From Polyangiaceae bacterium (GTDB lineage: Bacteria; Myxococcota_A; Polyangia; Polyangiales; Polyangiaceae): a stretch of DNA of 64,000 nucleotides. Numbering within the stretch: position 1 is the stretch's first letter; each line of letters begins with the position of its first letter. The stretch is from contig JBGAJR010000019.1 of assembly GCA_044224815.1 (NCBI GenBank), positions 64,001 through 128,000 on the forward strand, given 5' to 3'. The notes beneath the pieces are model-generated. The model made no database searches. It was not told the origin of the DNA and was given only the letters and a program-made list of their open reading frames with translations. Made by a program: the position numbers and the translations under genes. Positions 1 through 64,000 of this stretch are shown piece by piece.

Positions 1-40
1 GTCGCGCGCACTCTCCTCGTCCGAGGAGCTCCGATCACCG

Positions 41-514
41 TTGCCGCGTCGGCGACGGAGCCTCGCGCCGTGGACCGCGCTCCTGATCGTCCTCGGGCTC
101 TCGGCCTGCAGTAAGCCCGAGGCCGACAAGCGCCTTCTCTACGGAAGCTCGAAGGACTTGGACGACTTCTTCCGTCGCGCCCGCACCACGACGACCTTCG
201 CCGACTGCGAGAACATTCGTATGAACGCGCAGGTGACACGTGGGCTGTCGTGCACCACCAAGCTGAACGACGAGGAGATGCGCGGTCTCATCGCGCGCTT
301 CGAGATCGCCCGCGACCAACCCGACCCTGGAAGCGGCACCGCCGGCCGATGCGAGTCACGCGCCGCGTTCGCCCTGCAGCAGAACGCGCACGTCGAGGTG
401 TGGCGCACGAAGTGGACGTGCGCCGCGAAGGATCAGCCGTTCACGTACCTCGAGATCCGCCGCCGTGAGGACGGAGCGTCATGCGTCGAAGTCCTTCCAC
501 AAGCGTGCGATTGA
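41..514 (+). CDS. Hypothetical lipoprotein. The N-terminus MPRRRRSLAPWTALLIVLGLSAC is a signal peptide with a lipobox.
   Basis: 157-aa track ORF. Its N-terminal signal peptide ends in LSAC. No recognisable catalytic motif. The start may lie upstream of the window. Confidence 0.45.
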   Translation: MPRRRRSLAPWTALLIVLGLSACSKPEADKRLLYGSSKDLDDFFRRARTTTTFADCENIRMNAQVTRGLSCTTKLNDEEMRGLIARFEIARDQPDPGSGTAGRCESRAAFALQQNAHVEVWRTKWTCAAKDQPFTYLEIRRREDGASCVEVLPQACD

Positions 515-523
515 TCGGCGTGG

Positions 524-1165
524 TCACTCGAGATCGCGGAGCACTTCACGCAGGAAGCGGAGCGCAGTGCGTTCGAGCGACGCTTCGCCCGTCTTCTCGA
601 GGAGGTTCGTGATGTGTCGCTTGAGCGTGGTCTCGGCGATGCGCCGCGTCTCGCAAAGCTCCTCGCGCGTCACGCCGCGCGCGATGGCCACGAGGACGTC
701 ACGCTCCGTCGGCGTGAGCTGATAGCGGAGCTGCCAGTCGTCGCCGAGCGCCTCGAGGCGGCTCACTCCGTTGGAGCGATAGAGCATGCAGCGGCGCGCG
801 AACGCGAGGATGTTCTCGGGCGCGACGGGCTTGGGCAAGAACGTCACACCCATCGCGAAGGCCTTGGCTGCGATGTCCGGATCCAGGTAGCCGGTGATCA
901 GGAGCGCTGGCAGGCCGGGGTTGTCGCGGCGTGCGTGCTCGATGATCGCGAAGCCGTCGCCGTCGGGCAGGACGAGGTCGGTGATGAGCCCCGACACGTT
1001 GCCGTTCTGCAACACCGCGGTTGCTTCGTCGATGGAGCCCACGGCTTCGATGTCGCACGTCGTGCGCAAAAGCCGCTCCAACGTGGACCGAGTGATGGAT
1101 TCGTCGTCGACGACGAGGAGGCGAATCAACTCGCCGCTCGTCGTCGACCCCGAGTCGCTAGGCAT
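524..1165 (-). CDS. Response regulator: receiver domain plus a LuxR/FixJ-type helix-turn-helix. The track ORF runs to 1228; the likely start is the internal MPSDSG.
   Basis: Receiver motifs LLVVDDE and LITDLVLPDGDG. C-terminal LuxR-type HTH LTPTERDVLVAIARGVTREELCETRRIAETTLKRHITNLLEKTG. No histidine kinase next to it. Confidence 0.8.
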   Translation of the reverse strand: MPSDSGSTTSGELIRLLVVDDESITRSTLERLLRTTCDIEAVGSIDEATAVLQNGNVSGLITDLVLPDGDGFAIIEHARRDNPGLPALLITGYLDPDIAAKAFAMGVTFLPKPVAPENILAFARRCMLYRSNGVSRLEALGDDWQLRYQLTPTERDVLVAIARGVTREELCETRRIAETTLKRHITNLLEKTGEASLERTALRFLREVLRDLE

Positions 1166-1333
1166 CTCTCTGTGCTTCTCCCCTGGGCCCCTAGTGCACG
1201 ACAGGAGCACAACCGGCTCGTCCTGCAAATCCTACCCAGGTAGTAGAAACGGCCGATTTGCGGGGTTTTTGCCCAGAAAATTTTGAAAAAAAAGACCGAC
1301 CGAGCGGCTCGTACGAGCCAACCCGTGGTGGTC

Positions 1334-2515
1334 TCAATAGATACCGGGTGTCCGAGCGCTGGGGCGTCGCTGCACGTCCACGCCTTCGTCGGCCGCCCAC
1401 CGCGTGTGGAAGGCGTCGCGCATCACGAGCTCGGCGCGTTTGCCGCGGGGTGAGAACCCCCACTCCGGCTCCTGCGAGACGTCGTCGGGATCGGCGTACA
1501 CGCGCCACACGAAGAAGCCCATGAACTGGGGCTCGTCGAGGAGCGGCGCGAGGAGCGATCGGTACGCGAGCGCTTGCGCGACTTCGTCGACCTTCACGTT
1601 CTTCATCGCGTCCGGCCATTCCCACGGGCGGTGCGCAGGATCGGGGCGCGTCGTGTACCCGATCTCGGTGAAGAGCACCGGCTTGCGCCAGGTTGCGGCG
1701 AGCTTGGCCACGCGCTCACGCACGCGCCCGCCGCCGGCGAGGAGCTCGGCGGGCGTGGCCTTCTCGTGATCGGCGAGCGGGTAGAAGCCGTTGATGCCGA
1801 TGACGTCGAGCTCACCCAAGATCACGGTGTCGTCGACGTCGTCCCAATTGGCCGAATAGGTGAGGACGCCCCGGTAGCGGCGACGAACGTCGCGCACGAT
1901 CGAGACGAAGCTCGGCGCCCGCCCGCTCGTCACCCAGGAGCGGAGCTCGACGCCCACGGAGAGCATCTCGGCGTGGGTCTCTTCGGCGACGCTCGCCCAA
2001 GACAGCACGAAGTCGGAGTAGCTCTTCGCCCACGCGTCCCAGCCGGCGTCGGTCTTGGGATCGATCAGGGCGCGCCACTCGCCGGACTCGACCCACAGGT
2101 GCGGGACGAGGAGCACGGAGAGTCCGCGCTCGTGCGCCATGGCGATCGCGCGGCGCACGCTCTCGCGGTTCTCGGCGAACGGTGCCTCGAAGGCCGGGTC
2201 CACGCCGCGACCGGCGAGCGACGCCACACGGCCGAAAGGCGTGATCGAGACCCAGCGCGCGCCCGCGCGGCGGCACTCGTCGAGCGCGCGCCCGTACGCC
2301 GCTGACCCGTAGCCCACACCCGGGTGGTAGCCGTTCTCGATCGGTCCGATGGTGATGCCGCGGACGCCGCGATCGACGACGAGAGCGCGCCCGCCGAGGG
2401 GGCTGCGCGCATCGCTGTGCGTGACGGCGCTCGACGTCGCGGCGGTCACGAGCGCTGCGAGCGCGAGCTTTCGGACGAGAACGGGCAGTGGATGGCGAGC
2501 GTCGCGCGTCAGCAT
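1334..2515 (-). CDS. Secreted TIM-barrel glycoside hydrolase. Clan GH-A-like with a TEIG nucleophile motif, resembling GH113/GH26/GH5. The family is uncertain.
   Basis: N-terminal signal peptide (LALAALVTAATSSA). FTEIGYT and VGVELRSW motifs are spaced like the clan GH-A acid/base and nucleophile. 393 aa. Confidence 0.55.
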   Translation of the reverse strand: MLTRDARHPLPVLVRKLALAALVTAATSSAVTHSDARSPLGGRALVVDRGVRGITIGPIENGYHPGVGYGSAAYGRALDECRRAGARWVSITPFGRVASLAGRGVDPAFEAPFAENRESVRRAIAMAHERGLSVLLVPHLWVESGEWRALIDPKTDAGWDAWAKSYSDFVLSWASVAEETHAEMLSVGVELRSWVTSGRAPSFVSIVRDVRRRYRGVLTYSANWDDVDDTVILGELDVIGINGFYPLADHEKATPAELLAGGGRVRERVAKLAATWRKPVLFTEIGYTTRPDPAHRPWEWPDAMKNVKVDEVAQALAYRSLLAPLLDEPQFMGFFVWRVYADPDDVSQEPEWGFSPRGKRAELVMRDAFHTRWAADEGVDVQRRPSARTPGIY

Positions 2516-2516
2516 G

Positions 2517-3716
2517 TCAGAGGCCGAGGTCGTAGGTGATTCCGAGGTTCGCGCCGACGCGGATCCACACGCCCGTCGCGTCGCGCGGGGTCTGGCGCGC
2601 GTCGTCGTACGCCGGATGCATCGCGAAGGCGAGGGGGGTCAGCACCGCGCGTCCGCCCGGAAACGTGGCGAACGACACCGATGCGCGCGCGCCGAAGGTG
2701 GGCACGACGCCCGGCGACGGATCGCAGCTCGGTGTCAGGACGTCGCCTCCGCCTTTGGCGAGCGAGAGCGTCTCTGCTCCGGCGCCGAGCTCGATTGCGG
2801 TGCGGACGGTGCGCGCCACGTCCCACGCGAGGCCGGCGCCGCCGCTCGCGCCGAGCGCCGTCGCTTGGTAGCGGTCGGGCAGAACGCAACCCACGATGGG
2901 GCGCTCGGGTGCGCTCGTCGACCAACCGAGCTCGAAGAGCTCTGCGCGCGCGAAGACGAACGGCGCGAGATCACCGCGCGCGAGCGCGAGCTTCGCGCCG
3001 AGCGTGCCGCCCGCACCGACGCGGCCCGCCACGGCGCCGAGTACGTGGGCATAGACGCCGCCCTGCAGATCGAGCTCGACGCGCGCGCGCGCTGCGGCCG
3101 CAGGATCTGCCGGCGTCGGCGTTCCCGCCTCGGCCGCCTCACCGCGCACCACGACGGTTCGACCTGCGGCAGCCTCGACGGTGCGCTCCGTCACGCGGCC
3201 GCCTTGATCGAGCCGCACCAGGTGGCGACCCGGCCCTACGCTTTCGGCGAGCGGCGCGACGCCGACGCGCTTCCCGTCGATCGCGACGTCGGCGCCGGAT
3301 TGGCTCGCGTCGACGACGAGCAGGGACGAGCGCCGACGGAGGTCCGCGAGCTCGCGCGTCGCCTCGGCGCGATCGGCAGACGAGAGATCGTCGGCGCCGA
3401 GGTAGCGCTCGAGGACGGCCGCGGCGTCGTCGGGCTCGTCGAGTCGCTGGTGGCAGCGCGCCACGTTCCAGAGCTCCACCGACGGACCCCCGGCGCGGTA
3501 CGCCTCGGTGAAGAGGAGGAGCGCCTCGCGGGCGCGCCCGTCGCGATAGGCGCGGGCGCCGAGGGCATCGAGCTCACGGGCGCGGGCGAGGTCGACGCGT
3601 TCGGCGCGCGGGAGCTCGAGGATGGGGCTCTTGGCGTGCGCCGCGCGCGGAACGAGCCCCGTGATCGCGGCGGCGATCGCGACCGTCGTGAAGCGAGAGC
3701 GGGGAAGTGGGCGCAC
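2517..3716 (-). CDS. Secreted protein with TPR-like and PEGA-like regions
   Basis: Signal peptide ending AHA. Helical region (ELWNVARCHQRLDEPDDAAAVLERYL). PEGA-like strand LLVVDASQSGADVAIDGKRVGVAPL. The Gly/Ala-rich C-terminal half may be a beta-barrel. Confidence 0.5.
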   Translation of the reverse strand: MRPLPRSRFTTVAIAAAITGLVPRAAHAKSPILELPRAERVDLARARELDALGARAYRDGRAREALLLFTEAYRAGGPSVELWNVARCHQRLDEPDDAAAVLERYLGADDLSSADRAEATRELADLRRRSSLLVVDASQSGADVAIDGKRVGVAPLAESVGPGRHLVRLDQGGRVTERTVEAAAGRTVVVRGEAAEAGTPTPADPAAAARARVELDLQGGVYAHVLGAVAGRVGAGGTLGAKLALARGDLAPFVFARAELFELGWSTSAPERPIVGCVLPDRYQATALGASGGAGLAWDVARTVRTAIELGAGAETLSLAKGGGDVLTPSCDPSPGVVPTFGARASVSFATFPGGRAVLTPLAFAMHPAYDDARQTPRDATGVWIRVGANLGITYDLGL

Positions 3717-3737
3717 GGCGCCGCGAGCTTACACCGC

Positions 3738-4955
3738 TCAGGCGGAGACGAGGATGACGCGGGTGATCTCCGGCGGCGCCCCGAGGCGAGCCGGAGGTCC
3801 GGCGGTGCCGAAGCCGCGATTGACCCACATCGTGGAGCCCGCGCCCTCGTAGCGTCCAGCGACGTAGCGCAGCAGATAGCGTGCAGGATGCACGATCGGA
3901 TTCACCTGGCCGCCGTGCACGTGCCCGCTCAATTGGAGGGCGATGCGGCCCTGCGCGTCCGAGAAGTACTGCGGCTGGTGAGCGAGGAGGATGCGCGGCG
4001 CGTCTTCCGGAGCGCCCGCCAGCGTGCGGGTCAGGTTGGGGCCTCCTCCTCCATCGCGGTAATGCTTGCCCGAGTAGTCGTCGACGCCGGCGAGGACGAT
4101 GCCTGCGCCGTCGCGTGGCCTGAGGACGACGTGCTCGTTCACCAGCGCGCGAACGCCGGCGCGGAGCAGCCCGTCGCGGACCGCCGCACCGTCGGTGTAA
4201 TAGTCGTGGTTTCCGAGGATGGCGGCCACGCCGTCGCGCGCGCGGAGATCTCCGAGCGAGCGCGCCATCAGCGCGACGTAGCGGGGATCGAAATCGACGA
4301 GGTCGCCGGTGGCCACCACGAGATCGGGTTTGGTGCGCGCGACGAGCGAGAGGCCCTGCGCGAGCTCGCGCTCGTCCACGAACATGCCGACGTGAATGTC
4401 GGACACTTGCGCGATCGTGTAGCCCTCGAGCGTCTTCGGGAGGCCGGGGATGCGGACCACCACCTCTTCGATTTGGAAGTCGAGTCTTCCGCGCACGACG
4501 CCCCAACCGATGGCGCCGGCGCTCGAGCCGACGACGGCGATGCCAGCCGCGCGTTCGAACGCTTCGCGGCGGGAGAAGCGCGGCGCGGGCGGCGCGTCCG
4601 TGGCCGTGGTCTCGGGAGGCCGCGGCGGGTCGCCGCTTGTCGCGGGCTTCACGTGATGGCTGAAGTGCACACCCATCCGGAGGAGAAAGAGCGGCACGAG
4701 CGCGATGAGCGCGACGAGGAGCTCGGCCATCGCGAAGGCGGTGAGCGCGCGAATGGGTGCACTGTGCACGCGATACGCGACGAGCCGGCTCACCGGCATG
4801 AGGAAGACGAGCACGCCGAACACGACGCGGACGAGGCGGCGCCGCGCCGCGAGCTTGGGGAACGCGCGCATCGCCCAGGCGTAGAGCGCGCCGTGGCAGA
4901 GGAGGCTCGGGAGGAGGAAGAAGAGCGCGCGCACGACGGGTTCAGCGGTAGGCAA
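3738..4955 (-). CDS. Membrane-anchored calcineurin-like metallophosphoesterase (YkuE-like)
   Basis: N-terminal transmembrane helices followed by the metallophosphatase motifs DIHVG, GDLVD, GNHD and SGHVHGGQ. Confidence 0.8.
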   Translation of the reverse strand: MPTAEPVVRALFFLLPSLLCHGALYAWAMRAFPKLAARRRLVRVVFGVLVFLMPVSRLVAYRVHSAPIRALTAFAMAELLVALIALVPLFLLRMGVHFSHHVKPATSGDPPRPPETTATDAPPAPRFSRREAFERAAGIAVVGSSAGAIGWGVVRGRLDFQIEEVVVRIPGLPKTLEGYTIAQVSDIHVGMFVDERELAQGLSLVARTKPDLVVATGDLVDFDPRYVALMARSLGDLRARDGVAAILGNHDYYTDGAAVRDGLLRAGVRALVNEHVVLRPRDGAGIVLAGVDDYSGKHYRDGGGGPNLTRTLAGAPEDAPRILLAHQPQYFSDAQGRIALQLSGHVHGGQVNPIVHPARYLLRYVAGRYEGAGSTMWVNRGFGTAGPPARLGAPPEITRVILVSA

Positions 4956-4972
4956 CCGTCAGTGTAGCGCCT

Positions 4973-5890
4973 TTATTCCCGTCGGCCCGAGACCACGCGC
5001 TCGATGCGCGCGTAGTCGCGCGCCACTTCGATGTCCGTGAACCCGTGCAGAGCGAAGAGCTCGCGCGTCGCGTCGGCTTCGCCCGCGCCGATCTCCATCG
5101 CCAACACGGCGCCGGGCGCCATGAAGCGCGGCGCGTCCGCGACGATGCGGCGCACGACGTCCAGCCCGTCGTCGCCGCCGTCGAGCGCGAGGCGCGGCTC
5201 GAATTCGCGGATGTCGGCCGAGAGACCGGGGATGTCGCCGCGGAGTACGTAGGGTGGATTCGCCGTGACGAGATCGAACCGCATTGGGCTGTCGTCGCCG
5301 TCGGCGCGAGCCCAAGGATCGGTGAGCGAGGCGAGGGGCGCGAAGAGGTCACCCACCAAGACTGCCACGCCCGGTGCGCCGAGCCGCGCTGCGTTCTCGC
5401 GCGCGAGCGCCGCCGCGTCGGGCGAGAGGTCCACGGCCACGAAAGAGCTTGTCGGTCGCTCGAGGGCGAGCGAGATGGCCACGCACCCGGTGCCGGTGCA
5501 GAGGTCGAGCGCGCGCATGGCCATCGACAGATGCGCCGTTCGCGCGAGCGCGACCTGCACGAGGATCTCGGTGTCGGGGCGGGGGATGAGGGCGCGCGCA
5601 TCGACGCGGAAGCGGTGCCCGTAGAACTCGCGCTCGCCGAGCACGTAAGCCACCGGCTCGTGCGCGCGCCGCCGCTTCACGGCGTCACGGAAGCGCGCCA
5701 GCTCCTCTTTGGCCAGTGGGCGCTTGCCGTCGATGATGAGTTGGATGCGCGTCGTCGCGAGGGCGTGCGCGAGGAGCACTTCCGCGTCGAGCCGCGGCGA
5801 CTCGATGCCGCGGCTGCGGAAGTCGTCGGTCGCCCACTTGACGACGCGCTCGATCGTCCAGACGTCGTCTTTGGCTTCGGACGCGTTCAT
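4973..5890 (-). CDS. prmC: Release factor glutamine N5-methyltransferase PrmC (HemK)
   Basis: NPPY motif (LVTANPPYV). SAM-binding LDLCTGTGCVA. The N-terminal HemK helical domain is present. Confidence 0.9.
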   Translation of the reverse strand: MNASEAKDDVWTIERVVKWATDDFRSRGIESPRLDAEVLLAHALATTRIQLIIDGKRPLAKEELARFRDAVKRRRAHEPVAYVLGEREFYGHRFRVDARALIPRPDTEILVQVALARTAHLSMAMRALDLCTGTGCVAISLALERPTSSFVAVDLSPDAAALARENAARLGAPGVAVLVGDLFAPLASLTDPWARADGDDSPMRFDLVTANPPYVLRGDIPGLSADIREFEPRLALDGGDDGLDVVRRIVADAPRFMAPGAVLAMEIGAGEADATRELFALHGFTDIEVARDYARIERVVSGRRE

Positions 5891-5894
5891 CGCG

Positions 5895-7313
5895 TCAGTG
5901 GTGCGCCGGCGTCATGGCACCGGACGCGCCGTGCTTGACGCGCGCCTCGGACACCACGGCCTCGACCTCGGCGCGCAAGCGATCGCGCTCCTCGATCGAA
6001 GTGGCCTCGAAGCGGAGAACGAGCACCGGGCCGGTGTTGGACGCGCGGACGAGGCCCCAGGCGGGCTTTTCGGGCGTGCCGAAGAGGACGCGCGCGCCGT
6101 CGATGTCGATGACCTCGCGGCCAGCCTTTTTGTAGTGCTCGGTGACCGCGCGAACGACGTCGAACTTGATGGCGTCCGGGCAGTCGACGCGGAGCTCGGG
6201 CGTGGTGAAGGTCTTCGGCACGTCGGCGAGCATCTCGCCCAGCGAGCGACCGTCGCGGGAGAGGATCTCGAGGAGACGCATCGACGCGTAGACCGCGTCG
6301 TCGTAGCCGAAGTAGCGATCGGCGAAGAAGAGGTGCCCGCTCATCTCGCCCGCCAAGAGCGCGCCCGACTCCTTCATCTTGGTCTTGATGAGGGAGTGAC
6401 CCGTCTTCCACATGATGGGCTTGCCGCCGTGCTTGGCGACGTCGTCGTAGAGCGTCTGCGAGCACTTCACCTCGCCGATGATCGCCGAGCCCGGCCGCTC
6501 CGCGAGGAGCGCGCGCGAGAAGATGATCATCAGCTTGTCGCCCCAGACGATGTCGCCGTTCGCGTCGACCGCGCCCAGGCGATCGGCGTCGCCGTCGTAC
6601 GCAATGCCCACGCGGGCGCCCGTGGAGCGAACGCGCTCGATGAGCGCCGCGACGTTCTTCTCGACCGTCGGATCCGGGTGGTGGTTGGGAAAGCGCCCGT
6701 CCATCTCGCAGTAGAGCGCGTCGGGGGCGAGACCGAGGCCCTTCATCACGGCGAGCGCGGTGGGGCCGCCAGCGCCGTTGCCCGCGTCGACCACGAACTT
6801 CATGTCGGTGTGGGCGAAGGAGATCCGCTCCTTCATCATCGCGACGTACGCGGGGAGAAGATCGGTGGTCTCGATCGAGCCCTGCCGCGGAGAGGCGAAG
6901 TCCTCGCGCTCGATGCGCTCGCGAAGCGTTTGGATGTCGGCGCCGAAGAAGCTGGCCTTGCCGCGCATCACCTTGAAGCCGTTGTCCTCGGGCGGATTGT
7001 GGCTGCCGGTGATCATCACGCCGCCGTCCGTGCCGAGGTGGTGCACGGCGAAGTAGAGCATCGGCGTGGGGACGACCCCGATGTCGACGATGTCGATGCC
7101 AGCCTTCATGAGCCCGGCCGTGAGCGCGGCGAAGAGGCGCGGGCTCGACAGGCGGCAGTCGCGACCGACCGCGATGCGCGTCTTCGTTCCGTCGGCTTTG
7201 GCGAGCGTGGTGCCGAGGCCGTGACCGAGGGCGGTGACGAAGGGGTCCGAGAGATCACGGTCGGCGACTCCTCGGATGTCGTATTCGCGGAAGACGTGGC
7301 GCGGGACGTTCAT
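5895..7313 (-). CDS. Phosphomannomutase/phosphoglucomutase (AlgC/ManB family)
   Basis: Phosphoserine loop TGSHNP. Mg-binding DGDADR. Sugar-binding GEMSGH. 472 aa. Its stop is 5 bp from the prmC start, so the two are probably co-transcribed. Confidence 0.9.
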   Translation of the reverse strand: MNVPRHVFREYDIRGVADRDLSDPFVTALGHGLGTTLAKADGTKTRIAVGRDCRLSSPRLFAALTAGLMKAGIDIVDIGVVPTPMLYFAVHHLGTDGGVMITGSHNPPEDNGFKVMRGKASFFGADIQTLRERIEREDFASPRQGSIETTDLLPAYVAMMKERISFAHTDMKFVVDAGNGAGGPTALAVMKGLGLAPDALYCEMDGRFPNHHPDPTVEKNVAALIERVRSTGARVGIAYDGDADRLGAVDANGDIVWGDKLMIIFSRALLAERPGSAIIGEVKCSQTLYDDVAKHGGKPIMWKTGHSLIKTKMKESGALLAGEMSGHLFFADRYFGYDDAVYASMRLLEILSRDGRSLGEMLADVPKTFTTPELRVDCPDAIKFDVVRAVTEHYKKAGREVIDIDGARVLFGTPEKPAWGLVRASNTGPVLVLRFEATSIEERDRLRAEVEAVVSEARVKHGASGAMTPAHH

Positions 7314-7439
7314 GGGGGCACTTTTTTCCCTCGCAATGAGAGCGGTGGCAAGGCGAAACCCCCGGAAATGCGACCGGTCTCGCCCCGGGCCGCGGCACTT
7401 TCGGGCGCGGCACCCCGCGCTTTGCGCTAAGACGCGGAC

Positions 7440-8066
7440 GTGGACGCGTCCGCTCTACCGCCGCCCCCGCCTGCCGTCGTGGCCGACGCTCCGCCGGCCG
7501 CGCGCTTCACGGCTGCCGGTCAGATCGCGCCGCAGAACGACGAGGAGCGCGACCTCTGCGAGCGCGGCTCGAGCCCGGACTACCTGTACTTGGGCGGTCT
7601 CCTCGCGCTCGACGTCGCGGCCATCGCCATTCACCCGACGCTCAAGCAAGACGATCACCAGATCGTGCGCACGCTCGGCTCCGGGTTCATCGGGCTCTCG
7701 TGGGGCGCCACGCTCGGCGGCGCTCCGCTGACGCTCCCGACCTGCGACCGGACTTGGGTCTATGGCCCGCCGCCCGAGGGCGACATTCGCGCGCGCTGGC
7801 CGTTCGCGCTCGCCCTCTCGCTCGCCGCCGCCACCACCGCGCCGATCATCGTCGGCATCACGACCGGCCCGCTCCCTTCGCAGTGGACGTACGGCGAGCG
7901 GTCGTCGCGTCTGTGGATCGCCGCCGGAACGGGCGCGATCGGCTCGCTCCTCCCGTACGTGCCCGTGCTCTCACCGCGCACCTGGCGCGCGGGCAAAGAG
8001 CTCGAGCGACTCCGCTTCGCGCCCATCGAAGGCGGCGCCTACGGCGTCTACACCGTCGCGTTCTGA
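7440..8066 (+). CDS. Hypothetical membrane protein
   Basis: 208-aa ORF with several hydrophobic segments. The frame shows coding-type GC3 bias. No known motif. Confidence 0.4.
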   Translation: MDASALPPPPPAVVADAPPAARFTAAGQIAPQNDEERDLCERGSSPDYLYLGGLLALDVAAIAIHPTLKQDDHQIVRTLGSGFIGLSWGATLGGAPLTLPTCDRTWVYGPPPEGDIRARWPFALALSLAAATTAPIIVGITTGPLPSQWTYGERSSRLWIAAGTGAIGSLLPYVPVLSPRTWRAGKELERLRFAPIEGGAYGVYTVAF

Positions 8067-8079
8067 CTCGGCGCGCGGC

Positions 8080-10326
8080 TCACGGGATGCGCGCGCAGCG
8101 GAAGCCGTACGTGAGGTGGCGGCTGCCGAGCGCGTCTCCGCCCGACGTCTGGGTGTCGGTGCGCATCTTCGCCGGAGCGTCGTTGAACGACCCGCCGCGC
8201 GCGTAGAGCTGCGGTGACGGACGCGTCGGAGAGCCCTCCACGCAGTCGACGCAGGTGTTCGCGGGGAACGCGCTGGCGTGGAAGTCGAGCGTCCACTCCG
8301 CGAGGTTCCCCACCAAGTCGAGCTGACCGTACCGACCGCCTCCGAGCGCGGCGACTCCGCCGGGCACCGCGGGCAGCGTTCCCGGACACGCGCCGTCACC
8401 GCTCGCGCAGTACACCGCGTACTGCGGCGAGAGCGTGGCCGTGCCCCACGGGTGGTCGCGCTCGGGCGTTCCTCCCGACGCGGCGTAGTCCCACTCGGTC
8501 GCGCTCGGCAAGAAGCCGCCGTCCCAGATGCAGAATGCATACGCTTCGGCCCACGCGACGCAGTTGATCGCGCGCTGGGGATGGCTCAGGTAAGTCGCGT
8601 TCGCTCCGCCCTCGCAGCTCATCGCCGCCGCCCACGCGGGGAAGTCGCTCGGGATGTTGTTCTCCCAGACTTTGCTCCACCCCTCCTCGTAGTCGGGGGT
8701 CTTGCTGTTCAGTACGACGAGGCCGCTCCCGCCGTTCAGATGAACATGCTTGCCCGCTCCGGCCGCGGGGCGGAATCCAGCGCCGACCCACGCGTCGACG
8801 AACACCTTGAAGCGCGCCGCCGTGACCTCGTACTTGTCGAGCACGAAGCTCGTCACGGTCGAGGGGAACGTGGGATCGCCGAAGCGGTGGAAGCCTGCGC
8901 CGCCGGGCACCTTCGTCGCGGCGCAGCAGCTCTCGCTCTGGCCCGGTCCGCACGTGTCGAAGCCGTTCCCGGTCTGTCCATTGCAGCTCGGCGGCGGCCC
9001 GCACGCGTTGGGGCCGCCCACACCGCAGACTTGGTCGCCGGTGCACGTGTTCGGGCAGTTGATCCAATTGCCGCAGTTGTCGAGCGCGGGGCCGCAGGCC
9101 TTGCCCGTGCAGGCCGCCGCAGCGTTCGACGGGCAGACACAAGCGTACGTGCCGGCGTCGCTGGCGGTGCAAAGCTTTCCTTGCGGCTGACACGTGTCGG
9201 GGCAAATGATCGATTGCCCGCAGTTGTTGATCGCCGTGCCACAGGCCTTTCCGTTGCACGGCGTCAGGTTGTCGGCGACGCACGTGCAGGTGGATGGCGT
9301 GCCCTGGCACGTCTGGTCCGCGGCGCACGCGCCGCAGCTCGTCGATTCGCAGCCGTTGTTGCGATCGGTGGGCACGCACTTGCCGTTGCAAGCTTTGGTA
9401 CCAGGACCGCATGTGCCCACGACGCATGCGCCACCTTGGCAGAGCACGGTGCCGGCGCCCGCGTCGGGACAAGCCGCCGAGTTGCACGAGCTCTCGGTGC
9501 ATCCGTAGGTGGGATCGTTGGTCGCGACGCACTTGCCGTCGCAGAGCTTGTAGCCCGCTCCGCATCCAGAGAGAGTGCAGGCCTTGCCCGCGCCGCAGGT
9601 GAAGGTCGAGTTGGGATCGACCGAGCACGGCGCGCACGCTGCGGATCCGCACCCGTACCTGGGATCGAAGGTGCTCTGGCACGTGTCGGCGCAGCGCTTC
9701 TCGGAGCTGCCGCACGAGAGGCCACCGTCGGAGGGCGCGTCGACCGTGGCATCGGATGCCGCCGCGTCGGGCGGCACTTCGAGCGTGCCTGCGTCGTGCT
9801 CGTCGCCGGGTGAGTATGTGGGCAGGCTCGACGCGTCGACGCGCGACGACACGCAGGATCCGCTCCGCGGATCGCACGTCTCGCCGCCTGGACATCGTGA
9901 CCGCGCGACGTCACCGTCCGCGAATACTTGCGGTGTACAACGACCGCTCAGCACCACCTTCAGCGCGGCGACACGATCGGTGGGGATCTGCTCGACGAGG
10001 TTGTCGCGTCGGTCGAGCGGAACGCCGGCGCGCCAACCGACCACGCTGATTTGCACGGAGGCGGCGGGATTCCCGTTGGACGCGATCGCGAGGGTCGTGG
10101 GGAGCGTGACCTCGGCGGGGAGTCGATAGTCGCTCTTGCGGAGCGACTGACCGTTGGCGGCGATCTCGATCTCCAAGCGATCGAGCGAGAGCGGGCCGTC
10201 CTCCGCGACGATGAGCATGAGCCCACCGAGATCGCGCCCGCGCGTCGTCGAGCAACCGGTCGGGAGCGCGCCCAACGCGATCGCGAGGCCAGCGCAGGCG
10301 TAGGCGAGGCGACGCGTCACAACCAT
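8080..10326 (-). CDS. Lipoprotein with tandem Myxococcus-type cysteine-rich repeats and a C-terminal FGE-sulfatase (SUMF1/DUF323) domain
   Basis: Lipobox LPTGC. Repeated 30-35-aa Cys modules such as CGAGYKLCDGKCV, CGPGTKACNGKCV, TPCNGKACGTAINNCGQSIICPDTC and AACTGKACGPALDNCGNWINCPNTC. The last 250 aa match the FGE fold (YEVTAARF, INCVAWAEAYAFC, RGGSF, GFRCARIP). The final motif SRHLTYGFRCA contains a single Cys. Confidence 0.75.
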   Translation of the reverse strand: MVVTRRLAYACAGLAIALGALPTGCSTTRGRDLGGLMLIVAEDGPLSLDRLEIEIAANGQSLRKSDYRLPAEVTLPTTLAIASNGNPAASVQISVVGWRAGVPLDRRDNLVEQIPTDRVAALKVVLSGRCTPQVFADGDVARSRCPGGETCDPRSGSCVSSRVDASSLPTYSPGDEHDAGTLEVPPDAAASDATVDAPSDGGLSCGSSEKRCADTCQSTFDPRYGCGSAACAPCSVDPNSTFTCGAGKACTLSGCGAGYKLCDGKCVATNDPTYGCTESSCNSAACPDAGAGTVLCQGGACVVGTCGPGTKACNGKCVPTDRNNGCESTSCGACAADQTCQGTPSTCTCVADNLTPCNGKACGTAINNCGQSIICPDTCQPQGKLCTASDAGTYACVCPSNAAAACTGKACGPALDNCGNWINCPNTCTGDQVCGVGGPNACGPPPSCNGQTGNGFDTCGPGQSESCCAATKVPGGAGFHRFGDPTFPSTVTSFVLDKYEVTAARFKVFVDAWVGAGFRPAAGAGKHVHLNGGSGLVVLNSKTPDYEEGWSKVWENNIPSDFPAWAAAMSCEGGANATYLSHPQRAINCVAWAEAYAFCIWDGGFLPSATEWDYAASGGTPERDHPWGTATLSPQYAVYCASGDGACPGTLPAVPGGVAALGGGRYGQLDLVGNLAEWTLDFHASAFPANTCVDCVEGSPTRPSPQLYARGGSFNDAPAKMRTDTQTSGGDALGSRHLTYGFRCARIP

Positions 10327-10375
10327 CGGGAACGCCTAGCGTATCAGAACGCCAGGGGCTCCCCACCGAGTCGGA

Positions 10376-11455
10376 TCAGAACTGGCCGGCTCCGCTCGCG
10401 CCGCATTGGGCGCACGCCGGATCGCTGGGGTTCTTGGCGCACGTCATCGGGCAATACTGGACGCGGTTGAAGACGAGCGGGTTCGTGCCGTCGCCGATCT
10501 CGTCGCAGAGGACGCTCTTCCCGATGACGGTCATCTCGCCGTAGACCGCCGAGCCCGCCATGATCTTGTCGACGCACGCCGAGTTGTTGCTCACCCAACC
10601 TGGGAGCTCGGGGAAGGCCTGGGGAGTGTTCTCTTTGAGGTAGTCGCCTTCGGTGCACACGGTGCCGAGCGAGCAATCACTCGGCGAAGGGTTCTTCGCG
10701 TCGCCGGCCTTGATCGTGTAGCAGAGCTTCAAGTGCCCCGCGCAGTCGACCGTCAGGGTGTTCTTGCTCCACGGCGTGGAAGGCGTCGTGTTGGGCGGCG
10801 GCGTGCCGCCTGCGCAGGTGGCCGACGTCGCGTAGCTCCCGGTGCCGCCTTGCACGAAGCACGGGACGAGGTTGTCGATCTTCCACTGGCCCTGCGAGAA
10901 GCACTTGCACGCTTGCGCGCCCTTGGTCGCGCCCGGCGTCGGGAGCTCGAACCCTTGGCACTTGCCCCACACCTTGCCGAGCTCGCCCTTGGTCTCGCAG
11001 GTGGTCGTACCGTCTTTGCATTGACCGAGATCGCGATTCACGCGCTTGCCCGGCCAGCACGACGCCTTCTCCCCGAGCGTTTTGCACGGGCAGCCCTCTT
11101 TGTTCTTGTCGTCGGGGCAGTCGGGCGTGCCGCCTGGCGGAGCCGGCGCGGGCTTGCCTGCCGGACCACACCACTTCGGCGGCGGGTCGTTGGCCCAGAT
11201 CTGATCGGGCGTGTACGTCTCGTCCTTGGGCGCGACGTCGTCGCCGAAAGTCGGCGCGCCGGCCTCGGCTTGGGCGTTGGCGTTGCTTTGGGGAACGCCG
11301 TCGCGGTCGGTGGAGCTGCACGCCGACGCGGCCGCAGCGATCGCGGCCGCGGTTACGAGCAAGGAGAAGAGGGGCTTTCGCACGGCGAGCACATACCCTG
11401 CCGCGGCCACAAAGCTTCCTCTCGGGTGCCAGTCGACCGTTAAATGCAGATGCAA
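10376..11455 (-). CDS. Cysteine-rich secreted lipoprotein
   Basis: Signal peptide LLVTAAAIAAAASAC. About 30 Cys over 359 aa. Same orientation as the FGE-domain lipoprotein and directly upstream of it. The true start may be an internal GTG. Confidence 0.55.
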   Translation of the reverse strand: MHLHLTVDWHPRGSFVAAAGYVLAVRKPLFSLLVTAAAIAAAASACSSTDRDGVPQSNANAQAEAGAPTFGDDVAPKDETYTPDQIWANDPPPKWCGPAGKPAPAPPGGTPDCPDDKNKEGCPCKTLGEKASCWPGKRVNRDLGQCKDGTTTCETKGELGKVWGKCQGFELPTPGATKGAQACKCFSQGQWKIDNLVPCFVQGGTGSYATSATCAGGTPPPNTTPSTPWSKNTLTVDCAGHLKLCYTIKAGDAKNPSPSDCSLGTVCTEGDYLKENTPQAFPELPGWVSNNSACVDKIMAGSAVYGEMTVIGKSVLCDEIGDGTNPLVFNRVQYCPMTCAKNPSDPACAQCGASGAGQF

Positions 11456-13345
11456 ATGCGGAGCGCCGCCGACTTAGTCCCGAAAAGCGCGCCATGGCGG
11501 CGCGCGGCGTCGGTCGCTGCGGGCGCGCTCGTGCCCGGGCTCGCCGTCGTCGCGTTCGACTTCGTCCTGCGCGGTGCACAGCTCACGCGTTACCGCGCCG
11601 ACCTCTTCCAGTTCTATCTGGGCACCGCGGCGCTCTCGCTCGTGCTCTGGGCAGCGGCGGTGTCGTTCGTCGCGAGCTTGGAGCGCGCCCGCGTGCTCGG
11701 CGTCGCGCTACTCGCGTCCGCCGCGATGCTCGTCGTCGGCAGCCAGATCTACTGTCACGGTCGCTACGGCGCGTATCTGAACCATCGCGCGGCGGCGGTG
11801 GGCATGTCGGTGATGCCCAGCGTGGGCCAGCAGATCTGGACTGATCGCGCGACCGTGGCCACGGCGCTCGGCGCGCCGGCGCTGGTGGTCGTGATCGCTG
11901 CGCTTCTTTCGCTGCGCGCGCGCAGGAAACACGTGCCCGACGCAGGCGCGCTTCGTCGCGCGAGCCGGGACGTGCTCGTCGCGGCCGTCCTCGCGTCGTT
12001 CTTCGCGGCCCCCAAGGGCGGCGATCAGCAATCGGCCACCCCCGACGTGCTCTACATGTCTGCGCTCGGCGAGCTCGCCGCGGCCCGCTGGCGCCACGAG
12101 GTGGACGCCGCGCGCGTGACGCCCGGTCCGCGCCATCCGCTGCCGGTGCCCACGCTGCGCCGCTCCGCGGACGTGCCACCGCGCGACGTCGTCTTCATCG
12201 TCACCGAGTCCGTGCGCGCGAGCGACACCTGCGTCGTTCCCGGTGCGCCCTGCACGACGACGCCGTTCACCGACGCGCTCCTGCCCAAGCGCTACGCCTT
12301 TTCCCAAATGCGCGCGCTCGCCTCGACGACCGCGATCTCCCTCGCGGTCTTGTGGAGCGGCCTCGGCACCGACGCGTCGCGCGAAGCGTTTCACACGATG
12401 CCGCTCGCCTGGGACTACGCCGCCGCGGCTGGCGTCGACGGCGCCTACTTCACGGCGCAGAACCTCTTCTTCGCCAACGCGGGCACTTGGCTCGACGGGA
12501 TCCCGGCTCGGCATCGCGTGAGCGCGACGCAGCTCACGCCGTACTCGACTTACGAGATCGGCGCCGACGAGCGCACTCTCGTGGACTACGTCGTGGCCCA
12601 CGCCGGAGAGCTGCGCTCGCCGTACTTCGCGGTGGTGCACCTATCCAACACGCACGCGCCGTATTTGATCGACCCCGACGACGCGCCGTTCCAGCCGCAG
12701 GTGCTCGGGTTCGGGCCGGGTCCGATCGCGCCCATCCACAACCGCTACAAGGATGCCATCCATCGGCAGGACAAGATCGTGGCGCGCCTCGTGCGCGAGC
12801 TCCGTGCGCGCGGACACGATCGCACGGTGTTCGTGTTCACGTCCGATCACGGCGAGCAGATGCGCGAGCGCGGCGCCCTCACGCACACGACCTCGGTCAT
12901 CGATCCCGAGGTGCGCGTGCCGTTTTGGATCGACGCGCCGCCCGGAACGCTGACCCCCGCCGAGTCGGCGGCGCTCGCGGCGCAGCGAGACACGCCGCGC
13001 ACCATGCTCGACGTGCTCCCGACCCTGCTCGATCTCATGGGCGTGTGGGACGCGCCCGAGATCGCGCCCTTCCGCGGGCGGCTCGCGGGAGCGAGCTTGC
13101 TCCGCGGAGGCTCGGACACGTCCCGTCCGGTGCTGCTCTCGAACTGCAGCGAGCTCTTCGCGTGCGCGTTCAAGAACTGGGGTGCGATCGCGGGAACGAG
13201 GAAGCTCTTGGCGAGCCAGAACGACGCAGCGTGGCAGTGCTACGACATCGCCGCCGATCCCGACGAGACGAGAGACCTCGGCGCGGCTGCGTGCGCCGAC
13301 CTCCGGGCCGTCGCTGAGGGTGGCGGTCGCGGCACTCCGTTTTGA
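11444..13345 (+). CDS. Polytopic membrane protein with a sulfatase/alkaline-phosphatase superfamily domain (LtaS/EptA-like phosphotransferase family)
   Basis: About 5 N-terminal TM helices. The catalytic-domain motifs are DVVFIVTESVRASD, HLSNTHAPY and FTSDHGEQ. There is no C/S-x-P-x-R sulfatase motif, so FGE-type modification is unlikely. Paralog of 22686..24488. Confidence 0.75.
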   Translation: MQMQMRSAADLVPKSAPWRRAASVAAGALVPGLAVVAFDFVLRGAQLTRYRADLFQFYLGTAALSLVLWAAAVSFVASLERARVLGVALLASAAMLVVGSQIYCHGRYGAYLNHRAAAVGMSVMPSVGQQIWTDRATVATALGAPALVVVIAALLSLRARRKHVPDAGALRRASRDVLVAAVLASFFAAPKGGDQQSATPDVLYMSALGELAAARWRHEVDAARVTPGPRHPLPVPTLRRSADVPPRDVVFIVTESVRASDTCVVPGAPCTTTPFTDALLPKRYAFSQMRALASTTAISLAVLWSGLGTDASREAFHTMPLAWDYAAAAGVDGAYFTAQNLFFANAGTWLDGIPARHRVSATQLTPYSTYEIGADERTLVDYVVAHAGELRSPYFAVVHLSNTHAPYLIDPDDAPFQPQVLGFGPGPIAPIHNRYKDAIHRQDKIVARLVRELRARGHDRTVFVFTSDHGEQMRERGALTHTTSVIDPEVRVPFWIDAPPGTLTPAESAALAAQRDTPRTMLDVLPTLLDLMGVWDAPEIAPFRGRLAGASLLRGGSDTSRPVLLSNCSELFACAFKNWGAIAGTRKLLASQNDAAWQCYDIAADPDETRDLGAAACADLRAVAEGGGRGTPF

Positions 13346-13351
13346 TGGACG

Positions 13352-14146
13352 TCAGCCCGCGCGTCGCTCGACGACCCAGCGCGCGAGCGGGCTCAGGAGG
13401 TCGAGCGCGTCGCTCTCGCGCACACGCTTGGGGAGGAGCAGCGCACGCGCCACGAACGCTTCGCGCGCATCGTCGTCGTCGATCTCCGAAGCCAGCTTGC
13501 CCACGAGCTCGACCCATCGCGCGCGCGGCACCTGGCCGGCGAGGTTGGTGACCGAGGCGCGCGCGCCGTCGAAGACGATCTCGGCGGCGAAGCCGAGCGC
13601 CTCGATCGCCATCGCGCGGAGGCGCTCCACCACGAGCGGCTCGACCGCGCGCGGCGACGGCGTCGCGTCGGGCGCGGCCGGCGTCGCTTCGCCACGGGCG
13701 AAGAACCCGGACGTGGTGCGCGGGCCGTCGGCATCCACGGGCGCGGTCGCGGCGCTCGCGGCGAGCGCGCTGGCTTGCGCCGCGATCGCGGCGCGCGCGA
13801 TCTGCTGCGTGGCGCGGGTGAGGTGCGCGACGACGACGTCGACGTCGGCCTCGGGATCGATCAGCACGACGAAGGTCGAAGACGCGCTCCGGCGGAGGAG
13901 CACCCGAACGAGCAAGTGCTCGACGAACGTCACCCCCTCGTCGAAGGGCACCGCCACGTCGGTGGGGGCGGCGAGCTCTTGGAGCATCGGGATCACGCGG
14001 CCGGCGCCGAGCGCTTGGAACGACTCTCCGACGAAGCAGGAGAGGCAGTGGCCGCTCTCGTCGAACGCCGCCGCGGCGAGCACGCCGGGCACGTCGCTCA
14101 GCCGATCGATCAGCGTCGTGTAGAGGCGGGTCGGTTCGGCGCTCAC
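13352..14146 (-). CDS. Hypothetical protein whose N-terminus is Roadblock/LC7-like (MglB-like)
   Basis: 264 aa. The N-terminal region (LYTTLIDRLSDVPGVLAAAAFDESGHCL) resembles the Roadblock/LC7 fold. No GTPase partner is in the window. The domain assignment is a weak inference. Confidence 0.45.
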   Translation of the reverse strand: MSAEPTRLYTTLIDRLSDVPGVLAAAAFDESGHCLSCFVGESFQALGAGRVIPMLQELAAPTDVAVPFDEGVTFVEHLLVRVLLRRSASSTFVVLIDPEADVDVVVAHLTRATQQIARAAIAAQASALAASAATAPVDADGPRTTSGFFARGEATPAAPDATPSPRAVEPLVVERLRAMAIEALGFAAEIVFDGARASVTNLAGQVPRARWVELVGKLASEIDDDDAREAFVARALLLPKRVRESDALDLLSPLARWVVERRAG

Positions 14147-14332
14147 CCCTGCGTGCTAGCGCGCTACATCAGGCGTCGCAATGAATCCCCGCTGATTCGT
14201 GGGCGATTTTCGATGTCCCCGGATCACACGCGAACCACCCATCGCGAAAACCACGAGCGCCGCGCGTCGCCTTCGGGAGACGGATTCGCCCGTTGGGGCC
14301 CGAGGACCTCGGCCGCTCCCGATGAGCTTCGT

Positions 14333-16669
<2,337 letters not shown>

Positions 16670-16708
16670 TTCTTCCAGAGTGCGGCGGCCGGCGCAAGCG
16701 CCAGCGGG

Positions 16709-18577
16709 TCAGCGGCGCGCCGCGCGCGAATACACGCTCACGATCGGCACGCCGTCGTGGCGGAGGATGAACGCCGGCGCCACGGTCTGGTAGGCAATCC
16801 AGATCGAGTAGTCGACCTCGTTCATGTGGAGCTCGTGATGAACGAGGGCGATCTGTGCCTCGCTCGGGCTGCCCACGCCGCGAAGGTCGGGCCGGATGCG
16901 TTTCTCGGCGATGAGGCGCTCCCACGACGGCCAAGACGTGTCGTGGATGAAGACCGCTGCACGCTGCGGCGCGTTGGCCTCGAGCCACGGGCCGACGCTC
17001 TCGGTGGTGTAGCCCCAAAACTGGCGGTTCAAGCCGAGGTCGGCGCCGCCTGCGGTGCCGCCCACGAGGGGCACGTAGGTCGAGAGGCCGAACGGGTGCG
17101 AGTGCTTGGTGATCGCCAAGGGGCCGACGATGGCCGCCACGCCGAGCGCCCACGGCGCGGCCTCGCGCCAGTCGGGCCGCTTCTCGGCGAGCCAGGTGTC
17201 CATCGCGGCGCGCGCGAGATCGAAGCCGCGTCCCGCGAGGAGCGCGAGGAACGGGTACGCCGGCATCCAGTGCTTGGTGCCGCCGAAAATGGGCGTCGTG
17301 GGGAGGAAGAACACGGCGAGCGGGCCGGCGAACGCGAGCCCGATCAAGAGATCGGTCGCGCCGTCGGGGCCGCGCCCGTCGGGCGCCGCGAGGAACGCCG
17401 CCTTGTCGCGGAAGAACGCCGTGACGCGCGCGAGGCTCGTCTTGATGCGCTCGCCGCCGCCCAACAAGAAGAGGAGGATCGTGACGGTGGGCACGCTCGC
17501 GAGCACGAGCACCGGCGCGTAGAGCGGCGGCGACGGCGGGCCGAAGTAGTTCCGGCCCAAGAACTCCATGTTGTAGTACTCGTGGTGAACGTGGAAGTTC
17601 ACGTACTCGTCGATGCGCGGCTTGGTGTCGAACCACATCCAAGGCCAGAGCGCATAGAAGACGAGCGGCCCGAGGGTGCTCATCGAGACGAGGTTCCACG
17701 GGATCGCTGACGCGGGCTTCTTGCCGCCGAGGAATCCGCGCGCGTACGTGAACGCGGCGTGGGGCACGAAGACGAGCGGGAGGATCCACGCGTTGTGCTT
17801 GGTCTCGAGCGTGAGGCCGTACACGACCCCGGCGGCGATGGCCCAGCCCACCGAGCCTTCTTCGGCGCTTCGCCAGTAGACGTACACGCTGAGGAGCCAC
17901 ATCGCGACGATGGGCACGTCGAAGCAGGCGAGGTGCGCGTTGTAGAAGAGGTGCGGCATCAAGCCGAGCAGCACCGCCGCCACGACGCCGGCCGGACGCG
18001 AGAACGCGCGCGCGCCGAAGAGGTACGTGACCCAGATCGCGAGGCCGCCCATGGCCATGCCCGGGAAGCGGAAGGCGGTGCTCGCGTCAGCGAACACGTG
18101 CCACTTTTTGTGGAGCACCATCCACGAGATCGCGAAGAGCCCCTTCATGAGCGAGGGGTGCTCGTGGTTCGTGCCCCAATAGCCGTCGACGACGTTTTGC
18201 TGCATCGCCGCGCGGCCCTGCTCCATCAAGCGCTCGAACCACCCGGCGTAGGTCGAGGCGGCATGGAAATAGAAGCCCTCGTCGCGCGCGAAGCCCAGGC
18301 CCCGCGCGGTCGAGAGGAGCCACCCGAGGTAGAGGAGCCCGAGGACCGCGCCCACCACGTGATCGGCGGGGCCAATCGGTCCTTTGAGGTCAAACGATAG
18401 GGACTGCTTCGACGCGGTGCGCGTGACCGGCGCGGAGGCCGCCGCTTGCGGCGCTTTCGCGTCTTCGCCGATGGCGTCGGAGGTCTCGAGCTTCGCCGGT
18501 TCGGGCGCGGCGCTGTCGGTCGCTTCCGCGGGGCTCGCCTCCGGCTTCGCGTCGTCTTTCTCGTCCGGCGCGCTCAT
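16709..18577 (-). CDS. Polytopic membrane glycosyltransferase of the GT39/PMT_2 (ArnT/protein-O-mannosyltransferase) family. The track ORF to 19429 is over-extended.
   Basis: From MSAPDEKDD onward there are multiple TM helices and the loop-1 motif RDEGFYFHAASTYAGW, which resembles the PMT DE-motif loop. The ATG at 18577 overlaps the stop of the upstream gene (ATGA). Confidence 0.7.
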   Translation of the reverse strand: MSAPDEKDDAKPEASPAEATDSAAPEPAKLETSDAIGEDAKAPQAAASAPVTRTASKQSLSFDLKGPIGPADHVVGAVLGLLYLGWLLSTARGLGFARDEGFYFHAASTYAGWFERLMEQGRAAMQQNVVDGYWGTNHEHPSLMKGLFAISWMVLHKKWHVFADASTAFRFPGMAMGGLAIWVTYLFGARAFSRPAGVVAAVLLGLMPHLFYNAHLACFDVPIVAMWLLSVYVYWRSAEEGSVGWAIAAGVVYGLTLETKHNAWILPLVFVPHAAFTYARGFLGGKKPASAIPWNLVSMSTLGPLVFYALWPWMWFDTKPRIDEYVNFHVHHEYYNMEFLGRNYFGPPSPPLYAPVLVLASVPTVTILLFLLGGGERIKTSLARVTAFFRDKAAFLAAPDGRGPDGATDLLIGLAFAGPLAVFFLPTTPIFGGTKHWMPAYPFLALLAGRGFDLARAAMDTWLAEKRPDWREAAPWALGVAAIVGPLAITKHSHPFGLSTYVPLVGGTAGGADLGLNRQFWGYTTESVGPWLEANAPQRAAVFIHDTSWPSWERLIAEKRIRPDLRGVGSPSEAQIALVHHELHMNEVDYSIWIAYQTVAPAFILRHDGVPIVSVYSRAARR

Positions 18578-19500
18578 CGGGTGATCCCTTCGAAGCAGTA
18601 CATGCGGCGGTTCGCGCTGGGCGCCGTCACCTCGGCGACGAGGTCGGCGGTTTTCCCTTTGAGCTCGTTCGTCGGAAGATCGAACGCCTTCCAGCCCTCG
18701 CCGTCGCGATGGACGACCTTGCCGAGCCGGACGTCTCCGGAGCGGAACGACAGGCTCACGTCCGGCCCGTCTTTGCCGCGCTCGGCTTCGACGTAGAGTC
18801 CATGGTGACCGTGGAGCACCTCGCCGAACTTCACGTTCTTGAAGGTGAGGACGAGCGCGTGCGCGCCGCCCGGGGGCGTCGCGAGGAGGCAGCGCCGCGG
18901 GTAGTAGTCGAGATCGGCCGCGACGCTGACGCCCACGGCGCCGCTCGGGCAGCCGAAGCGCTCGCTCGGGATGGCGGGCCCTGCGCCCAGGCCGCCGGCC
19001 ATTGCGCCACCCGGGGACCACTGACACGGCGTCTCGCTCTGATCGCGGGCGTCGCGTCGCGCGGCGGTCATGCCGTCGGGGCTCGGCGAGACGTGACGAA
19101 GGAGATCGTCGAGCGTGGGCGCGTAGCTCGGGTTCTCGAGGACACGCACGGTGACGCCGCCGGCGCGCTCCTCGGATGCGACGCGCCACGGGGCGAGCTC
19201 GGGGTCGTGCTTGCCGCGGATGGAGACCTCGAACGCGCGCGGGAAGCGTGAGACGTCGGCGCGCGCGACGCGCTCGAGGGTCGCGAGGCCGTCGCCGAAG
19301 ATCTCGCGCCCGATCGGGTCGGTCCACCGCGGCGCGAACGCGATCAGATCCTCGCGCTTGGCTTGTGCGGCCACGAGCTCTTTGGCGCGCACCCAGTCCG
19401 CGTCCGGCACGACGTGGCTCGTCTGCCAAAGGTGCGCGCCGAGCTCGACCACGCCGGCGAGCGGCAAAAGCGCCAGCACCCAGACCTTCGGCGAAACCAT
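18574..19500 (-). CDS. Hypothetical secreted or periplasmic protein, translationally coupled to the GT39-family gene
   Basis: 308 aa. N-terminal signal/anchor VWVLALLPLAGVV. Its stop overlaps the downstream ATG by 4 bp. Confidence 0.55.
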   Translation of the reverse strand: MVSPKVWVLALLPLAGVVELGAHLWQTSHVVPDADWVRAKELVAAQAKREDLIAFAPRWTDPIGREIFGDGLATLERVARADVSRFPRAFEVSIRGKHDPELAPWRVASEERAGGVTVRVLENPSYAPTLDDLLRHVSPSPDGMTAARRDARDQSETPCQWSPGGAMAGGLGAGPAIPSERFGCPSGAVGVSVAADLDYYPRRCLLATPPGGAHALVLTFKNVKFGEVLHGHHGLYVEAERGKDGPDVSLSFRSGDVRLGKVVHRDGEGWKAFDLPTNELKGKTADLVAEVTAPSANRRMYCFEGITR

Positions 19501-19745
19501 CTACCTCGCCGAGCTACCACATTTCCCTCTGCGCCGCTCTGGCGAGCGGTGCCGGAGGTCGCTCGCTCAGAGCCAGTCGGCGGGGATGCCGAAGTCGACG
19601 GCCCACGTTCCCGTGTTGGTGCTCGGTGAGACAAGGAGCGAGCTCTTCGGGCATCGTTCGCGCGTCGCAGGACGACGAGAAATGAAGATGGCCCGCGGCG
19701 TCGTCGACACCACGGGCCATTCCACGGATCGAAGCGGAGGCGTGC

Positions 19746-20978
19746 TTACTGCTTGCCGCCGCCCTTGCCACCTCCGCCGCCCTTACCGCCGCCCCCGCCC
19801 TGACCCTTGCCACCGCCGCCGCCCTTGCCGCCGCCGGTTCCGGCCCCCTGCGTGTCGGTTTTGCCGGCGGGCTTGTCGGCCGGCTTCGCGGCGCCGGCCG
19901 GCGTCTTCGCTGCCGGTGCCTTCACGAGCTTGAGCGTCATGCGATCGCTCTCGCCGATCGCGGCGTACTTGTCGTGGTCCTTGTCCTTGAGGCGGAACGT
20001 CGGCGGCAAGGTCCACACGCCTTCGGCGTAGTCCTTGGTGTCCTTCGGGTTCGCGTTGATCTCCGAGGCGACGGCGAGCTTGAACCCGGCGGCCTCGGCC
20101 TGCTCGACGAGCCACTTCTGCGGCACGTAGCCCTTCTTCGCGCTCTCCTTCGGATCGGCGCCGTCGGGTGCGCGGTGCTCCTCGATCCCGAGCACGCCGT
20201 TCGGCTTGAGCACGCGGCGCACGTCGGCGAGCCAGTCGGCGAGGTTCCCACTATTCACCATGCCGTGGACGCCGCGCATGATGAGGACGAGATCGGCGCT
20301 CGCGTCCGGCCCGAGGTTCGGCGCCTTCTGGTCGATCTTTCGCGTCTCGACCTTGCCGTAGATCTCCGGCGCCTTCTCGAGGAACCCCTTCCAGCGCTGC
20401 GCGTAGAACGTGCTGCGCTGATCAAGCGGGCCGTTCGGATCGCCGCCCGCCGTGCCGATGTACTTTCCATTCTTCGCGAGCACCGGCGCCAAGATTTCCG
20501 TGTACCAGCCCTCACCGGGGCCCACGTCGATCACGGTCATGTTCGGCTTGAGGCCGAAGAGCTCGAGCGTCTCGGTGGGATGACGGAACGCGTCGCGCGG
20601 CGCCGACGACGGCGCGCGGTGCTTGCCCGCGAGCGCAGCTGCGATGCCGGCCTTCGCGGTCGGGTAGCTCTTCTCGGCGAGCGCCTTGGCGGCAGCGTGG
20701 AGCTCCGGCGTCCACCGCGCGAGCTCCGTCTTCTGGCCCGCTTCCCACGCGGCGCGATCCTCTTCGAGCTCCTTCGCGGCTTGGGCCTTCTTCTTCTCTT
20801 CGGGCGTCGGCTCGGCCGGCTTGGGGGCCTCCGCGGTGGGCATGGGAGGCGGAGGCGGAGGAGGAGGCGCTGCGGTCGGTGCGACCGGAGGCGGTGCCGT
20901 TTCGGATTCACCACCGCAGGCGAAGACAAGGGCAGCGAGCGGGATGGCGGAGAGGAGGAGAACGCGGGAGCGCATCAT
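19746..20978 (-). CDS. Lipoprotein with a class I SAM-dependent methyltransferase fold and a C-terminal poly(Gly5-Lys) tail
   Basis: The internal start MMRSRVLLLSAIPLAALVFAC carries a lipobox. Pro/Ala-rich linker. Methyltransferase motif I TVIDVGPGEGWYT. The tail is GGGKGGGGGKGQGGGGGKGGGGGKGGGKQ. Confidence 0.65.
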   Translation of the reverse strand: MMRSRVLLLSAIPLAALVFACGGESETAPPPVAPTAAPPPPPPPPMPTAEAPKPAEPTPEEKKKAQAAKELEEDRAAWEAGQKTELARWTPELHAAAKALAEKSYPTAKAGIAAALAGKHRAPSSAPRDAFRHPTETLELFGLKPNMTVIDVGPGEGWYTEILAPVLAKNGKYIGTAGGDPNGPLDQRSTFYAQRWKGFLEKAPEIYGKVETRKIDQKAPNLGPDASADLVLIMRGVHGMVNSGNLADWLADVRRVLKPNGVLGIEEHRAPDGADPKESAKKGYVPQKWLVEQAEAAGFKLAVASEINANPKDTKDYAEGVWTLPPTFRLKDKDHDKYAAIGESDRMTLKLVKAPAAKTPAGAAKPADKPAGKTDTQGAGTGGGKGGGGGKGQGGGGGKGGGGGKGGGKQ

Positions 20979-21505
20979 GTCACGACCACTAACCCACTCC
21001 CCGCGCACGCTACAAGACGCCTCGTCCGACGCCGGCGCCGTCTCGTACGTCTGGCCACCGCTCGCCGCGTCCGGTCCGGACGCGCCGGTACAATTCGTAC
21101 GACGGGGCGTTCGTGGCGTGAGCCCAAGTCTGCGACGCCTCTGGCGATCGGGCGGGCACGCGGCCTGCAAAGGAGTGGAGCACCAACAAGGAGCTCACGC
21201 CATGTTCGCCCAGTCGTCCGTCACCGCCGCTCTCCAGTCCATCTCCGAAGAGGACCTCGCCTCGGTGCACGGACGCGTGCGATCCACGTGAGTGCGGTCT
21301 CGGGTACGCCGAGCAAGAGGCCGGTCGGCCGGTGGTGAACTCCGACGGTCGCGAGTGATCGCCGCTTCGCCTCGCCGACGGCGAGCGAGCCTTTCGCGTC
21401 TTGCTCCCGTGAGCCGTTCGCCACGCCCGCGTCACCTCGTTGTATTAGAGGAGAGTCGCGTTGGCCGTGGTCGGTGACGCGCGAGCGACGACGAGAAGGA
21501 AAAGG

Positions 21506-21562
21506 ATGAGCGTCTTCGAGCCCCACGCGACTCCACCGAACGAGCCGAAGGGCTCCCCGTGA
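21506..21562 (+). CDS. Possible 18-aa upstream ORF (MSVFEPHATPPNEPKGSP). Its stop overlaps the aquaporin GTG start (GTGA).
   Basis: A strong purine-rich RBS (AGAAGGAAAAGG) sits 2-3 nt before the ATG. The ORF is short and has no homology support. Confidence 0.2.
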   Translation: MSVFEPHATPPNEPKGSP

Positions 21563-22254
21563 GCGCGGCGCATCTCTCGCGGCGCGTCGTCGCCGAGGGC
21601 GTGGGCACGGCGCTCCTCCTCGCGACCGTCGTCGGCTCCGGGATCATGGCCGAGCGGCTCGCGGGCGGAAACGTGGCGATCGCGCTCCTCGCCAACACGA
21701 TCGCCACCGGGGCCGGGCTCGTGGCGCTCATTCTCACCTTCGGTCCGATCTCGGGCGCGCACTTCAATCCGGCCGTCACGATCGCGGAAGCGATGCAACG
21801 CGCGCTGCCTTGGCGTCAGGTGCCTTCGTACGTGCTCGCGCAGGTCATCGGCGCGTTCGTCGGGGTCGCGGTCGCGCACGTCATGTTCGGCGAGGCGCTC
21901 TTCTCCGCGTCGCGGCACGTTCGCGCCGGCGCACCGCAGCTCGTCAGCGAATTCGTCGCCACCTTCGGGCTCCTCGCCGTGATCTGGGGATGCGCGCGGA
22001 GACGCCCGACCGCCGTGCCGTTCGCGGTGGGCGCATACATCACGGCGGCGTACTGGTTCACGGCGTCGACGTCGTTCGCCAACCCGGCGGTCACGCTCGC
22101 CCGCGCGGCCACCGACACCTTTGCCGGAATTCGTCCCGCCGACGCGCCCGGCTTCATCGCGGCCCAGCTCGTCGGCGCGGTGGCGGCGACGGCGCTCTTC
22201 GCGTGGCTCGTCCCCGCTCACCCCGCCAGCGAGAAGGAGAAAGAGGTCGAATGA
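21559..22254 (+). CDS. MIP-family channel (aquaporin/aquaglyceroporin)
   Basis: Two NPA boxes (GAHFNPAVT and FANPAVT). Six hydrophobic helices. GTG start. The stop overlaps the arsC start (ATGA). Confidence 0.85.
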   Translation: MSAAHLSRRVVAEGVGTALLLATVVGSGIMAERLAGGNVAIALLANTIATGAGLVALILTFGPISGAHFNPAVTIAEAMQRALPWRQVPSYVLAQVIGAFVGVAVAHVMFGEALFSASRHVRAGAPQLVSEFVATFGLLAVIWGCARRRPTAVPFAVGAYITAAYWFTASTSFANPAVTLARAATDTFAGIRPADAPGFIAAQLVGAVAATALFAWLVPAHPASEKEKEVE

Positions 22255-22661
22255 AGACGGTCATTTTCGCCTGCGTTCACAACGCCGGTCGATCGCAGAT
22301 GGCCGCCGCGTGGTTCAACGCGCTGGCGTCGCCTGGGGCCGCAAGAGCCCTCTCGGCGGGCACGCAGCCCGGGGCGCACGTGCACCCCGAGGTGCTCGCG
22401 GCCATGAACGAAGTCGGCGTCGACCTTTCAGGCGCGAAGCCGCAGCTCCTGACCGACGCGCTCGCCGCCCAGGCGTCGCTCCTCGTGACGATGGGCTGCG
22501 GCGAGGCGTGCCCGGTCGTTCCGGGCCTCGCGCGCGAGGATTGGCCACTCGAAGACCCCAAGGGCAAACCCATCGAGCGCGTGCGCGAGATCCGCGACGA
22601 GGTGCGGCGCCGTGTGGTGGAGCTCCTCGCGCGAGAAGGCTGGTCGGAAAACGCAACCTGA
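22251..22661 (+). CDS. arsC: Arsenate reductase of the low-molecular-weight phosphatase type (ArsC)
   Basis: CX5R P-loop IFACVHNAGRSQMAAAWF, ArsC-style RSQMA. Additional Cys pair in MGCGEACPVVPG. 136 aa. Translationally coupled to the MIP channel. Confidence 0.8.
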   Translation: MKTVIFACVHNAGRSQMAAAWFNALASPGAARALSAGTQPGAHVHPEVLAAMNEVGVDLSGAKPQLLTDALAAQASLLVTMGCGEACPVVPGLAREDWPLEDPKGKPIERVREIRDEVRRRVVELLAREGWSENAT

Positions 22662-22685
22662 TTGCGATTGCATCAAGCGCTGGCG

Positions 22686-24488
22686 TCACCGGTTCGGGGC
22701 GCCGCTCGGCAGCGTCTTGAAGTGCGCCTGCGAGAGCGCCCGGAGCGCGTCGCAGCCATCGGCGCCGTGGGAGGCGAGATCGACGCAGCGCCATTCGGGA
22801 TCCCACACTTGCGCCGTCAATACGCGCTGCTCACCGAGCATCCCCCACGCGTTGAGCGGGCAAGGAAAGAGCGCGGTGCAATTGGTGATCGGTATCGGTG
22901 CGATCGGCGTGGGCGAGCCGAGAAGGCTTCGACCGGGGAGCGCTGCGACTTCGGTGCGCAGGCCGAACGCGCCGCGCACGCCATAAACGTCGAGCACCGT
23001 GGGCAATAGATCGAGGTGCGTCACGAGCGCTCGCTCGTAGTCCCGAAGCGCGCGGAGGCCGCGATCGTCCACGCCACCGCCGCGGGTGAGCATCCAGCCC
23101 GGTACGTGGATCTGCTCGTCGTAGAGGTTCTGCCCGTGGTGAATCGCGGAGTGCTCGCCGAACGCCTCGCCGTGATCGCTCGTGTAGGTGACCACGAGCG
23201 GCGTGCCCGAGGCCTCGCTCTTTCGAAACACCGCCCGAAGCACCTCGGCGAGCGCCGCGTCTTGGGCCACGATCGCGTTCTTGTAGGCCGCGTGCAGCTC
23301 GCCGAGCGTGGACCAGCTCACGACTCGCGACCACGGGGCAAACGGCGCCCGCGCCGGGTCGACGTAGTAAGGCGCGTGCGTGCCGGCGAACTGAAGGAAC
23401 AAGAAGAACGGCTGCGGGAGCGCATCGAGATCGCGGAGCGCGCGCTCGGCGAGCTTCCGGTCCACGCCTTCGTCGGTGACCTTGTCGTCGTCGTCGATCG
23501 CGCGCCCGAGCAAGGTCTCCACGCTGATGAAGGAGTCCGCCGCCTTCTGCACGTCGTCGCGTTCGAAGACCGACGCCATCTGCGCGGTCCAGACTGCGAC
23601 GTGGGGCCGAACGCCGTCGGGCCCGCGCACTCGCCGTACGAAGTCGAAGAGCGTGGGCGCAGCGAGCGTGCTCTCGCGGTCGGCCGTTTGCGTGCGGCCG
23701 GTGAGCACGGCGGAGAGAGACACCGCCGTGTAGCTGCTGACCGCGCGCATCTCGCGGAGCGGCAGGCGATCGCGTGTCAGCGCATCCACCTCGCGCATCG
23801 TCTCGCACGGAGTCGCCGTATCGCTCGGTGCGCTGCACGCGTCGCTCGCCCGCACGCTCTCGGTGAGGATGAAGACCACGTTGGGGAGCTTCGGTCCGGT
23901 CGTCGCCACCGGCGTCTCGTCGCGTGCGACGCGCGGCCCCGTCTCCTTCGCCGCATGGTCGAGTCGAGCGCTCGCGAGGTGGAGCGTCGCATCGGCGAGC
24001 GCGATCTCCGGCGTCGCGCGACGCGCGGCCGGGCCGAACGTCAGCCCCACGAGCGTCGCCGCCGCAGCCCCGATCACCGCGCGTGACGGTCGCAGAACGG
24101 GAGCGGCCAAGACGAGCGTGATCTCGGCGGCGAGGCCGGCGGCCACGAGCGCCGCCGCGCGCCCGGGCATCGATGCGAGCACGGAGCGGACGTCGGCCAG
24201 ATTGTGAAGCGCGCTCTCCGCGATCTGGCGATCGACGAAGACGTGCCAGTACCTCGCGAAGGTCGCCTGCGTGACGAACGTCAGCCCGAACAGCACCGCC
24301 GCCGCGACGCGAGCGGTCCGGGGGCGGATCGCGAGGACCAGCGCGCCGACGCCGGCGCTCGCGATCGTGACCAGGGCTCGCTCACCGAGCGAGAGCGAGC
24401 GCGCCGAGCTCAGAAGATCGAGTACGGCGAATTGGAGGACGAAGATCGCCGCGGCACAGGCTCGCGCGATGCGGGCCGTCGGCACCAT
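22686..24488 (-). CDS. Polytopic membrane protein with a sulfatase/alkaline-phosphatase superfamily domain; paralog of 11444..13345
   Basis: N-terminal TM helices. NVVFILTESVRASD, AGTHAPY and YTSDHGEAFGEH match the paralog motif for motif. Confidence 0.75.
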   Translation of the reverse strand: MVPTARIARACAAAIFVLQFAVLDLLSSARSLSLGERALVTIASAGVGALVLAIRPRTARVAAAVLFGLTFVTQATFARYWHVFVDRQIAESALHNLADVRSVLASMPGRAAALVAAGLAAEITLVLAAPVLRPSRAVIGAAAATLVGLTFGPAARRATPEIALADATLHLASARLDHAAKETGPRVARDETPVATTGPKLPNVVFILTESVRASDACSAPSDTATPCETMREVDALTRDRLPLREMRAVSSYTAVSLSAVLTGRTQTADRESTLAAPTLFDFVRRVRGPDGVRPHVAVWTAQMASVFERDDVQKAADSFISVETLLGRAIDDDDKVTDEGVDRKLAERALRDLDALPQPFFLFLQFAGTHAPYYVDPARAPFAPWSRVVSWSTLGELHAAYKNAIVAQDAALAEVLRAVFRKSEASGTPLVVTYTSDHGEAFGEHSAIHHGQNLYDEQIHVPGWMLTRGGGVDDRGLRALRDYERALVTHLDLLPTVLDVYGVRGAFGLRTEVAALPGRSLLGSPTPIAPIPITNCTALFPCPLNAWGMLGEQRVLTAQVWDPEWRCVDLASHGADGCDALRALSQAHFKTLPSGAPNR

Positions 24489-24528
24489 CGGCGGGCGAGG
24501 GGACCGGGTGAAAAACGTCGCCGGTCGG

Positions 24529-24726
24529 TCAGCCGCGCTCGGGCGTGGTGGTGCCCGGCATGTTGCGGATCTCTTTGCGTGCGACCTTCCAGGCGCGCTG
24601 GACGACCCACGAGAGGGACCGGCTCAGGCGGTTCGCCTCGCTCTGCATCTCCGACAGCATCTCGGCCGGAAAGTAGAGGCTTTGCTTGCGCTTGTCGGTG
24701 GTCTTCTGGATCGGCGCGTCGGTCAT
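24529..24726 (-). CDS. Small ribbon-helix-helix (CopG-like) protein of the Myxococcales-restricted type. The likely start is the internal MTDAPIQ.
   Basis: KRKQSLYFPAEMLSEMQSEANRLSRSLSWVVQRAWKVARKEI reads as one beta-strand followed by two helices, the RHH pattern. About 65 aa. Lies 40 bp upstream of the sulfatase-family gene on the same strand. Confidence 0.6.
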   Translation of the reverse strand: MTDAPIQKTTDKRKQSLYFPAEMLSEMQSEANRLSRSLSWVVQRAWKVARKEIRNMPGTTTPERG

Positions 24727-24889
24727 GGCCCGGAGGTTCTCGCACACTTACGGCGAAGTTCAAGGGCTTCGGTCCCAATCGCCCGCTCGCCGGGAAGCGA
24801 GCGGCGCCCGGCGACGGCTGCCCGGCCCCGGACGGCGTGTATGCCGCATGCTTGTGCCGGGACCCGCGATGGGGTGACGATCACTTTTC

Positions 24890-26938
24890 ATGCCCCTTCG
24901 CACCGCGAGCGTCCCGCCGCCCATGGAGGCCGCTTTCGAGAAGGCGGAGGCCCTCGTGTCGGCGTACTTCGCCAAGCGGGTCGACGACCCGTCGCAGGGC
25001 ACGATCGAGATCTCGGGCGAGCGCTACGTGCTCGTGCGCGCCTCGGCGCTGTCGGTGGAGTTCTTCTCGCTCGTCGCCGACCTCTACGGGCCGGGGCGAG
25101 AAGAGGAGGCCGAGCTCTTCGCGCGCAACATCCTCTTCGACCTCGCCCACGCGCTCGGTCGCGCCGACGCGCGCGAGTTCCAGCGCACGACCAAGATCAA
25201 AGAGCCGCTCGATTGCCTGAGCGCGGGCCCCATCGCCTTCGCCCACTCTGGTTGGGCGTACGTGCGCATTCACCCCGAGTCGAACCCGTCGCCTGACGCA
25301 GATTTCGTCCTTTTCTACGATCACCCGTACTCCTTCGAGGCCGAGGCCTGGCTCCGCTCGATGGGGAGAGGCAGCCGCACGCGTCGCGCCAAGGCGCTCC
25401 GTTCGGCCAAGAAGCGCCAGCCGGTGTGCATCATGAACGCCGGCTACTCGTCGGGTTGGTGCGAGGAGAGCTACTCGCTCTCGCTCGTCGCCACGGAGGT
25501 GCTCTGTCGTGCGCGCGGCGACGAGGCGTGTCGATTCATCATGGCGCCGCCGGATCGCATCGAGGCGCACCTCGACCGCTTCATCAAAGGGCGCAAGCGC
25601 ACCCGGGAGCCGCAGCCGGCGCCGCAGATCCCGGACTTTTTCGCGCGAAAGCGCATGGAAGAAGAGCTCCGCAAGGCGCAGGCCGAGCTCGAGCAGCGCG
25701 TGCGTGACCGCACCCAAGAGCTCCTCCGCGCGAACGAGCTCCTGAAGCGACAGATGATGGAGCGCGAGAAGATCGCCAAGCAGCTCCGTCAAGCGCACAA
25801 GCTCGAGGCCATCGGCCGCCTGTCGGGCGGCATCGCGCACGACTTCAACAACCTGCTCGCGATCTTCATGACGCGCGGCGGCCTTCTGCAACGTCGCCTC
25901 AAGCATTCGCTCGCCGAGGGCGATCCGGCGCTCGTCGATCTCTCGGAGATGCTCCGGGCCGGTGAGCGCGCGGCGGCGCTCACCGCGCAGCTCCTCGCGT
26001 TCAGTCGTGGTCAGGTGTTGGCTCGCGAGCGCATCGACTTCAACGTGGTCGCTCGCGAGCTCGCCAAGACGCTCGTGCCGCTCATCGGCGCCGACATCGA
26101 GCTCGACCTCGACATCGAGTCCGGACCGGCGCCGATCCGCGCCGATCGCGGCCAGATCGAGCAGGTCATCATGAACCTGGTGGTCAACGCGCGCGACGCG
26201 ATGCCCACCGGAGGCACGCTCGGGTTTTCGACCGGGATCGTGAACGTCGGTCGCGACTTCCGCACCCTCACCGGTGAGCTCCGGCCGCGCCGCTACGTCG
26301 TCCTCTCCATCACCGACTCCGGCATGGGCATGGACGAAGAGACGCAGAGCAAGATGTTCGATCCCTTCTTCACCACCAAGCCGGAAGGAAAAGGAACGGG
26401 CCTCGGTCTCGCGACGGTCTACGGCATCGTGCAGCAGTGCGACGGTGGCATCGTCGTGGAAAGTACGCCGGAGGCCGGCACGACGTTTCGCGTTTACCTT
26501 CCCGTCGACGGGGACGGCATCTCCCCTTCGGCCGCGGCTCCGCGGAGCTCCCGCGAGGTCGACACCGGCAGCGAGACGCTCCTTCTCGTGGAGGACGAGG
26601 CCGAGCTCCGGAGCGCCGTCGCCGAAGTCCTCTCCGACTGCGGCTACCACGTGGTGGCGACGCCGGGTCCGCTCGAGGCGTTGAAGCTCCTCGAGGAGCC
26701 GGATCGGCACATCGACGTCCTCGTGACCGATCTCGTCATGCCAAAGATGGGCGGCGTGGAGCTGGCGCGACGTGTCCTCTCCGCGCGCCCCGACGTGCGC
26801 GTGCTCTTCGTCTCGGGCTACGCCCCCGAGGGCGCGGAGCGCGAGACCATGCTCGTCGACAAGCGGGCGGCGTTCCTCGCCAAGCCGTTCCAGCCCGACG
26901 AGCTCTCACGCAAGCTGCGAAACCTCCTCGATCGCTGA
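24890..26938 (+). CDS. Hybrid sensor histidine kinase: N-terminal V4R-like ligand-binding domain, HisKA, HATPase, C-terminal receiver
   Basis: V4R-like region [19 protein letters not shown]...[16 protein letters not shown]-box [13 protein letters not shown]1 and G2 boxes ([22 protein letters not shown]). Receiver LLLVEDE...LVTDLVMP. Confidence 0.85.
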
Positions 26939-27019
26939 GCGGCTGCGCGCGAAAATCGTTCGCGATCGATCAGGCGCGGGCCCGTGGCGGGCCGTGGTGC
27001 TTGCGATATCTTCGCGCTC

Positions 27020-28846
27020 ATGGCGCAGGCGTTCGACGTCGTCGTGTTGGGTGGAGGCATCGCGGGGGCGTTCCTCGCGCGGCACTTGAAGATCGCGCAC
27101 CCCGAGCTCTCGGTGCTCGTGCTCGAAGCCAAAGAGACCATCGACGACTTCAAGGTCGGCGAGTCGACGGTCGAGGTAGCTGCAAACTACATGATTCGTC
27201 GACTGCAGCTGTCGACGTACCTGTACCAACACCAGCTCCCCAAAAATGGCCTCCGCTTCTTCTTCGACGACGAAGCGAAGGACCTCCCGCTCACCGAGAT
27301 GAGCGAGATCGGCTCGTCGCGGTTCCCGCACGTGCCGAGCTTCCAGCTCGAGCGCGCCGCGCTGGAGCGCGATCTCGTGTCTCTCAACCGCGCCATCGGC
27401 GTCGACGTGCGGCTCGGGGCGAAGGTCACGGGTGTGTCGCTCACGACCGGCGGCACGGCCCCGCACGCGATCACCTTCGAGCAAGGCGGGGAGACGTTCT
27501 CGGTGACGGCGCGCTGGGCCGTCGATGCGACCGGCCGACGGCACGTCATCAACCGCGCCATCGGGGCCAAGGTCCACAAGGAGACGCGCCTCAACACCGC
27601 GGCGGCGTGGGCGCGCTACCGGAACGTGGCCGGCCTCGACGCCGTGCAGGATCCGGCGTGGCGCGGGCGGGTGCGGTGGACGTCGCGGCACCTCTCGACG
27701 AACCACATGATGTACGACGGCTACTGGATCTGGTTCATCCCGCTGGCCGGCGATTTGATGAGCGTGGGCGCGGTCTACGACAAGGACCGCATCGGAGACA
27801 CGATTCGGAAGCGAGAGCCCTTCGAGGAGTTCTTGCGGTCGCATCGATCGTCGCGAGATCTCATGGAGGGCGCCGAATTCGTCGATTTTCAGGCGTTCGC
27901 GCACCTCCCGTATCACTCCGACAAGTTCTTCTCCGAGGACCGCTGGGCGCTCACCGGCGAGGCGGGCGCATTCGTCGACCCGTTCTACAGCCCGGGCTCG
28001 GACTTCATCGCCACCGCCAACGAGTTCATCGTCTCGATGATCGAGAGCGAGCTCGCGGGCGACACGGCCACGTTCGAGAAGAAGGTGGGCGCGTACAACG
28101 CCTACTACCGCTTCAAGTACGAGCTCACGCTGCGCCTCTACGCGAAGCTCTACCCGATCTTCGGAAGCTACGAGGTCTTCCGCCTCAAGTTCCTGCTCGA
28201 CTTCAACAACTACTACAACGTGGTCGTGTGGCCGTTCATGAACGATCGGCTGCGCGACGTCGATTGGATCATCGAGGACCTGCGCCTCGCCGATCGCGTG
28301 GTCGAGGCGCAGTCGAACATGGCCGATCAGCTCGTGGCCATGGCCGATCACCTCCGCGGACGCGGGGAGTACTTCGGCCAGAACCGCGGCCGCTACGCCG
28401 ACGGTTTGTGGGGCGTGAGCCAGTTCGAGAAGCGGCTCACCCAGCCCATCGACTCCGAGTTCCGCAAGATGCAGCTCCAGAAGTGCTACGGGAGCACCTT
28501 CGCCAGCATCCTCGCGCGCATCACCGGCGAGGACGTCGCCGAGAAGGAGCTCGTGCTCTCGGCCATCGATTTTCCGACGGTGACGCTGATGAAGCGCATC
28601 GACGACGCGAGCTACGAGAAGCTGATCGGTCGCATCGAGCAGCGCATGAAGAAGGATCTCCTCCGCGCCTTCCCCGGTGCGCCGCTCGAACGCGTGTCGC
28701 TCGCCAAGCAGGGCGACACAGGGCATCGCGCGCCCACGGTCGTGGGCGGCATGGACCCGGAGCTCCTCCGCATGGTCGAGGCCCGCGCGAACGAGATGTG
28801 GACCGCGCGCGGCGAGTCGCTCGCGCACGTCACCGTCACCGACTGA
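27020..28846 (+). CDS. Flavin-dependent halogenase (tryptophan-halogenase family). The track ORF starts 36 bp upstream.
   Basis: FAD GxGxxG motif VVVLGGGIAGAF. Halogenase signature WxWxIP (GYWIWFIPL). Second signature FxxPxxSxG (FVDPFYSPGSDF). Candidate catalytic Lys in QLPKNGLRFFF. About 150-aa C-terminal extension. Confidence 0.8.
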   Translation: MAQAFDVVVLGGGIAGAFLARHLKIAHPELSVLVLEAKETIDDFKVGESTVEVAANYMIRRLQLSTYLYQHQLPKNGLRFFFDDEAKDLPLTEMSEIGSSRFPHVPSFQLERAALERDLVSLNRAIGVDVRLGAKVTGVSLTTGGTAPHAITFEQGGETFSVTARWAVDATGRRHVINRAIGAKVHKETRLNTAAAWARYRNVAGLDAVQDPAWRGRVRWTSRHLSTNHMMYDGYWIWFIPLAGDLMSVGAVYDKDRIGDTIRKREPFEEFLRSHRSSRDLMEGAEFVDFQAFAHLPYHSDKFFSEDRWALTGEAGAFVDPFYSPGSDFIATANEFIVSMIESELAGDTATFEKKVGAYNAYYRFKYELTLRLYAKLYPIFGSYEVFRLKFLLDFNNYYNVVVWPFMNDRLRDVDWIIEDLRLADRVVEAQSNMADQLVAMADHLRGRGEYFGQNRGRYADGLWGVSQFEKRLTQPIDSEFRKMQLQKCYGSTFASILARITGEDVAEKELVLSAIDFPTVTLMKRIDDASYEKLIGRIEQRMKKDLLRAFPGAPLERVSLAKQGDTGHRAPTVVGGMDPELLRMVEARANEMWTARGESLAHVTVTD

Positions 28847-28855
28847 CCGGCCGCG

Positions 28856-29560
28856 TCAGTCGCACGCGTGCGAAGGTCCCGGCGTGGCGATGCAGCCGCC
28901 GCTCACGTAGGCCAGGGGATTCGACGGGGGCTCGTAGCCGCCGTCGGGGAGCGCCGTCTTGGGCACGCAGCACGCTTCTCCGTTCGGACAATCGGCGCGC
29001 GTGTGACACAGGAGCTCGGCCCCCGCGTCGGGGCTCGTGACGCAGCCGACGCGGACCTTGGGCGCTCGGGTCAGGACGACGCACCCTTGGCCGAGCGCGC
29101 AGTCTTCGGGGCCGTCGCAAGCCGAGACGCTGAAGCAGCTCGAGACGTCGGCGTCGGCGCCGAGGCACTGGGCCGGCGCGCCGATCGATTCGCAGCAGTC
29201 GAGGGGAGCGGCGCAGGTGATCTGTCCAGTGCTCGCATCGAGGAGCAGGGAACGGCAGCGTGCGCCTGGCGTGGCGGGCGTGAAGACGAACCCGCTGTCC
29301 GTGACGAACGGCGCGTCGGGCACGCCGGGACCGGCGTCGGCGATCGCGTCGACGGAGGGCGCGTCGGAGGGGCCCGCGTCGGACGGGGCCGCGACGTCTT
29401 CGGTCGCGGCGAGCGCGTCGCCGGGCGGGCCGCTCTCCACGTTCGGCGCGCCGTCCGCGCCCACCGGACTCGTCGCTGCCGTGTCGTCGCTGCACGCTGC
29501 CACCATCGCCGCGCCGGTGACCGCCGCTCCCACGATCAAGAAGGCTGCCCGTCGACTCAT
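28856..29560 (-). CDS. Cysteine-rich secreted lipoprotein. The likely start is the internal MSRRAAFLIVGAAVTGAAMVAAC.
   Basis: Lipobox MVAAC. Cys-rich C-terminal half (CAAPLDCCESIGAPAQC, CPNGEACC). Its start overlaps the upstream gene's stop (ATGA). Confidence 0.55.
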   Translation of the reverse strand: MSRRAAFLIVGAAVTGAAMVAACSDDTAATSPVGADGAPNVESGPPGDALAATEDVAAPSDAGPSDAPSVDAIADAGPGVPDAPFVTDSGFVFTPATPGARCRSLLLDASTGQITCAAPLDCCESIGAPAQCLGADADVSSCFSVSACDGPEDCALGQGCVVLTRAPKVRVGCVTSPDAGAELLCHTRADCPNGEACCVPKTALPDGGYEPPSNPLAYVSGGCIATPGPSHACD

Positions 29561-30582
29561 CGCAGTTCTCTCCTTCGTGCCACGTCCGCGACGAGTGCGC
29601 GCGCGCGCTCGCCGATGATGTTCGCGTGCGCGATCAGCGCATCGACCGCCGTGAGCGCTGCAGGCGATCCTGCCGCGAGGAGCGCGAGCGCGAGCACGTG
29701 CGCCTCCTCGGCCGCCTTGGGTTTCAGCACCGGCGCTGCGGTGAGCCGACCCAAGCTCGCCGCGACCTTGGCGACGAGCGCCTCGTCGTCGGGGCGCGCC
29801 GCGACGCGGGTGGCCCACGCCAGCGGCGTCTCGACGTTCTCGAGTCGCTCGAGCGTCGCGCGTGGCGCGCGCCGTCCAGCCGCGATCGCGAGGACCGCGC
29901 CGCCGCGATCCGCCATGCGCAAGAGCGCATCAGCGTCGATCGCCTCGACCTCGGCGGCGCGCCACAGCCAGCGGCGGAGGAGGTCGGGGCCGGCCGCGCT
30001 GCACCACCAAGGCACGCCGCGGTAGGCAGCGACGATCGCGCGATCGGTCTCGGCGTCGTGTGTCGCGATCATCGCCTCCAGCGCGACGTCTCCCGGGTAC
30101 GCGCGCTCGGTGCCGGCGTCCTCGTCCTCGGCCTCGTCGGCGAGGAACGCCGCGAAGTCGGCGTAGCGCACGCGCTCGCCCTCTTCGATCTCGATCACCG
30201 CGCCGGTGGCGCGCTCGATCGCCACCACGTGATCGGCGCCCGTGGCGAGCCCGACGACGAAGACGTCGGCCGGCAAGTCGTCGCGCGTCGCCGGACGCGC
30301 CAGCGCGCTCGTCACGTCGCGGGCGCACCACAGATCGAGCACCGGCGTCAGCGTCGGCCAGCCGTCGTGCGCGGTCAGGAAGGCGCGATAGGCGACGGGG
30401 ATGGACCCGCCGAGCGCGCCGGCCAGCGCGGCCAGATCACGCGCTGGCGCACCGGCCGGCGGCGCCGCCGGCGCGTCCTCCTTGGTCAAGCGGGCGAGGG
30501 TCGCCTGCGCGCGCGCTCGCGCCGCCACCGCGCGTTCGACGCGCGCGAAGACGGCGTGGTCGGTCTCAGTGGGGCGGGCCAC
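29557..30582 (-). CDS. Hypothetical protein, possibly SUKH/SMI1-KNR4-like
   Basis: 341 aa. The region IPVAYRAFLTAHDGWPTL...VFVVGLATGADHVVAIERATGAVIEIEEGE resembles the SUKH fold (weak). Lies in the hmgA-hppD transcription unit. Confidence 0.45.
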   Translation of the reverse strand: MARPTETDHAVFARVERAVAARARAQATLARLTKEDAPAAPPAGAPARDLAALAGALGGSIPVAYRAFLTAHDGWPTLTPVLDLWCARDVTSALARPATRDDLPADVFVVGLATGADHVVAIERATGAVIEIEEGERVRYADFAAFLADEAEDEDAGTERAYPGDVALEAMIATHDAETDRAIVAAYRGVPWWCSAAGPDLLRRWLWRAAEVEAIDADALLRMADRGGAVLAIAAGRRAPRATLERLENVETPLAWATRVAARPDDEALVAKVAASLGRLTAAPVLKPKAAEEAHVLALALLAAGSPAALTAVDALIAHANIIGERARALVADVARRRELR

Positions 30583-30594
30583 GCCCCCAATCTA

Positions 30595-31680
30595 TCAGCG
30601 CGCGTCGAAGACGCCGCGCTTCGCTTGGTCGCGTTCGATCGAGCGGAAGAGCGCCGTAAAATTCCCCTCACCGAAGGAGAGGTGGTTCTTGCGCTGAATG
30701 AGCTCGATGAAGATCGGGCCCACCAGGTTCTTGGTGAAGATCTGAAGCAAGTAGCCCTGCTCGTCGCCGTCGACGAGCACGTTGCGCTTCTGAATCTCCG
30801 TGTGGTCCTCGGTCACGGCGGGGAGGCGCGCGAAGACGTCCTTGTAGTAGTCGTCGTCGATGTCGAGGAACGCGATCGGCGAGCCCTCGAGCCCGCGCAG
30901 CGACGCGAGGATGTCGTCCGTCAGGAACGCCAGGTGCTGAATGCCCGGGCCCTTGTACTCCTCGAGGTATTCGTTGATTTGGCTCTTGGCCTCGTCGGCC
31001 TCGTTGATCGGGATCGCGAACGAGCCGTCGGGCGAGCGAAGCGCGTAGGACGTGAGCCCGGTCTTCACGCCGCGGATATCGAAATAGCGAACCTCGGTGA
31101 AGCCGAAGACGTTCTTGTAGAAGTCCGCCCAGCGCTTCATCGTCCCCTTCTCGACGTTGTTCGTCAGATGGTCGACGGCGAGGAAGCCCTTGTCGGCCAC
31201 GCGATCGGGCCGATCGAGCGGCACGAAGCCGAGGGTTCCGTAGAGGCGCGCCGCGTCCTCGACGACGCCGGCGCGGCCCTCGATGAACGTGATGAGGCTG
31301 TCACCGATGCCGTAGATGGCGGGGAGCGCCGAAGCCACGCCCGAGATCGGACGGGTGAGGTCGCCCTCCATCATCGGGCGAGCGCCGCGCGCGCGCGCCG
31401 CGCCGAGCGCGCGGACCGGATCCTCGACCTTCCAGCCCATCGAGCAGATCGACGGGCCGTGCTTCTTGGCGAACGACTCGGCGAAGCTCCGCGGCTCACG
31501 GTTCAGGAGGAACCGAATGCCGTTCTGTTCGTAGAGGTCGATGTTCTTCTGCGCGTGCCGCATGGTGCGTGAGAAGCCGAACGCCAAGAAGAGACGGTGG
31601 AGCGCGTCGGGATCGGGCGACGCGAACTCGACGTACTCGATGCCGCAAAGCCCACACGGGTTCTTCTCGTTCGCGCTCAT
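30595..31680 (-). CDS. hppD: 4-hydroxyphenylpyruvate dioxygenase
   Basis: Two VOC modules. Fe-binding His/Glu environment GIQHLAF and IQKRNVLVDGDEQGYLLQIFT. C-terminal EGNFTALFRSIERDQ. The start MSANEK overlaps the hmgA stop by 4 bp. Confidence 0.9.
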   Translation of the reverse strand: MSANEKNPCGLCGIEYVEFASPDPDALHRLFLAFGFSRTMRHAQKNIDLYEQNGIRFLLNREPRSFAESFAKKHGPSICSMGWKVEDPVRALGAARARGARPMMEGDLTRPISGVASALPAIYGIGDSLITFIEGRAGVVEDAARLYGTLGFVPLDRPDRVADKGFLAVDHLTNNVEKGTMKRWADFYKNVFGFTEVRYFDIRGVKTGLTSYALRSPDGSFAIPINEADEAKSQINEYLEEYKGPGIQHLAFLTDDILASLRGLEGSPIAFLDIDDDYYKDVFARLPAVTEDHTEIQKRNVLVDGDEQGYLLQIFTKNLVGPIFIELIQRKNHLSFGEGNFTALFRSIERDQAKRGVFDAR

Positions 31681-32807
31681 TTCGCACCCCAGCTCTTCCA
31701 GTAGTCGTTCATCTCGAGGGTCTTCGCGTCGTCGGCCACGAAGAGCGGGCGCTTGGTGTCGATCATCACTGCCACCTCGCTCGTCGCCTTGGCGCCAGCG
31801 GCGCGCTCGACGGCCTTGCCCTGCGGGCCGTGATGAATGCCTTGCGGGTGGAACGTCATCATCCCGGCGCCGATGCCGGCGCGGCTGAAGAACTCGCCCG
31901 CGTGGTAGAAGAGCACCTCGTCGAAGTCGATGTTCGAGTGGAAGAACGGAACCTTCATCGCGCGGGGGTCGCCGTTCTCGAGCGGACGCGGCGCGAAGGT
32001 GCACACGACGACGTTGTGCGCGACGAACGTGGAGTGCGCCGACGGCGGGAGGTGATAGCGGTCCGAGCTCACCGGGCGAATGTCCTTCACCGCGAGCTTC
32101 TGCACCGTGAGCGTGCCCTTCCAGCCGATCGTGTTGAGCGGGCAGAAGGGATAGAAGACGCTCGTCGTCTCGCCGCAGCGTTGCACGCGGAGCTCCCACT
32201 CGCCGTTCGTCGCCGAGAGCGATGACGTCTCTCCGGGCGTCGGCACTTGCACGACGGCCGGATCGAAGAGCGCGTGCTGGCCGAGCATCCCGCGATCGGG
32301 GACCGCGAGCTCGCTCATGGTCTCGACGCAGAGGAGCGCCGTCTTGCTGGTCGGCGCGAAGCGGTAGACCGTGCCGCGCGGGACGAGGAGATAGTCGCCC
32401 GGCTCGTAGGTGAGGGGACCGAAGTCGGTCTCGAGGCGCCCCGCGCCGGCGTGGACGAAGAAGAGGTCGTCGGCGTCCGCGTTGCGGAAGTAGTAGGGCA
32501 TCTCGCGATCGAGGGTCGCGAGCTGGACGCGCACGTCGTCGTTGTAGAGGACGGTCTTGCGGGCCGCGGCGAGGTCGCCGCCGGCGGCCGCCGCCTCGAA
32601 GGCGCGGTTCCCGTCGTAAGCGCGCGGGCGGAGCGGCCCTTCGATCCGGGTCCAACCCACCGGGGCCTCGCGCCGGTACAAGTGCGCGTAACGGCCGAAG
32701 AAACCGTTGCGGGCGTACTCCTCCTCGACGGTGCCTTCGGGAACTGCAACGTGGGCTTGGAGCGCGACTTTGCCGCGAACGTAGGGGACGTCCATGCGCC
32801 CAGGCAT
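31677..32807 (-). CDS. hmgA: Homogentisate 1,2-dioxygenase
   Basis: Cupin HGD family: YLLVPRGTVYRF, FHSNIDFDEVLFYHAGEF, MTFHPQGIHHGPQ. About 375 aa. The start is at 32807 (MPGRM) or 32795 (MDVPY). Confidence 0.9.
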   Translation of the reverse strand: MPGRMDVPYVRGKVALQAHVAVPEGTVEEEYARNGFFGRYAHLYRREAPVGWTRIEGPLRPRAYDGNRAFEAAAAGGDLAAARKTVLYNDDVRVQLATLDREMPYYFRNADADDLFFVHAGAGRLETDFGPLTYEPGDYLLVPRGTVYRFAPTSKTALLCVETMSELAVPDRGMLGQHALFDPAVVQVPTPGETSSLSATNGEWELRVQRCGETTSVFYPFCPLNTIGWKGTLTVQKLAVKDIRPVSSDRYHLPPSAHSTFVAHNVVVCTFAPRPLENGDPRAMKVPFFHSNIDFDEVLFYHAGEFFSRAGIGAGMMTFHPQGIHHGPQGKAVERAAGAKATSEVAVMIDTKRPLFVADDAKTLEMNDYWKSWGAK

Positions 32808-32850
32808 ATGGGTCGGGCCGTCACCAAGAAAGAACAAAAATGGCGACTGA

Positions 32851-32864
32851 ATTGTCAGTTCAAT
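32851..32864. promoter_or_regulatory. Candidate LysR-type regulator box ATTGTCAGTTCAAT (T-N11-A dyad) in the 75-bp divergent hmgA/LysR intergenic region
   Basis: An imperfect palindrome ATTG-N6-CAAT sits inside an AT-rich stretch (gaaagaacaaaaatgg) between the divergent LysR and hmgA starts. Confidence 0.4.
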
Positions 32865-32882
32865 GAACAATGATGGAGCACC

Positions 32883-33767
32883 ATGCACGTCACCCTGGAG
32901 CAAGCCCGCGCGCTCGACGCCCTCGCCAAGACCGGCACCTTCGTGAAGGCCGCCGCGCTCCTCAAGAAGCGGCACACCGCGGTGGTCTACGCCGTGCGAA
33001 CGCTCGAAGAGCAGACGAGCTTGGTTCTCCTCGATCGCACTGGGTACCGCACCAAGCTCACCGCCGAGGGCGCGGGCGTGCTCGAGGCGTGTCGCGGTCT
33101 CCTCGACGCCGAAGCGGCGCTCGTACGCTCGTGCCACGAGCTCAAGACCGGATGGGAGCCATCGCTCCGCATCGTGTTCGACGGCATCTGCGCCGCCGAC
33201 CCGATCCTGCAGGTCGTGGCGGCGCTCGTTCGCGAAGGTGCGCCCACGCGCGTCGACGTCGAGGTCGAGTTCTTGACCGGCGTCGAGCGCGCGTTCGTCG
33301 AGCAAGACGCGGACGTGATGATCGGCGTGCTCGCGCCCACACTTCGTGGCCTCCGCTCCTCCGAGCTCCCGCCCATTCGCGCGCGGCTCGTGGCTCACCG
33401 CGATCACCCGCTCGCCAAGCGCGGCGCGCGTCCCACGCCCGCCGAGCTCGCGTCGCACGTGCTCGTCACCGTGCGCGGCTCCGATCCTCGCCTCGCGCTC
33501 CCCACCGCCGGCCTCGAGCAGCGGACGCGCGTTCGCCTCAGTGACTTCTCGGCCAAGAAGGCGGCGCTGATGAGCGGCGTCGGCTTCGGTTGGATGCCCG
33601 AGCACCTCGTCAGGACCGAGCTTCGCCGCGGCCTCCTCCGCGAGATCCGCACCCCGGAGAGTGTTCATGTGTTCCGTCCGCGCCTCTATGTGCGCGAAGG
33701 GAGGAAGCTCGGACGGGCTGGTACGCGACTCGCGGCGGCCCTCCGAGCGCCGCGGTCCTCGGACTGA
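32883..33767 (+). CDS. LysR-family transcriptional regulator
   Basis: N-terminal winged HTH LDALAKTGTFVKAAALLKKRHTAVVYAVRTLEEQ. C-terminal LysR substrate-binding domain. Divergent from hmgA. Confidence 0.85.
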   Translation: MHVTLEQARALDALAKTGTFVKAAALLKKRHTAVVYAVRTLEEQTSLVLLDRTGYRTKLTAEGAGVLEACRGLLDAEAALVRSCHELKTGWEPSLRIVFDGICAADPILQVVAALVREGAPTRVDVEVEFLTGVERAFVEQDADVMIGVLAPTLRGLRSSELPPIRARLVAHRDHPLAKRGARPTPAELASHVLVTVRGSDPRLALPTAGLEQRTRVRLSDFSAKKAALMSGVGFGWMPEHLVRTELRRGLLREIRTPESVHVFRPRLYVREGRKLGRAGTRLAAALRAPRSSD

Positions 33768-33837
33768 CCACCTGCCGAAGTGTGGATCCACAACGAGGAT
33801 TCGGCGCGCTTTGGGAGGTCGCGCTACGCTAGCTCCG

Positions 33838-35475
33838 ATGCTCGAGGCGCGCGTCTCGCCTCAGCGGTTCGGCCGCTACACACTCCTCACGAAGCTCGCT
33901 TCGGGAGGCATGGCGAGCGTGTTTCTCGCGAAGGCGCGCGGCGAGCACGGGTTCGCGCGTCTCTTCGCGATCAAGATCATCCATCCGCACCTCCTCGACC
34001 AGCCCGAGTTCCTCGCGCGGTTCCTCCACGAGGGTCGCCTCGCCTCCCAGATTCGTCACCCGCACGTGGTGTCGGTCTTCGACGTCGGCGAAGCCGAAGG
34101 CACTCCCTACTTGGTGCTCGACTACGTGCGGGGCGCGTCGCTCGCCGAGCTCGTGCACGAGGCGTTCGAGAACAGGGAGCCGCCGAGCCTCGCCGTCGCG
34201 TGCGGCATCGTGGCCGAGGCCCTCGACGGGCTCCACGCCGTGCACTCCGCGCTCGACGAGAAGGGCCAGTCGCTCGGCCTCATTCACCGCGACGTCTCTC
34301 CGCACAACATTCTCGTGAGCGGGAGCGGCGTCGCTTACGTGACCGACCTCGGCATCGCGCGCGCGCGCGGCGTCGCGCTCACGCAAGGCACCGGGCTCCT
34401 CGGCAAAGCCGGCTACATCTCCCCCGAGCAGCTCGCCAAGGAGCCGCTCACCAGCAAGGTCGATCTCTTCGCGATGGGCGTCGTGCTGTGGGAGCTCCTC
34501 ACGCTGCAGCGCCTCTTCGAAGATCTCGAGGCCGAGGTCGCGATGCTCACCGGCGCGTTCAAGCTCGTCCCGCCGAGCCAACTGAACCCGGCCGTGCCAC
34601 CGGAGCTCGATCGCTTCGTCGCTTCGCTCCTCGCGCGCAGCCCCGACGCGCGCCCGCGCTCGGCGGGTGAGGCCGCGCACGAGCTCGGACGGATCGTGCC
34701 GCGCGCGTCGCGCGAAGACATCGCCGAGTGGGTGCAGGCGATGGCGGGTCCGCGCCTCGACCGACTCGATGCGCTCCTTCGCCAAGTCGCCGACGTCGAC
34801 GCAAGCGAAGCGCCCGCGGTGACGACAGGCACGCCCGGCGCATTCCGCAAGGCATCGTGGCCGCTCTCTGCGTCCGGGCCCGCTCCCGTCGGCACCGCGG
34901 AGGCGACGAGCAGGGCGAGCATGCCGATGCCGATGCCGGAGATCCCGAAGGCAGCGCCGCTCCCTGCAGACATGGTCGCGAGCCTCGTCGAATCGGGCGC
35001 CGTGCCGCGCGAGCTCGCGAAGAAGAGCACCGCCGCCGCCGTCCCCGGACCGGAGCCCGCTCGCGTGCGCGGTCGCACCAAGCTCGCGATCGCGGGCGCG
35101 CTCGTGATCGCCGTCGGCGCCGCCGCCGGTTTCGGGCTCTCGAAGCGCGAAGGGCCGCGCGTCATCGATGCCGCGCCCACGACGACGATCGCCACGAGCG
35201 CGCCGCCCGTGGAGTCCGTGGCGATCACGCCCCCGGTACCGTCGTCGCCGCCGAGCCCCGTCGCGAGCGCATCGTCGCTCGAGGCCGCGCCGTCCGTGTC
35301 GTCGTCGCCGCCGCTTCGCGTGAACGGATCCGCCGCCGCGAAGCCCGGCGGACGCAAGGGCAAGCCCGCGCCCGCGCCCGTCGTATCTGCGTCCACGTCG
35401 CCGCCGGCCGCCCCTCCGCCGAGCGCCACCGTGAAGCCGCCGCCCGCGCCGCTTCCAGAGGGCGAGCGCATCTGA
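33838..35475 (+). CDS. Membrane-anchored Ser/Thr protein kinase (Hanks type)
   Basis: Gly loop LASGGMASVF. VAIK-like FAIKI. Catalytic loop HRDVSPHNILVS. DLG. APE-like YISPEQL. Pro/Ala-rich linker. TM segment LAIAGALVIAVGAAAGFGL. Confidence 0.85.
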   Translation: MLEARVSPQRFGRYTLLTKLASGGMASVFLAKARGEHGFARLFAIKIIHPHLLDQPEFLARFLHEGRLASQIRHPHVVSVFDVGEAEGTPYLVLDYVRGASLAELVHEAFENREPPSLAVACGIVAEALDGLHAVHSALDEKGQSLGLIHRDVSPHNILVSGSGVAYVTDLGIARARGVALTQGTGLLGKAGYISPEQLAKEPLTSKVDLFAMGVVLWELLTLQRLFEDLEAEVAMLTGAFKLVPPSQLNPAVPPELDRFVASLLARSPDARPRSAGEAAHELGRIVPRASREDIAEWVQAMAGPRLDRLDALLRQVADVDASEAPAVTTGTPGAFRKASWPLSASGPAPVGTAEATSRASMPMPMPEIPKAAPLPADMVASLVESGAVPRELAKKSTAAAVPGPEPARVRGRTKLAIAGALVIAVGAAAGFGLSKREGPRVIDAAPTTTIATSAPPVESVAITPPVPSSPPSPVASASSLEAAPSVSSSPPLRVNGSAAAKPGGRKGKPAPAPVVSASTSPPAAPPPSATVKPPPAPLPEGERI

Positions 35476-35478
35476 CGT

Positions 35479-36495
35479 ATGATGCGGTTCGTGAGCCTCC
35501 GCCGCGCGTTCATCGTGTCTTGTGCGCTCGCTGCGCTGCTCGTGCCGTGGACCTCCGCGCGTGCCGACGAGCCGAGTGGCGCGTCGGGTGAAGCCGGCCG
35601 ACCGTCGGCGGTCCCGCTCGCCGAAAGCTTGTTCCAAGAAGGACGCGCCCTCGTCGAGAAGAACGATTTCGAAGGCGCGTGCCCCAAGTTCGAGGCCTCG
35701 CTCAAGCTCGATCCCGCCGCGGTGGGGACGATGCTGAATATTGCAATCTGCAAGGAAAAGACCGGCAAGCTCGCGACCGCCTGGGGCCTCTATCGTGAGG
35801 TCGCGATGCGCTCGCGTGGCAGTCGCCCCGATCGCTACGAGCGCGCCAACACGAGCCAGAACGAGATCGCGCCGCGACTCTCTACGCTCACCGTGTCCGC
35901 GCCGAGCGAGCGTCCTCCCGGGTTCGTCCTCAAGATCGATGGCCTCTCCCTCGACGCGGCCGCGTGGTCGACGCCGCTCCCGGTCGACGGCGGCGAGCAC
36001 ACCATCGAGGCGTCGGCCCCGGGCTTCGTGCCGTTTCGCGCCACCGCGCGCGTCGAGCCGGAGCGAGACAAGGCGTCGCTCGTGGTTCCTCCGCTCGAGC
36101 CCGCGAAGGTCGCGCCGCCTCCCGACGAGCCGGCGCGTGGATCGAGCAGCACGCGCACCGTCGGCATGGTGATGGCCGGCGCGGGCGTCGTGGCGCTCGG
36201 CGTCGGAGGCGTCTTCGGCATCGACGTCCTCACGCGATCCGACGCGCCCGCTGCGGCGTGTCCGTCGCCTTGCATTCGTGGCACCGACGCGGCGAACGAG
36301 AGCGATCGTCGGTACGACGTCCTCAAGCGCGAGGCGATCCTCGCGGACGTCCTCCTTCCGGTGGGCGCCGTGGCGACGCTCGCCGGAGCGTACCTTTGGC
36401 TCGTGTCGGGTGACCGCGGCGGTGGCGCCAAGTCGTCGGGGCGCCTCGCGCCCTACGTCGGGCCGAGCGCGGCCGGCGTTCACGGTTCGTTCTGA
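35479..36495 (+). CDS. Secreted TPR/PEGA-domain protein with a C-terminal TM anchor; kinase partner
   Basis: Signal peptide. TPR-like helices (AESLFQEGRALVEKNDFEGACPKFEASLKLDP). PEGA-like strand (GFVLKIDGLSLD...GGEHTIEASAPGFVPF). TM helix VGMVMAGAGVVALGVGGVFGI. Begins 3 bp after the kinase stop. Confidence 0.6.
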   Translation: MMRFVSLRRAFIVSCALAALLVPWTSARADEPSGASGEAGRPSAVPLAESLFQEGRALVEKNDFEGACPKFEASLKLDPAAVGTMLNIAICKEKTGKLATAWGLYREVAMRSRGSRPDRYERANTSQNEIAPRLSTLTVSAPSERPPGFVLKIDGLSLDAAAWSTPLPVDGGEHTIEASAPGFVPFRATARVEPERDKASLVVPPLEPAKVAPPPDEPARGSSSTRTVGMVMAGAGVVALGVGGVFGIDVLTRSDAPAAACPSPCIRGTDAANESDRRYDVLKREAILADVLLPVGAVATLAGAYLWLVSGDRGGGAKSSGRLAPYVGPSAAGVHGSF

Positions 36496-36520
36496 TCGCG
36501 CCCACGGCTTCGCGCAGGAG

Positions 36521-37768
36521 TCACAGCGCTTCGCTGCACGACGGCGGCCAGCTCGCGTCGGCCGGGCAGTGCGAGGGCAAAGAAGCGTCGATCGTCTGAT
36601 CCGAGCGGCGCGCGGATCGCTGCGCGATCTCCGCGTAGAAGCCCGATGCGTACGAGAACGCATCGCAGGGCTTGGTCGGATCCACCATGCCGGGCGTCTT
36701 GGAGAGGTCGGCGATGCCGCACACGGCGAGCGTGATCGGCTGCCGGTTCGGCGGCTCGCAGAAGGGCACACCGTTCGAGAGGCGGCCGCCGAGATAGGCG
36801 AACGCGCTGTCGATCGCGACCCGCGCGGCGATTCGACCGTAATCGAGTCGGCGCGGCAGAGGAGGGGAGCCGTCGCGGACGACGCGCGCCGTGAAGATGA
36901 TCTCCTCGGCGCTGACGCGCGTCGTGCCGCCGAGCGGGATCGGGGTCTTGCGGAACCGTGCGACCAAGAGGCCACCCGACACGAAGGCGCTGTCGGCGAC
37001 GTACGTCGGCAGGTCGTCGTTCACGAACGAGTTGCGCTCGGGGATCCAAGTGTCGGTGCCGTCCCACTTCGGCGTGCCGCCCGGCTTCCCCGTTCCGTCG
37101 TCCACGCCGATGGCGAAGATGGCCGCGACCCTCACGTCTCCGTCGTCGTCGAGCCCGTTGTAGCCACTGAGCTCGATGAGGATGCCCGCGGTTCCGTCGC
37201 GAAACCCAGCGTTCGGATCGTTGCGCGACGAAGGCGTGTCTCCGAGGAGGAGGCGCACCATGTTGCCGCCGACGTTGTCGCCGCCACCCGCGGTGTCGCA
37301 GGCGGGGGTGCTGGTGAGGCTCAGACACGAGGGCCCGACGCGGCCGCCGTCGGGCAGCTTCGCGCACGTCTCGAGGCCGTCGAGATCGATGTCGGCGCGC
37401 GGACAAAGGCGCGTGCGATCGCCCTCGACGAGCCCGGCGTCCTTCGGGGTCGTGGTCGTGCCCTCGCCGACGAAGTGAACGGCGAAGCTGAGTCGCCCGA
37501 GGTCGGAGCCGACCTGACTCACCGGAACTTCGGGGAGGCGCGGCGTGCAGGCGAGGCCGAGGCCGCCATCCTCCGGACCGGCCTCGGTGATCGGCGTCGT
37601 CGCGCCGTCGCCGTCGACCTGGGTCGTTCGCGAGAGCCCCGAGATCATCTCGCACGCGGCCAATACGACGCCGCTCGACGCGACCGTCGCCAGGGCCAAG
37701 CTGGGCAAGATTCGAGGGGAACGGAGCAAGGACGACACCGCTCGCGCCGGTCGCGAGCCAAGCCTCAT
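36521..37768 (-). CDS. Hypothetical secreted protein
   Basis: 415 aa. N-terminal hydrophobic region LALATVASSGVVLAAC. Low-complexity Gly/Asp-rich segments. No catalytic motif recognised. Confidence 0.45.
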   Translation of the reverse strand: MRLGSRPARAVSSLLRSPRILPSLALATVASSGVVLAACEMISGLSRTTQVDGDGATTPITEAGPEDGGLGLACTPRLPEVPVSQVGSDLGRLSFAVHFVGEGTTTTPKDAGLVEGDRTRLCPRADIDLDGLETCAKLPDGGRVGPSCLSLTSTPACDTAGGGDNVGGNMVRLLLGDTPSSRNDPNAGFRDGTAGILIELSGYNGLDDDGDVRVAAIFAIGVDDGTGKPGGTPKWDGTDTWIPERNSFVNDDLPTYVADSAFVSGGLLVARFRKTPIPLGGTTRVSAEEIIFTARVVRDGSPPLPRRLDYGRIAARVAIDSAFAYLGGRLSNGVPFCEPPNRQPITLAVCGIADLSKTPGMVDPTKPCDAFSYASGFYAEIAQRSARRSDQTIDASLPSHCPADASWPPSCSEAL

Positions 37769-37822
37769 CGTAGCTCGCTCCTCGCGCCGCAGCTCTCCGA
37801 ATTGGGAAGGTGCGCCGGGCGC

Positions 37823-38590
37823 ATGCTAACTAGAGCGTGGTCGATGGGAGTCGCCGCGCGCACCGCCGTCCTCTCGCTCGCGCTCGCTGCGTGCACGCGC
37901 GGCGGCGGAACCCAGTCGAGCGTCGGCGACGCCGCCCCGGCGAACGCGTCGCCGTCCGCGTCCGCGACGCCGACGATCGACGCCGGCGTCGACGCGGGCC
38001 TGACCGACGCCGGGCTCGTCGACTCGGGTGAGGTCGACGCCGCGCGAGCCGACGGCCTCGCCGTCCTTCACACGTATCGCCGCGTCCTCCACATCGGCGA
38101 CTCGATGGTCGGATTCAAGTTCGGCCTGACGCGCGCGCTCGGCGCGCGATTCGAGGGCGACGGCGCCAAGTTCTTCTCCATCCCGATCACGAGCGCCGGC
38201 ATCCAGAGCTTCGAGAAGGGCACCGATCTCGACGACGCGATCAAAAAGACGCACCCCGACTTGGTCCTCATCACGCTCGGCGCCAACAACGCGACGAGCC
38301 CTTCGCCCGAGTATTTGATCCCGGCGATCAAGCGAGTGGTGAAGAAGATCGGCGTCGGTGCGAACCCACGTCGGAAGTGCGTTTGGATTGGGCCGCCGCT
38401 CTGGAAGCCGGACAAGGTCGGCTTCATCGACGTGCTCCAGAAGAGCACCGAGCCGTGCCGTTTCTTCGACTCGAGCCACCTCGCGCTCGACCGCATGACC
38501 GACGGCATTCATCCGACGAACAAAGGCGGCGAGGTGTGGGGTGACGCCGTCTACCGATACTTGATCGAAGAGATGGCCCACGACGGCTGA
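37823..38590 (+). CDS. SGNH/GDSL-family hydrolase lipoprotein. The track 770-aa ORF is over-extended.
   Basis: Signal and lipobox LSLALAAC. Block I LHIGDSM with the catalytic Ser. Block III GANN. C-terminal DGIHP (Asp-x-x-His). Confidence 0.7.
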   Translation: MLTRAWSMGVAARTAVLSLALAACTRGGGTQSSVGDAAPANASPSASATPTIDAGVDAGLTDAGLVDSGEVDAARADGLAVLHTYRRVLHIGDSMVGFKFGLTRALGARFEGDGAKFFSIPITSAGIQSFEKGTDLDDAIKKTHPDLVLITLGANNATSPSPEYLIPAIKRVVKKIGVGANPRRKCVWIGPPLWKPDKVGFIDVLQKSTEPCRFFDSSHLALDRMTDGIHPTNKGGEVWGDAVYRYLIEEMAHDG

Positions 38591-38656
38591 GTCGCGCGAA
38601 CTACGACCTGGGTTCGATGCGCCCGGGAGCGTTCTTTTGGTAGCTTCCGAAAGCTC

Positions 38657-40105
38657 GTGAACGTCCCGGCGACCCTCTCCGTCACCAACGTCGTGGTCGC
38701 GCTCTTGGCCGCGATCCTCACCGGTCGCATCTCGACCGGGCCGGGGTGGCGCGAGCTTCGCTACTTCGCCCTCGCCGCGCTCGCGGCGGCGCTTTTCTCG
38801 GCGCACACCATGTGGCTCGTCTTGCCGGTGAGCGATGGCGTGAAGACGTGGTGCGGGCGAATGAACCTGGGCTTCGCCGGCCTGCACGGCTGCGCGTGGA
38901 TCCTCTACTACGCCGGGCAGGCGCGGCGTTCGCTCTTGCCGATCGAGCGTGGCGTCCTCGGCTTCGGGCTCGTCCTCGCGCTCCTCGCCTTCGTCCCCGG
39001 CGTGATGTCGACACGCCGGCTCTTCGACCGTCACGTCGACTGGCTATCGGTCACGTATCGGGATCTCGTACCGACTCAAGCCGGCGAGCTGATGATGGTC
39101 TTCGCCTGCGCCGTGCTGGTGTGGCTCGCCGCGCTGTACATCCGGCGTTGGCGACAAGGTGAGCCGGCCGCGGGCGCGCACGCCATCGCCCTCGTCGTGC
39201 TCACGGCGTGCGGTGTCAACGACGCGGTCGCGTCGTCGGGGCTCAGCGCGATGCCGTACCTCACCGACGTCGGCTTCATGTTCGTGGTGCTCGCCGTCGG
39301 CACGTCGGTGACGGCGCGCTTCGTCTCCAACGCGCGCGCCCTCGACGAGTCGACGATGCGCCTCGCCGAGACTCAGCGCGAGCTCGTCGTGCGCGAGCGA
39401 TTGGCGGCGATCGGTGAGCTCTCTGCCGTCGTCGCGCACGAGGTCCGAAACCCGCTCGCGGTCGTCTTCAACGCCGTTGCGGGTCTCAAGCGCATGTCGC
39501 TCGACCGCGACGCGGGGGTGCTGCTCGAGATCGTCGAAGAAGAGGCGGAGCGCTTGAAGCGTCTCGTCGAGGAGCTCCTCGAGTTCGCTCGTCCGCGCGA
39601 CGCGGCCTTCGAGCCGGTGGAGCTCGAGCCGCTTCTCCGTCGCAGCGTGGACGCCGCCGTTCAATCCACCAGCAAGAGCGAGGCGGTCGACGTCCGCGTC
39701 GAAGACGACGTCGGCACCGTGGTGTGCGATCCGCAGCTCCTCCGGCAAGCGATCATCAACCTGGTCACCAACGCGCTCCTCGCTCCGGGGCGCGAGAGCG
39801 CCGTCCGCCTCGTGGTCGGGACGGAGGGCGACCGCACGCTGCGCATCGCGGTGCTGGACGACGGCGACGGCATTCCCGACGAGATCGCCGAACGCATCTT
39901 CATGCCGTTCTTCACCACGCGGCCGACCGGCACCGGCCTCGGGCTCCCCATCGTGCGGCGCGCTGCCGACGCGCACGGTGGCACGGTCACCCACGAGCGA
40001 TCACCCGGCGGCGGCGCCACCTTCGTCTTGCGATTGCCGATTCGAAGCGAGTCCTCTGCCGTGTGGCGGGCGGCCGCCCCACAAGAGGAGCGGCCGGGCA
40101 CCTGA
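38657..40105 (+). CDS. Membrane sensor histidine kinase
   Basis: Six or seven N-terminal TM helices. H-box LSAVVAHEVRNPLAV. N, G1 and G2 boxes (NLVTNALLA, DDGDGIP, GTGLGLPIV). GTG start. Confidence 0.85.
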   Translation: MNVPATLSVTNVVVALLAAILTGRISTGPGWRELRYFALAALAAALFSAHTMWLVLPVSDGVKTWCGRMNLGFAGLHGCAWILYYAGQARRSLLPIERGVLGFGLVLALLAFVPGVMSTRRLFDRHVDWLSVTYRDLVPTQAGELMMVFACAVLVWLAALYIRRWRQGEPAAGAHAIALVVLTACGVNDAVASSGLSAMPYLTDVGFMFVVLAVGTSVTARFVSNARALDESTMRLAETQRELVVRERLAAIGELSAVVAHEVRNPLAVVFNAVAGLKRMSLDRDAGVLLEIVEEEAERLKRLVEELLEFARPRDAAFEPVELEPLLRRSVDAAVQSTSKSEAVDVRVEDDVGTVVCDPQLLRQAIINLVTNALLAPGRESAVRLVVGTEGDRTLRIAVLDDGDGIPDEIAERIFMPFFTTRPTGTGLGLPIVRRAADAHGGTVTHERSPGGGATFVLRLPIRSESSAVWRAAAPQEERPGT

Positions 40106-40198
40106 TTCTTCGCGCCCGTACAAAACGATCCTGCGGCTCCTGCGTCTAACCCGGACGAGAACGCCGCGCGGGAGCGTTCTTCGAGCAAAGCGGAGGAT

Positions 40199-40909
40199 TT
40201 GGCGATGAAACTCGGGGTCAAGGCGGCGGTGCTGGCGGGCGTGATGGGCGTGGCGCTCTTTGGCACGGCCGATGCGTCGGCGTGCTTGCGTGCGATGGAG
40301 GCCCCCGAGTCGCCGGATCGCCCCGACGCTGCGCACCTCGTCGCACAGGCCGAGCACGCGCTCGACGCCGGCAAGGGAGCGATCGCCACGGCGAGCATGG
40401 TCAAACTCTTCCCGAGCCTCCGCACTGCGCTCACCCAGAAGGCCGAGCTCGGTCATCTCGAGCACCGCGCCGCGCGCATCGTCGCGCTCGCGTCCGTCCG
40501 CAGCGACGGCGGCTTCGGCGTCGTCAACGGCAAGGTCAAAGACAAGAACAAGACGAACCTCGACTGGTCGGTGGGCATCCTCCGCAAGTTGAACGCCGGT
40601 CGGCCGGGTGATGCGTCGCTCCAGGCCGATCTCGGCGAGGCGCTCGCCAAGCAGCCCGAGACCCAGAAGGAAGCGCTCGAGGTCCTCTCCAAGCTCGCGA
40701 GTGACGATCTCATCGGCAGCCCGCACGCGTACGCGGCGCTCGCCAAGCTCGAGGCCGCGCGCGGCGAAGCGCAGAAGAGCGCGGACGCCGTTCGCCGCTG
40801 CGAGGGGATGACGTCGACGCCGAGCATCTGCAGCCCGGCCAAGCCCGCCGCCGTGCCGGCTGCGACGCCGAAGCCGGAGCCGGCGATCGATCTCAAGTCG
40901 CGCGCTTGA
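40199..40909 (+). CDS. Hypothetical secreted protein
   Basis: 236 aa. Signal peptide VLAGVMGVALFGTADASAC. Helical repeat-like body. Confidence 0.5.
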   Translation: MAMKLGVKAAVLAGVMGVALFGTADASACLRAMEAPESPDRPDAAHLVAQAEHALDAGKGAIATASMVKLFPSLRTALTQKAELGHLEHRAARIVALASVRSDGGFGVVNGKVKDKNKTNLDWSVGILRKLNAGRPGDASLQADLGEALAKQPETQKEALEVLSKLASDDLIGSPHAYAALAKLEAARGEAQKSADAVRRCEGMTSTPSICSPAKPAAVPAATPKPEPAIDLKSRA

Positions 40910-40951
40910 GCGACGCGGTCAGCGTACGATCGATCGCGGACCGCGCCTCTC

Positions 40952-42220
40952 ATGCTCACCCTCCGTCATTCGGTCGGGGTCCTCGTCCTCGCGGGAGCCC
41001 TCGCCGCCACGTCGTCGTGCAAGAAGCCGGAGCTCCTTCGCGGGAGTGACGACAAGTTCACCGTCGGCAACCTCGATCGAGGCGCCGAGCTCGTCGAGCG
41101 CTTCGAGTGCGGCCGCTGCCACGCGGGACCCGAGCTCCACACCAAGAGCGAGAAGGCGTGCGTCACCTGCCACGAAGACATCGTGGCCGGCTCGTTCAAG
41201 GCCTCGCCGGAGGCGATCGCGAAGTGGCAGCCGATCGTGCGCGATCTCCGCTTCGCGCCCTCGCTCGAAGGCGCGGCGCGCTATCGTTCCGCGTTCCTCG
41301 TGTCGTTCTTGCAGAACCCGCACGACCTCCGGCCGAATCTCACGATGAGCATGCCGCGGCTCGCGATCTCCGAGGCCGACGCGCGCGACATCACCACTTA
41401 CCTCCGGCACATGTCGCAGGCGCCGCCGGCGACGTCGCACGCGATCGGTGCCCCGGACCTCGAGAAGGGCGACGCACAAAACGGACGCGTGCTGCTTGGC
41501 CAGAAGGGCTGCACCCACTGTCACGTGATGACCGGGGGCCCGGCGATCCCCGCGCCGACGGCGCCTCCGACGTTGCCGGCCGTGACCGAGCGCGCGATGG
41601 CGCTCGCGCCCGACCTCCGCTACGCGCGCGACCGCTTCGAGCCCGCGATGCTCGCGGCGTGGATCGAGAAGCCGAGCGCAATGAAGGTCGGCAGCGACAT
41701 GCCCGACCTCCCGATGACGCGAACGGAGGCGCGCGACATCGCGACGTTCCTCCTCACGGCGCCGCTCGCACCCCGCGCTGCCAAGGGATTCGCGCGGCTC
41801 CCGGTGCTCGAGCGCCCCGTGAAGTTCGACGAGGTCAACGCGAAGGTCTTTCATCGCACGTGCTGGCATTGCCATTCGGAGCCGGACTTCGCGATCGGCG
41901 ACGGCGGTCCGGGCAACTCGGGTGGCTTCGGGTTCCCGGCGCGCGGCGTCGATCTCTCGAGCTTCCAAGGGGTGATGGCGGGCTTCTTCGACCGCGCGCC
42001 CGGGGCCGCTGCGGACGCCGGTCCGCCGCGTCGGAAGAGCCTCTTCGCGCCCGCCGCGGACGGGACGCCGCGGCTCCTCGCGTCGCTCCTCGCGCGTCAT
42101 CGTGAAGAGGACGGCGCCGTCACCGGCGAAGTGCGTGGCATGCCGCTCGGCCTCCCGGCGCTCTCCGCCGCCGACATCCAGCTCGTAGAGACGTGGATCG
42201 CGCAGGGGCGTCCGCGATGA
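40952..42220 (+). CDS. Multi-heme c-type cytochrome lipoprotein
   Basis: Lipobox ATSSC. Four CxxCH motifs (CGRCH, CVTCH, CTHCH, CWHCH). Confidence 0.75.
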   Translation: MLTLRHSVGVLVLAGALAATSSCKKPELLRGSDDKFTVGNLDRGAELVERFECGRCHAGPELHTKSEKACVTCHEDIVAGSFKASPEAIAKWQPIVRDLRFAPSLEGAARYRSAFLVSFLQNPHDLRPNLTMSMPRLAISEADARDITTYLRHMSQAPPATSHAIGAPDLEKGDAQNGRVLLGQKGCTHCHVMTGGPAIPAPTAPPTLPAVTERAMALAPDLRYARDRFEPAMLAAWIEKPSAMKVGSDMPDLPMTRTEARDIATFLLTAPLAPRAAKGFARLPVLERPVKFDEVNAKVFHRTCWHCHSEPDFAIGDGGPGNSGGFGFPARGVDLSSFQGVMAGFFDRAPGAAADAGPPRRKSLFAPAADGTPRLLASLLARHREEDGAVTGEVRGMPLGLPALSAADIQLVETWIAQGRPR

Positions 42221-42774
42221 CGCGAGCGCTCGTCGTTGCTCTCATGGTGCTTTCGGCGTGTGCGCGCGAGCCGCGTCCCGACGCACCTGCGCGAACGACG
42301 ACGGCGACGCCGTCCGGGTCCGTGGAGACCGCGCCGTCGTCGGCGTCGGTTTATGTGCATGATGCACGCGATGCGGGCGCCGAGCCTCGCCCGCACGGAG
42401 CCCTGCGCGTGGTGGCGGGGGAAGGCGTGGAGGTCGCCTCGTTCATCCGCGCAGCCCGCGCGCGCGCGCTCCGCGAAGGTCGCAAGGTGGTGGTGGAGGT
42501 CGGCGCCTCGTGGTGCAAGCCGTGCCGCACGCTCGCCGCGGCCGTCGATCGTGGCGAGCTCGACGAGGTCCTCGCCGACGTGACGATCCTCGCCTTCGAC
42601 GCGGACGCGCACGGCGCGCGCCTCGACTCGCTCGGCTACCGCTCGAAGTTCGTCCCCTTCTTCGCCGTCCCCAACCCCGACGGCAGCGCCAGCGACCGCC
42701 GCGCCGACGTGAAGGTCGCCCCCACGGCTCAACCACACGAAATCGCCGCCCCCCTCGCCCCTCTCCTCCACTGA
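42217..42774 (+). CDS. Thioredoxin-like lipoprotein (WCKPC active site), translationally coupled to the cytochrome c gene
   Basis: Internal start MTRALVVALMVLSAC overlaps the cytochrome stop (ATGA). Thioredoxin motif GASWCKPC. Confidence 0.65.
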   Translation: MTRALVVALMVLSACAREPRPDAPARTTTATPSGSVETAPSSASVYVHDARDAGAEPRPHGALRVVAGEGVEVASFIRAARARALREGRKVVVEVGASWCKPCRTLAAAVDRGELDEVLADVTILAFDADAHGARLDSLGYRSKFVPFFAVPNPDGSASDRRADVKVAPTAQPHEIAAPLAPLLH

Positions 42775-42872
42775 CGATTGCCCGGTCGCCTGTTCCCCAA
42801 TTCTCTCCTTCTTCCCCGAGCCGTCCGTTCAGCGAATTCGTGATGCCCTGAGCTCGCTGCTACGCTCCACGG

Positions 42873-44099
42873 GTGCGTCGCCGCTCGCTCTTCGTCACTC
42901 GCCTCCTGCCGTCCCTCATCGTGCTCGCCGCGTGCGGCTCCGATGCCGGCACGTCACCCCCCGACGCGATCGACGCGGGCTCGCCCGTTGCCGACTCGGG
43001 GCCGCCGATCGTCGTTCCGCCCAACGACGCCGGCAGCATCGTGCGTGACGACGCCGGTCCCGACATCACGAAGGACACCGACCAAGACGGCGTCCCCGAT
43101 CTGATCGAGGGCACCGGCGACGACGACGGTGACGGCAAGCCGAACTACGACGATCCGATCAACGACGGCGACCCTGGCGCGATCAAGCTCGTCCCGATCA
43201 GCACCAACTTCAACTCGCCGATCGGCATCGACTACCACGAGCCCACCAACTCGGTGGTCCTCTCGGTGAACTACACGACGGGCACGCCCGTCGGCTTCGA
43301 GCGCATCGAATTCGACGGCAAGCACTACGCGTTCTCGACGCTGAGCGGCCTCACCGACGAGGTGAAGATCGCGACCGCGCGCACCGGCAATCCGGCCGGC
43401 TTCCCGGTGGGCACCCTCTTCGTGGGCAACGGCGTCGACGGGCAAATCGTCCGCATCAGCCCCGACGGGGCCACCGTCCAAAACCCGTGGGTCGATCTCC
43501 CCGGCGACAACAACGGCCTCATGCGCGGGTCGCTCTACGTCGATCGCACCGGCGTCTTCGGAGGCGATCTCATGGTCGTCACCACCGTGGGCGAGATCTG
43601 GCGCGTCACCGCCGCGGGCGCGCCGACCAAGCTCGCCACGATCGCGGGCGTCCACCTCGAAGGCGCGGTGGTCGTGCCGAACAAGCCCGCGCGCTTCGGC
43701 CCCCTCGCCGGCAAGCTCATCATCGGCGCAGAGGAGCAACACCTCCTCTACGCGGTCGGCACCGACGGCGTCGTCACCAACTACTCACTCGGCGTCGACG
43801 TCGAGGACATCGATCTCAACACCGGAAAAGAAAACTTCTTCGGCGTCGACTTCGGGGCCTCGCGCCTGCTCGGCGCGGACCCCGCGCAGTGGGCCAAGAT
43901 GGTCGGCGACGTCATCCTCACGCAGGAGAGCGTCGCGGCGGGGACCTCGGGCCTCTTCCGCCTCAAGTGGGACGGCGCCAACGTGGTGGCGCAGCCGATT
44001 CCCCTCACCGCCGATTCGGCCTCGGTCGGCCATTGGGAGCACGTGACCTTCGCCGCAGCTGGCATCGCGGAGCTCCCGCCGGTGCCGGTCGTGCACTGA
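42873..44099 (+). CDS. Hypothetical lipoprotein, probably a beta-propeller
   Basis: Lipobox LAAC. Acidic low-complexity linker. A repetitive beta-rich body follows. Confidence 0.5.
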   Translation: MRRRSLFVTRLLPSLIVLAACGSDAGTSPPDAIDAGSPVADSGPPIVVPPNDAGSIVRDDAGPDITKDTDQDGVPDLIEGTGDDDGDGKPNYDDPINDGDPGAIKLVPISTNFNSPIGIDYHEPTNSVVLSVNYTTGTPVGFERIEFDGKHYAFSTLSGLTDEVKIATARTGNPAGFPVGTLFVGNGVDGQIVRISPDGATVQNPWVDLPGDNNGLMRGSLYVDRTGVFGGDLMVVTTVGEIWRVTAAGAPTKLATIAGVHLEGAVVVPNKPARFGPLAGKLIIGAEEQHLLYAVGTDGVVTNYSLGVDVEDIDLNTGKENFFGVDFGASRLLGADPAQWAKMVGDVILTQESVAAGTSGLFRLKWDGANVVAQPIPLTADSASVGHWEHVTFAAAGIAELPPVPVVH

Positions 44100-44115
44100 C
44101 GCGGGCGCCGCGGGC

Positions 44116-44604
44116 TCAGCGTCCGTCGCGCCGTCGATCGAGGCTGGCGTTGCGCGGCGGTCGTCCGGTCGACTTGATGGGCGGCGGCACGAGGCTCGTC
44201 TCCTTGATCGTGCGGAGCGTCGTCTCGAGCTCGCGTGTCGCGCTGTCGCGGCACTGCGCGTCGGCGATGCGCGTCACGAGGGCGTGGCCGAAGGCGAGTG
44301 CGGAGACCAGATCGGTGGGCTCGCCGCGCTCACGCAGCTCTTCGTCGATCCACGCCGCGCCGGCCGGTCCCGCATACGACTCGATGAGCGGCCCGAACGA
44401 GCCGAGCACGCGCTCGCCGAACGACACGTAGCTCGAAATCCGCGCGCGCCGCAGCGTGGGGCGCTCGTCGTCGTCGACGTCGTCGTTCGGCGGCGGGGGC
44501 GCCACTGGCGGCCCCATGCCGGCCCAAGGAGAGATCACGTCCCGGATGGTCCCGACGTCCGCCCTCATCGCCGCAGCGTCGGCCTTCGCTTTCGAGCTCG
44601 CCAT
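44116..44604 (-). CDS. Hypothetical protein
   Basis: 162 aa from the internal start MASSKAKAD. No motifs. Confidence 0.35.
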   Translation of the reverse strand: MASSKAKADAAAMRADVGTIRDVISPWAGMGPPVAPPPPNDDVDDDERPTLRRARISSYVSFGERVLGSFGPLIESYAGPAGAAWIDEELRERGEPTDLVSALAFGHALVTRIADAQCRDSATRELETTLRTIKETSLVPPPIKSTGRPPRNASLDRRRDGR

Positions 44605-44744
44605 GCTTTGGTCCTTGATACGAGAGTCGCAGCCCCACGACCGCGTGTCCACGGTCCGTCGTCTGGCCAGCGGAACGACCCTCCGCGCACCCCTTCGCAC
44701 CTCCGCCAAGCGAACGAGGGAATGGTGTAAGGTCGGCGCCGACC

Positions 44745-46256
44745 ATGGATTCGCTCGTGGAGCGGCTTCGCCAGCAATTTCCGAGGAGAGAGACGCTCTT
44801 CTACCTCGCCGTAGCCCTCGTCGCGTCCGCGCCGGCGTGGGTGGTGAAGTATCCGCCGATCCAGGACCTCCCGTTCCACCTCGCGACCATCCGCGTCATC
44901 CACGACATTCATAACCCGGCCTACGGGTTCGACGACATCGTCCTCACGCTCGGGCGCACGCAGTACGTCTTCTATTACTTGGTCGCGAGCGCGCTCTCGT
45001 ACTTGGTCGGGATCGTTCCGGCCAACGTGATCCTGATGAGCGCGTACCTCGGCGGGACGCCGCTCGCGCTCCGTGAGCTCCTCCGCGCGCTCGGAAAAGA
45101 TCCGCGCCTCTCGATCCTCTCGGTGCCGCTCCTCGTGAACGTCATGTTCATGTTCGGGCTCCTGCCGTTCCTCCTCGGCATTCCCTTGATGTTCTGGGGG
45201 CTCGCCACGGCCGTCCGCTGGTTCGAAGCGCCCACGCCCAAGGGAGGCATTCTCCTCGCGGCGATCGCGTTCGCGCTCTTCTACTCGCACGTCTTTCCGT
45301 TCGGCATCTTCGGCCTCGGCTTCGCCGCGATGTTCCCGTGGTCGCGACCGCGCCAGTGGATCCGCGCCGGGCTCCCCACCGTGCCCGCGCTCCTCGCGCT
45401 CGCGCGCTGGACGCTCTTCACCGACGCCGGAAAGCTCACCCGCGGCGCGCTCACGCCCGGCCCCGCCGAGGGCGCGGCCCCGCTCAATCAGGCGCTCCCC
45501 AACGTCTTTCAGTGGCTGAACGACGTCTTCCGCGACAACACCGACGAGACGGTGCTCGTCGCGACGTTCATGGTCGCCGTCTTCATCGTCGGCCTGGCGC
45601 AAGGAGACCGCGACGGCTCGACCGATCGTTCACGCGCGTACGTTCTCCTCCCGCTCGCGTGCGTCGTCCTCTACTTCACGATGGGCGAGGGCCACGACTA
45701 CATCTGGCTCATCTCGCAGCGCTTCCCGATCCTCTTCTTGCTGACGGCGATCCCGCTGCTCCGCATGCCCAAGGGGTTCCGCGGTCACCTGGCGACGATG
45801 GTCCTCCTCGTCCTCGCCGGCGCGTCGACGGCCAACACGTGCAAGCACTTCATTCGCTTTCAGCTCGAAGAGGTCGGTGACATCGACGGCGCGCTCGCGG
45901 TGATGGAGCCCAAGAAGAAGGTCGCCGCGCTGATCTTCGACAAGGGCTCGAACGTCACCAATTGGGCGCCGTTCCTCCACTTCGGCTCGTATTACCAATT
46001 CCAAAAGGGCGGCATCATCCAGTTCTCGTACGCCGGTTACGCGCACTGGCCCTTCGACTACAAGCCGGGGCACTATCCGCCGCCGGGCGGCCCGGCGCGC
46101 AAGCGCTGGGAGTGGACCCCCGAGTCGGTGAACATTCGCGAGCTCTCGCCCTACTACGACTACGTGCTCACGCGCGGCGACGGCTTCCGCGCGCCGCCCG
46201 GCACGTTTCACCTCAAGTGGCGAGGCGACAAGTGGGCCGTTTGGGAGCGCGACTGA
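44745..46256 (+). CDS. Polytopic membrane protein of unknown function; paralog of 58309..60018
   Basis: About 10 TM helices, then a roughly 130-aa C-terminal soluble domain with a Trp-rich end (FHLKWRGDKWAVWERD). Confidence 0.6.
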   Translation: MDSLVERLRQQFPRRETLFYLAVALVASAPAWVVKYPPIQDLPFHLATIRVIHDIHNPAYGFDDIVLTLGRTQYVFYYLVASALSYLVGIVPANVILMSAYLGGTPLALRELLRALGKDPRLSILSVPLLVNVMFMFGLLPFLLGIPLMFWGLATAVRWFEAPTPKGGILLAAIAFALFYSHVFPFGIFGLGFAAMFPWSRPRQWIRAGLPTVPALLALARWTLFTDAGKLTRGALTPGPAEGAAPLNQALPNVFQWLNDVFRDNTDETVLVATFMVAVFIVGLAQGDRDGSTDRSRAYVLLPLACVVLYFTMGEGHDYIWLISQRFPILFLLTAIPLLRMPKGFRGHLATMVLLVLAGASTANTCKHFIRFQLEEVGDIDGALAVMEPKKKVAALIFDKGSNVTNWAPFLHFGSYYQFQKGGIIQFSYAGYAHWPFDYKPGHYPPPGGPARKRWEWTPESVNIRELSPYYDYVLTRGDGFRAPPGTFHLKWRGDKWAVWERD

Positions 46257-46310
46257 CACTCCGCGCGGGTCGTGACACGCGCGGCCAGCCGTAGTACGTA
46301 CCCAAGCGTC

Positions 46311-46712
46311 ATGGCGCAGGCGAAAAACCGCACGAGCAGCGCGTCTTCCGAGGCGCGCGTGGGCAGCACGACCCGCATTCGCGGTCGTGTCAGCGGCGAC
46401 GGGAACCTCGTCGTCGAAGGCCGCGTCGAGGGCAACGTCGCGATGCGCGGCGAGCTCCACGTCGCGAGCGGCGGCGTCGTCGAAGCCGACGTCATCGAAG
46501 CCGAGTCGCTGGTGGTGTCCGGCAGCGCGTCGGGCGAGCTCCGCGTGAGCGGCACCGTCCACGCCGTCGCCGGTGGCCGCGTGCGCGGCGACGTCATCGG
46601 CGGCACCGTCGCCATCGACGACGGCGCGCACTTCGACGGACGCATCGAGAACGATTTCAGCCTGCCGGCCGAGCTCGAAGGCGGCGCGGCGGAGCGCCCC
46701 CGTCGTCGCTGA
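46311..46712 (+). CDS. Bactofilin (DUF583 beta-helical polymer-forming protein)
   Basis: Bactofilin repeat pattern IRGRVSGDGNLVVEGRVEGNV...LHVASGGVVEADV...VSGSASGEL. Confidence 0.8.
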   Translation: MAQAKNRTSSASSEARVGSTTRIRGRVSGDGNLVVEGRVEGNVAMRGELHVASGGVVEADVIEAESLVVSGSASGELRVSGTVHAVAGGRVRGDVIGGTVAIDDGAHFDGRIENDFSLPAELEGGAAERPRRR

Positions 46713-46754
46713 GCCGACTCGGTCGCGCGCACAAGCAGGATCAAGGAGAACGAC

Positions 46755-47069
46755 ATGGCGAGCACGGTCATCGGGTCAGGCATCACCGTCGACGGCGAGA
46801 TCACCACGGACGAAGACGTGGTCGTGCAGGGCACGGTTCGCGGCAAGCTCACGGCGCGCGATGGCGTGACCGTGGAGCACGGCGGCAGCGTCGAGGCCGA
46901 CATCGCCGGCGGCATGATGTCGATCGCCGGCTCGGTCACCGGCAACGTGACGTCGACCGACCGCGTCGATCTCCAGCCGGGCTCCAAGGTCATCGGCAAC
47001 GTCAAGGCCACGCGCATCACCATCGCCGACGGCGCCCAGTTCAAGGGCAACGTCGACATGGACGTCTGA
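46755..47069 (+). CDS. Bactofilin
   Basis: Minimal 104-aa bactofilin domain. RBS AAGGAGA 6 nt upstream. Confidence 0.85.
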   Translation: MASTVIGSGITVDGEITTDEDVVVQGTVRGKLTARDGVTVEHGGSVEADIAGGMMSIAGSVTGNVTSTDRVDLQPGSKVIGNVKATRITIADGAQFKGNVDMDV

Positions 47070-47123
47070 GCGTTCTCCGAGCGACGCCGGCATCTCTTCC
47101 CGAACGAGAAGGAACCACGCGAC

Positions 47124-47699
47124 ATGGCAGACGTGACGGTCATCGGCCGCGGATCGAAGATCCGTGGGCGCATCACGGGCGACGGTAGCCTCGAGATCCT
47201 CGGCCACGTCGAGGGCGAGGTGCAGGTCTCGGGCGACGTCACCGTCGGCGAAGGCGGTCTCGTGGGCTCGAGCCTCGCGGCGCAGCGTCTCGTCGTCGAC
47301 GGCGCGGTGAAGGGCGATCTGTCGGCCTCGGAGTCGATCGCGCTCGGCGCCAGCGCGCGCGTCGTCGGCGACATTCGCGCGCCGCGCGTGACGATCGCCG
47401 CCGGCGCGCTCGTGCGCGGCCACGTTCAGACCACCGAAGGCGGCGCCAGCGCTTCCGCGCGCAAGCCCGCCACCGCCGCGCGACCCGCCGCACCTGCGCG
47501 CGCCGCCGCGCCGGCGGCTGCTCCCGCGCGGCAGGCGCCTCCGCCGCCCAAGAGCTCGCGCGAGGTTGCGCGACCCGCCGCCAAGGCGCCGCCGCCCGCC
47601 GCGCCGCGCGTCGTCACGCGCAAGGCGCCTCCCGCGCCCGTCGTGCCCGTCCTCAAGAAGGGCGCCAAGGGCGCGATGAAGAAGCGCGCGGGCGGCTGA
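47124..47699 (+). CDS. Bactofilin with a long Pro/Ala/Lys-rich C-terminal tail (BacP-like)
   Basis: Bactofilin domain, then an approximately 90-aa tail APAAAPARQAPPPPKSS...KKGAKGAMKKRAGG. RBS GAAGGAA upstream. Confidence 0.85.
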   Translation: MADVTVIGRGSKIRGRITGDGSLEILGHVEGEVQVSGDVTVGEGGLVGSSLAAQRLVVDGAVKGDLSASESIALGASARVVGDIRAPRVTIAAGALVRGHVQTTEGGASASARKPATAARPAAPARAAAPAAAPARQAPPPPKSSREVARPAAKAPPPAAPRVVTRKAPPAPVVPVLKKGAKGAMKKRAGG

Positions 47700-47700
47700 C

Positions 47701-48258
47701 GTGGCGCGCGCGCGGCTGATCGAGCTCCTTCGCGCGCTCTCCTACCGCGAAGGCCGCGTCGTCCTCGCCTCCGGCAAGGAGAGCGATTTCTTCATCGACT
47801 GCAAGCAGACGGTGCTCACCGCCGAGGGCCACGCGCTCGTCGGTGAGACGATGCTCGATGCGCTGCTCGACGCGAGCGGCAAGCCCACCGTCGACGCGGT
47901 CGCCGGCGTCGAGCTCGGTGGCTGCCCGCTCGCGAGCGCAGTCGCGTTGACGAGCCACCTCCGCGGGCTCGCGCTCGACGCGATCTACGTGCGCAAAGAG
48001 GCCAAGGACCACGGGAGCCGTCGCCTCATCGAAGGCGGGACCCGTCTCGCTGCGGGCGCGCGCGTCGCGCTCCTCGAGGACGTGATCACCACCGGTGGCT
48101 CGACGCTCAAGGCGCTCACCAAGCTGCGCGAGGCAGGGTTCGTCGTCGATCAGGTCGTCGTGCTCGTCGATCGGCTGGAAGGCGGCCGCGAAGCGCTCGA
48201 GGGCGCGGGCCTCGAGGTCCACGCGATCACGACCCGCACCGACATCATGGGCCGTTGA
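47701..48258 (+). CDS. pyrE: Orotate phosphoribosyltransferase
   Basis: PRPP-binding motif VALLEDVITTGGS. N-terminal LIELL...ASGKESDFFID. GTG start. Confidence 0.85.
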   Translation: MARARLIELLRALSYREGRVVLASGKESDFFIDCKQTVLTAEGHALVGETMLDALLDASGKPTVDAVAGVELGGCPLASAVALTSHLRGLALDAIYVRKEAKDHGSRRLIEGGTRLAAGARVALLEDVITTGGSTLKALTKLREAGFVVDQVVVLVDRLEGGREALEGAGLEVHAITTRTDIMGR

Positions 48259-48282
48259 AGCGCGAAGCGGGGGCGGACGCGC

Positions 48283-49137
48283 TCAGTACGGCGAGCGCAG
48301 TCGAACCGGCATCGAGCGAATCATGCGCGGGCCGCTCGGACGCGGCGCGGAGGCGTGGGGCGTCGTCTTCGGGCGCGCCGGCTCCGCGGGCGCAGCGACC
48401 GCGGGCGCAGCGACCGTGGCCACGGGCGCGACGCTGATCTCGGTCTCGATCGGGGCGGGCGCGGCCGGAGGTGCCGTGACCGTCGCGACCGCCACCTCGG
48501 CGGTGGCGGCCGGGATCGGCTCGTCGGCCGTCGCGAGATGAATCCGGGCGGCGAGCGTGGCGGCGAGGTCGGTCGTGGAGAACGCGAGGCCGAGAAGGAC
48601 GATGACCGCACCCACGCCAAGCGACATCGCGGTGGATACGCGAACGCGCAGGCCGGCTCGCTCGACGCTGATCGTCGCTTCGCGGCGGCTCAAGAGATCG
48701 GTCCGCGTCTCGTTCGCGGGCGGCGTGATGTCGATCGCGCGAATCTCGTGGAGCGAGGCCATCCGCCCTTCGGGGGTCGGATCGGAGAGCATGTCCCGGA
48801 GGGAGACGGCGGGGATGATGAGCCGAGCTCCCGACGCGTCGGCGCTCGCGGCGGGCATGTCGTTCGGTGCGAGCGACGAGACCGGCGCAGAGCTCGAAGC
48901 CGGCGACGGGCCTTCAGCCGCCATTCGCTCGAGGCGCGCCTTCGGGACCACCGTGCGCACCGACTCCGGACCCACCTCGTCGGAGCTCGGCGCGCTCCCG
49001 AGATCACCCGACGGCCGGCTGAACGGAACCGTCGCCGTGTCGGTGCTGGTGATGGTCGAAGCGGCAATCATGGCGGAGGAGACACCTTGGGTGTCCACCT
49101 GCGTCACGCAGGTTGCGTGCCTCCATCGAACCGCCAA
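48283..49137 (-). CDS. Hypothetical membrane protein (low confidence)
   Basis: Ala/Pro/Thr-rich ORF with one TM segment (AMSLGVGAVIVLLGLAF). It may be a GC-frame artifact. Confidence 0.3.
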   Translation of the reverse strand: MAVRWRHATCVTQVDTQGVSSAMIAASTITSTDTATVPFSRPSGDLGSAPSSDEVGPESVRTVVPKARLERMAAEGPSPASSSAPVSSLAPNDMPAASADASGARLIIPAVSLRDMLSDPTPEGRMASLHEIRAIDITPPANETRTDLLSRREATISVERAGLRVRVSTAMSLGVGAVIVLLGLAFSTTDLAATLAARIHLATADEPIPAATAEVAVATVTAPPAAPAPIETEISVAPVATVAAPAVAAPAEPARPKTTPHASAPRPSGPRMIRSMPVRLRSPY

Positions 49138-49325
49138 ATCGCCGCGTTTCTCGGCCCCGTCGTGCGGGGCTGGATCGCCCGCGAACCAGCGTGGTCGATC
49201 CAGGCGCCGAGGTGGGTCGATCCCGTGAAAAATCCTCGGAGACCGCCCACGGCGGGCCGGTTACACTTTCCCCGCTGCCGAAGGTTCAGGCGGCGCGCGG
49301 GTGGGGGAGTCCGAGAGAGGTCAAC

Positions 49326-50171
49326 GTGTCCGAGCTTCGTTGGATCGACGTGCTGAGCGACTCGACGGGCGAGACGGCCGAGAAGGTCGTCCGCGCCGCG
49401 ATGCTGCAGTTCCCCCACTCGGGCGCGCAGCTGCGCCTCCACACGCGCGTGCGCACGCCGGACCAAGCGAAGCCCGTCCTCGAACGCGCCGCGCGTGATG
49501 GCGCCCTCGTCGTCTTCACCGTCGTGAGCCCCGAGCTCCGCGAGTTCGTCTACCTGACGAGCAAAGACCTCCGCATCGAGGCGCTCGACCTCATCGGCTC
49601 GCTCATCGGCAAGCTGGCCACGTTCCTCGACCGGCAACCGATCAACATGCCGAGCGGGATGATGCCGCTCTCCGACGAGTACTTCCGCCGCATCGAGGCC
49701 GTGGAGTTCACGGTCAAGAGCGACGACGGCAAGGAGCCGCGCAACTTCAAGAAGGCGGACCTGGTGCTCGTCGGCGTGAGCCGCACGTCGAAGACGCCGC
49801 TCTCGACGATCCTCGCGCAGCGTGGCCTCAAGGTCGCGAACCTGCCGATCGTGCTCGGCATCGCCACGCCGCCCGAGCTCGAAGAGACGCCGCAAAACCG
49901 CATCGTCGGCCTCACCATCGAGCTCGACAAGCTGGTCGAGATTCGCAAAGCGCGCCTGAAGCAGCTCGGAATGCCAGTGGACGCGAGCTACGGCCTACGC
50001 GATCAGGTGAAAGAAGAGCTCGACTACGCACGCGAGATCTTCCGCGCCCACCCGGAGTGGCCGGTGATCGACGTGACCGGTCGCGCGATCGAAGAGACCG
50101 CGGTCATCATCCTCGAAGCGCTCAAGAGCCACGACGAAGCGGCCAAGGCGACGCGAGCGTCGCTCGTCTGA
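49326..50171 (+). CDS. Putative PEP synthetase / pyruvate,phosphate dikinase regulatory protein (PSRP, DUF299 kinase/pyrophosphorylase)
   Basis: P-loop-like motif LVGVSRTSKTPLS. About 281 aa from the GTG start. No ppsA or ppdK in the window. Confidence 0.7.
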   Translation: MSELRWIDVLSDSTGETAEKVVRAAMLQFPHSGAQLRLHTRVRTPDQAKPVLERAARDGALVVFTVVSPELREFVYLTSKDLRIEALDLIGSLIGKLATFLDRQPINMPSGMMPLSDEYFRRIEAVEFTVKSDDGKEPRNFKKADLVLVGVSRTSKTPLSTILAQRGLKVANLPIVLGIATPPELEETPQNRIVGLTIELDKLVEIRKARLKQLGMPVDASYGLRDQVKEELDYAREIFRAHPEWPVIDVTGRAIEETAVIILEALKSHDEAAKATRASLV

Positions 50172-50181
50172 GAAGGCTCGC

Positions 50182-53100
50182 GTGAGCGCCTCCGTCACCA
50201 CGCGCGTCCAAGAGATCATCGAGCGCGGGGCCGGACGGAGCCTGGTCGACCTCGCGTGGGAGCACACGAGCGAGCCGCACCTCGTGCGCGAGCTCTACGC
50301 GGCGCTGAGACGCCGCGAGCCCAAGACCGCGCTCGAGTCGCTGCGCGTGCGTTTCCTCGAAGAAGAGCACTATCGGCGCGACGGCAAGGTCTTCCGCCGC
50401 GAGATGTACGAGACCATCGAGGCGTTGGGCGACACCGGCGTGCGGTGGCTTCCGTACTTCGTCGCGCACGCCGACCTCGCAGCGTTCTCGATGGTGCTCG
50501 GTCGGCTCGGCGACGCGCGCGCCATCCCCGCGCTCATGGACCGCCTCGCCGTCGCCAAAGGGCCGCTTCTCGCCGCGGTGGTCGATGCCCTCGGCTGGCT
50601 GCGCGCGGGCTCTGCGGTGGACGCGCTGATCGACATCGCGCACTCGGCATTGCCCGACGACGAGCGCGATCGCGTGGGCCATCGACGCGTCGTCGCCAAC
50701 GCGTGCCTCGCGCTGGGGCGCATCGGTGATCCGCGCGCGATGGCGAGCCTCGTCGAGATCGTCGAGGATCCGCCGCCGGAGATGGAGAGCGTGGTGCCGC
50801 GCGCGATCGTCGCGCTCGGTTGGCTGGGAGAAGGCGTGGCGGCGCACGCGCTCTTGCCGCTGCTCGAAGGGCGCTACCGCAACGTCGCCATGTACGCGCT
50901 GACGCGCATCGCCGATCGCGCGAGCGCGTCGCACGTCGAGGCCGCCTTCGCGCGCGTCTCGGGGCCACCCGAGCAGGTGGTCTATCCGCGGCTGATGCTC
51001 GAGGCGCTCCGGTCGCGTCTCGGTCGCTCCGTCGACGTCACCGTCGCGCAATACGCGCTCAGCGTCATCATGGCCAATCGCTTCGAGGCCGCCGAGCTCC
51101 ACGAGACCGCGCTCCGCATCCTCGCCGTGCACGGTCGCCCCGCGGAGCTCGTGCCGCTCGCGCGTCGCTTCCTCGACGCCGAGCACCCGCGCGTCCGCGC
51201 GGCCGCGGTGGGCGCGATCTCCAGCGCCGGCGTGGTCGCGTCACCGTCGTGGCTCGACCGCCCGCGCACACTCGAGGTTTATCGGCGCGAAGGCGTGCGC
51301 GGCCTCGCGGGCGCGCTCGCCGATCCCGACGCCGTTTTTCGCCACAACGTCGTGCGCAAGGCCGCCGAAGAGGGATGTGGCGCCGAGCTCGAAGGCCCCG
51401 CGCTCGCAGCCGTTCGCGGCATGGTCGCGTTCCCGCACTACTCCGAGCCGGCGGTCGTCGATCGGCCCGAGAGCACCTTCGACGCGCTGGAAGCGCTGGC
51501 GCGCTTCCATACGCTCGCGACCGATCAGTTCCTCTCGACCCTCCTCGATCATCCGAACGCCGTCGTTCGCGCGATGGTCACCGAGATCGCCAAGATCGAC
51601 ATCTATGGCGCTTCCGAGTACCTGCGACACGCCCTTCGCGCGCGCATCGAAGCGCGCGGCGCGCCGCGACCGACCTTGCCCGTCTCGCGGCTCGGCGGTG
51701 GGCCGTGGGTCTTCGGACCGCCCGTGCGCGCTCTGGCCGTCGAGCGCGCCGGAACACGCGTCGCCGCGTTGGGTGACGAGCGCATCGCGTTCTTCGACGC
51801 GGACGGCACGCTGGTGGCGATGCACGACGGCTTCGCGCAAGCGGTGACCGTGGTGTTCGACCGCCCCGGCGAACGCGCCGCCGTAGTGACCCGGGGCGGG
51901 CAGGCGGTCGTGTTCCAGGGCCGCTCCGGGGAGTTTTCGTCGATGGTCGCCGTGGAGGGGGCGGCGCAGGTGACGGCCGCGGTCGTCTCCAGCGACGGTC
52001 ACGTCATCGTCGGCACCAAAGGCGGGCGGCTCGTGAAGGCTGCGTTCCCGATCGACAGCAAAGCGTCGCGGGCGCCGGTCGTCGTCGCGCACGCCTCGCA
52101 CGCCGTCGCCTGGCAGCGCCGCGCTCCGGGGCCCGTGATCGCGATGGCGCTTCATCCGGAGCTGCCTCGCGTGCTCGTCGCGACCAAGGATCGCGTGACC
52201 GCGTTCGACGAGCGCGATGGAGCGGTGCACGGTCGCACGCCGACGTCGAAGTCGACCCTCGTGGACGTCGTGATCCACGGCTTCACCAACGCGGTCTCCG
52301 TGCTCAGCAAGACCGAGCTCCTCGTCCTCGACGCGACCACGCTCGCGCCGCGCGTCCGCGTGCCGGTTCGCGCGGGTGTGCGCGCGGCGTTTACGCGCGA
52401 CGGCGACGCCGTGATCGTGGCGACGGGCGGGAAGCGCCCGGGGCTCGCGCGGGTCGTGCTCGCGACACGAAAGGCGACGCCGTTCGCGCGGGATCCGGGC
52501 GTGATTCACGCGCTGGTCGTCGATCCGGTGAGTGGATTCCTCATGACCGGTGGCGACGGCGTGCGCGTCGACCTATGGGATCTCGACGGTGGTCGGAGCT
52601 CCTTGCCCATCGCGCAGCACGAGGGGCCGGTCGTCGCCGTCGTGGCCGATCCGAGCCGCGATCGCGCCTTCTCGTGCGGTGCGGATGGCCTCGTGCTCCA
52701 GTGGGACATCGCCACCCGCGAGATCGTGGCCGGGTGGCGCTTGCCGCCGCGCACCATGCCGATCGGTGCGGCGCTCGGCGCGAGCGGCCGGTCGATGCTC
52801 GTCCTCACGTCACGCGCGCTCGCGGCGCTCGATCTCGTCACTGGCGCCGTGGTGTGGCGACGTCCAGTCACCGCGCCGACCTCGATCGTCGCCGACGGCG
52901 GCACCGCGCGCGTGCTCACCGGTCGCGGCACGTTGATTGTCGACGAAGACGCCCAGCGGCTGGAGCGGCTCGCGCCGAGTCTCAAAGCCGGGCTCCTCGC
53001 GACCGTCGACGACGATCGATCGGCGGTCGTTCATGCGGCGCGCGTCACCACGTTCGTGACGCGCTCGGGCGCCGTCGAGACGCGACTCACGCACAAGCGT

Positions 53101-53430
53101 GGTGACCCGGTGCTCGCTGCGGGCGGCGACGAAGTGGGGCTCGTCGTGGTCACGGATCGTCGCTGGCTCGCGCGCTTCGTGGGTCGCCCGCTCGAGGCGG
53201 CCGAGGCGGTTCGCCTCGACGCGAACGCCACTGCGCTCGCGGTGAGCCCGGCCACGGCGCGCGTGGCCGTCGCGATGGGGCGTGAGGTGATCGTCTTGGA
53301 GGCCGACCTTCGCGAGCGCGCGCGCGTGCGCCTCGAGCATCCCGTGTCGGCCATGGCCTTCGCCGACGGCCGCCTCCTCGTGTGCGGCGGCCAAGGCGGA
53401 GAGGTGTCGCTCGTCGAGACCGACCGCTGA
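50182..53430 (+). CDS. Large HEAT-repeat (PBS-lyase type) protein with a C-terminal beta-propeller
   Basis: About 480 aa of HEAT-like repeats (e.g. RAIPALMDRLA, DALGWLRAGSAVDAL, LALGRIGDPRAMASL). The rest is beta-rich repetitive sequence. Confidence 0.65.
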   Translation: MSASVTTRVQEIIERGAGRSLVDLAWEHTSEPHLVRELYAALRRREPKTALESLRVRFLEEEHYRRDGKVFRREMYETIEALGDTGVRWLPYFVAHADLAAFSMVLGRLGDARAIPALMDRLAVAKGPLLAAVVDALGWLRAGSAVDALIDIAHSALPDDERDRVGHRRVVANACLALGRIGDPRAMASLVEIVEDPPPEMESVVPRAIVALGWLGEGVAAHALLPLLEGRYRNVAMYALTRIADRASASHVEAAFARVSGPPEQVVYPRLMLEALRSRLGRSVDVTVAQYALSVIMANRFEAAELHETALRILAVHGRPAELVPLARRFLDAEHPRVRAAAVGAISSAGVVASPSWLDRPRTLEVYRREGVRGLAGALADPDAVFRHNVVRKAAEEGCGAELEGPALAAVRGMVAFPHYSEPAVVDRPESTFDALEALARFHTLATDQFLSTLLDHPNAVVRAMVTEIAKIDIYGASEYLRHALRARIEARGAPRPTLPVSRLGGGPWVFGPPVRALAVERAGTRVAALGDERIAFFDADGTLVAMHDGFAQAVTVVFDRPGERAAVVTRGGQAVVFQGRSGEFSSMVAVEGAAQVTAAVVSSDGHVIVGTKGGRLVKAAFPIDSKASRAPVVVAHASHAVAWQRRAPGPVIAMALHPELPRVLVATKDRVTAFDERDGAVHGRTPTSKSTLVDVVIHGFTNAVSVLSKTELLVLDATTLAPRVRVPVRAGVRAAFTRDGDAVIVATGGKRPGLARVVLATRKATPFARDPGVIHALVVDPVSGFLMTGGDGVRVDLWDLDGGRSSLPIAQHEGPVVAVVADPSRDRAFSCGADGLVLQWDIATREIVAGWRLPPRTMPIGAALGASGRSMLVLTSRALAALDLVTGAVVWRRPVTAPTSIVADGGTARVLTGRGTLIVDEDAQRLERLAPSLKAGLLATVDDDRSAVVHAARVTTFVTRSGAVETRLTHKRGDPVLAAGGDEVGLVVVTDRRWLARFVGRPLEAAEAVRLDANATALAVSPATARVAVAMGREVIVLEADLRERARVRLEHPVSAMAFADGRLLVCGGQGGEVSLVETDR

Positions 53431-53452
53431 GACCGCGCGCGCCGCTGTGCCG

Positions 53453-54005
53453 TCACTCGCTCTGCTTGTCTTTGTCGCGCGAGAGGATGTTTTGGAGCCG
53501 CTGGCGGCTGATGCCGAGGAGGCCTGCGGCCTGCGCCTTGTTGCCGTGTGTGCGGGCGAGCGCCTCGAACACCATCGATCGGCGCACCGCATCGAGCACG
53601 TCCGGCAGCGCCCAATCGCCCACGACGCGGCGGACGACGACGTCGATCTCGAGCGGGCTCGGCGCGCTCAACCCTTCGACGAGCTCCAAGAGCTCGGTGG
53701 GTGTGAACGGCTTCGCCAAGAACGCGGCCACGCCGGCCTTGCCGAGCTCGAGCCCATCGCTCGCCTCGGCGTAGCCGCTCACGGCGATGACGGGCGGCGC
53801 CGGACGGAGACCCGCGGCCGCGCGCGCCACCTCGACGCCGCTCTCACCGTCCGCGAGGCTGACGTCGGTGATCACGAGGTCGACACCGCCGTCGGTGAGC
53901 GCGCGCCGCGCCTCGGCGACGGTGCCCACCGCGATGATCTCCACCTGGAGGCTGGCGAGCATTCGGCCCAGCGACGCGCGCATCAGCGGCTCGTCTTCGA
54001 CCACC
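53453..54005 (-). CDS. Response regulator with a receiver domain and a Fis-type HTH
   Basis: ILVVEDE, LVITDVSL, and C-terminal GNKAQAAGLLGISRQRLQNIL. GTG start inferred. Confidence 0.75.
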
Positions 54006-54183
54006 AGAATCTTGCGAAAGGCCACGCCGTTACCTCGCCGTGCGTTGGAGCCGCCCGCGGACCATTTTATTGCCGGACTTCGCCGCCATCGTCGACGCAA
54101 CAATTTTTGCGCCTCGGCGGGGCAGCCCGCCATTTAGTCCGCGAGTTCCAGGGGGCCGAGTGGCCCGACCGGTGGGGCTGCCG

Positions 54184-54770
54184 TCAGCAGCCGCACATGG
54201 CGATGCAGCCCGGAGCCCCGGCGCACTCCGACGCACACTGCTTGTCACAGTTCGGATGCGTGGCCGTGCTCGCGGTCGCGGGCGCGCCGCCGCCGGTGCA
54301 ACGTCCTTCGCCGATCTGGGTGCACACCGTCGTCTCGTTCTGCGCCGCGAGGAGCTTCTTAACGTCGTCGCACGTCTTGGCGACGCCGAGCGGGCAGAGC
54401 GAGGTTTGGCACGCGCACTCGAGGTCGAGGACCGTCCCGCCGGGCCGAAAACCGCAGTTCGGAAAGACGTCGTGGTCGACCGCCAAGCCCGGACACGTGG
54501 AAATCCCCGTGCACAGCGTGGCGCCGGTCTGTCCCTCGGTGATGCAGTCGACGCCCTTCGCGCCCGCGTCTGCGCCGCCTGCCGTCGACGCGCTCGACGA
54601 GGAGCCCGACGACCCCGTGCCGCCGTCGGTCCCGGTGCCGCCGAGCGACGGAAACGATCCGCACCCGAAGAGCACCACGAGCCCGGCGAGGTACGCCGCG
54701 GCACGGGCACCGAGCGTGAGGTGACGGGACGAGGGCGGGGCGTTCGGGCAGGGGACCACGCTCTCACCCT
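54184..54770 (-). CDS. Small cysteine-rich lipoprotein (low confidence)
   Basis: Lipobox VVLFGC. Many Cys in about 180 aa. Non-ATG start inferred. Competing frames exist in this region. Confidence 0.35.
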
Positions 54771-54834
54771 GGCCAAGGCGGCCGGCGACGGCCAACTTCT
54801 CGGCGTGCCACAGAGCGGCTACGGTTCCCGCATC

Positions 54835-55683
54835 ATGGAAAGCTCGGCGAGCGGCCTCACGATTGGATTCATGGGCGGCGGCAACATGGCTGCGGCGCTC
54901 ATCAAGGGCATGCTCCACGCGAAGGTGGTCGCGCCCGAGAACGTCATCGTGAGCGACGTGAAGAAGGAGCGCCTCGAGCAGCTCCACCGCGCGCACGGCG
55001 TTCGTGTCACCACCGACAACCACGCGCTCGTACGCGATCTCGACGTGCTCGTCGTGTCGGTGAAGCCGCAGGTCGTCGACAAGGCACTCGGGGCGATCGG
55101 AAAAGAAGTCGCGCCGAAGACGCTCGTCGTGTCGGTGGCCGCGGGCGTGCCCATCGAGGCGCTCGAGTCGCGCCTCCCGAGCGGCGCGCGCGTCATCCGG
55201 ACGATGCCGAACACTCCGGCGACGGTGCTTGCGGGCGCGACCGCAGTCTCGGCCGGCGCACACGCCACCGAGGCCGACGTCGCGCTCGCGACGCGGCTCT
55301 TCGACGCGGTGGGCAAGACCGTCGTCCTCGACGAAAACCTCCTCGACGCCGTGACCGGGCTCTCGGGCTCGGGGCCGGCCTACGTGATGCTCATCATCGA
55401 GGCGCTCGCCGACGGCGGGGTGAAGATGGGCCTGCACCGCGACACCGCGCTCACGTTGGCCGCGCAGACGGTGTTCGGCTCGGCCAAACTCCTCCTCGAG
55501 ACTGGCGAGCATCCCGGACGATTGAAAGACATGGTGACGAGCCCGGGCGGGACGGCGATCGCCGGGCTTCACACACTCGAGTCGGGGGCGCTTCGCAAGA
55601 CGCTCATCGACGCGGTCGAGAGCGCGAGCACGCGCGCGGCCGAGCTCGGCGCGCAAATGGCAGAGAAGATGCGCGCCCGTTGA
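54835..55683 (+). CDS. proC: Pyrroline-5-carboxylate reductase
   Basis: Rossmann motif IGFMGGGNMAAALIKG. P5CR C-terminal dimerisation domain (SGSGPAYVMLIIEALADGGV, MVTSPGGTAIAGL). Confidence 0.9.
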   Translation: MESSASGLTIGFMGGGNMAAALIKGMLHAKVVAPENVIVSDVKKERLEQLHRAHGVRVTTDNHALVRDLDVLVVSVKPQVVDKALGAIGKEVAPKTLVVSVAAGVPIEALESRLPSGARVIRTMPNTPATVLAGATAVSAGAHATEADVALATRLFDAVGKTVVLDENLLDAVTGLSGSGPAYVMLIIEALADGGVKMGLHRDTALTLAAQTVFGSAKLLLETGEHPGRLKDMVTSPGGTAIAGLHTLESGALRKTLIDAVESASTRAAELGAQMAEKMRAR

Positions 55684-55730
55684 CTTACGAAGCTCGCGCC
55701 AAGGCGCGAGCGGGGAAGGGAAGAAGCACG

Positions 55731-57521
55731 ATGGAAAAGAAGACCGTGATGCAGGTGTTCGAGGCGTGTGCGCGAGCGCACGGCGCGCGTCCGGCGCTCG
55801 CCGAGAAGCGTGGCGGGAGCTACCGGACGATTTCGTGGCGCGAGTACCACGAGACCGTTCGTCTCTGCGCGCGCGGCTTCATGAAGCTCGGGCTCGATGC
55901 CAAGCAAGGCGTCTCGATCATCGGCTTCAACTGCAAGGAGTGGGTCATCGCCGACCTCGCGGCCATCTTCGCGGGCGGCTTCCCGGCCGGCATCTACACG
56001 ACGAGCAGCGCCGACCAGTGTCAGTACATCGCCGACCACTCGGATTCGAGCGTCGTCGTCGTGGAGGACGAGGCGCAGCTCAAGAAGTTCTTGTCGGTTC
56101 GGGACCGGCTGCCCAAGGCGAAGGCGTTCGTCCTCATGCACGGCGCGGTGCCCAAGGACGCCGGGCCCGGCGTTCATTCGTGGGACGAGGTGCTCGAGCT
56201 CGGGAAGGGCGTTCCCGAGGCCGATCTCGACGCCCGCATCGCCGCGCAGAAGCCCGACGACGTGTGCACGCTCATCTACACGTCGGGCACGACGGGCGAT
56301 CCCAAGGCCGTCATGATCAGCCACGACAACATCGTGTTCGTGTCCGAGACGGTGAGGTCGCTCGTCGACTTCACGCACGAGCGCTTCCTGAGCTATCTGC
56401 CGCTCAGTCACATTGCGGAGCAGGTGGTGTGCGTCCACGGCCCGCTCGCGTGTGCAGGATGCACGTATTTCGCGGAGAGCATGGAGAAGCTTCCGGAGAA
56501 CCTCCGCGAAGTGCGCCCCACCATCTTCCTCGGCGTCCCGCGCGTCTGGGAGAAGATCCAGGCCAAGATGGTGGAGGCGGGGCAGAAGAACCCGCCGCTC
56601 CGAAAGAAGATCGCCGCTTGGGCGCGTGCCCAAGGCCTTGCCGGCGGCTACGCCGATCAGCGCAAGGAGTCGCGCCCGCTCCTTTATCCGATCGCCGACA
56701 AGATCGTCTTCCAGAAGGTGCGCGCGGCGCTCGGCCTCGATCAGTGCCGGTTCGCGGTGACTTCGGCGGCGCCCATCTCCAAGGCGACGCTCGAGTTCTT
56801 CTTGAGCCTGGGCATCCCGATCATGGAGGTCTATGGCATGAGCGAGTGCACGGGCCCGGCCACGCTGTCGCTCCCGGACCGCTACAAGACCGGCTCGGTG
56901 GGCTTCATCTTGCCGGAGGCCGAGCTCAAAGTGGCCGAGGACGGCGAGATCTGCATGCGCGGCCGTCACGTCTTCAAGGGCTACTACAAGAACCCGGACG
57001 CGACGGCCGAGGCGCTCGACAAAGACGGCTGGCTCCACTCCGGCGACATCGGCGAGATCGACTCGGCGGGCTTCGTGCGCATCACCGATCGCAAGAAGGA
57101 CCTCCTCATCACCGCCGGCGGCGAGAACATCGCGCCGCAAGTGATCGAAGGGAAGCTGCGCGACATCTCGGTGGTCGCGCACGCGGTGGTGGTCGGCGAT
57201 CGCGAGAAGCACCTCGCAGCGCTCCTCACCATCGACGCGACCAAGCTCGACGAGGCCAAGGCCGCCTCGGGCTCCACGGCCGCGTCGCTCGTCGAGGCGG
57301 CCGAGTGCAAGAAGCTCCACGACTGGCTGATGAAGGAGGTCGAGGCGATGAACCGCGATCTCGCGCGCGTGCAGACGATCAAGAAGATCAAGATCCTCCC
57401 CGGCGAGCTCACCATCGAGGGCGGCGAGCTCACGCCGACCATGAAGATCAAGCGGAAGGTCGTCTACAAGAAGTACGAGGCCGAGATTCGCGCGTTCTAC
57501 GCGGGTGACTCCGGCGCCTGA
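55731..57521 (+). CDS. Long-chain acyl-CoA synthetase (AMP-dependent synthetase/ligase)
   Basis: AMP-binding motif LIYTSGTTGDPKAV. Adenylation-core motifs YGMSE and SGDIGEID. C-terminal IKRKV (A10 Lys). Confidence 0.85.
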   Translation: MEKKTVMQVFEACARAHGARPALAEKRGGSYRTISWREYHETVRLCARGFMKLGLDAKQGVSIIGFNCKEWVIADLAAIFAGGFPAGIYTTSSADQCQYIADHSDSSVVVVEDEAQLKKFLSVRDRLPKAKAFVLMHGAVPKDAGPGVHSWDEVLELGKGVPEADLDARIAAQKPDDVCTLIYTSGTTGDPKAVMISHDNIVFVSETVRSLVDFTHERFLSYLPLSHIAEQVVCVHGPLACAGCTYFAESMEKLPENLREVRPTIFLGVPRVWEKIQAKMVEAGQKNPPLRKKIAAWARAQGLAGGYADQRKESRPLLYPIADKIVFQKVRAALGLDQCRFAVTSAAPISKATLEFFLSLGIPIMEVYGMSECTGPATLSLPDRYKTGSVGFILPEAELKVAEDGEICMRGRHVFKGYYKNPDATAEALDKDGWLHSGDIGEIDSAGFVRITDRKKDLLITAGGENIAPQVIEGKLRDISVVAHAVVVGDREKHLAALLTIDATKLDEAKAASGSTAASLVEAAECKKLHDWLMKEVEAMNRDLARVQTIKKIKILPGELTIEGGELTPTMKIKRKVVYKKYEAEIRAFYAGDSGA

Positions 57522-57524
57522 AGA

Positions 57525-58220
57525 TCACTGGCACGACGACAAGAACATCAGATCGACGGTCCGTGTCGCGGTGGCGAGGACCGACAGCGTCCCGCGGCAG
57601 CCGCTGACCGTGAACGGCGCCGTGTCCTGCGCGCTCGCCCAGGGCACGACGCCGTCGTAGACGGTGGCTCCATTGTCGGTCACCGACAGCGTGAGACCGA
57701 CCTGATCGCTGTGCTTGATGGTGACCCGACGCTCCGTGCCGGCGACCTTGCCCGTGACGGGATACGTGCCCGTGTAGAGATCCGAGCGGAACGACAACAT
57801 CGCGTCGACGTCCACCCGCGGCGCACCGTAGATCATCGACGAGGCCTTGCCGGTAACGTGAAACGCGTGCGGCCCCACGCGCTCGAGCTTCAGCTCGGTC
57901 TGCACGCGCGGGTCCTCCACGGCCAGCAGCGAGCCACCCATGAGGCCGGCCTTCTTCGCGACGCCTTCGCCGTGCATGGCCTGCAGCGCGAAGCTGATGG
58001 TGACTTTGCCGCCGTCCTTCTTCACGAACATGAGGAGGTCGTGCGCGGCCGTGTCGTAATGACCGGGCTCGATCGTCGAGAGGAGGTCTTCTCCGCCGCC
58101 GAGCGCGAGCGCGCCCTCGTCACCGCCTCCGGGATCGTCGTCGCTCGTCCCAGGTTGCCCCGAGCATGCGATTGTCGAGGTGAGGAAGAAGAGCGACAGG
58201 AGAGCGACCGCACGCGTCAT
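57525..58220 (-). CDS. Hypothetical lipoprotein
   Basis: Internal start MTRAVALLSLFFLTSTIAC (lipobox). 231 aa. Confidence 0.5.
   Translation of the reverse strand: MTRAVALLSLFFLTSTIACSGQPGTSDDDPGGGDEGALALGGGEDLLSTIEPGHYDTAAHDLLMFVKKDGGKVTISFALQAMHGEGVAKKAGLMGGSLLAVEDPRVQTELKLERVGPHAFHVTGKASSMIYGAPRVDVDAMLSFRSDLYTGTYPVTGKVAGTERRVTIKHSDQVGLTLSVTDNGATVYDGVVPWASAQDTAPFTVSGCRGTLSVLATATRTVDLMFLSSCQ

Positions 58221-64000: not shown

Follow-up and report, generated by a model that had tools for sequence, protein, structure and literature searches.

In formylglycine-generating enzyme (FGE), a pair of cysteines forms the Cu(I) site needed for catalysis, according to the accounts in PMC5324649 and PMC6676471. 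The ligand-binding C-type-lectin (CLec) fold includes the FGE fold as a subtype (PMC10907252), and without the cysteine pair the FGE fold serves as a docking or binding module in Tsi3 (bioRxiv 10.1101/2021.05.21.445229) and in PorK (PMC12421860). PorK and GldK are FGE-like-fold lipoproteins of the type IX secretion ring. Loss of the pair is not unusual, being found also in PvdO, CalU17 and SUMF2. The protein described here, p1, is a predicted lipoprotein of mosaic build, made of an N-module, a Cys-rich stalk and an FGE-like head. By analogy with such repurposed folds it is probably (at roughly 0.6) a secreted, lipid-anchored display protein of a Polyangia-type myxobacterium, with a head that most likely binds a glycan or protein ligand.

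The p1 coding sequence (8080..10326, minus strand; 748 aa plus stop) was identified from the list of open reading frames and a GC3 of 0.85 within the 64-kb window, that is, the whole stretch of DNA analysed. The GC3/GC2 gene filter did not pick up p1, whose Cys/Gly-rich sequence gives a GC2 of 0.617, and the two antisense ORFs that the filter passed (8750-9190 and 9194-9508, plus strand) were discarded as artefacts. Fifty-one homologues were collected, 12 of them full-length; a literature search found no publication on the family in myxobacteria. The PADLOC defence-system models gave no match to p1, p2 (the upstream gene) or their neighbours, and an anti-phage defence role for p1 was rejected. 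The predicted signal peptide (residues 1-25; 10252..10326, minus strand; MVVTRRLAYACAGLAIALGALPTGC) ends in a lipobox-like LPTG-C25 in which position -3 is a non-canonical Pro; C25, preceded by G or A, is kept in every family member possessing an N-terminus. The N-module (residues 31-165; 9832..10236, minus strand) consists of a seven-stranded beta-sandwich and a four-Cys knot (C130, C145, C151, C158). It is followed by a Pro/Asp/Ala low-complexity linker (residues 166-204; 9715..9831, minus strand) that differs in length between family members and is partly predicted to be disordered (pLDDT <50 at residues 184-200).

The stalk is as Cys-rich as the first-pass annotation had indicated, with 44 Cys in residues 201-470. 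Self-BLAST of the stalk gave no usable repeats, and profile-profile comparison with hhalign was required to reveal them. Five 8-Cys modules were resolved, not the six or more disulfide-repeat modules previously counted: three of type A (residues 209-258, 259-309 and 310-352; 9271..9702, minus strand), predicted as stacked beta-hairpins, and two of type B (residues 353-401 and 402-450; 8977..9270, minus strand), with the motif C-x-G-K-x-C-G-x4-N-C-G-x4-C-P-x-T-C. Modules A1 and A2 matched at 98% probability (E=7e-14), A1/A2 and A3 at 93-94%, and B1 and B2 at 98.3% (E=1.4e-14), while the similarity of type A to type B was not significant by hhalign. The repeats had been described as Myxococcus-type; this was not borne out, as neither PF13948 (DUF4215) nor TIGR02232 was matched at E<0.1 in the Pfam and NCBIfam searches. 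A relative used as positive control for PF13948 (P0044) was matched at E=6.8e-36 over five repeats.

The head (residues 469-748; 8083..8922, minus strand) matched PF03781 at residues 489-746, its best PDB sequence matches were to human FGE, and Foldseek aligned its fold with FGE at E=1.5e-13 and a target TM-score of 0.68; the FGE fold first assigned to the C-terminal domain thus holds. That p1 is a genuine sulfatase-activating FGE, as the PF03781 match and the presence of human FGE among the best PDB matches might suggest, is nevertheless exceedingly unlikely. In the degenerate active-site segment (residues 711-746; 8089..8196, minus strand; GGSFNDAPAKMRTDTQTSGGDALGSRHLTYGFRCAR) there is no Cys where C336 and C341 of human FGE sit. 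The GGS motif lies at residues 711-713, and in FGE the catalytic pair would come next. The HMMER alignment ends at GGSF-N in p1 and GGSY-M335 in human FGE (numbering verified via S155), and its ungapped extension sets D716 and M721 of p1 at the catalytic Cys positions. The list of Cys positions in p1 holds none between C695 and C744. It had been claimed that one catalytic Cys was lacking and that GFRCA was the catalytic terminal motif. The pair is indeed incomplete, but both members are missing, and the Cys of GFRCA, C744, aligns with the structural C365 of human FGE and not with C336/C341. CalU17 and PorK, both non-catalytic, align with the segment over its full length. The pair is absent from all 13 members of the p1 family (p1 and the 12 full-length relatives) and from 83 of 84 Polyangia homologues of the head. 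Nor does p1 have a conserved equivalent of R343, the residue that touches the Cys pair in human FGE, because the segment aligned with it is unconserved in the family. In the 84 Polyangia heads C599 (AFCIW) is conserved at 100% and C744 at 99%, a putative structural disulfide equivalent to C218-C365 of human FGE, and the LPSxxEW, GG, PWG and GNxxEW motifs are conserved as well. Judged from its sequence, the head is an FGE fold incapable of making formylglycine, since it lacks both Cu(I)-binding Cys, and at that level a genuine FGE is refuted.

The surroundings of p1 likewise do not favour an FGE. No sulfatase with a C/S-x-P-x-R motif was found in the 64-kb window, in agreement with the first reading. 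The divergent membrane sulfatase-superfamily gene reported beside the pair was confirmed at 11444..13345 (plus strand). Its product matched PF00884 (2.2e-27) and, over the whole domain, the NCBIfam phosphoethanolamine-transferase domain (7.3e-11), and has about four N-terminal hydrophobic regions and the motif FIVTESVRASD. It is an EptA/LtaS-like protein with a TESVR motif and needs no FGly; it is not an FGly-dependent sulfatase. Both PF00884 genes of the window encode membrane proteins of this type, and neither has C/S-x-P-x-R in its catalytic domain. A functional link between p1 and this neighbour was rejected, for that reason and because the two genes are not consistently adjacent. Function cannot be read from the neighbourhood either, since each p1 relative has different neighbours. 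When the flanks of 80 head loci were clustered, mostly generic kinases and histidine kinases were recovered. A GH29 fucosidase/discoidin gene was found directly upstream of head-subfamily genes in five of the 80 loci, the sole specific-looking flank association among them and a weak hint of a glycan link.

Directly upstream of p1 on the same strand lies p2 (10376..11410, minus strand), which encodes a putative Cys-rich beta-sandwich lipoprotein. The reading frame is open to TTG 11455, which agrees with the earlier description of a Cys-rich lipoprotein at 10376-11455; its length, given as about 359 aa, becomes 344 aa from GTG 11410. This is most likely the start, being preceded by the ribosome-binding site GAGAGGAAG and picked also by independent gene calls. 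The p2 signal peptide ends in AASA-C31 (putative lipobox), and this Cys is conserved in the p2 family. Since the gap between the genes is 49 nt and no terminator-like site was found in it, the co-transcription that had been suggested is possible. A functional two-gene unit, in which the two products would form a co-transcribed complex, is nonetheless improbable. Two independent metagenome contigs show the same arrangement with identical sequence between the genes, but those contigs represent essentially the same organism, and outside such near-identical contigs the two families are not neighbours. Relatives of p1 at 47-53% identity (P0005, P0006, P0008) have other neighbours and no p2 relative, and p2 relatives in three distant genomes (P0100, P0130, P0159) have unrelated neighbours and no p1 relative. 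The genes downstream of p2 homologues were all unrelated to p1 and to one another. A tblastn search of 80 head loci detected no p2 relative at a distance of 6 kb or less; a 367-aa gene upstream of tandem FGE paralogues at one locus (L002) is unrelated to p2. The family sizes are also far apart: at least 396 matches for the large, separate Myxococcota family of p2, about 12 for p1. A conserved p2-p1 operon is largely refuted by this lack of synteny.

The unconserved stretch of the head, residues 714-740, could be explained if a diversity-generating retroelement (DGR) acted on the head; DGRs usually target FGE/CLec folds, with the variable region at the C-terminus. However, no template-repeat copy of the p1 3' end was present in the 64 kb (best non-self match 22 nt), and no reverse-transcriptase (RT) motif was detected in the window and no RT domain in those of its proteins that were scanned. 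Moreover, p1 was nucleotide-identical on one independent metagenome contig (L012) and showed one synonymous difference on a second. With the gene invariant across samples and no template repeat or RT in the window, a DGR target at this locus was rejected as having next to no probability.

The head subfamily carries a signature of its own, made up of H527-x-H529, E547-G-W550 and C692-x-x-C695. The first, H527-x-H529 (8740..8748, minus strand), lies within P-x2-G-x-G-K-H-x-H-L-N and aligns with the groove-lining S155-F-V157 of human FGE. The last is C692-x-x-C695 (8242..8253, minus strand), which is invariant in the 13-member p1 family and may be a disulfide or a metal ligand. Among the 84 Polyangia heads H527 is conserved at 98%, H529 at 93%, E547 at 99%, W550 at 100%, and the two Cys at 98% and 93%. 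Metals are classically bound by CxxC and HxH motifs, and the near-invariant HxH, Glu and CxxC resemble the residues from which metal or catalytic sites are built, so that the head might have acquired enzymatic activity of a new kind. In that case H527-x-H529, E547 and C692-x-x-C695 would hold Cu, Zn or Fe in what was the FGE groove, taking the place of the missing Cys pair, and an extracellular substrate would be oxidised or otherwise converted. The heads share only about 40% identity overall, yet each of these residues is kept in 93-99% of them; H527 aligns with a residue lining the FGE groove, and NCBI names relatives (P0043) 'SUMF1/EgtB/PvdO family nonheme iron enzyme', a generic family label. 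Against this, the CxxC is most likely disulfide-bonded in an oxidising extracellular compartment, the HxH sits in a gapped, low-confidence region of the alignment, most of the other heads borne by this scaffold are binding domains, and the neighbouring genes include no conserved partner enzyme or substrate. On these sequence data such an enzyme is unlikely. It is more doubtful still that the head subfamily as a whole, with 536 loci in Polyangia genomes, represents an FGE groove rebuilt as a metal or active site, and hence an undescribed class of extracellular enzyme on a combinatorial lipoprotein scaffold. Such an enzyme might act on glycans, because head genes are occasionally coupled to GH29 fucosidase genes. 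Should HxH/E/CxxC turn out to bind a ligand or metal, repurposing of the FGE fold could be conveniently studied in this head.

The reading of p1 as a display lipoprotein with a binding head draws further on the modular make-up of its relatives. Each of the three parts, N-module, stalk and head, also occurs independently of the others in further proteins. The N-module, for which there is no Pfam family, was found in 471 protein clusters, always adjoining the signal peptide, and it carries FGE, DUF4215, Lcl_C, EGF-like, beta-propeller, ConA-like lectin, CBM9 and pectate-lyase domains, all of them extracellular binding or carbohydrate-acting heads. The architecture of p1 had been called uncommon. 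This is true of the full combination, which about 12 full-length relatives share, but the single modules are common and are shuffled among hundreds of proteins. Under the display reading, the Sec-type signal peptide and lipobox C25 would anchor p1 to a membrane, probably the outer membrane, with the beta-sandwich N-module adjoining the anchor. A flexible linker would lead into a rigid stalk of five 8-Cys modules. The stalk presumably contains about 20 disulfides, so that p1 would have to fold in an oxidising compartment, and would hold the FGE/CLec-fold head outward. The head would keep its fold and structural disulfide while having lost both Cu(I)-binding catalytic Cys, and the former substrate groove, now appearing to bear H527-x-H529, E547-G-W550 and C692-x-x-C695, would most likely be a putative glycan or protein ligand site, as in other repurposed FGE/CLec folds. 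The first-pass annotation's non-catalytic, ligand-binding module is therefore retained as to the lost Cys pair; ligand binding is probable by analogy.

More generally, the surface lipoproteins of soil myxobacteria appear to be built in a combinatorial way, interchangeable heads being joined to an anchor module and a disulfide-rich stalk. Several of the parts are without a Pfam family, namely the N-module (471 clusters), the two kinds of 8-Cys stalk module and the p2 family (at least 396). Together with p1, hundreds of Polyangia genes are routinely labelled as FGE or sulfatase-modifying factor; on the evidence of the missing Cys pair these proteins cannot activate sulfatases and the labels are mis-annotations. 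The p1 protein can fairly be called an unexceptional member of a family that is large and poorly described, of use for annotation and no surprise to a specialist.

Among known systems, p1 differs from GldK in scoring 45.9 bits on TIGR03525, whose equivalog cut-off is 350. It lacks the InsH/InsV insertions described for PorK, its host belongs to the Myxococcota and that of PorK to the Bacteroidota, no PorL/M/N-type partner genes were found among the window proteins scanned, and the N-module and Cys-rich stalk are present in p1 only. With human FGE (SUMF1) and the bacterial FGEs of S. coelicolor and T. curvata the head shares its fold, the AFCxW...LP(T/S)xxEW and GNxxEW motifs and a disulfide of the C218-C365 type, whereas the catalytic C336/C341 and the C235-C346 disulfide are absent, the groove residues are replaced, the head is fused to a lipoprotein scaffold and no substrate sulfatase lies nearby. 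SUMF2/pFGE, PvdO, CalU17, ToxD and Tsi3 are non-catalytic or repurposed single-domain proteins of periplasmic, ER or biosynthetic settings, in contrast to the multi-domain p1, and none showed HxH/E/CxxC in the alignments, that of CalU17 excluding the HxH region. The p1 gene does not lie among T6SS, pyoverdine or natural-product genes. Unlike the DGR lipoproteins LdtA of Legionella and TvpA of Treponema, the p1 locus has no template repeat, RT or hypervariation. Similar in plan are the myxobacterial 'fibro-slime'/PA14 proteins with DUF4215 (for example P0044), whose N-module is 53-61% identical to that of p1. Their spacer is true DUF4215 (E=6.8e-36), which that of p1 does not match, and their head is PA14 where that of p1 is FGE-like, but an anchor module, a Cys-rich spacer and an extracellular head are common to both.

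Both minus-strand ORFs named in the first-pass annotation were present: p1, a predicted lipoprotein gene of 748 aa at 8080-10326, and p2, a predicted Cys-rich lipoprotein gene whose longest ORF (10376-11455) lies 49 nt upstream of it. The GC3 of p1 is 0.85. The gene was nucleotide-identical in an independent metagenome contig (L012) and carried one synonymous change in another (L011). Judged from sequence, the most likely start of p2 is GTG 11410 (344 aa), which is preceded by GAGAGGAAG and was picked by gene calls on three contigs. The TTG at 11455, opening the longest ORF, would overlap ATG 11444, the start of a divergent 633-aa ORF; from GTG 11410 the divergent genes are just 33 nt apart. 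Either the promoter layout or at least one annotated start is unusual. Divergence of 8080-11410 from L011 and L012 was uneven: p1 and the 49-nt spacer were identical or differed by 1 nt, and p2 (1,035 nt) differed at 19 nt (16 codons changed synonymously, 2 non-synonymously). Such a step in divergence may reflect a boundary of recombination between strains.

The FGE fold of the p1 head (residues 469-748) is not in doubt, since comparison gave values of 23.2 for EgtB and for PorK, 21.2 for PvdO, 21.1 for CalU17, 20.9 for SUMF2 and 20.4 for TvpA. The catalytic Cys pair had earlier been sought in the terminal SRHLTYGFRCA, which is the wrong site. Using human FGE numbering (chain index + 85, verified against the known position of S155), C744 of GFRCA is the structural human C365, which pairs with C218, and C599 of the AFCIW motif is C218; in the predicted pattern C599-C744 is the equivalent structural disulfide. 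The HMMER alignment of p1 with human FGE ended at GGSF-N/GGSY-M335, one residue short of catalytic C336. The counterparts of human C336 and C341 in p1 are Asp 716 and Met 721, no cysteine lies between C695 and C744, and CalU17 and PorK, both non-catalytic, were aligned over the entire length of the C-terminal segment. Cysteine was found in this segment in none of 12 full-length p1 relatives and in 1 of 84 head homologues from Polyangia genomes. Catalysis requires a Cys pair forming the Cu(I) site (PMC5324649, PMC6676471); because this pair is missing, p1 is not a formylglycine-generating enzyme, and its candidacy as a genuine FGE was refuted at the sequence level. Heads of this lineage have as a rule lost the catalytic cysteines, which is ordinary, since Cys-less FGE folds are already well known from lipoproteins and secreted proteins.

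The head subtype, defined by the motifs EAxAFCIWD and F[RV]LD[KRL]YEVT, was confirmed at 536 loci in species-representative genomes, nearly all from Polyangia/Polyangiaceae (Minicystis rosea among them), with multiple copies in several genomes. Its signature across 84 heads consists of H527 (98%), H529 (93%), E547 (99%), W550 (100%), C692 (98%) and C695 (93%). H527 was aligned by HMMER to human S155, a residue lining the substrate groove, in a gapped region of low confidence. That the conserved HxH, Glu and CxxC build a new enzymatic centre appears unlikely; the preferred reading is that the head would bind a ligand through a remodelled groove, by analogy with other Cys-less FGE folds. The head was rejected as a DGR target: the 64-kb window showed neither template repeat nor reverse transcriptase, and between-sample variation was lacking. 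Screening of p1, p2 and their neighbours with PADLOC for defence-system membership found nothing.

At L002:1265-5516 a p1 relative of 739 aa (P0008) has a 650-aa paralogue, likewise with an FGE domain, in tandem beside it, and a single 3.3-Mb contig carries two further homologues, P0006 and P0007; together they show that the architecture has recently expanded through paralogy. A GH29 alpha-L-fucosidase gene with an F5/8 type C (discoidin) domain lies directly upstream of the head-subfamily gene in 5 of 80 Polyangia loci (L020:3706-5697, L025:1896-3392, L037:10-1617, L048:2107-4020 and L052:3683-5566). The two ORFs abut in L037 and L048 (stop and start sharing a coordinate) and are 10 nt apart in L020. 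This possible gene pair hints weakly at a link with glycans.

The p1 N-terminus, MVVTRRLAYACAGLAIALGALPTG-C25, resembles a lipoprotein signal, and the Cys is kept across the family. A twin arginine in the n-region (residues 4-6, T-R-R; 10309-10317, minus strand), present also in relatives P0004, P0007, P0008 and P0010, weakly resembles a Tat motif; Tat export of this protein of 58 Cys seems unlikely. The N-module (residues 31-165; 9832-10236, minus strand) is a beta-sandwich with a 4-Cys knot, representing an unannotated domain family. It is followed by a partly disordered linker and a stalk whose 270 residues include 44 Cys. At least six tandem repeats of the Myxococcus type had been proposed. 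Profile-profile comparison resolved five modules of eight Cys each, three of type A (A1 vs A2, 98% probability, E=7e-14) and two of type B (B1 vs B2, 98%, E=1.4e-14), without significant similarity between the types; PF13948/TIGR02232 did not match the stalk at E<0.1, and the PF13948 model gave 6.8e-36 on P0044, a positive control sharing the N-module.

About 12 full-length p1 relatives (43-99% identity) were found, and BLAST mapping showed that N-module, stalk and head recur independently: the N-module at the N-termini of PA14/DUF4215 'fibro-slime' proteins (51-58% identity), the stalk under other heads such as a GDSL lipase (42-54%), and the head in many FGE-like proteins (35-45%). A phmmer search run exhaustively with the N-module as query gave 471 representative clusters, of which 193 had E<=1e-10; the module was almost always at residues ~25-190, right behind the signal peptide. 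Pfam scanning of 81 N-module proteins identified FGE-sulfatase (11), DUF4215 (10) and Lcl_C (6) heads, besides EGF-like, beta-propeller, beta-helix, ConA-like lectin, CBM9 and pectate lyase domains. The other heads on p1-type scaffolds are extracellular binding or carbohydrate-acting domains.

The p2 family is distinct from and much larger than that of p1, with at least 396 matches (45-68% identity, all ~340 aa), mostly from Myxococcota; none among these carried a Pfam domain. Its members share 22 conserved Cys, the lipobox Cys and an invariant C-terminal Phe. Of the pairing suggested earlier, co-transcription is possible because a search between p2 and p1 found no terminator; a conserved functional pair was not supported. 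Adjacency was confined to near-identical contigs, p1 relatives have differing neighbours (PhyH with NRPS-PKS, a tandem FGE paralogue, or OmpA), genes downstream of p2 relatives are unrelated, and p2 relatives were absent from within 6 kb of each of 80 head loci.

The divergent membrane sulfatase-superfamily gene reported previously was recovered as a PF00884 protein of 633 aa (11444-13345, plus strand), divergent from p2; a paralogue lies at 22686-24488 (minus strand). Both have multi-transmembrane N-termini and the common motif F-I-x-T-E-S-V-R-A-S-D. Neither contains C/S-x-P-x-R in its catalytic domain, in agreement with the earlier statement that no Cys/Ser-type sulfatase is visible. The nearest NCBIfam models to the first, over the whole domain, are phosphoethanolamine transferases. 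The two paralogues are EptA/LtaS-like, and neither needs an FGE. A 906-aa PMT_2/ArnT-like glycosyltransferase gene (16709-19429, minus strand) also lies within 12 kb, and the three suggest an envelope-modification neighbourhood.

What is new here is descriptive: the particular mosaic architecture of p1, the subfamily signature of its head, and three modules or families that had no annotation, namely the N-module, the stalk modules of types A and B, and p2. In the best-supported reading p1 would be a lipid-anchored display protein, its lipidation and localisation predicted, in which an anchor-proximal sandwich and a probably disulfide-rich stalk would hold out the FGE/CLec-fold head. Such display and binding match the known uses of Cys-less FGE folds in PorK, a docking hub (PMC12421860), in Tsi3, a toxin-binding immunity protein (bioRxiv 10.1101/2021.05.21.445229), and in the CLec/FGE domains that act as ligand sensors (PMC10907252).

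What the first reader, a model, noticed from the sequence alone, without database searches (positions are those of the whole stretch)
21506..22661. Minimal arsenic module: GTG-start MIP channel translationally coupled to LMW-phosphatase-type ArsC, with a possible 18-codon leader ORF and no arsR or arsB
The aquaglyceroporin (two NPA boxes) and arsC (CX5R with RSQMA) overlap by ATGA. That is the aqpS-arsC logic known from Sinorhizobium: ArsC makes As(III) and the channel lets it out. It is rare compared with arsRBC. Upstream, a short ORF (MSVFEPHATPPNEPKGSP) with a very strong RBS ends in a GTGA overlap with the channel start. It could act as a translational leader or attenuator. No ArsR-type repressor is encoded nearby, although a 390-bp upstream intergenic region is available for regulation.
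Basis: partly seen in the sequence, partly recalled or inferred. Interest (0 to 1): 0.55.

Follow-up and report, generated by a model that had tools for sequence, protein, structure and literature searches.

The report
AqpS-type arsenite channel plus ArsC pair
This is a two-gene arsenate-detoxification unit of an already known kind (an AqpS-type channel joined to a thioredoxin-type arsenate reductase), unusual only in lacking its usual regulator gene, and the short upstream reading frame shows no sign of being a regulatory leader.

Summary
The sequence features are all real. An 18-codon ORF (21506-21562) ends in a GTGA overlap with a 231-aa MIP gene (21559-22254). That gene ends in an ATGA overlap with a 136-aa LMW-phosphatase-type arsC (22251-22661).

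The channel is 56-58% identical to the characterised Sinorhizobium meliloti AqpS and carries the same clade signature: Thr at filter position H2, and NPA-Val instead of NPA-Arg. The reductase matches C. glutamicum ArsC1' (PDB 3t38), including all three catalytic cysteines. Both proteins are already in NCBI, named MIP/aquaporin and ArsC, from a Polyangiaceae MAG.

In 80 related loci, 64 have arsC within 300 nt of the channel and 73 have an ArsR- or MarR-type regulator. Natural channel-ArsC fusions exist. The window has no arsR, arsB or acr3 anywhere in 64 kb, which is rare for this family.

The uORF is not supported as a leader or attenuator. It occurs only in a near-identical genome, its peptide is unconstrained (pN about equal to pS), the RNA has no special structure, and the channel has its own ribosome-binding site. 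It could still act as a simple translational-coupling starter.

The "free" upstream region holds a broken small-peptide gene. Verdict: ordinary, a new member of a known kind.

The parts
21496..21505 (+). Purine-rich Shine-Dalgarno-like stretch (AAGGAAAAGG) in front of the uORF ATG
   Evidence: Sequence. The close relative has AAGGAGAAGGG at the same place, with a 1-nt indel.
21506..21562 (+). 18-codon uORF (MSVFEPHATPPNEPKGSP) whose TGA overlaps the MIP GTG
   Evidence: Kept in L081-L084 with an in-frame 3-nt insertion, 4 non-synonymous changes and 1 synonymous change. No counterpart in 80 other loci.
21547..21552 (+). GAAGGG, the MIP gene's own Shine-Dalgarno-like motif, 6 nt before GTG 21559
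   Evidence: Sequence. It is GGAGGG in the relative.
21559..22254 (+). AqpS-type MIP channel, 231 aa, GTG start. Thr50 (21706-21708) is at filter position H2, Val178 (22090-22092) replaces the canonical filter Arg, and Arg182 (22102-22104) is invariant in the clade.
   Evidence: Pfam MIP 4e-30. 56-58% identity to S. meliloti AqpS. AF2 model pLDDT 87. Clade signature TSFANPAVTLAR in 120 of 120 top hits.
22233..22246 (+). GAAGGAG...GAGG ribosome-binding region for arsC, inside the 3' end of the MIP gene
   Evidence: Sequence.
22251..22661 (+). LMW-PTP-type arsenate reductase ArsC, 136 aa, with catalytic Cys8, Arg14, Cys83 and Cys87. Its ATG overlaps the MIP TGA (ATGA at 22251-22254).
   Evidence: Pfam LMWPc 1e-17. 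Best solved relative is 3t38, C. glutamicum ArsC1', at 4e-27, with all three cysteines aligned. The cysteine roles come from PMC6514093.

Best explanation
The locus is a two-gene arsenate-detoxification unit. ArsC is a low-molecular-weight-phosphatase-type reductase of the thioredoxin-coupled, three-cysteine kind. It reduces cytoplasmic arsenate, which enters through phosphate transporters, to arsenite. At cytoplasmic pH arsenite is uncharged As(OH)3. It leaves the cell down its own concentration gradient through the AqpS-type channel, with no energy cost. The two genes are read from one mRNA, and the 4-nt ATGA overlap ties their translation together. This copy has no regulator gene next to it, so it is most likely expressed constitutively or controlled from elsewhere in the genome. 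The 18-codon upstream ORF is most likely an incidental or leftover reading frame. At most, it delivers ribosomes to the channel's GTG start by termination-reinitiation, which is the job that a real upstream ars gene does in about half of the related loci. What is shown here: the gene identities, the catalytic residues, the family-wide linkage to ars genes and the conserved overlaps. What is inferred: the direction of flux, thioredoxin coupling, constitutive expression and any role of the uORF.
For: Channel: 56-58% identical over its full length to the gene annotated aquaglyceroporin AqpS in the S. meliloti arsR-aqpS-arsC-arsH operon. Both share Thr at H2 and Val in place of the filter Arg. All 120 top homologues carry TSFANPAVTLAR. 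Function of AqpS as reported in the literature: it gives resistance to arsenite generated internally by ArsC, and fused AqpS-ArsC proteins exist (PMC6205960; PMC9775063). A natural fusion protein, P0040 (384 aa), is 81% identical to this channel and has the same type of ArsC domain. Reductase: best PDB match is 3t38 at 4e-27, with C8, C83 and C87 aligned to C88, C162 and C166. PMC6514093 gives these as the catalytic cysteines of the Trx-dependent, constitutively expressed Cg_ArsC1'. Context in 80 related loci: ArsC within 300 nt in 64, ArsR/MarR in 73, ArsM-like in 39, ArsI-like in 20. Junctions: a 4-nt channel/arsC overlap in 12 of 23 other loci and in S. meliloti. The channel start overlaps the stop of an upstream gene of at least 60 aa in 39 of 76 loci. 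Selection: channel pN/pS is 0.19 against the close relative. uORF: pN 0.097 against pS 0.079. No relatives elsewhere. Fold z-score 0.19 and no terminator. The MIP has its own SD.
Against: There is no experiment on this protein pair. Two of the four filter positions (H5, LE1) could not be placed unambiguously: HMMER against NIP2;1 gives Ala163/Ser172, while MAFFT against GlpF gives Tyr165/Phe173. So substrate width is not settled from sequence. The reductase scores below the curated cut-offs of all three NCBIfam LMW-type ArsC models, so its redox partner is inferred from one solved relative. A channel is bidirectional and would also admit external arsenite. The uORF keeps its ATG, frame and stop overlap in both haplotypes despite 9% divergence and two indels, and it has a strong SD, so a real translational role is not excluded.
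Confidence: 0.8

Rival explanations
1. The uORF is a working translational-coupling starter. Ribosomes load at its strong Shine-Dalgarno site and ATG, translate 18 codons, stop at the UGA inside GUGA and restart on the channel's GTG. It would replace the upstream ars gene that plays this role in most relatives. The peptide itself would not matter.
For: In 39 of 76 related loci the channel start overlaps the stop of a real upstream gene by 4 nt, so this channel gene is habitually coupled. The window lacks such a gene but keeps the GTGA junction. The uORF has AAGGA 5 nt before its ATG. Its ATG, frame and overlap survive in the second haplotype, through an in-frame 3-nt indel, at 9% divergence. 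A peptide under no constraint is what this model expects. The arrangement occurs at only about 1% of NTGA sites by chance.
Against: The MIP GTG has its own SD-like GAAGGG/GGAGGG at a suitable distance. Retention of the ORF between just two haplotypes is expected by chance about one time in four or five (my own estimate from 5 substitutions and one indel). Short ORFs at this junction in other loci are unrelated, and one of them (L005) is a gene stump.
Confidence: 0.25
2. The uORF is a regulatory leader peptide or attenuator that senses arsenic or some metabolic state and controls read-through into the channel gene.
For: It lies in a 5' leader, ends at the start of the regulated gene, and no protein regulator is encoded nearby.
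Against: There is no terminator-like hairpin in 20900-22900. The leader folds no better than shuffled sequence (z = 0.19). By my count from alignment A1, the one 19-nt inverted repeat (21418/21473) drops from 15 to 12 paired positions in the close relative, with no compensating changes. No Rfam family matches. The peptide has no cysteines or other arsenic-binding residues and is not conserved. No related locus has a similar leader.
Confidence: 0.04
3. The uORF is the decayed 3' stump of an ars gene (a regulator or enzyme gene) that once preceded the channel and was lost by deletion. This is a statement about origin and is compatible with the uORF having no function.
For: The only other full-length regulator-less locus, L005, has a 31-codon ORF at the same junction. 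Its sequence resembles the Cys-Cys C-terminal tails of the ArsI-like proteins that precede the channel elsewhere (p about 0.013). A 45-nt stretch of the window's leader, ending in GAGAAGGA, resembles the 5' end of a divergent MarR-type regulator gene in L006 (z = 8.4 against shuffles).
Against: The window's uORF peptide has no significant match to any upstream-gene tail (p = 0.28, or 0.10 for the L081 form). The L006 similarity is marginal against an empirical null: a score of 32 or more occurs at about 1 in 1000 tiles, 75 regions were tested, and an unrelated tile scores higher. tblastn finds no gene remnant at 21000-21600.
Confidence: 0.2
4. The pair has nothing to do with arsenic: a general water or glycerol channel sitting next to a generic phosphotyrosine phosphatase.
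For: Neither protein reaches a curated NCBIfam equivalog cut-off. There are no other ars genes in 64 kb.
Against: Close homology to AqpS. A filter unlike both AqpZ and GlpF. The ArsC-specific extra cysteine pair and the RSQMA motif. 64 of 80 homologous loci place the channel beside an ArsC and 73 of 80 beside an ArsR/MarR regulator, together with ArsM-, ArsI-, ArsH- and ArsA-like genes. Natural channel-ArsC fusions exist.
Confidence: 0.03

Closest known systems
Sinorhizobium meliloti arsR-aqpS-arsC-arsH operon (Yang et al. 2005, as summarised in PMC6205960)
   Same: The channel is a close homologue (56-58% identity) with the same filter signature (Thr at H2, NPA-Val...Arg). The channel gene is followed by arsC with a 4-nt overlap. 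The logic is the same: reduce arsenate, then let arsenite flow out.
   Different: The S. meliloti ArsC is the glutaredoxin type, an unrelated fold, whereas here it is the LMW-PTP type. S. meliloti has arsR directly upstream and arsH downstream. The window has neither, and has an 18-codon ORF where arsR would end.
AqpS-ArsC channel-enzyme fusion proteins of actinobacteria (Wu, Song and Beitz 2010, as summarised in PMC6205960 and PMC9775063), and the fused homologue P0040 found here
   Same: The same two parts: an AqpS-like channel and a C-terminal LMW-PTP ArsC. P0040 is 81% identical to the window's channel, and its ArsC domain has the same CVHNAGRSQMA...TMGCGEACP motifs.
   Different: Here the two parts are separate polypeptides, joined only by an overlapping stop/start. 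The original paper was not available to read, so I could not compare filter residues with the published fusions.
Corynebacterium glutamicum Cg_ArsC1' (PDB 3t38), thioredoxin-dependent three-cysteine arsenate reductase
   Same: It is the best solved relative (4e-27). The P-loop Cys and the C-x3-C pair in TMGCGxxCP align. Cg_ArsC1' is reported to be constitutively expressed (PMC6514093), which fits the regulator-less setting here.
   Different: Cg_ArsC1' has an extra N-terminal extension of about 80 residues and works with an Acr3 pump rather than a channel. Thioredoxin coupling is untested for the window's protein.
Plant NIPs and bacterial AqpN-clade channels
   Same: Rice NIP2;1 is the best solved sequence match for the channel (1e-13) and among the best fold matches (TM about 0.8). 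NIPs conduct As(OH)3 (PMC2442057).
   Different: NIPs keep the filter arginine directly after the second NPA. This clade has valine there, with an invariant arginine four residues later.
Classical arsRBC / arsR-acr3-arsC operons
   Same: An ArsC-dependent arsenate resistance strategy.
   Different: There is no energy-driven arsenite pump (ArsB or Acr3) and no ArsR in the window. Export is passive.

Membership tests
AqpS-type arsenite channels (MIP clade of ars operons) | MIP fold with two NPA boxes | tested here: met
   PF00230 at 4e-30. NPA at residues 70-72 and 175-177. AF2 model with pLDDT 87 and six TM helices plus two half-helices. MIP structures are the top fold hits.
AqpS-type arsenite channels (MIP clade of ars operons) | Full-length close homology to the characterised S. 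meliloti AqpS | tested here: met
   57.8% identity over 96% of the query by tblastn. 56% in the multiple alignment. The gene is annotated aqpS within arsR-aqpS-arsC-arsH.
AqpS-type arsenite channels (MIP clade of ars operons) | Clade filter signature: Thr at H2, and Val instead of Arg after the second NPA, with Arg four residues later | tested here: met
   T50, V178 and R182 are shared with AqpS and the Nitrobacter homologue and with 120 of 120 top hits. The H5 and LE1 positions remain ambiguous.
AqpS-type arsenite channels (MIP clade of ars operons) | Genomic linkage to ars genes | tested here: met
   arsC overlaps the channel gene by 4 nt. In 80 homologous loci, 64 have ArsC within 300 nt and 73 have an ArsR/MarR regulator.
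AqpS-type arsenite channels (MIP clade of ars operons) | Conducts As(OH)3 | not testable with these tools
   Needs transport assays.
Thioredoxin-coupled LMW-PTP arsenate reductase (Cg_ArsC1' type) | P-loop C-x5-R-S with the nucleophilic cysteine | tested here: met
   C8-VHNAG-R14-S15.
Thioredoxin-coupled LMW-PTP arsenate reductase (Cg_ArsC1' type) | Second and third catalytic cysteines (C162 and C166 of Cg_ArsC1') | tested here: met
   C83 and C87 in TMGCGEACP align with TMGCGDVCP of 3t38. Residue roles come from PMC6514093.
Thioredoxin-coupled LMW-PTP arsenate reductase (Cg_ArsC1' type) | Uses thioredoxin as reductant | not testable with these tools
   Needs an enzyme assay.
S. aureus pI258-type ArsC (TIGR02691) and Synechocystis-type ArsC (TIGR02689) | Score above the curated NCBIfam cut-off | tested here: not met
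   57.4 bits against a 174.3 cut-off, and 71.9 bits against 157.6. The protein is related to these equivalogs but is not a member of either.
Canonical aquaglyceroporin (GlpF) | Filter residues Trp48 / Gly191 / Phe200 / Arg206 | tested here: not met
   Thr50 aligns with Trp48 and Val178 with Arg206. Overall identity is 29%.
Orthodox water channel (AqpZ) | Filter residues Phe43 / His174 / Thr183 / Arg189 | tested here: not met
   Thr50 aligns with Phe43 and Val178 with Arg189. There is no His in the TM5 end region. Overall identity is 29%.
Leader-peptide attenuator | uORF conserved among homologous operons, plus alternative RNA structures or a terminator between the uORF and the gene | tested here: not met
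   The uORF occurs only in a near-identical genome. pN is about equal to pS. Fold z-score 0.19. No terminator. No Rfam hit.
Channel-enzyme fusion (AqpS-ArsC single polypeptide) | Channel and reductase in one reading frame | tested here: not met
   There are two ORFs in different frames with an ATGA overlap. The fused homologue P0040 shows that both arrangements occur in this clade.

The most novel reading that the evidence does not exclude
The 18-codon ORF is a purpose-kept mini-cistron. After the upstream ars regulator gene was lost, a short ORF with a strong ribosome-binding site took over the job of feeding ribosomes into the channel's GTG start through the conserved GTGA junction. This would give a constitutive, regulator-free, energy-free arsenate-detoxification cassette. 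A side issue is that the whole AqpS clade (thousands of sequences, no solved structure) has moved the otherwise near-universal filter arginine one helical turn outward. That would be a distinct pore design, but I could not establish whether it has already been described.
Probability: 0.25. Interest if true: 0.4.

Novelty: new member of a known kind. Interest (0 to 1): 0.22.

Why it matters
It matters little beyond correct annotation. The pair is a clean, unfused and regulator-less example of the AqpS/ArsC detoxification route. The survey shows that this route is very common in soil Acidobacteriota, Myxococcota and Proteobacteria, and is usually embedded in larger ars clusters with ArsR or MarR, ArsM and ArsI. 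If the uORF did turn out to drive translation of the channel, it would be a small, tidy example of a mini-cistron replacing a lost upstream gene in a translationally coupled operon. The arginine-less filter shared by the whole clade would make this family a good target for a first structure.

Tried and rejected
1. Rfam scan of the whole window found nothing.
2. The sigma-70 promoter and intrinsic terminator scan of 20900-22900 found none. The promoter pattern may not suit this organism.
3. RNA folding of the leader gave z = 0.19. The inverted repeat at 21418/21473 loses pairing in the relative.
4. I tested whether the uORF is a stump of the MarR-type gene of L040, because of the shared ...KGS(S/P)* ending. 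Only 8 nt match at the DNA level, so I rejected this.
5. I tested whether the leader is a relic of the divergent MarR gene of L006. It looked significant against shuffles (z = 8.4) but is marginal against real-sequence tiles. I kept it only as a weak lead.
6. I compared the uORF peptide with the C-terminal tails of all upstream genes. The match was not significant.
7. I considered a sequencing frameshift that would join the uORF to the MIP. I rejected it: the frame relation is the same in at least five independent assemblies, and homologues start at the same residue.
8. I tried to fix filter positions H5 and LE1. HMMER and MAFFT disagree, and the AF2 output gives secondary structure only, so this is unresolved.
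9. The original AqpS paper (PMC1251620), the fusion paper (PMC3000990) and the aquaglyceroporin review (PMC3960311) are not held. A search for a description of the arginine-less filter found nothing.
10. The weak similarity of the divergent upstream methyltransferase-like gene (19746-20978) to ArsM (E = 0.009) is generic class-I methyltransferase similarity. I did not count it as an ars gene.
Full report
OBSERVATION. An 18-codon ORF (ATG 21506, peptide MSVFEPHATPPNEPKGSP) is preceded by AAGGA with a 5-nt spacer. It ends with a TGA that overlaps the GTG start of a 231-aa MIP gene (GTGA at 21559-21562). The MIP gene ends with a TGA that overlaps the ATG of a 136-aa gene (ATGA at 22251-22254), which runs to 22661. 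Pfam assigns the two proteins to MIP (PF00230, 4e-30) and LMWPc (PF01451, 1e-17). GTG 21559 is the first possible start after an in-frame stop, and most of 80 homologues start within three residues of it. The window is 70% G+C. The exact proteins are already in NCBI from a Polyangiaceae MAG, named 'MIP/aquaporin family protein' and 'arsenate reductase ArsC'.

THE CHANNEL. A search of annotated plasmid and megaplasmid records found the S. meliloti gene annotated 'aquaglyceroporin AqpS' at 57.8% identity over 96% of the query. That gene sits in an arsR-aqpS-arsC-arsH operon, and aqpS and arsC overlap by 4 nt there too. The clade is very large and well conserved. All 8000 scored candidates had E below 1e-10. 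The top 120 are 75-96% identical, and genomic relatives at 63-83% identity come from Acidobacteriota, Myxococcota, Proteobacteria, Verrucomicrobiota, Chlorobiota and others.

I aligned the channel with authentic E. coli GlpF and AqpZ, which fixes two of the four selectivity-filter positions. Thr50 stands where GlpF has Trp48 and AqpZ has Phe43. Val178 stands where they have Arg206 and Arg189. AqpS has the same two residues, and all 120 top hits read TSFANPAVTLAR. The other two positions are ambiguous because the clade is shorter between TM5 and the second NPA. HMMER against rice NIP2;1 gives Ala163/Ser172, while MAFFT against GlpF gives Tyr165/Phe173.

An AlphaFold model (pLDDT 87, pTM 0.85) places TM5 at 150-167, loop E at 168-175 and the half-helix at 176-182. 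From helix geometry (i to i+4) I infer that the invariant Arg182 lies on about the same face as the canonical arginine, one turn further towards the periplasm. No solved structure is closer than 30% identity. AQP3, NIP2;1 and AqpM are the best fold matches. So the channel is neither an orthodox water channel nor a canonical GlpF.

THE REDUCTASE. The best solved relative is 3t38, C. glutamicum ArsC1' (4e-27). Cys8, Cys83 and Cys87 align with Cys88, Cys162 and Cys166. PMC6514093 names these as the catalytic cysteines of the thioredoxin-dependent Cg_ArsC1' and reports that enzyme as constitutively expressed. The protein scores below the curated cut-offs of the pI258-type and Synechocystis-type NCBIfam models. 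It is therefore a relative of those equivalogs, not a member. The RSQMA motif, the extra cysteine pair, the fused homologue P0040 (channel 81% identical, same ArsC motifs) and the genomic context all argue against a generic phosphatase.

FAMILY CONTEXT. In the 80 related loci I identified the neighbouring genes with Pfam and then counted them by tblastn:
- ArsC within 300 nt of the channel: 64 loci (62 LMW type, 3 glutaredoxin type).
- An ArsR- or MarR-type regulator in the locus: 73 (67 within 1.5 kb).
- ArsM-like: 39. ArsI-like: 20. ArsH: 6. ArsA: 5.

The channel start overlaps the stop of a real upstream gene (at least 60 aa) by 4 nt in 39 of 76 loci. The channel/arsC junction is a 4-nt overlap in 12 of 23 loci. 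Translational coupling at both ends of the channel gene is therefore a family habit.

WHAT IS MISSING HERE. Pfam scans of about 50 coding ORFs across the window found no other ars gene. Neither did tblastn with ArsR, MarR, ArsM, ArsI, ArsA and several ArsC types. Only four of the 80 loci have an adjacent ArsC without a regulator. Three of these are contigs cut just upstream of the channel, which leaves L005 as the only full-length parallel. The regulator-less pair is thus the unusual aspect of this locus.

THE uORF. Five lines of evidence bear on it.
- Distribution. It occurs only in contigs L081-L084, which are 99.9-100% identical to the window over about 16 kb outside a divergent tract. Short ORFs at the same junction in seven other loci are unrelated in sequence.
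- Constraint. Within the divergent tract the uORF differs by four non-synonymous changes, one synonymous change and an in-frame 3-nt insertion (pN 0.097, pS 0.079). The channel shows pN 0.024 and pS 0.125, and the non-coding leader is 7% divergent. The peptide is therefore not under selection. ORF integrity is kept, but across only two haplotypes this is weak evidence.
- RNA. The fold z-score is 0.19, there is no terminator, there is no Rfam hit, and the one inverted repeat decays in the relative.
- The channel's own SD. GAAGGG lies 6 nt before the GTG, and it is GGAGGG in the relative.
- Chance. 6.6% of [A/G]TGA sites in the window close an ATG-ORF of 10-40 codons, and 0.6-1.2% also have an SD-like motif.

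An attenuator is therefore very unlikely. An incidental or leftover ORF is the most likely reading. A plain coupling starter remains possible at about one in four. As for origin, the L005 uORF resembles ArsI-like C-terminal tails (p about 0.013), so gene stumps do occur at this junction. The window's uORF, however, has no significant match, and the similarity of its leader to a MarR gene in L006 is marginal.

THE UPSTREAM REGION. The space between the divergent methyltransferase-like lipoprotein gene (start at 20978) and the channel is 580 nt. It contains, at 21203-21291, the truncated copy of a 70-codon gene that is intact in L081-L084. A 56-bp deletion in the window breaks the frame. So the region is not simply free regulatory DNA.

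MECHANISM. Arsenate enters through phosphate transporters (general knowledge; see also PMC6205960 and PMC9775063). ArsC reduces it using its three-cysteine relay, probably recycled by thioredoxin (inferred from 3t38). The product is uncharged As(OH)3, which leaves through the channel down its gradient. That is the function reported for AqpS and for the fused proteins. The ATGA overlap ties synthesis of enzyme and channel together. Without a local repressor, expression is probably constitutive or controlled in trans (inferred).

COMPARISON AND NOVELTY. This is the S. meliloti aqpS-arsC logic carried out with the ArsC type used in the actinobacterial AqpS-ArsC fusions, but unfused and stripped of arsR and arsH. 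Every part belongs to a known family and the proteins are already named correctly in public annotation. I rate it a new member of a known kind and of low interest.

LIMITS. There are no experiments, the rest of the genome is not available, two filter positions are unresolved, and the key primary papers (Yang 2005, Wu 2010) could not be read.

Noticed in passing
window 21203-21291 (+); intact copy at L081 7585-7797: Broken small-peptide gene. Relatives encode a 70-aa product, MFAQSSVTAALQSISDDDLASVHGG|YSDDNDWWVTDGGTIYYNACDPRECGLGYAEQEAGRPVVNSDGRE. From memory of the consensus (hydrophobic at -4, -7, -12 and -15; acidic at -8; GG at -2/-1), its N-terminus fits the double-glycine leader pattern of secreted bacteriocin-like peptides. 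In the window a 56-bp deletion after GTGCACGG truncates it to 29 aa. No Pfam or NCBIfam family matches, and no C39 peptidase or ABC exporter was seen in the window.
   Followed up: partly
window about 21230-22000, compared with L081 about 7610-8440: The window and L081 are 99.9-100% identical over about 16 kb, except for a tract of about 770 bp that is only 91-93% identical (59 mismatches, a 56-bp indel, a 1-nt indel and a 3-nt indel). The tract covers the peptide-gene remnant, the leader, the uORF and the first 440 nt or so of the channel gene. The last 250 nt of the channel gene and all of arsC are identical. Changes in the channel are mostly synonymous, so this looks like an imported homologous allele, or two co-existing haplotypes, rather than hypermutation. 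Both haplotypes occur in independent assemblies. Smaller mismatch clusters lie at 22500-23000 and 23500-23749 in the sulfatase gene.
   Followed up: partly
L006 about 5449-5934 (minus strand); L040 5471-5950 (+): A MarR-family regulator with two vicinal cysteine pairs (CCGDLT near the N-terminus, CCPP near the C-terminus) sits next to the channel-arsC pair in two loci. In L006 it is divergent. In L040 it is co-directional and overlaps the channel start by GTGA. It stands where ArsR normally stands, so it may be an arsenite-sensing MarR-type repressor. It reaches no NCBIfam equivalog cut-off.
   Followed up: partly
L005 5897-5992: This is the only other full-length regulator-less channel-arsC locus. 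It has a 31-codon ORF (MTTYCLDDATESAQPTTCCAPTPLAIGKLPA) overlapping the channel ATG. It resembles the Cys-Cys tails of the ArsI-like proteins that precede the channel elsewhere (p about 0.013) and is probably a gene stump. A TTGACT-17-TATAGT promoter-like pair lies just upstream.
   Followed up: partly
window 19746-20978 (-): The divergent neighbour is a 410-aa protein with a lipoprotein-type signal (LVFAC), a Pro/Ala/Lys-rich linker, a weak class-I methyltransferase domain and a Gly/Lys-rich C-terminal tail (GGGKGGGGGKGQGGGG...). It has weak, probably generic, similarity to ArsM-like proteins (E = 0.009).
   Followed up: no
window 46257-47699 (+): Three consecutive bactofilin genes (PF04519) in a row.
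   Followed up: no
window 8080-13345 and 22686-24488: Two membrane-anchored sulfatase-family genes (11444-13345 + and 22686-24488 -) and an FGE-sulfatase (formylglycine-generating enzyme-like) gene (8080-10335 -) lie around the arsenic pair.
   Followed up: no

Follow-up and report, generated by a model that had tools for sequence, protein, structure and literature searches.

A stand-alone flavin-dependent halogenase gene of the aryl-polyene-linked subfamily beside a hybrid histidine kinase gene in a myxobacterial genome

Genes and features of the halogenase locus

The window, i.e. the whole 64-kb stretch of DNA analyzed here, contains a gene for a flavin-dependent halogenase (FDH), preceded on the same strand by a gene for a hybrid histidine kinase and followed by four genes on the opposite strand. 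The features of the locus are as follows.

24529–24726, minus strand: TIGR04563-family small protein of 65 aa, divergent from the kinase (NCBIfam, 102.4 bits; cutoff 65)
24890–26938, plus strand: hybrid histidine kinase of 682 aa with sensor, coiled coil, H-box, ATPase and receiver (Pfam, NCBIfam)
24986–25543, plus strand: XylR_N and V4R sensor module, kinase residues 33–218 (Pfam; MopR matches)
25832–25852, plus strand: H-box IAHDFNN, the region of the phospho-accepting His (read directly; within the CckA-type match)
26144–26509, plus strand: HATPase_c catalytic domain (Pfam, 76.1 bits)
26582–26917, plus strand: C-terminal receiver (REC) domain (Pfam Response_reg, 62.4 bits)
26939–27019, plus strand: kinase–FDH spacer of 81 bp with two short GC-rich inverted repeats (sequence, spacer alignment)
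27020–28846, plus strand: FDH of 608 aa (Pfam, NCBIfam, motifs, alignments, structure match)
27050–27067, plus strand: GGGIAG, FDH residues 11–16, the GxGxxG FAD-binding motif
27236–27250, plus strand: LPKNG of the FDH, containing Lys75 (motif read directly)
27725–27742, plus strand: WIWFIP, FDH residues W236–P241, the WxWxIP motif
27971–27997, plus strand: FVDPFYSPG, FDH residues F318–G326, the FxxPxxSxG motif
28199–28219, plus strand: DFNNYYN, a family signature of the FDH
28337–28843, plus strand: clade-specific C-terminal region, FDH residues 440–608 (database search, alignment end-points, AlphaFold)
28856–29560, minus strand: Cys-rich lipoprotein (MSRRAAFLIVGAAVTGAAMVAACSDD...), convergent with the FDH (translation, codon-position GC)
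29557–30582, minus strand: weakly SUKH/SMI1-like protein (Pfam SMI1_KNR4, E = 0.006, under the cutoff)
30595–31680, minus strand: hppD, 4-hydroxyphenylpyruvate dioxygenase (TIGR01263, 351.7 bits; cutoff 277)
31677–32807, minus strand: hmgA-like cupin, a weak homogentisate 1,2-dioxygenase match (TIGR01015, 55.2 bits; cutoff 510.75)
32883–33767, plus strand: LysR-type regulator, divergent from the hmgA-like gene (Pfam HTH_1 and LysR_substrate)

The ATG at 27020 is most likely the FDH start, as all relatives begin 2–5 residues ahead of the FDVVV strand; a GTG at 26984 was set aside on the same ground. The protein scores 53.7 bits against Pfam Trp_halogenase (cutoff 21), and both a profile score over the curated PF04820 threshold and the FDH fold were found. 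An earlier reading of this locus, made from the sequence only, had noted WxWxIP, FxxPxxSxG and an N-terminal GxGxxG. All three are present, and G11, G13 and G16, K75, WxWxIP (invariant positions W236, W238, I240 and P241) and FxxPxxSxG are invariant in the alignment of 16 clade members. The Lys and the latter two motifs are conserved at 90% or more across these 16 proteins, 68 wider relatives and three solved FDHs, so that the loss of the catalytic Lys, which would have spoken against a halogenase, was not seen. K75 falls in the same alignment column as the Lys of CmlS (VKK) and of CndH (PiKRGG); the catalytic Lys residues of the reference FDHs are PrnA K79, CmlS K71 and CndH K76. By sequence, every one of the nearest solved relatives is a halogenase, CmlS (4e-20) being followed by FasV, CndH, PltA and ChlB4, and in a Foldseek search with the AlphaFold model (pLDDT 79) the 41 top matches are halogenases, except for 3nix. 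The latter is a structural-genomics flavoprotein without an assigned function. The pLDDT is below 50 for residues 70–77, and thus the surroundings of Lys75 are modelled at low confidence. Sequence and fold identify the 608-aa protein as a predicted two-component (FADH2-dependent) FDH of the same phenol/pyrrole type as CmlS, CndH and PltA.

The C-terminal extension of about 150 aa described previously is real. In a set of 1.84 billion representative proteins, the last 169 aa matched only 16, of which one is a full-length protein of 610 aa, aligned at its C-terminus, and the others are short proteins of 86–358 aa, which, from this C-terminal match, we read as probable fragments of the same family. 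AlphaFold models this region as a small alpha/beta domain, with pLDDT mostly 77–94 for residues 481–600 and 52–58 for residues 461–480.

The presence of a same-strand hybrid kinase with a V4R-like sensor upstream was borne out. Its sensor contains XylR_N (residues 33–127; 23.7 bits against a Pfam cutoff of 23) and V4R (residues 174–218; 29.8 bits, just below the cutoff of 31). A profile built from 25 homologous sensor modules aligns with the phenol-sensor domain of MopR (5kbe) over its whole length (E = 8e-12), followed by PoxR (3e-6) and DmpR/CapR (9e-5), and the single sensor sequence matches MopR with E = 5e-4 and with the Cys/Glu columns aligned. The Cys/Glu/Cys/Cys zinc ligands of MopR have their aligned counterparts in Cys180, Glu203, Cys206 and Cys214; the first three of these are invariant, and C214 is nearly so, in the sensor-family alignment. 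However, MopR His106 and Trp134, its phenol contacts, are replaced by Phe117 and His145, both invariant in the sensor family. The sensor ligand is therefore not predictable, and a phenol ligand by analogy with XylR and DmpR is not supported. The module recurs in many bacterial and archaeal phyla with 46–62% identity, fused to many outputs, and thus is not specific to halogenases. Kinase residues 288–681 match CckA-type kinases (E = 6e-103, NCBIfam), a match that carries no cell-cycle implication, and the Pfam HisKA model gives no score on the kinase. No membrane segment is predicted from the translation of this cytoplasmic kinase.

The stop codons of the FDH and Cys-rich lipoprotein genes are 10 bp apart. 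The lipoprotein has no Pfam or NCBIfam match and, as far as can be seen, lies outside the halogenase function; its start is overlapped by 4 bp by the stop of the SUKH-like gene. These two minus-strand genes separate the FDH from the tyrosine-catabolic hmgA–hppD unit, which had been placed directly downstream. The hppD assignment is solid, but hmgA is represented only by a weakly matching gene (Pfam HgmA_N, 35.2 bits, partial), which overlaps the hppD start by 4 bp. Between 24400 and 30700 the scan found no promoter-like site and two terminator-like sites, both inside the kinase gene on the minus strand and no more than in shuffled sequences.

Halogenase relatives and their gene neighborhoods

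Wider relatives of the FDH were gathered with two exact peptide patterns, which gave at least 549 proteins in species-representative genomes, and the best 80 were taken. Among these 80, the FDHs that are 35–46% identical to that of the window belong to Nitrospirales, Planctomycetota, other Myxococcota, Variovorax/Burkholderiales, Acidobacteria and Bacteroidota. A KS homolog is present in 49 loci and a CLF-like one in 34, and homologs of an AMP-ligase, an MMPL exporter, a LolA-like protein, a lipid A-type acyltransferase, KR and GT2 are found in 13–21 loci each, often adjoining the FDH gene. The same gene set is described for the xanthomonadin and arcuflavin clusters, where a halogenase gene adjoins the KS/CLF pair (PMC3691225, PMC3949708), and the function of such cluster-linked halogenase genes was inferred from brominated xanthomonadins (PMC3691225).

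In a distance-based neighbor-joining tree (100 bootstraps; outgroups are aligned fragments only of three solved FDHs), the window's clade of about 600-aa FDHs is monophyletic at 100, groups with aryl-polyene-linked FDHs of Nitrospirales, Planctomycetota and Myxococcota at 93, and the whole family is set against CmlS, CndH and FasV at 87. The clade thus nests inside a larger FDH family, many members of which are found in xanthomonadin-type aryl-polyene clusters, and both sequence identity and bootstrap values place the window FDH in this subfamily. Since the nearest non-orphan relatives lie in aryl-polyene clusters, the origin of the gene is evolutionarily conventional, a connection that escaped the sequence-only reading.

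Members of the clade are spread over Polyangiaceae-type myxobacteria, being present in Sorangium, Chondromyces, Polyangium and Pendulispora. None of the 16 clade loci examined has aryl-polyene genes beside the FDH (up to 10 kb on each side, less on several short contigs), and the 64-kb window contains no KS, CLF (PF13723), AMP-ligase, MMPL exporter, LolA-like or acyltransferase gene; neither the window FDH nor its counterparts in these loci lie inside an aryl-polyene cluster. The absence of adjacent PKS, NRPS, carrier-protein and flavin-reductase genes extends to all predicted genes scanned across the 64 kb (a few small ORFs fall outside the scan). The FDH is therefore an orphan in the sense that it stands alone, outside a classical biosynthetic cluster, but it is no isolated oddity. 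The gene order pilMNOPQ, LysR, 450-aa protein and FDH is common to Sorangium, Chondromyces and one Polyangiaceae metagenome-assembled genome (MAG), which suggests vertical inheritance of the clade.

Role of the halogenase and its neighbors

We favor, with a probability of roughly 0.6, the explanation that this is a phenol/pyrrole-type FDH of a detached aryl-polyene lineage, acting on a hydroxyaryl substrate from elsewhere, beside a lineage-restricted kinase and unrelated hppD and hmgA-like genes. Following the mechanism of the family, a separate flavin reductase would supply reduced flavin (the reductases partnering FDHs are often unlinked), the reduced flavin with O2 and halide would yield hypohalous acid, and Lys75 would guide this acid towards an aromatic, electron-rich substrate carbon. 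The lineage would have begun as an aryl-polyene tailoring halogenase, would then have become physically detached from the cluster, and would still halogenate a free, carrier-bound or lipid-bound hydroxyaryl substrate made elsewhere in the genome. A hydroxyaryl compound is probably the substrate.

The sequence-only reading had instead treated kinase, halogenase and tyrosine catabolism as one functional unit, in which detection of an aromatic or phenolic compound by the MopR-like kinase activates an FDH tied to the tyrosine-catabolic genes (e.g. through a halogenated tyrosine-derived phenol). The two genes share a strand across a spacer without a terminator-like site, the sensor has phenol sensors as homologs and keeps their zinc site, and Variovorax aryl-polyene loci independently have a regulator-sized ORF (by size only) and a HAMP kinase right after the FDH. 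The kinase–FDH order is also kept in loci L003, L085–87 and L088 (FDH 78–84% identical). However, adjacency is kept only where the FDH is at least 78% identical, in four lineages besides the window; in L004 (FDH 86% identical) the kinase is reduced to a 69-residue remnant, it is absent beside the FDH in one 79% relative, in Pendulispora and in Sorangium, and gene clustering found no kinase homolog beside the FDH in the remaining clade loci, including L010 of Chondromyces. The common block of sulfatase, small gene, kinase and FDH is plain synteny of close relatives; a small minus-strand gene occupies the same upstream position in L004, L085 and a JGI contig (sequence similarity compared for L004 only), and the kinase–FDH spacer varies from 44 to 123 bp among relatives, conserved neither in sequence nor in length. 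Furthermore, the MopR phenol contacts are not conserved, the sensor module is widespread, and the hybrid kinase lacks a DNA-binding output, while neither a cognate Hpt nor a regulator lies next to it. The hppD and hmgA-like genes are two genes away on the opposite strand, in a 9-kb segment (28.85–38.05 kb) that is missing at this position in both related contigs compared, L003 and L004; their operon is an unrelated neighbor of the FDH. We consider the single functional unit unlikely and the kinase a lineage-restricted neighbor, outside the conserved system. Because the pair persists in four lineages although the kinase orthologues (L003, L085 and L088) are only 64–70% identical, there is room for a real regulatory link, and the kinase may regulate the FDH gene in this genus-level group.

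A possible, tentatively held variant is that an aryl-polyene (xanthomonadin-type) cluster lies elsewhere in the genome and that the detached FDH goes on adding bromine or chlorine to the aryl head group of the polyene, in which case nothing is new but the relocation of a gene. The nesting of the clade among aryl-polyene-linked FDHs and the retention of the catalytic motifs and of the signatures FYSPGSDF and DFNNYYN fit such tailoring in trans, and for at least one Polyangiaceae genome, that of Minicystis rosea, two arylpolyene clusters are reported (PMC8436480). Against it, the clade acquired a different, clade-specific C-terminal domain, and when the aryl-polyene CLF of a Polyangiales MAG served as query, 192 proteins matched, none of them named Sorangium, Chondromyces, Polyangium or Pendulispora, whereas about 25 of the proteins in the FDH search came from named genomes of these four genera; the sensitivity of the CLF search is limited, and names are attached to only about a quarter of proteins. 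More doubtful is a core physiological role, with the clade FDH as a vertically inherited, cluster-independent halogenase whose clade-specific C-terminal domain replaces the carrier-protein or cluster context, under the MopR-like kinase in the window's genus-level lineage; examples would be halogenation of a membrane-associated aryl lipid or of a phenolic signal. An FDH scaffold that does not halogenate in vivo, acting as a flavin monooxygenase or modifying proteins or peptides as LodB, GoxB and QhpG do, is very improbable given the conservation of Lys, WxWxIP and FxxPxxSxG in the clade and the wider family, and the halogenases as best sequence matches; in FDHs, WxWxIP is reported to keep the substrate apart from the flavin.

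At present the locus amounts to an ordinary FDH of predicted activity beside an ordinary, if uncommon, sensor kinase, and it opens no long-standing question. If the stand-alone clade is active, an entire family rich in natural products (Sorangium, Chondromyces, Polyangium and Pendulispora) would share a conserved halogenase to which no halogenated product is known to belong, which would point to an overlooked halometabolite and make the FDH a candidate biocatalyst for phenolic substrates. The aryl-polyene link provides a concrete first choice of candidate substrates for this FDH. To our knowledge, the halogenases of the aryl-polyene family, the most widespread bacterial cluster family, appear uncharacterized.

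Comparison with known systems

The best sequence and structure matches of the window FDH are the solved phenol/pyrrole/alkyl-type FDHs CmlS (3i3l), CndH (3e1t), PltA (5dbj), ChlB4 (7fco) and FasV (8zop), with which its Lys, WxWxIP and FxxPxxSxG align; a large extra C-terminal region is present as in CmlS.

We know of no biochemical characterization of aryl-polyene cluster halogenases, and the likeness to them is for this reason one of annotation and context. The window FDH belongs to the same subfamily as the halogenases of xanthomonadin-type clusters (the gene beside the ORF16/ORF17 KS–CLF pair in Xanthomonas and Variovorax, and arcA in Azoarcus sp. BH72; PMC3691225, PMC3949708), with 35–46% identity over residues 1–414 to 1–512 and the FYSPGSDF and DFNNYYN signatures in common. 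In contrast to these, it has no KS, CLF, AMP-ligase, MMPL, LolA or acyltransferase gene within 10 kb or in the window. It is also longer by about 50–90 residues than the cluster-linked relatives (510–565 aa, with alignments ending at window FDH residues 414–512), and its C-terminal domain has no detectable homolog there.

The kinase shares XylR_N, V4R and the zinc ligands with the phenol-sensing domains of the sigma-54 activators MopR, PoxR and DmpR. However, its output consists of H-box, HATPase_c and REC, whereas that of MopR, PoxR and DmpR is an AAA+ sigma-54 activator (in XylR and DmpR with HTH), and thus only the sensor is common to the kinase and the NtrC-family activators XylR and DmpR. 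Core and receiver match those of CckA-type cytoplasmic hybrid kinases, but the kinase is far under the CckA equivalog cutoffs (345 versus 1000) and carries a different N-terminal sensor.

The halogenase and its relatives

The flavin-dependent halogenase gene starts at ATG 27020, 81 bases past the stop codon of the upstream hybrid histidine kinase gene, and its 608-aa ORF ends at 28846 on the forward strand. The GTG at 26984, proposed as the start in a sequence-only reading of this DNA, lies 12 codons too early and was dropped, because all relatives in a 16-sequence family alignment begin 2–5 residues before the first beta-strand, FDVVVLGGG. The motifs quoted in that reading are all there, and their positions are exact:

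residues 11–16: GGGIAG
residue Lys75: lysine in LPKNG
residues 236–241: WIWFIP
residues 318–326: FVDPFYSPG

The protein scores 53.7 bits with the Pfam Trp_halogenase model (cutoff 21), and CmlS is its top NCBIfam model. The nearest solved relatives by sequence, CmlS (4e-20), FasV (8e-17), CndH (1e-15), PltA and ChlB4, are every one a flavin-dependent halogenase of the phenol, pyrrole or alkyl type. The catalytic lysine, named earlier as a possible point of failure, is present as Lys75, in register with the conserved lysine of these enzymes; together with WxWxIP and FxxPxxSxG it is invariant in the 16-sequence family alignment and at least 90% conserved in 68 remoter relatives. An AlphaFold model built from the same alignment (mean pLDDT 79.4, pTM 0.81) has CmlS, PltM, FasV, CtcP, PltA, ChlB4, RadH, Bmp2, CndH and Mpy16 as its top PDB matches in Foldseek. 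The best account of the protein is thus a genuine FADH2-dependent halogenase, as predicted from its sequence.

Over 4,400 matches were obtained when 5.8 billion proteins were searched. Besides the protein's own identical sequence, the top 120 are of full length (about 600 aa) and 57–86% identical; where an organism is named, it is Sorangium (about 20 strains or species), Chondromyces apiculatus, Polyangium aurulentum, Pendulispora or a Polyangiaceae MAG, and the proteins are annotated solely as 'NAD(P)/FAD-dependent oxidoreductase' or 'tryptophan 7-halogenase'. On this evidence the window most likely derives from a Polyangiaceae-type myxobacterium. Species-representative genomes contain at least 549 relatives, gathered by two exact peptide patterns. 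The best 80 were taken with 10-kb flanks, the ORFs of all loci (crude ORF calling) were grouped by all-against-all BLASTP, and co-occurrences were counted.

Relatives 35–46% identical are found in Nitrospirales, Planctomycetota, other Myxococcota, Variovorax and other Burkholderiales, Acidobacteria and Bacteroidota, and many are flanked by recurrent neighbour families, each present in 13–49 loci among the best 80 of at least 549. By Pfam these families are a beta-ketoacyl synthase (KS), a Ketoacyl-synt_2 chain-length-factor-like protein (CLF, PF13723), an AMP-ligase, an MMPL exporter, a LolA-like protein, a lipid A-type acyltransferase, a ketoreductase and a family-2 glycosyltransferase, and the set is a xanthomonadin-type aryl-polyene cluster. 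In the Xanthomonas and Variovorax clusters the halogenase gene adjoins an unusual KS/CLF pair, and the Azoarcus counterpart is arcA (PMC3691225, PMC3949708).

Around the Polyangiaceae clade of about 600 aa (the window and 15 loci, L001–L015), nothing biosynthetic was found among the clustered ORFs. The order pilMNOPQ, LysR, a 450-aa protein and the halogenase is common to Sorangium, Chondromyces and a Polyangiaceae MAG, whereas the neighbours differ in Pendulispora and in the closest relatives of the window; no conserved partner gene was common to the window's lineage, Pendulispora and Sorangium. The protein of about 450 aa (8589–9992 in the Sorangium locus L002; also in L005–L010) ends 9 bp before the halogenase, has no Pfam or NCBIfam match, and no homolog of it was found in the window; its FHALTDG motif recalls the HHxxxDG of acyltransferase and condensation enzymes.

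In a neighbour-joining (distance) tree of 385 core columns, with 100 bootstrap replicates and aligned fragments of CmlS, CndH and FasV as outgroups, the Polyangiaceae clade is monophyletic (bootstrap 100), it joins a Nitrospirales/Planctomycetota/Myxococcota group (93), and the whole family separates from the three solved enzymes (87). The clade is nested in the aryl-polyene-linked family, and by parsimony it would therefore descend from a cluster-embedded halogenase that was later detached.

Gene content of the window

The window has a G+C content of about 70%, and real genes were told by codon-position G+C. The claim that the halogenase has no neighbouring PKS, NRPS, carrier-protein or flavin-reductase gene proved correct across the 64-kb window, since Pfam scanning of its predicted genes (a few small ORFs left out) found none of these. 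A tblastn search of the window with eight conserved neighbour families of the aryl-polyene-linked relatives gave one match only, a FadD11-like acyl-CoA ligase (55680–57521), which is generic and lies 27 kb away. No biosynthetic cluster was found in the 64 kb. Other genes, among more of similar kind, encode PrmC, phosphoglucomutase, UvrD, a PMT-type glycosyltransferase, two sulfatases together with an FGE-type maturase, an aquaporin, a Ser/Thr kinase, a cytochrome c and P5C reductase, and there is a bactofilin-homologous stretch. The paralogous sulfatases (11444–13345, +; 22686–24488, −) and an FGE-sulfatase-domain protein (8080–10326, −) all lie within one 16 kb.

Downstream, a tightly packed minus-strand set converges on the halogenase:

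28856–29560, −: Cys-rich lipoprotein
29557–30582, −: weak SUKH-like protein
30595–31680, −: hppD, a secure assignment
31677–32807, −: hmgA-like gene (55 bits; TIGR01015 equivalog cutoff 511)

The hmgA-like product is a divergent cupin, and its gene overlaps hppD by 4 bp and is translationally coupled to it; it may not encode a standard homogentisate dioxygenase. The sequence-only reading had tied the halogenase to this tyrosine-catabolic pair. However, 28.85–38.05 kb of the window is missing at the same place in L003 and L004, where the shared downstream block (window about 38050 onward) starts 1.6–2.8 kb past the halogenase. This 9-kb segment carries the lipoprotein, SUKH-like, hppD and hmgA-like genes, as well as genes for LysR, a Ser/Thr kinase and a TPR protein and one of unknown identity. 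Because the juxtaposition is missing in both checkable related contigs, it lends a functional link no evidence, and that link was dropped.

The upstream kinase

The sequence-only reading also described a V4R-type sensor on a hybrid kinase upstream of the halogenase, and Pfam agrees:

24890–26938, +: hybrid histidine kinase, 682 aa (ORF translation)
kinase residues 33–127: XylR_N
kinase residues 174–218: V4R
kinase residues 419–540: HATPase_c
kinase residues 565–676: receiver domain

Residues 288–681 match CckA-type hybrid kinases in NCBIfam (E=6e-103), far under the equivalog cutoff. The sensor is a homolog of the phenol-sensing domains found in sigma-54 activators. It matches MopR in a single-sequence search (E=5e-4) that brings the Cys/Glu/Cys/Cys zinc ligands into register, and a profile of 25 sensor homologs matches MopR over the whole sensor domain (E=8e-12), then PoxR (3e-6) and DmpR/CapR (9e-5). 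MopR His106 and Trp134, the phenol contacts, are replaced by Phe117 and His145, both invariant in the sensor family, so that a phenol ligand is not to be assumed; where MopR contacts phenol, the module (window 24986–25543) has its own invariant H145, P146, F149, E150 and W154. Among homologs P0121–P0240, identity is 46–62% between very distant phyla. Homologs occur in Myxococcota, Planctomycetota, Acidobacteriota, Patescibacteria, Omnitrophota and archaeal MAGs, either stand-alone or joined to PAS, HisKA or GerE domains. The module thus has no specific tie to halogenases, and its conservation across phyla suggests a single shared ligand.

Kinase gene beside the halogenase in relatives (halogenase identity to the window's; state of the kinase)
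L003: 83%; upstream, 64% identical over the part covered
L085–87: 78%; upstream, full length, 69% identical
L088: 84%; upstream, C-terminus, 70% identical
L004: 86%; first 69 codons only, then an unrelated gene
JGI contig: 79%; absent, small divergent gene directly upstream of the halogenase
Pendulispora and a related contig (L001, L089): 63%; absent upstream
Sorangium (L002): 60%; absent upstream
Other clade loci, including Chondromyces L010: 56–59%; no kinase homolog clustered beside the halogenase

In L004, the closest NCBI relative, a 69-codon kinase remnant (3175–3381, 75% identical) precedes the gene of an unrelated secreted-type protein of 246 aa, which points either to recent replacement of the gene or to a join made in assembling the MAG. 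The kinase adjoins the halogenase in close relatives only, and the spacers there (44–123 bp) are unrelated in a spacer alignment; the pair is therefore conserved solely as synteny. A consensus scan of 24400–30700 found no promoter-like site and two terminator-like sites, no more than in shuffled sequence. Coupling to the kinase is not a family-wide property of the halogenase, and regulatory coupling in the window's lineage is possible. The observations of the sequence-only reading essentially stand, but comparative genomics does not bear out the idea that the genes sense and halogenate as one module tied to tyrosine catabolism.

Divergent from the kinase is a gene for a 65-aa TIGR04563-family protein (24529–24726, −), a family that is, to our knowledge, restricted to myxobacteria. 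A small minus-strand gene has the same position in L004, L085 and the JGI contig, with or without the kinase; its similarity was compared for L004 alone. Variovorax aryl-polyene loci (L084, 7941–13610; also L055, L062, L065, L068, L069 and L079) have the order KS, CLF, halogenase, 240-aa ORF and HAMP histidine kinase, and stop codons there overlap the start codons that follow. The 240-aa ORF is a response-regulator candidate by its size and position, and these loci are a second, independent case of the family adjoining two-component signalling genes.

A proposed stand-alone offshoot of aryl-polyene halogenases

We propose that this lineage branched off from the aryl-polyene halogenases as a stand-alone clade of its own and acts on a substrate that is probably a hydroxyaryl compound made elsewhere. 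The enzyme might instead tailor, in trans, the product of an aryl-polyene cluster located elsewhere in the genome. Two arylpolyene clusters are reported in Minicystis rosea, also of the Polyangiaceae (PMC8436480), but when the CLF of a Polyangiales MAG was used as query in a word-seeded search, none of the 192, mostly unnamed, matches bore the name Sorangium, Chondromyces, Polyangium or Pendulispora, a weak negative for such clusters in those genera. We give a modest probability to the reading of the enzyme as a core halogenase of Polyangiaceae that is independent of any cluster; genuine novelty is confined to that reading.

Of 1.84 billion representative proteins, just 16 match the last 169 residues of the halogenase: a full-length protein of 610 aa, at its own C-terminus, and 15 short proteins (86–358 aa), read as fragments of the halogenase's own family, judged without their N-termini. 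In contrast to the 608-aa enzyme, the aryl-polyene-linked relatives are 510–565 aa long, and their alignment to it ends at residues 414–512.
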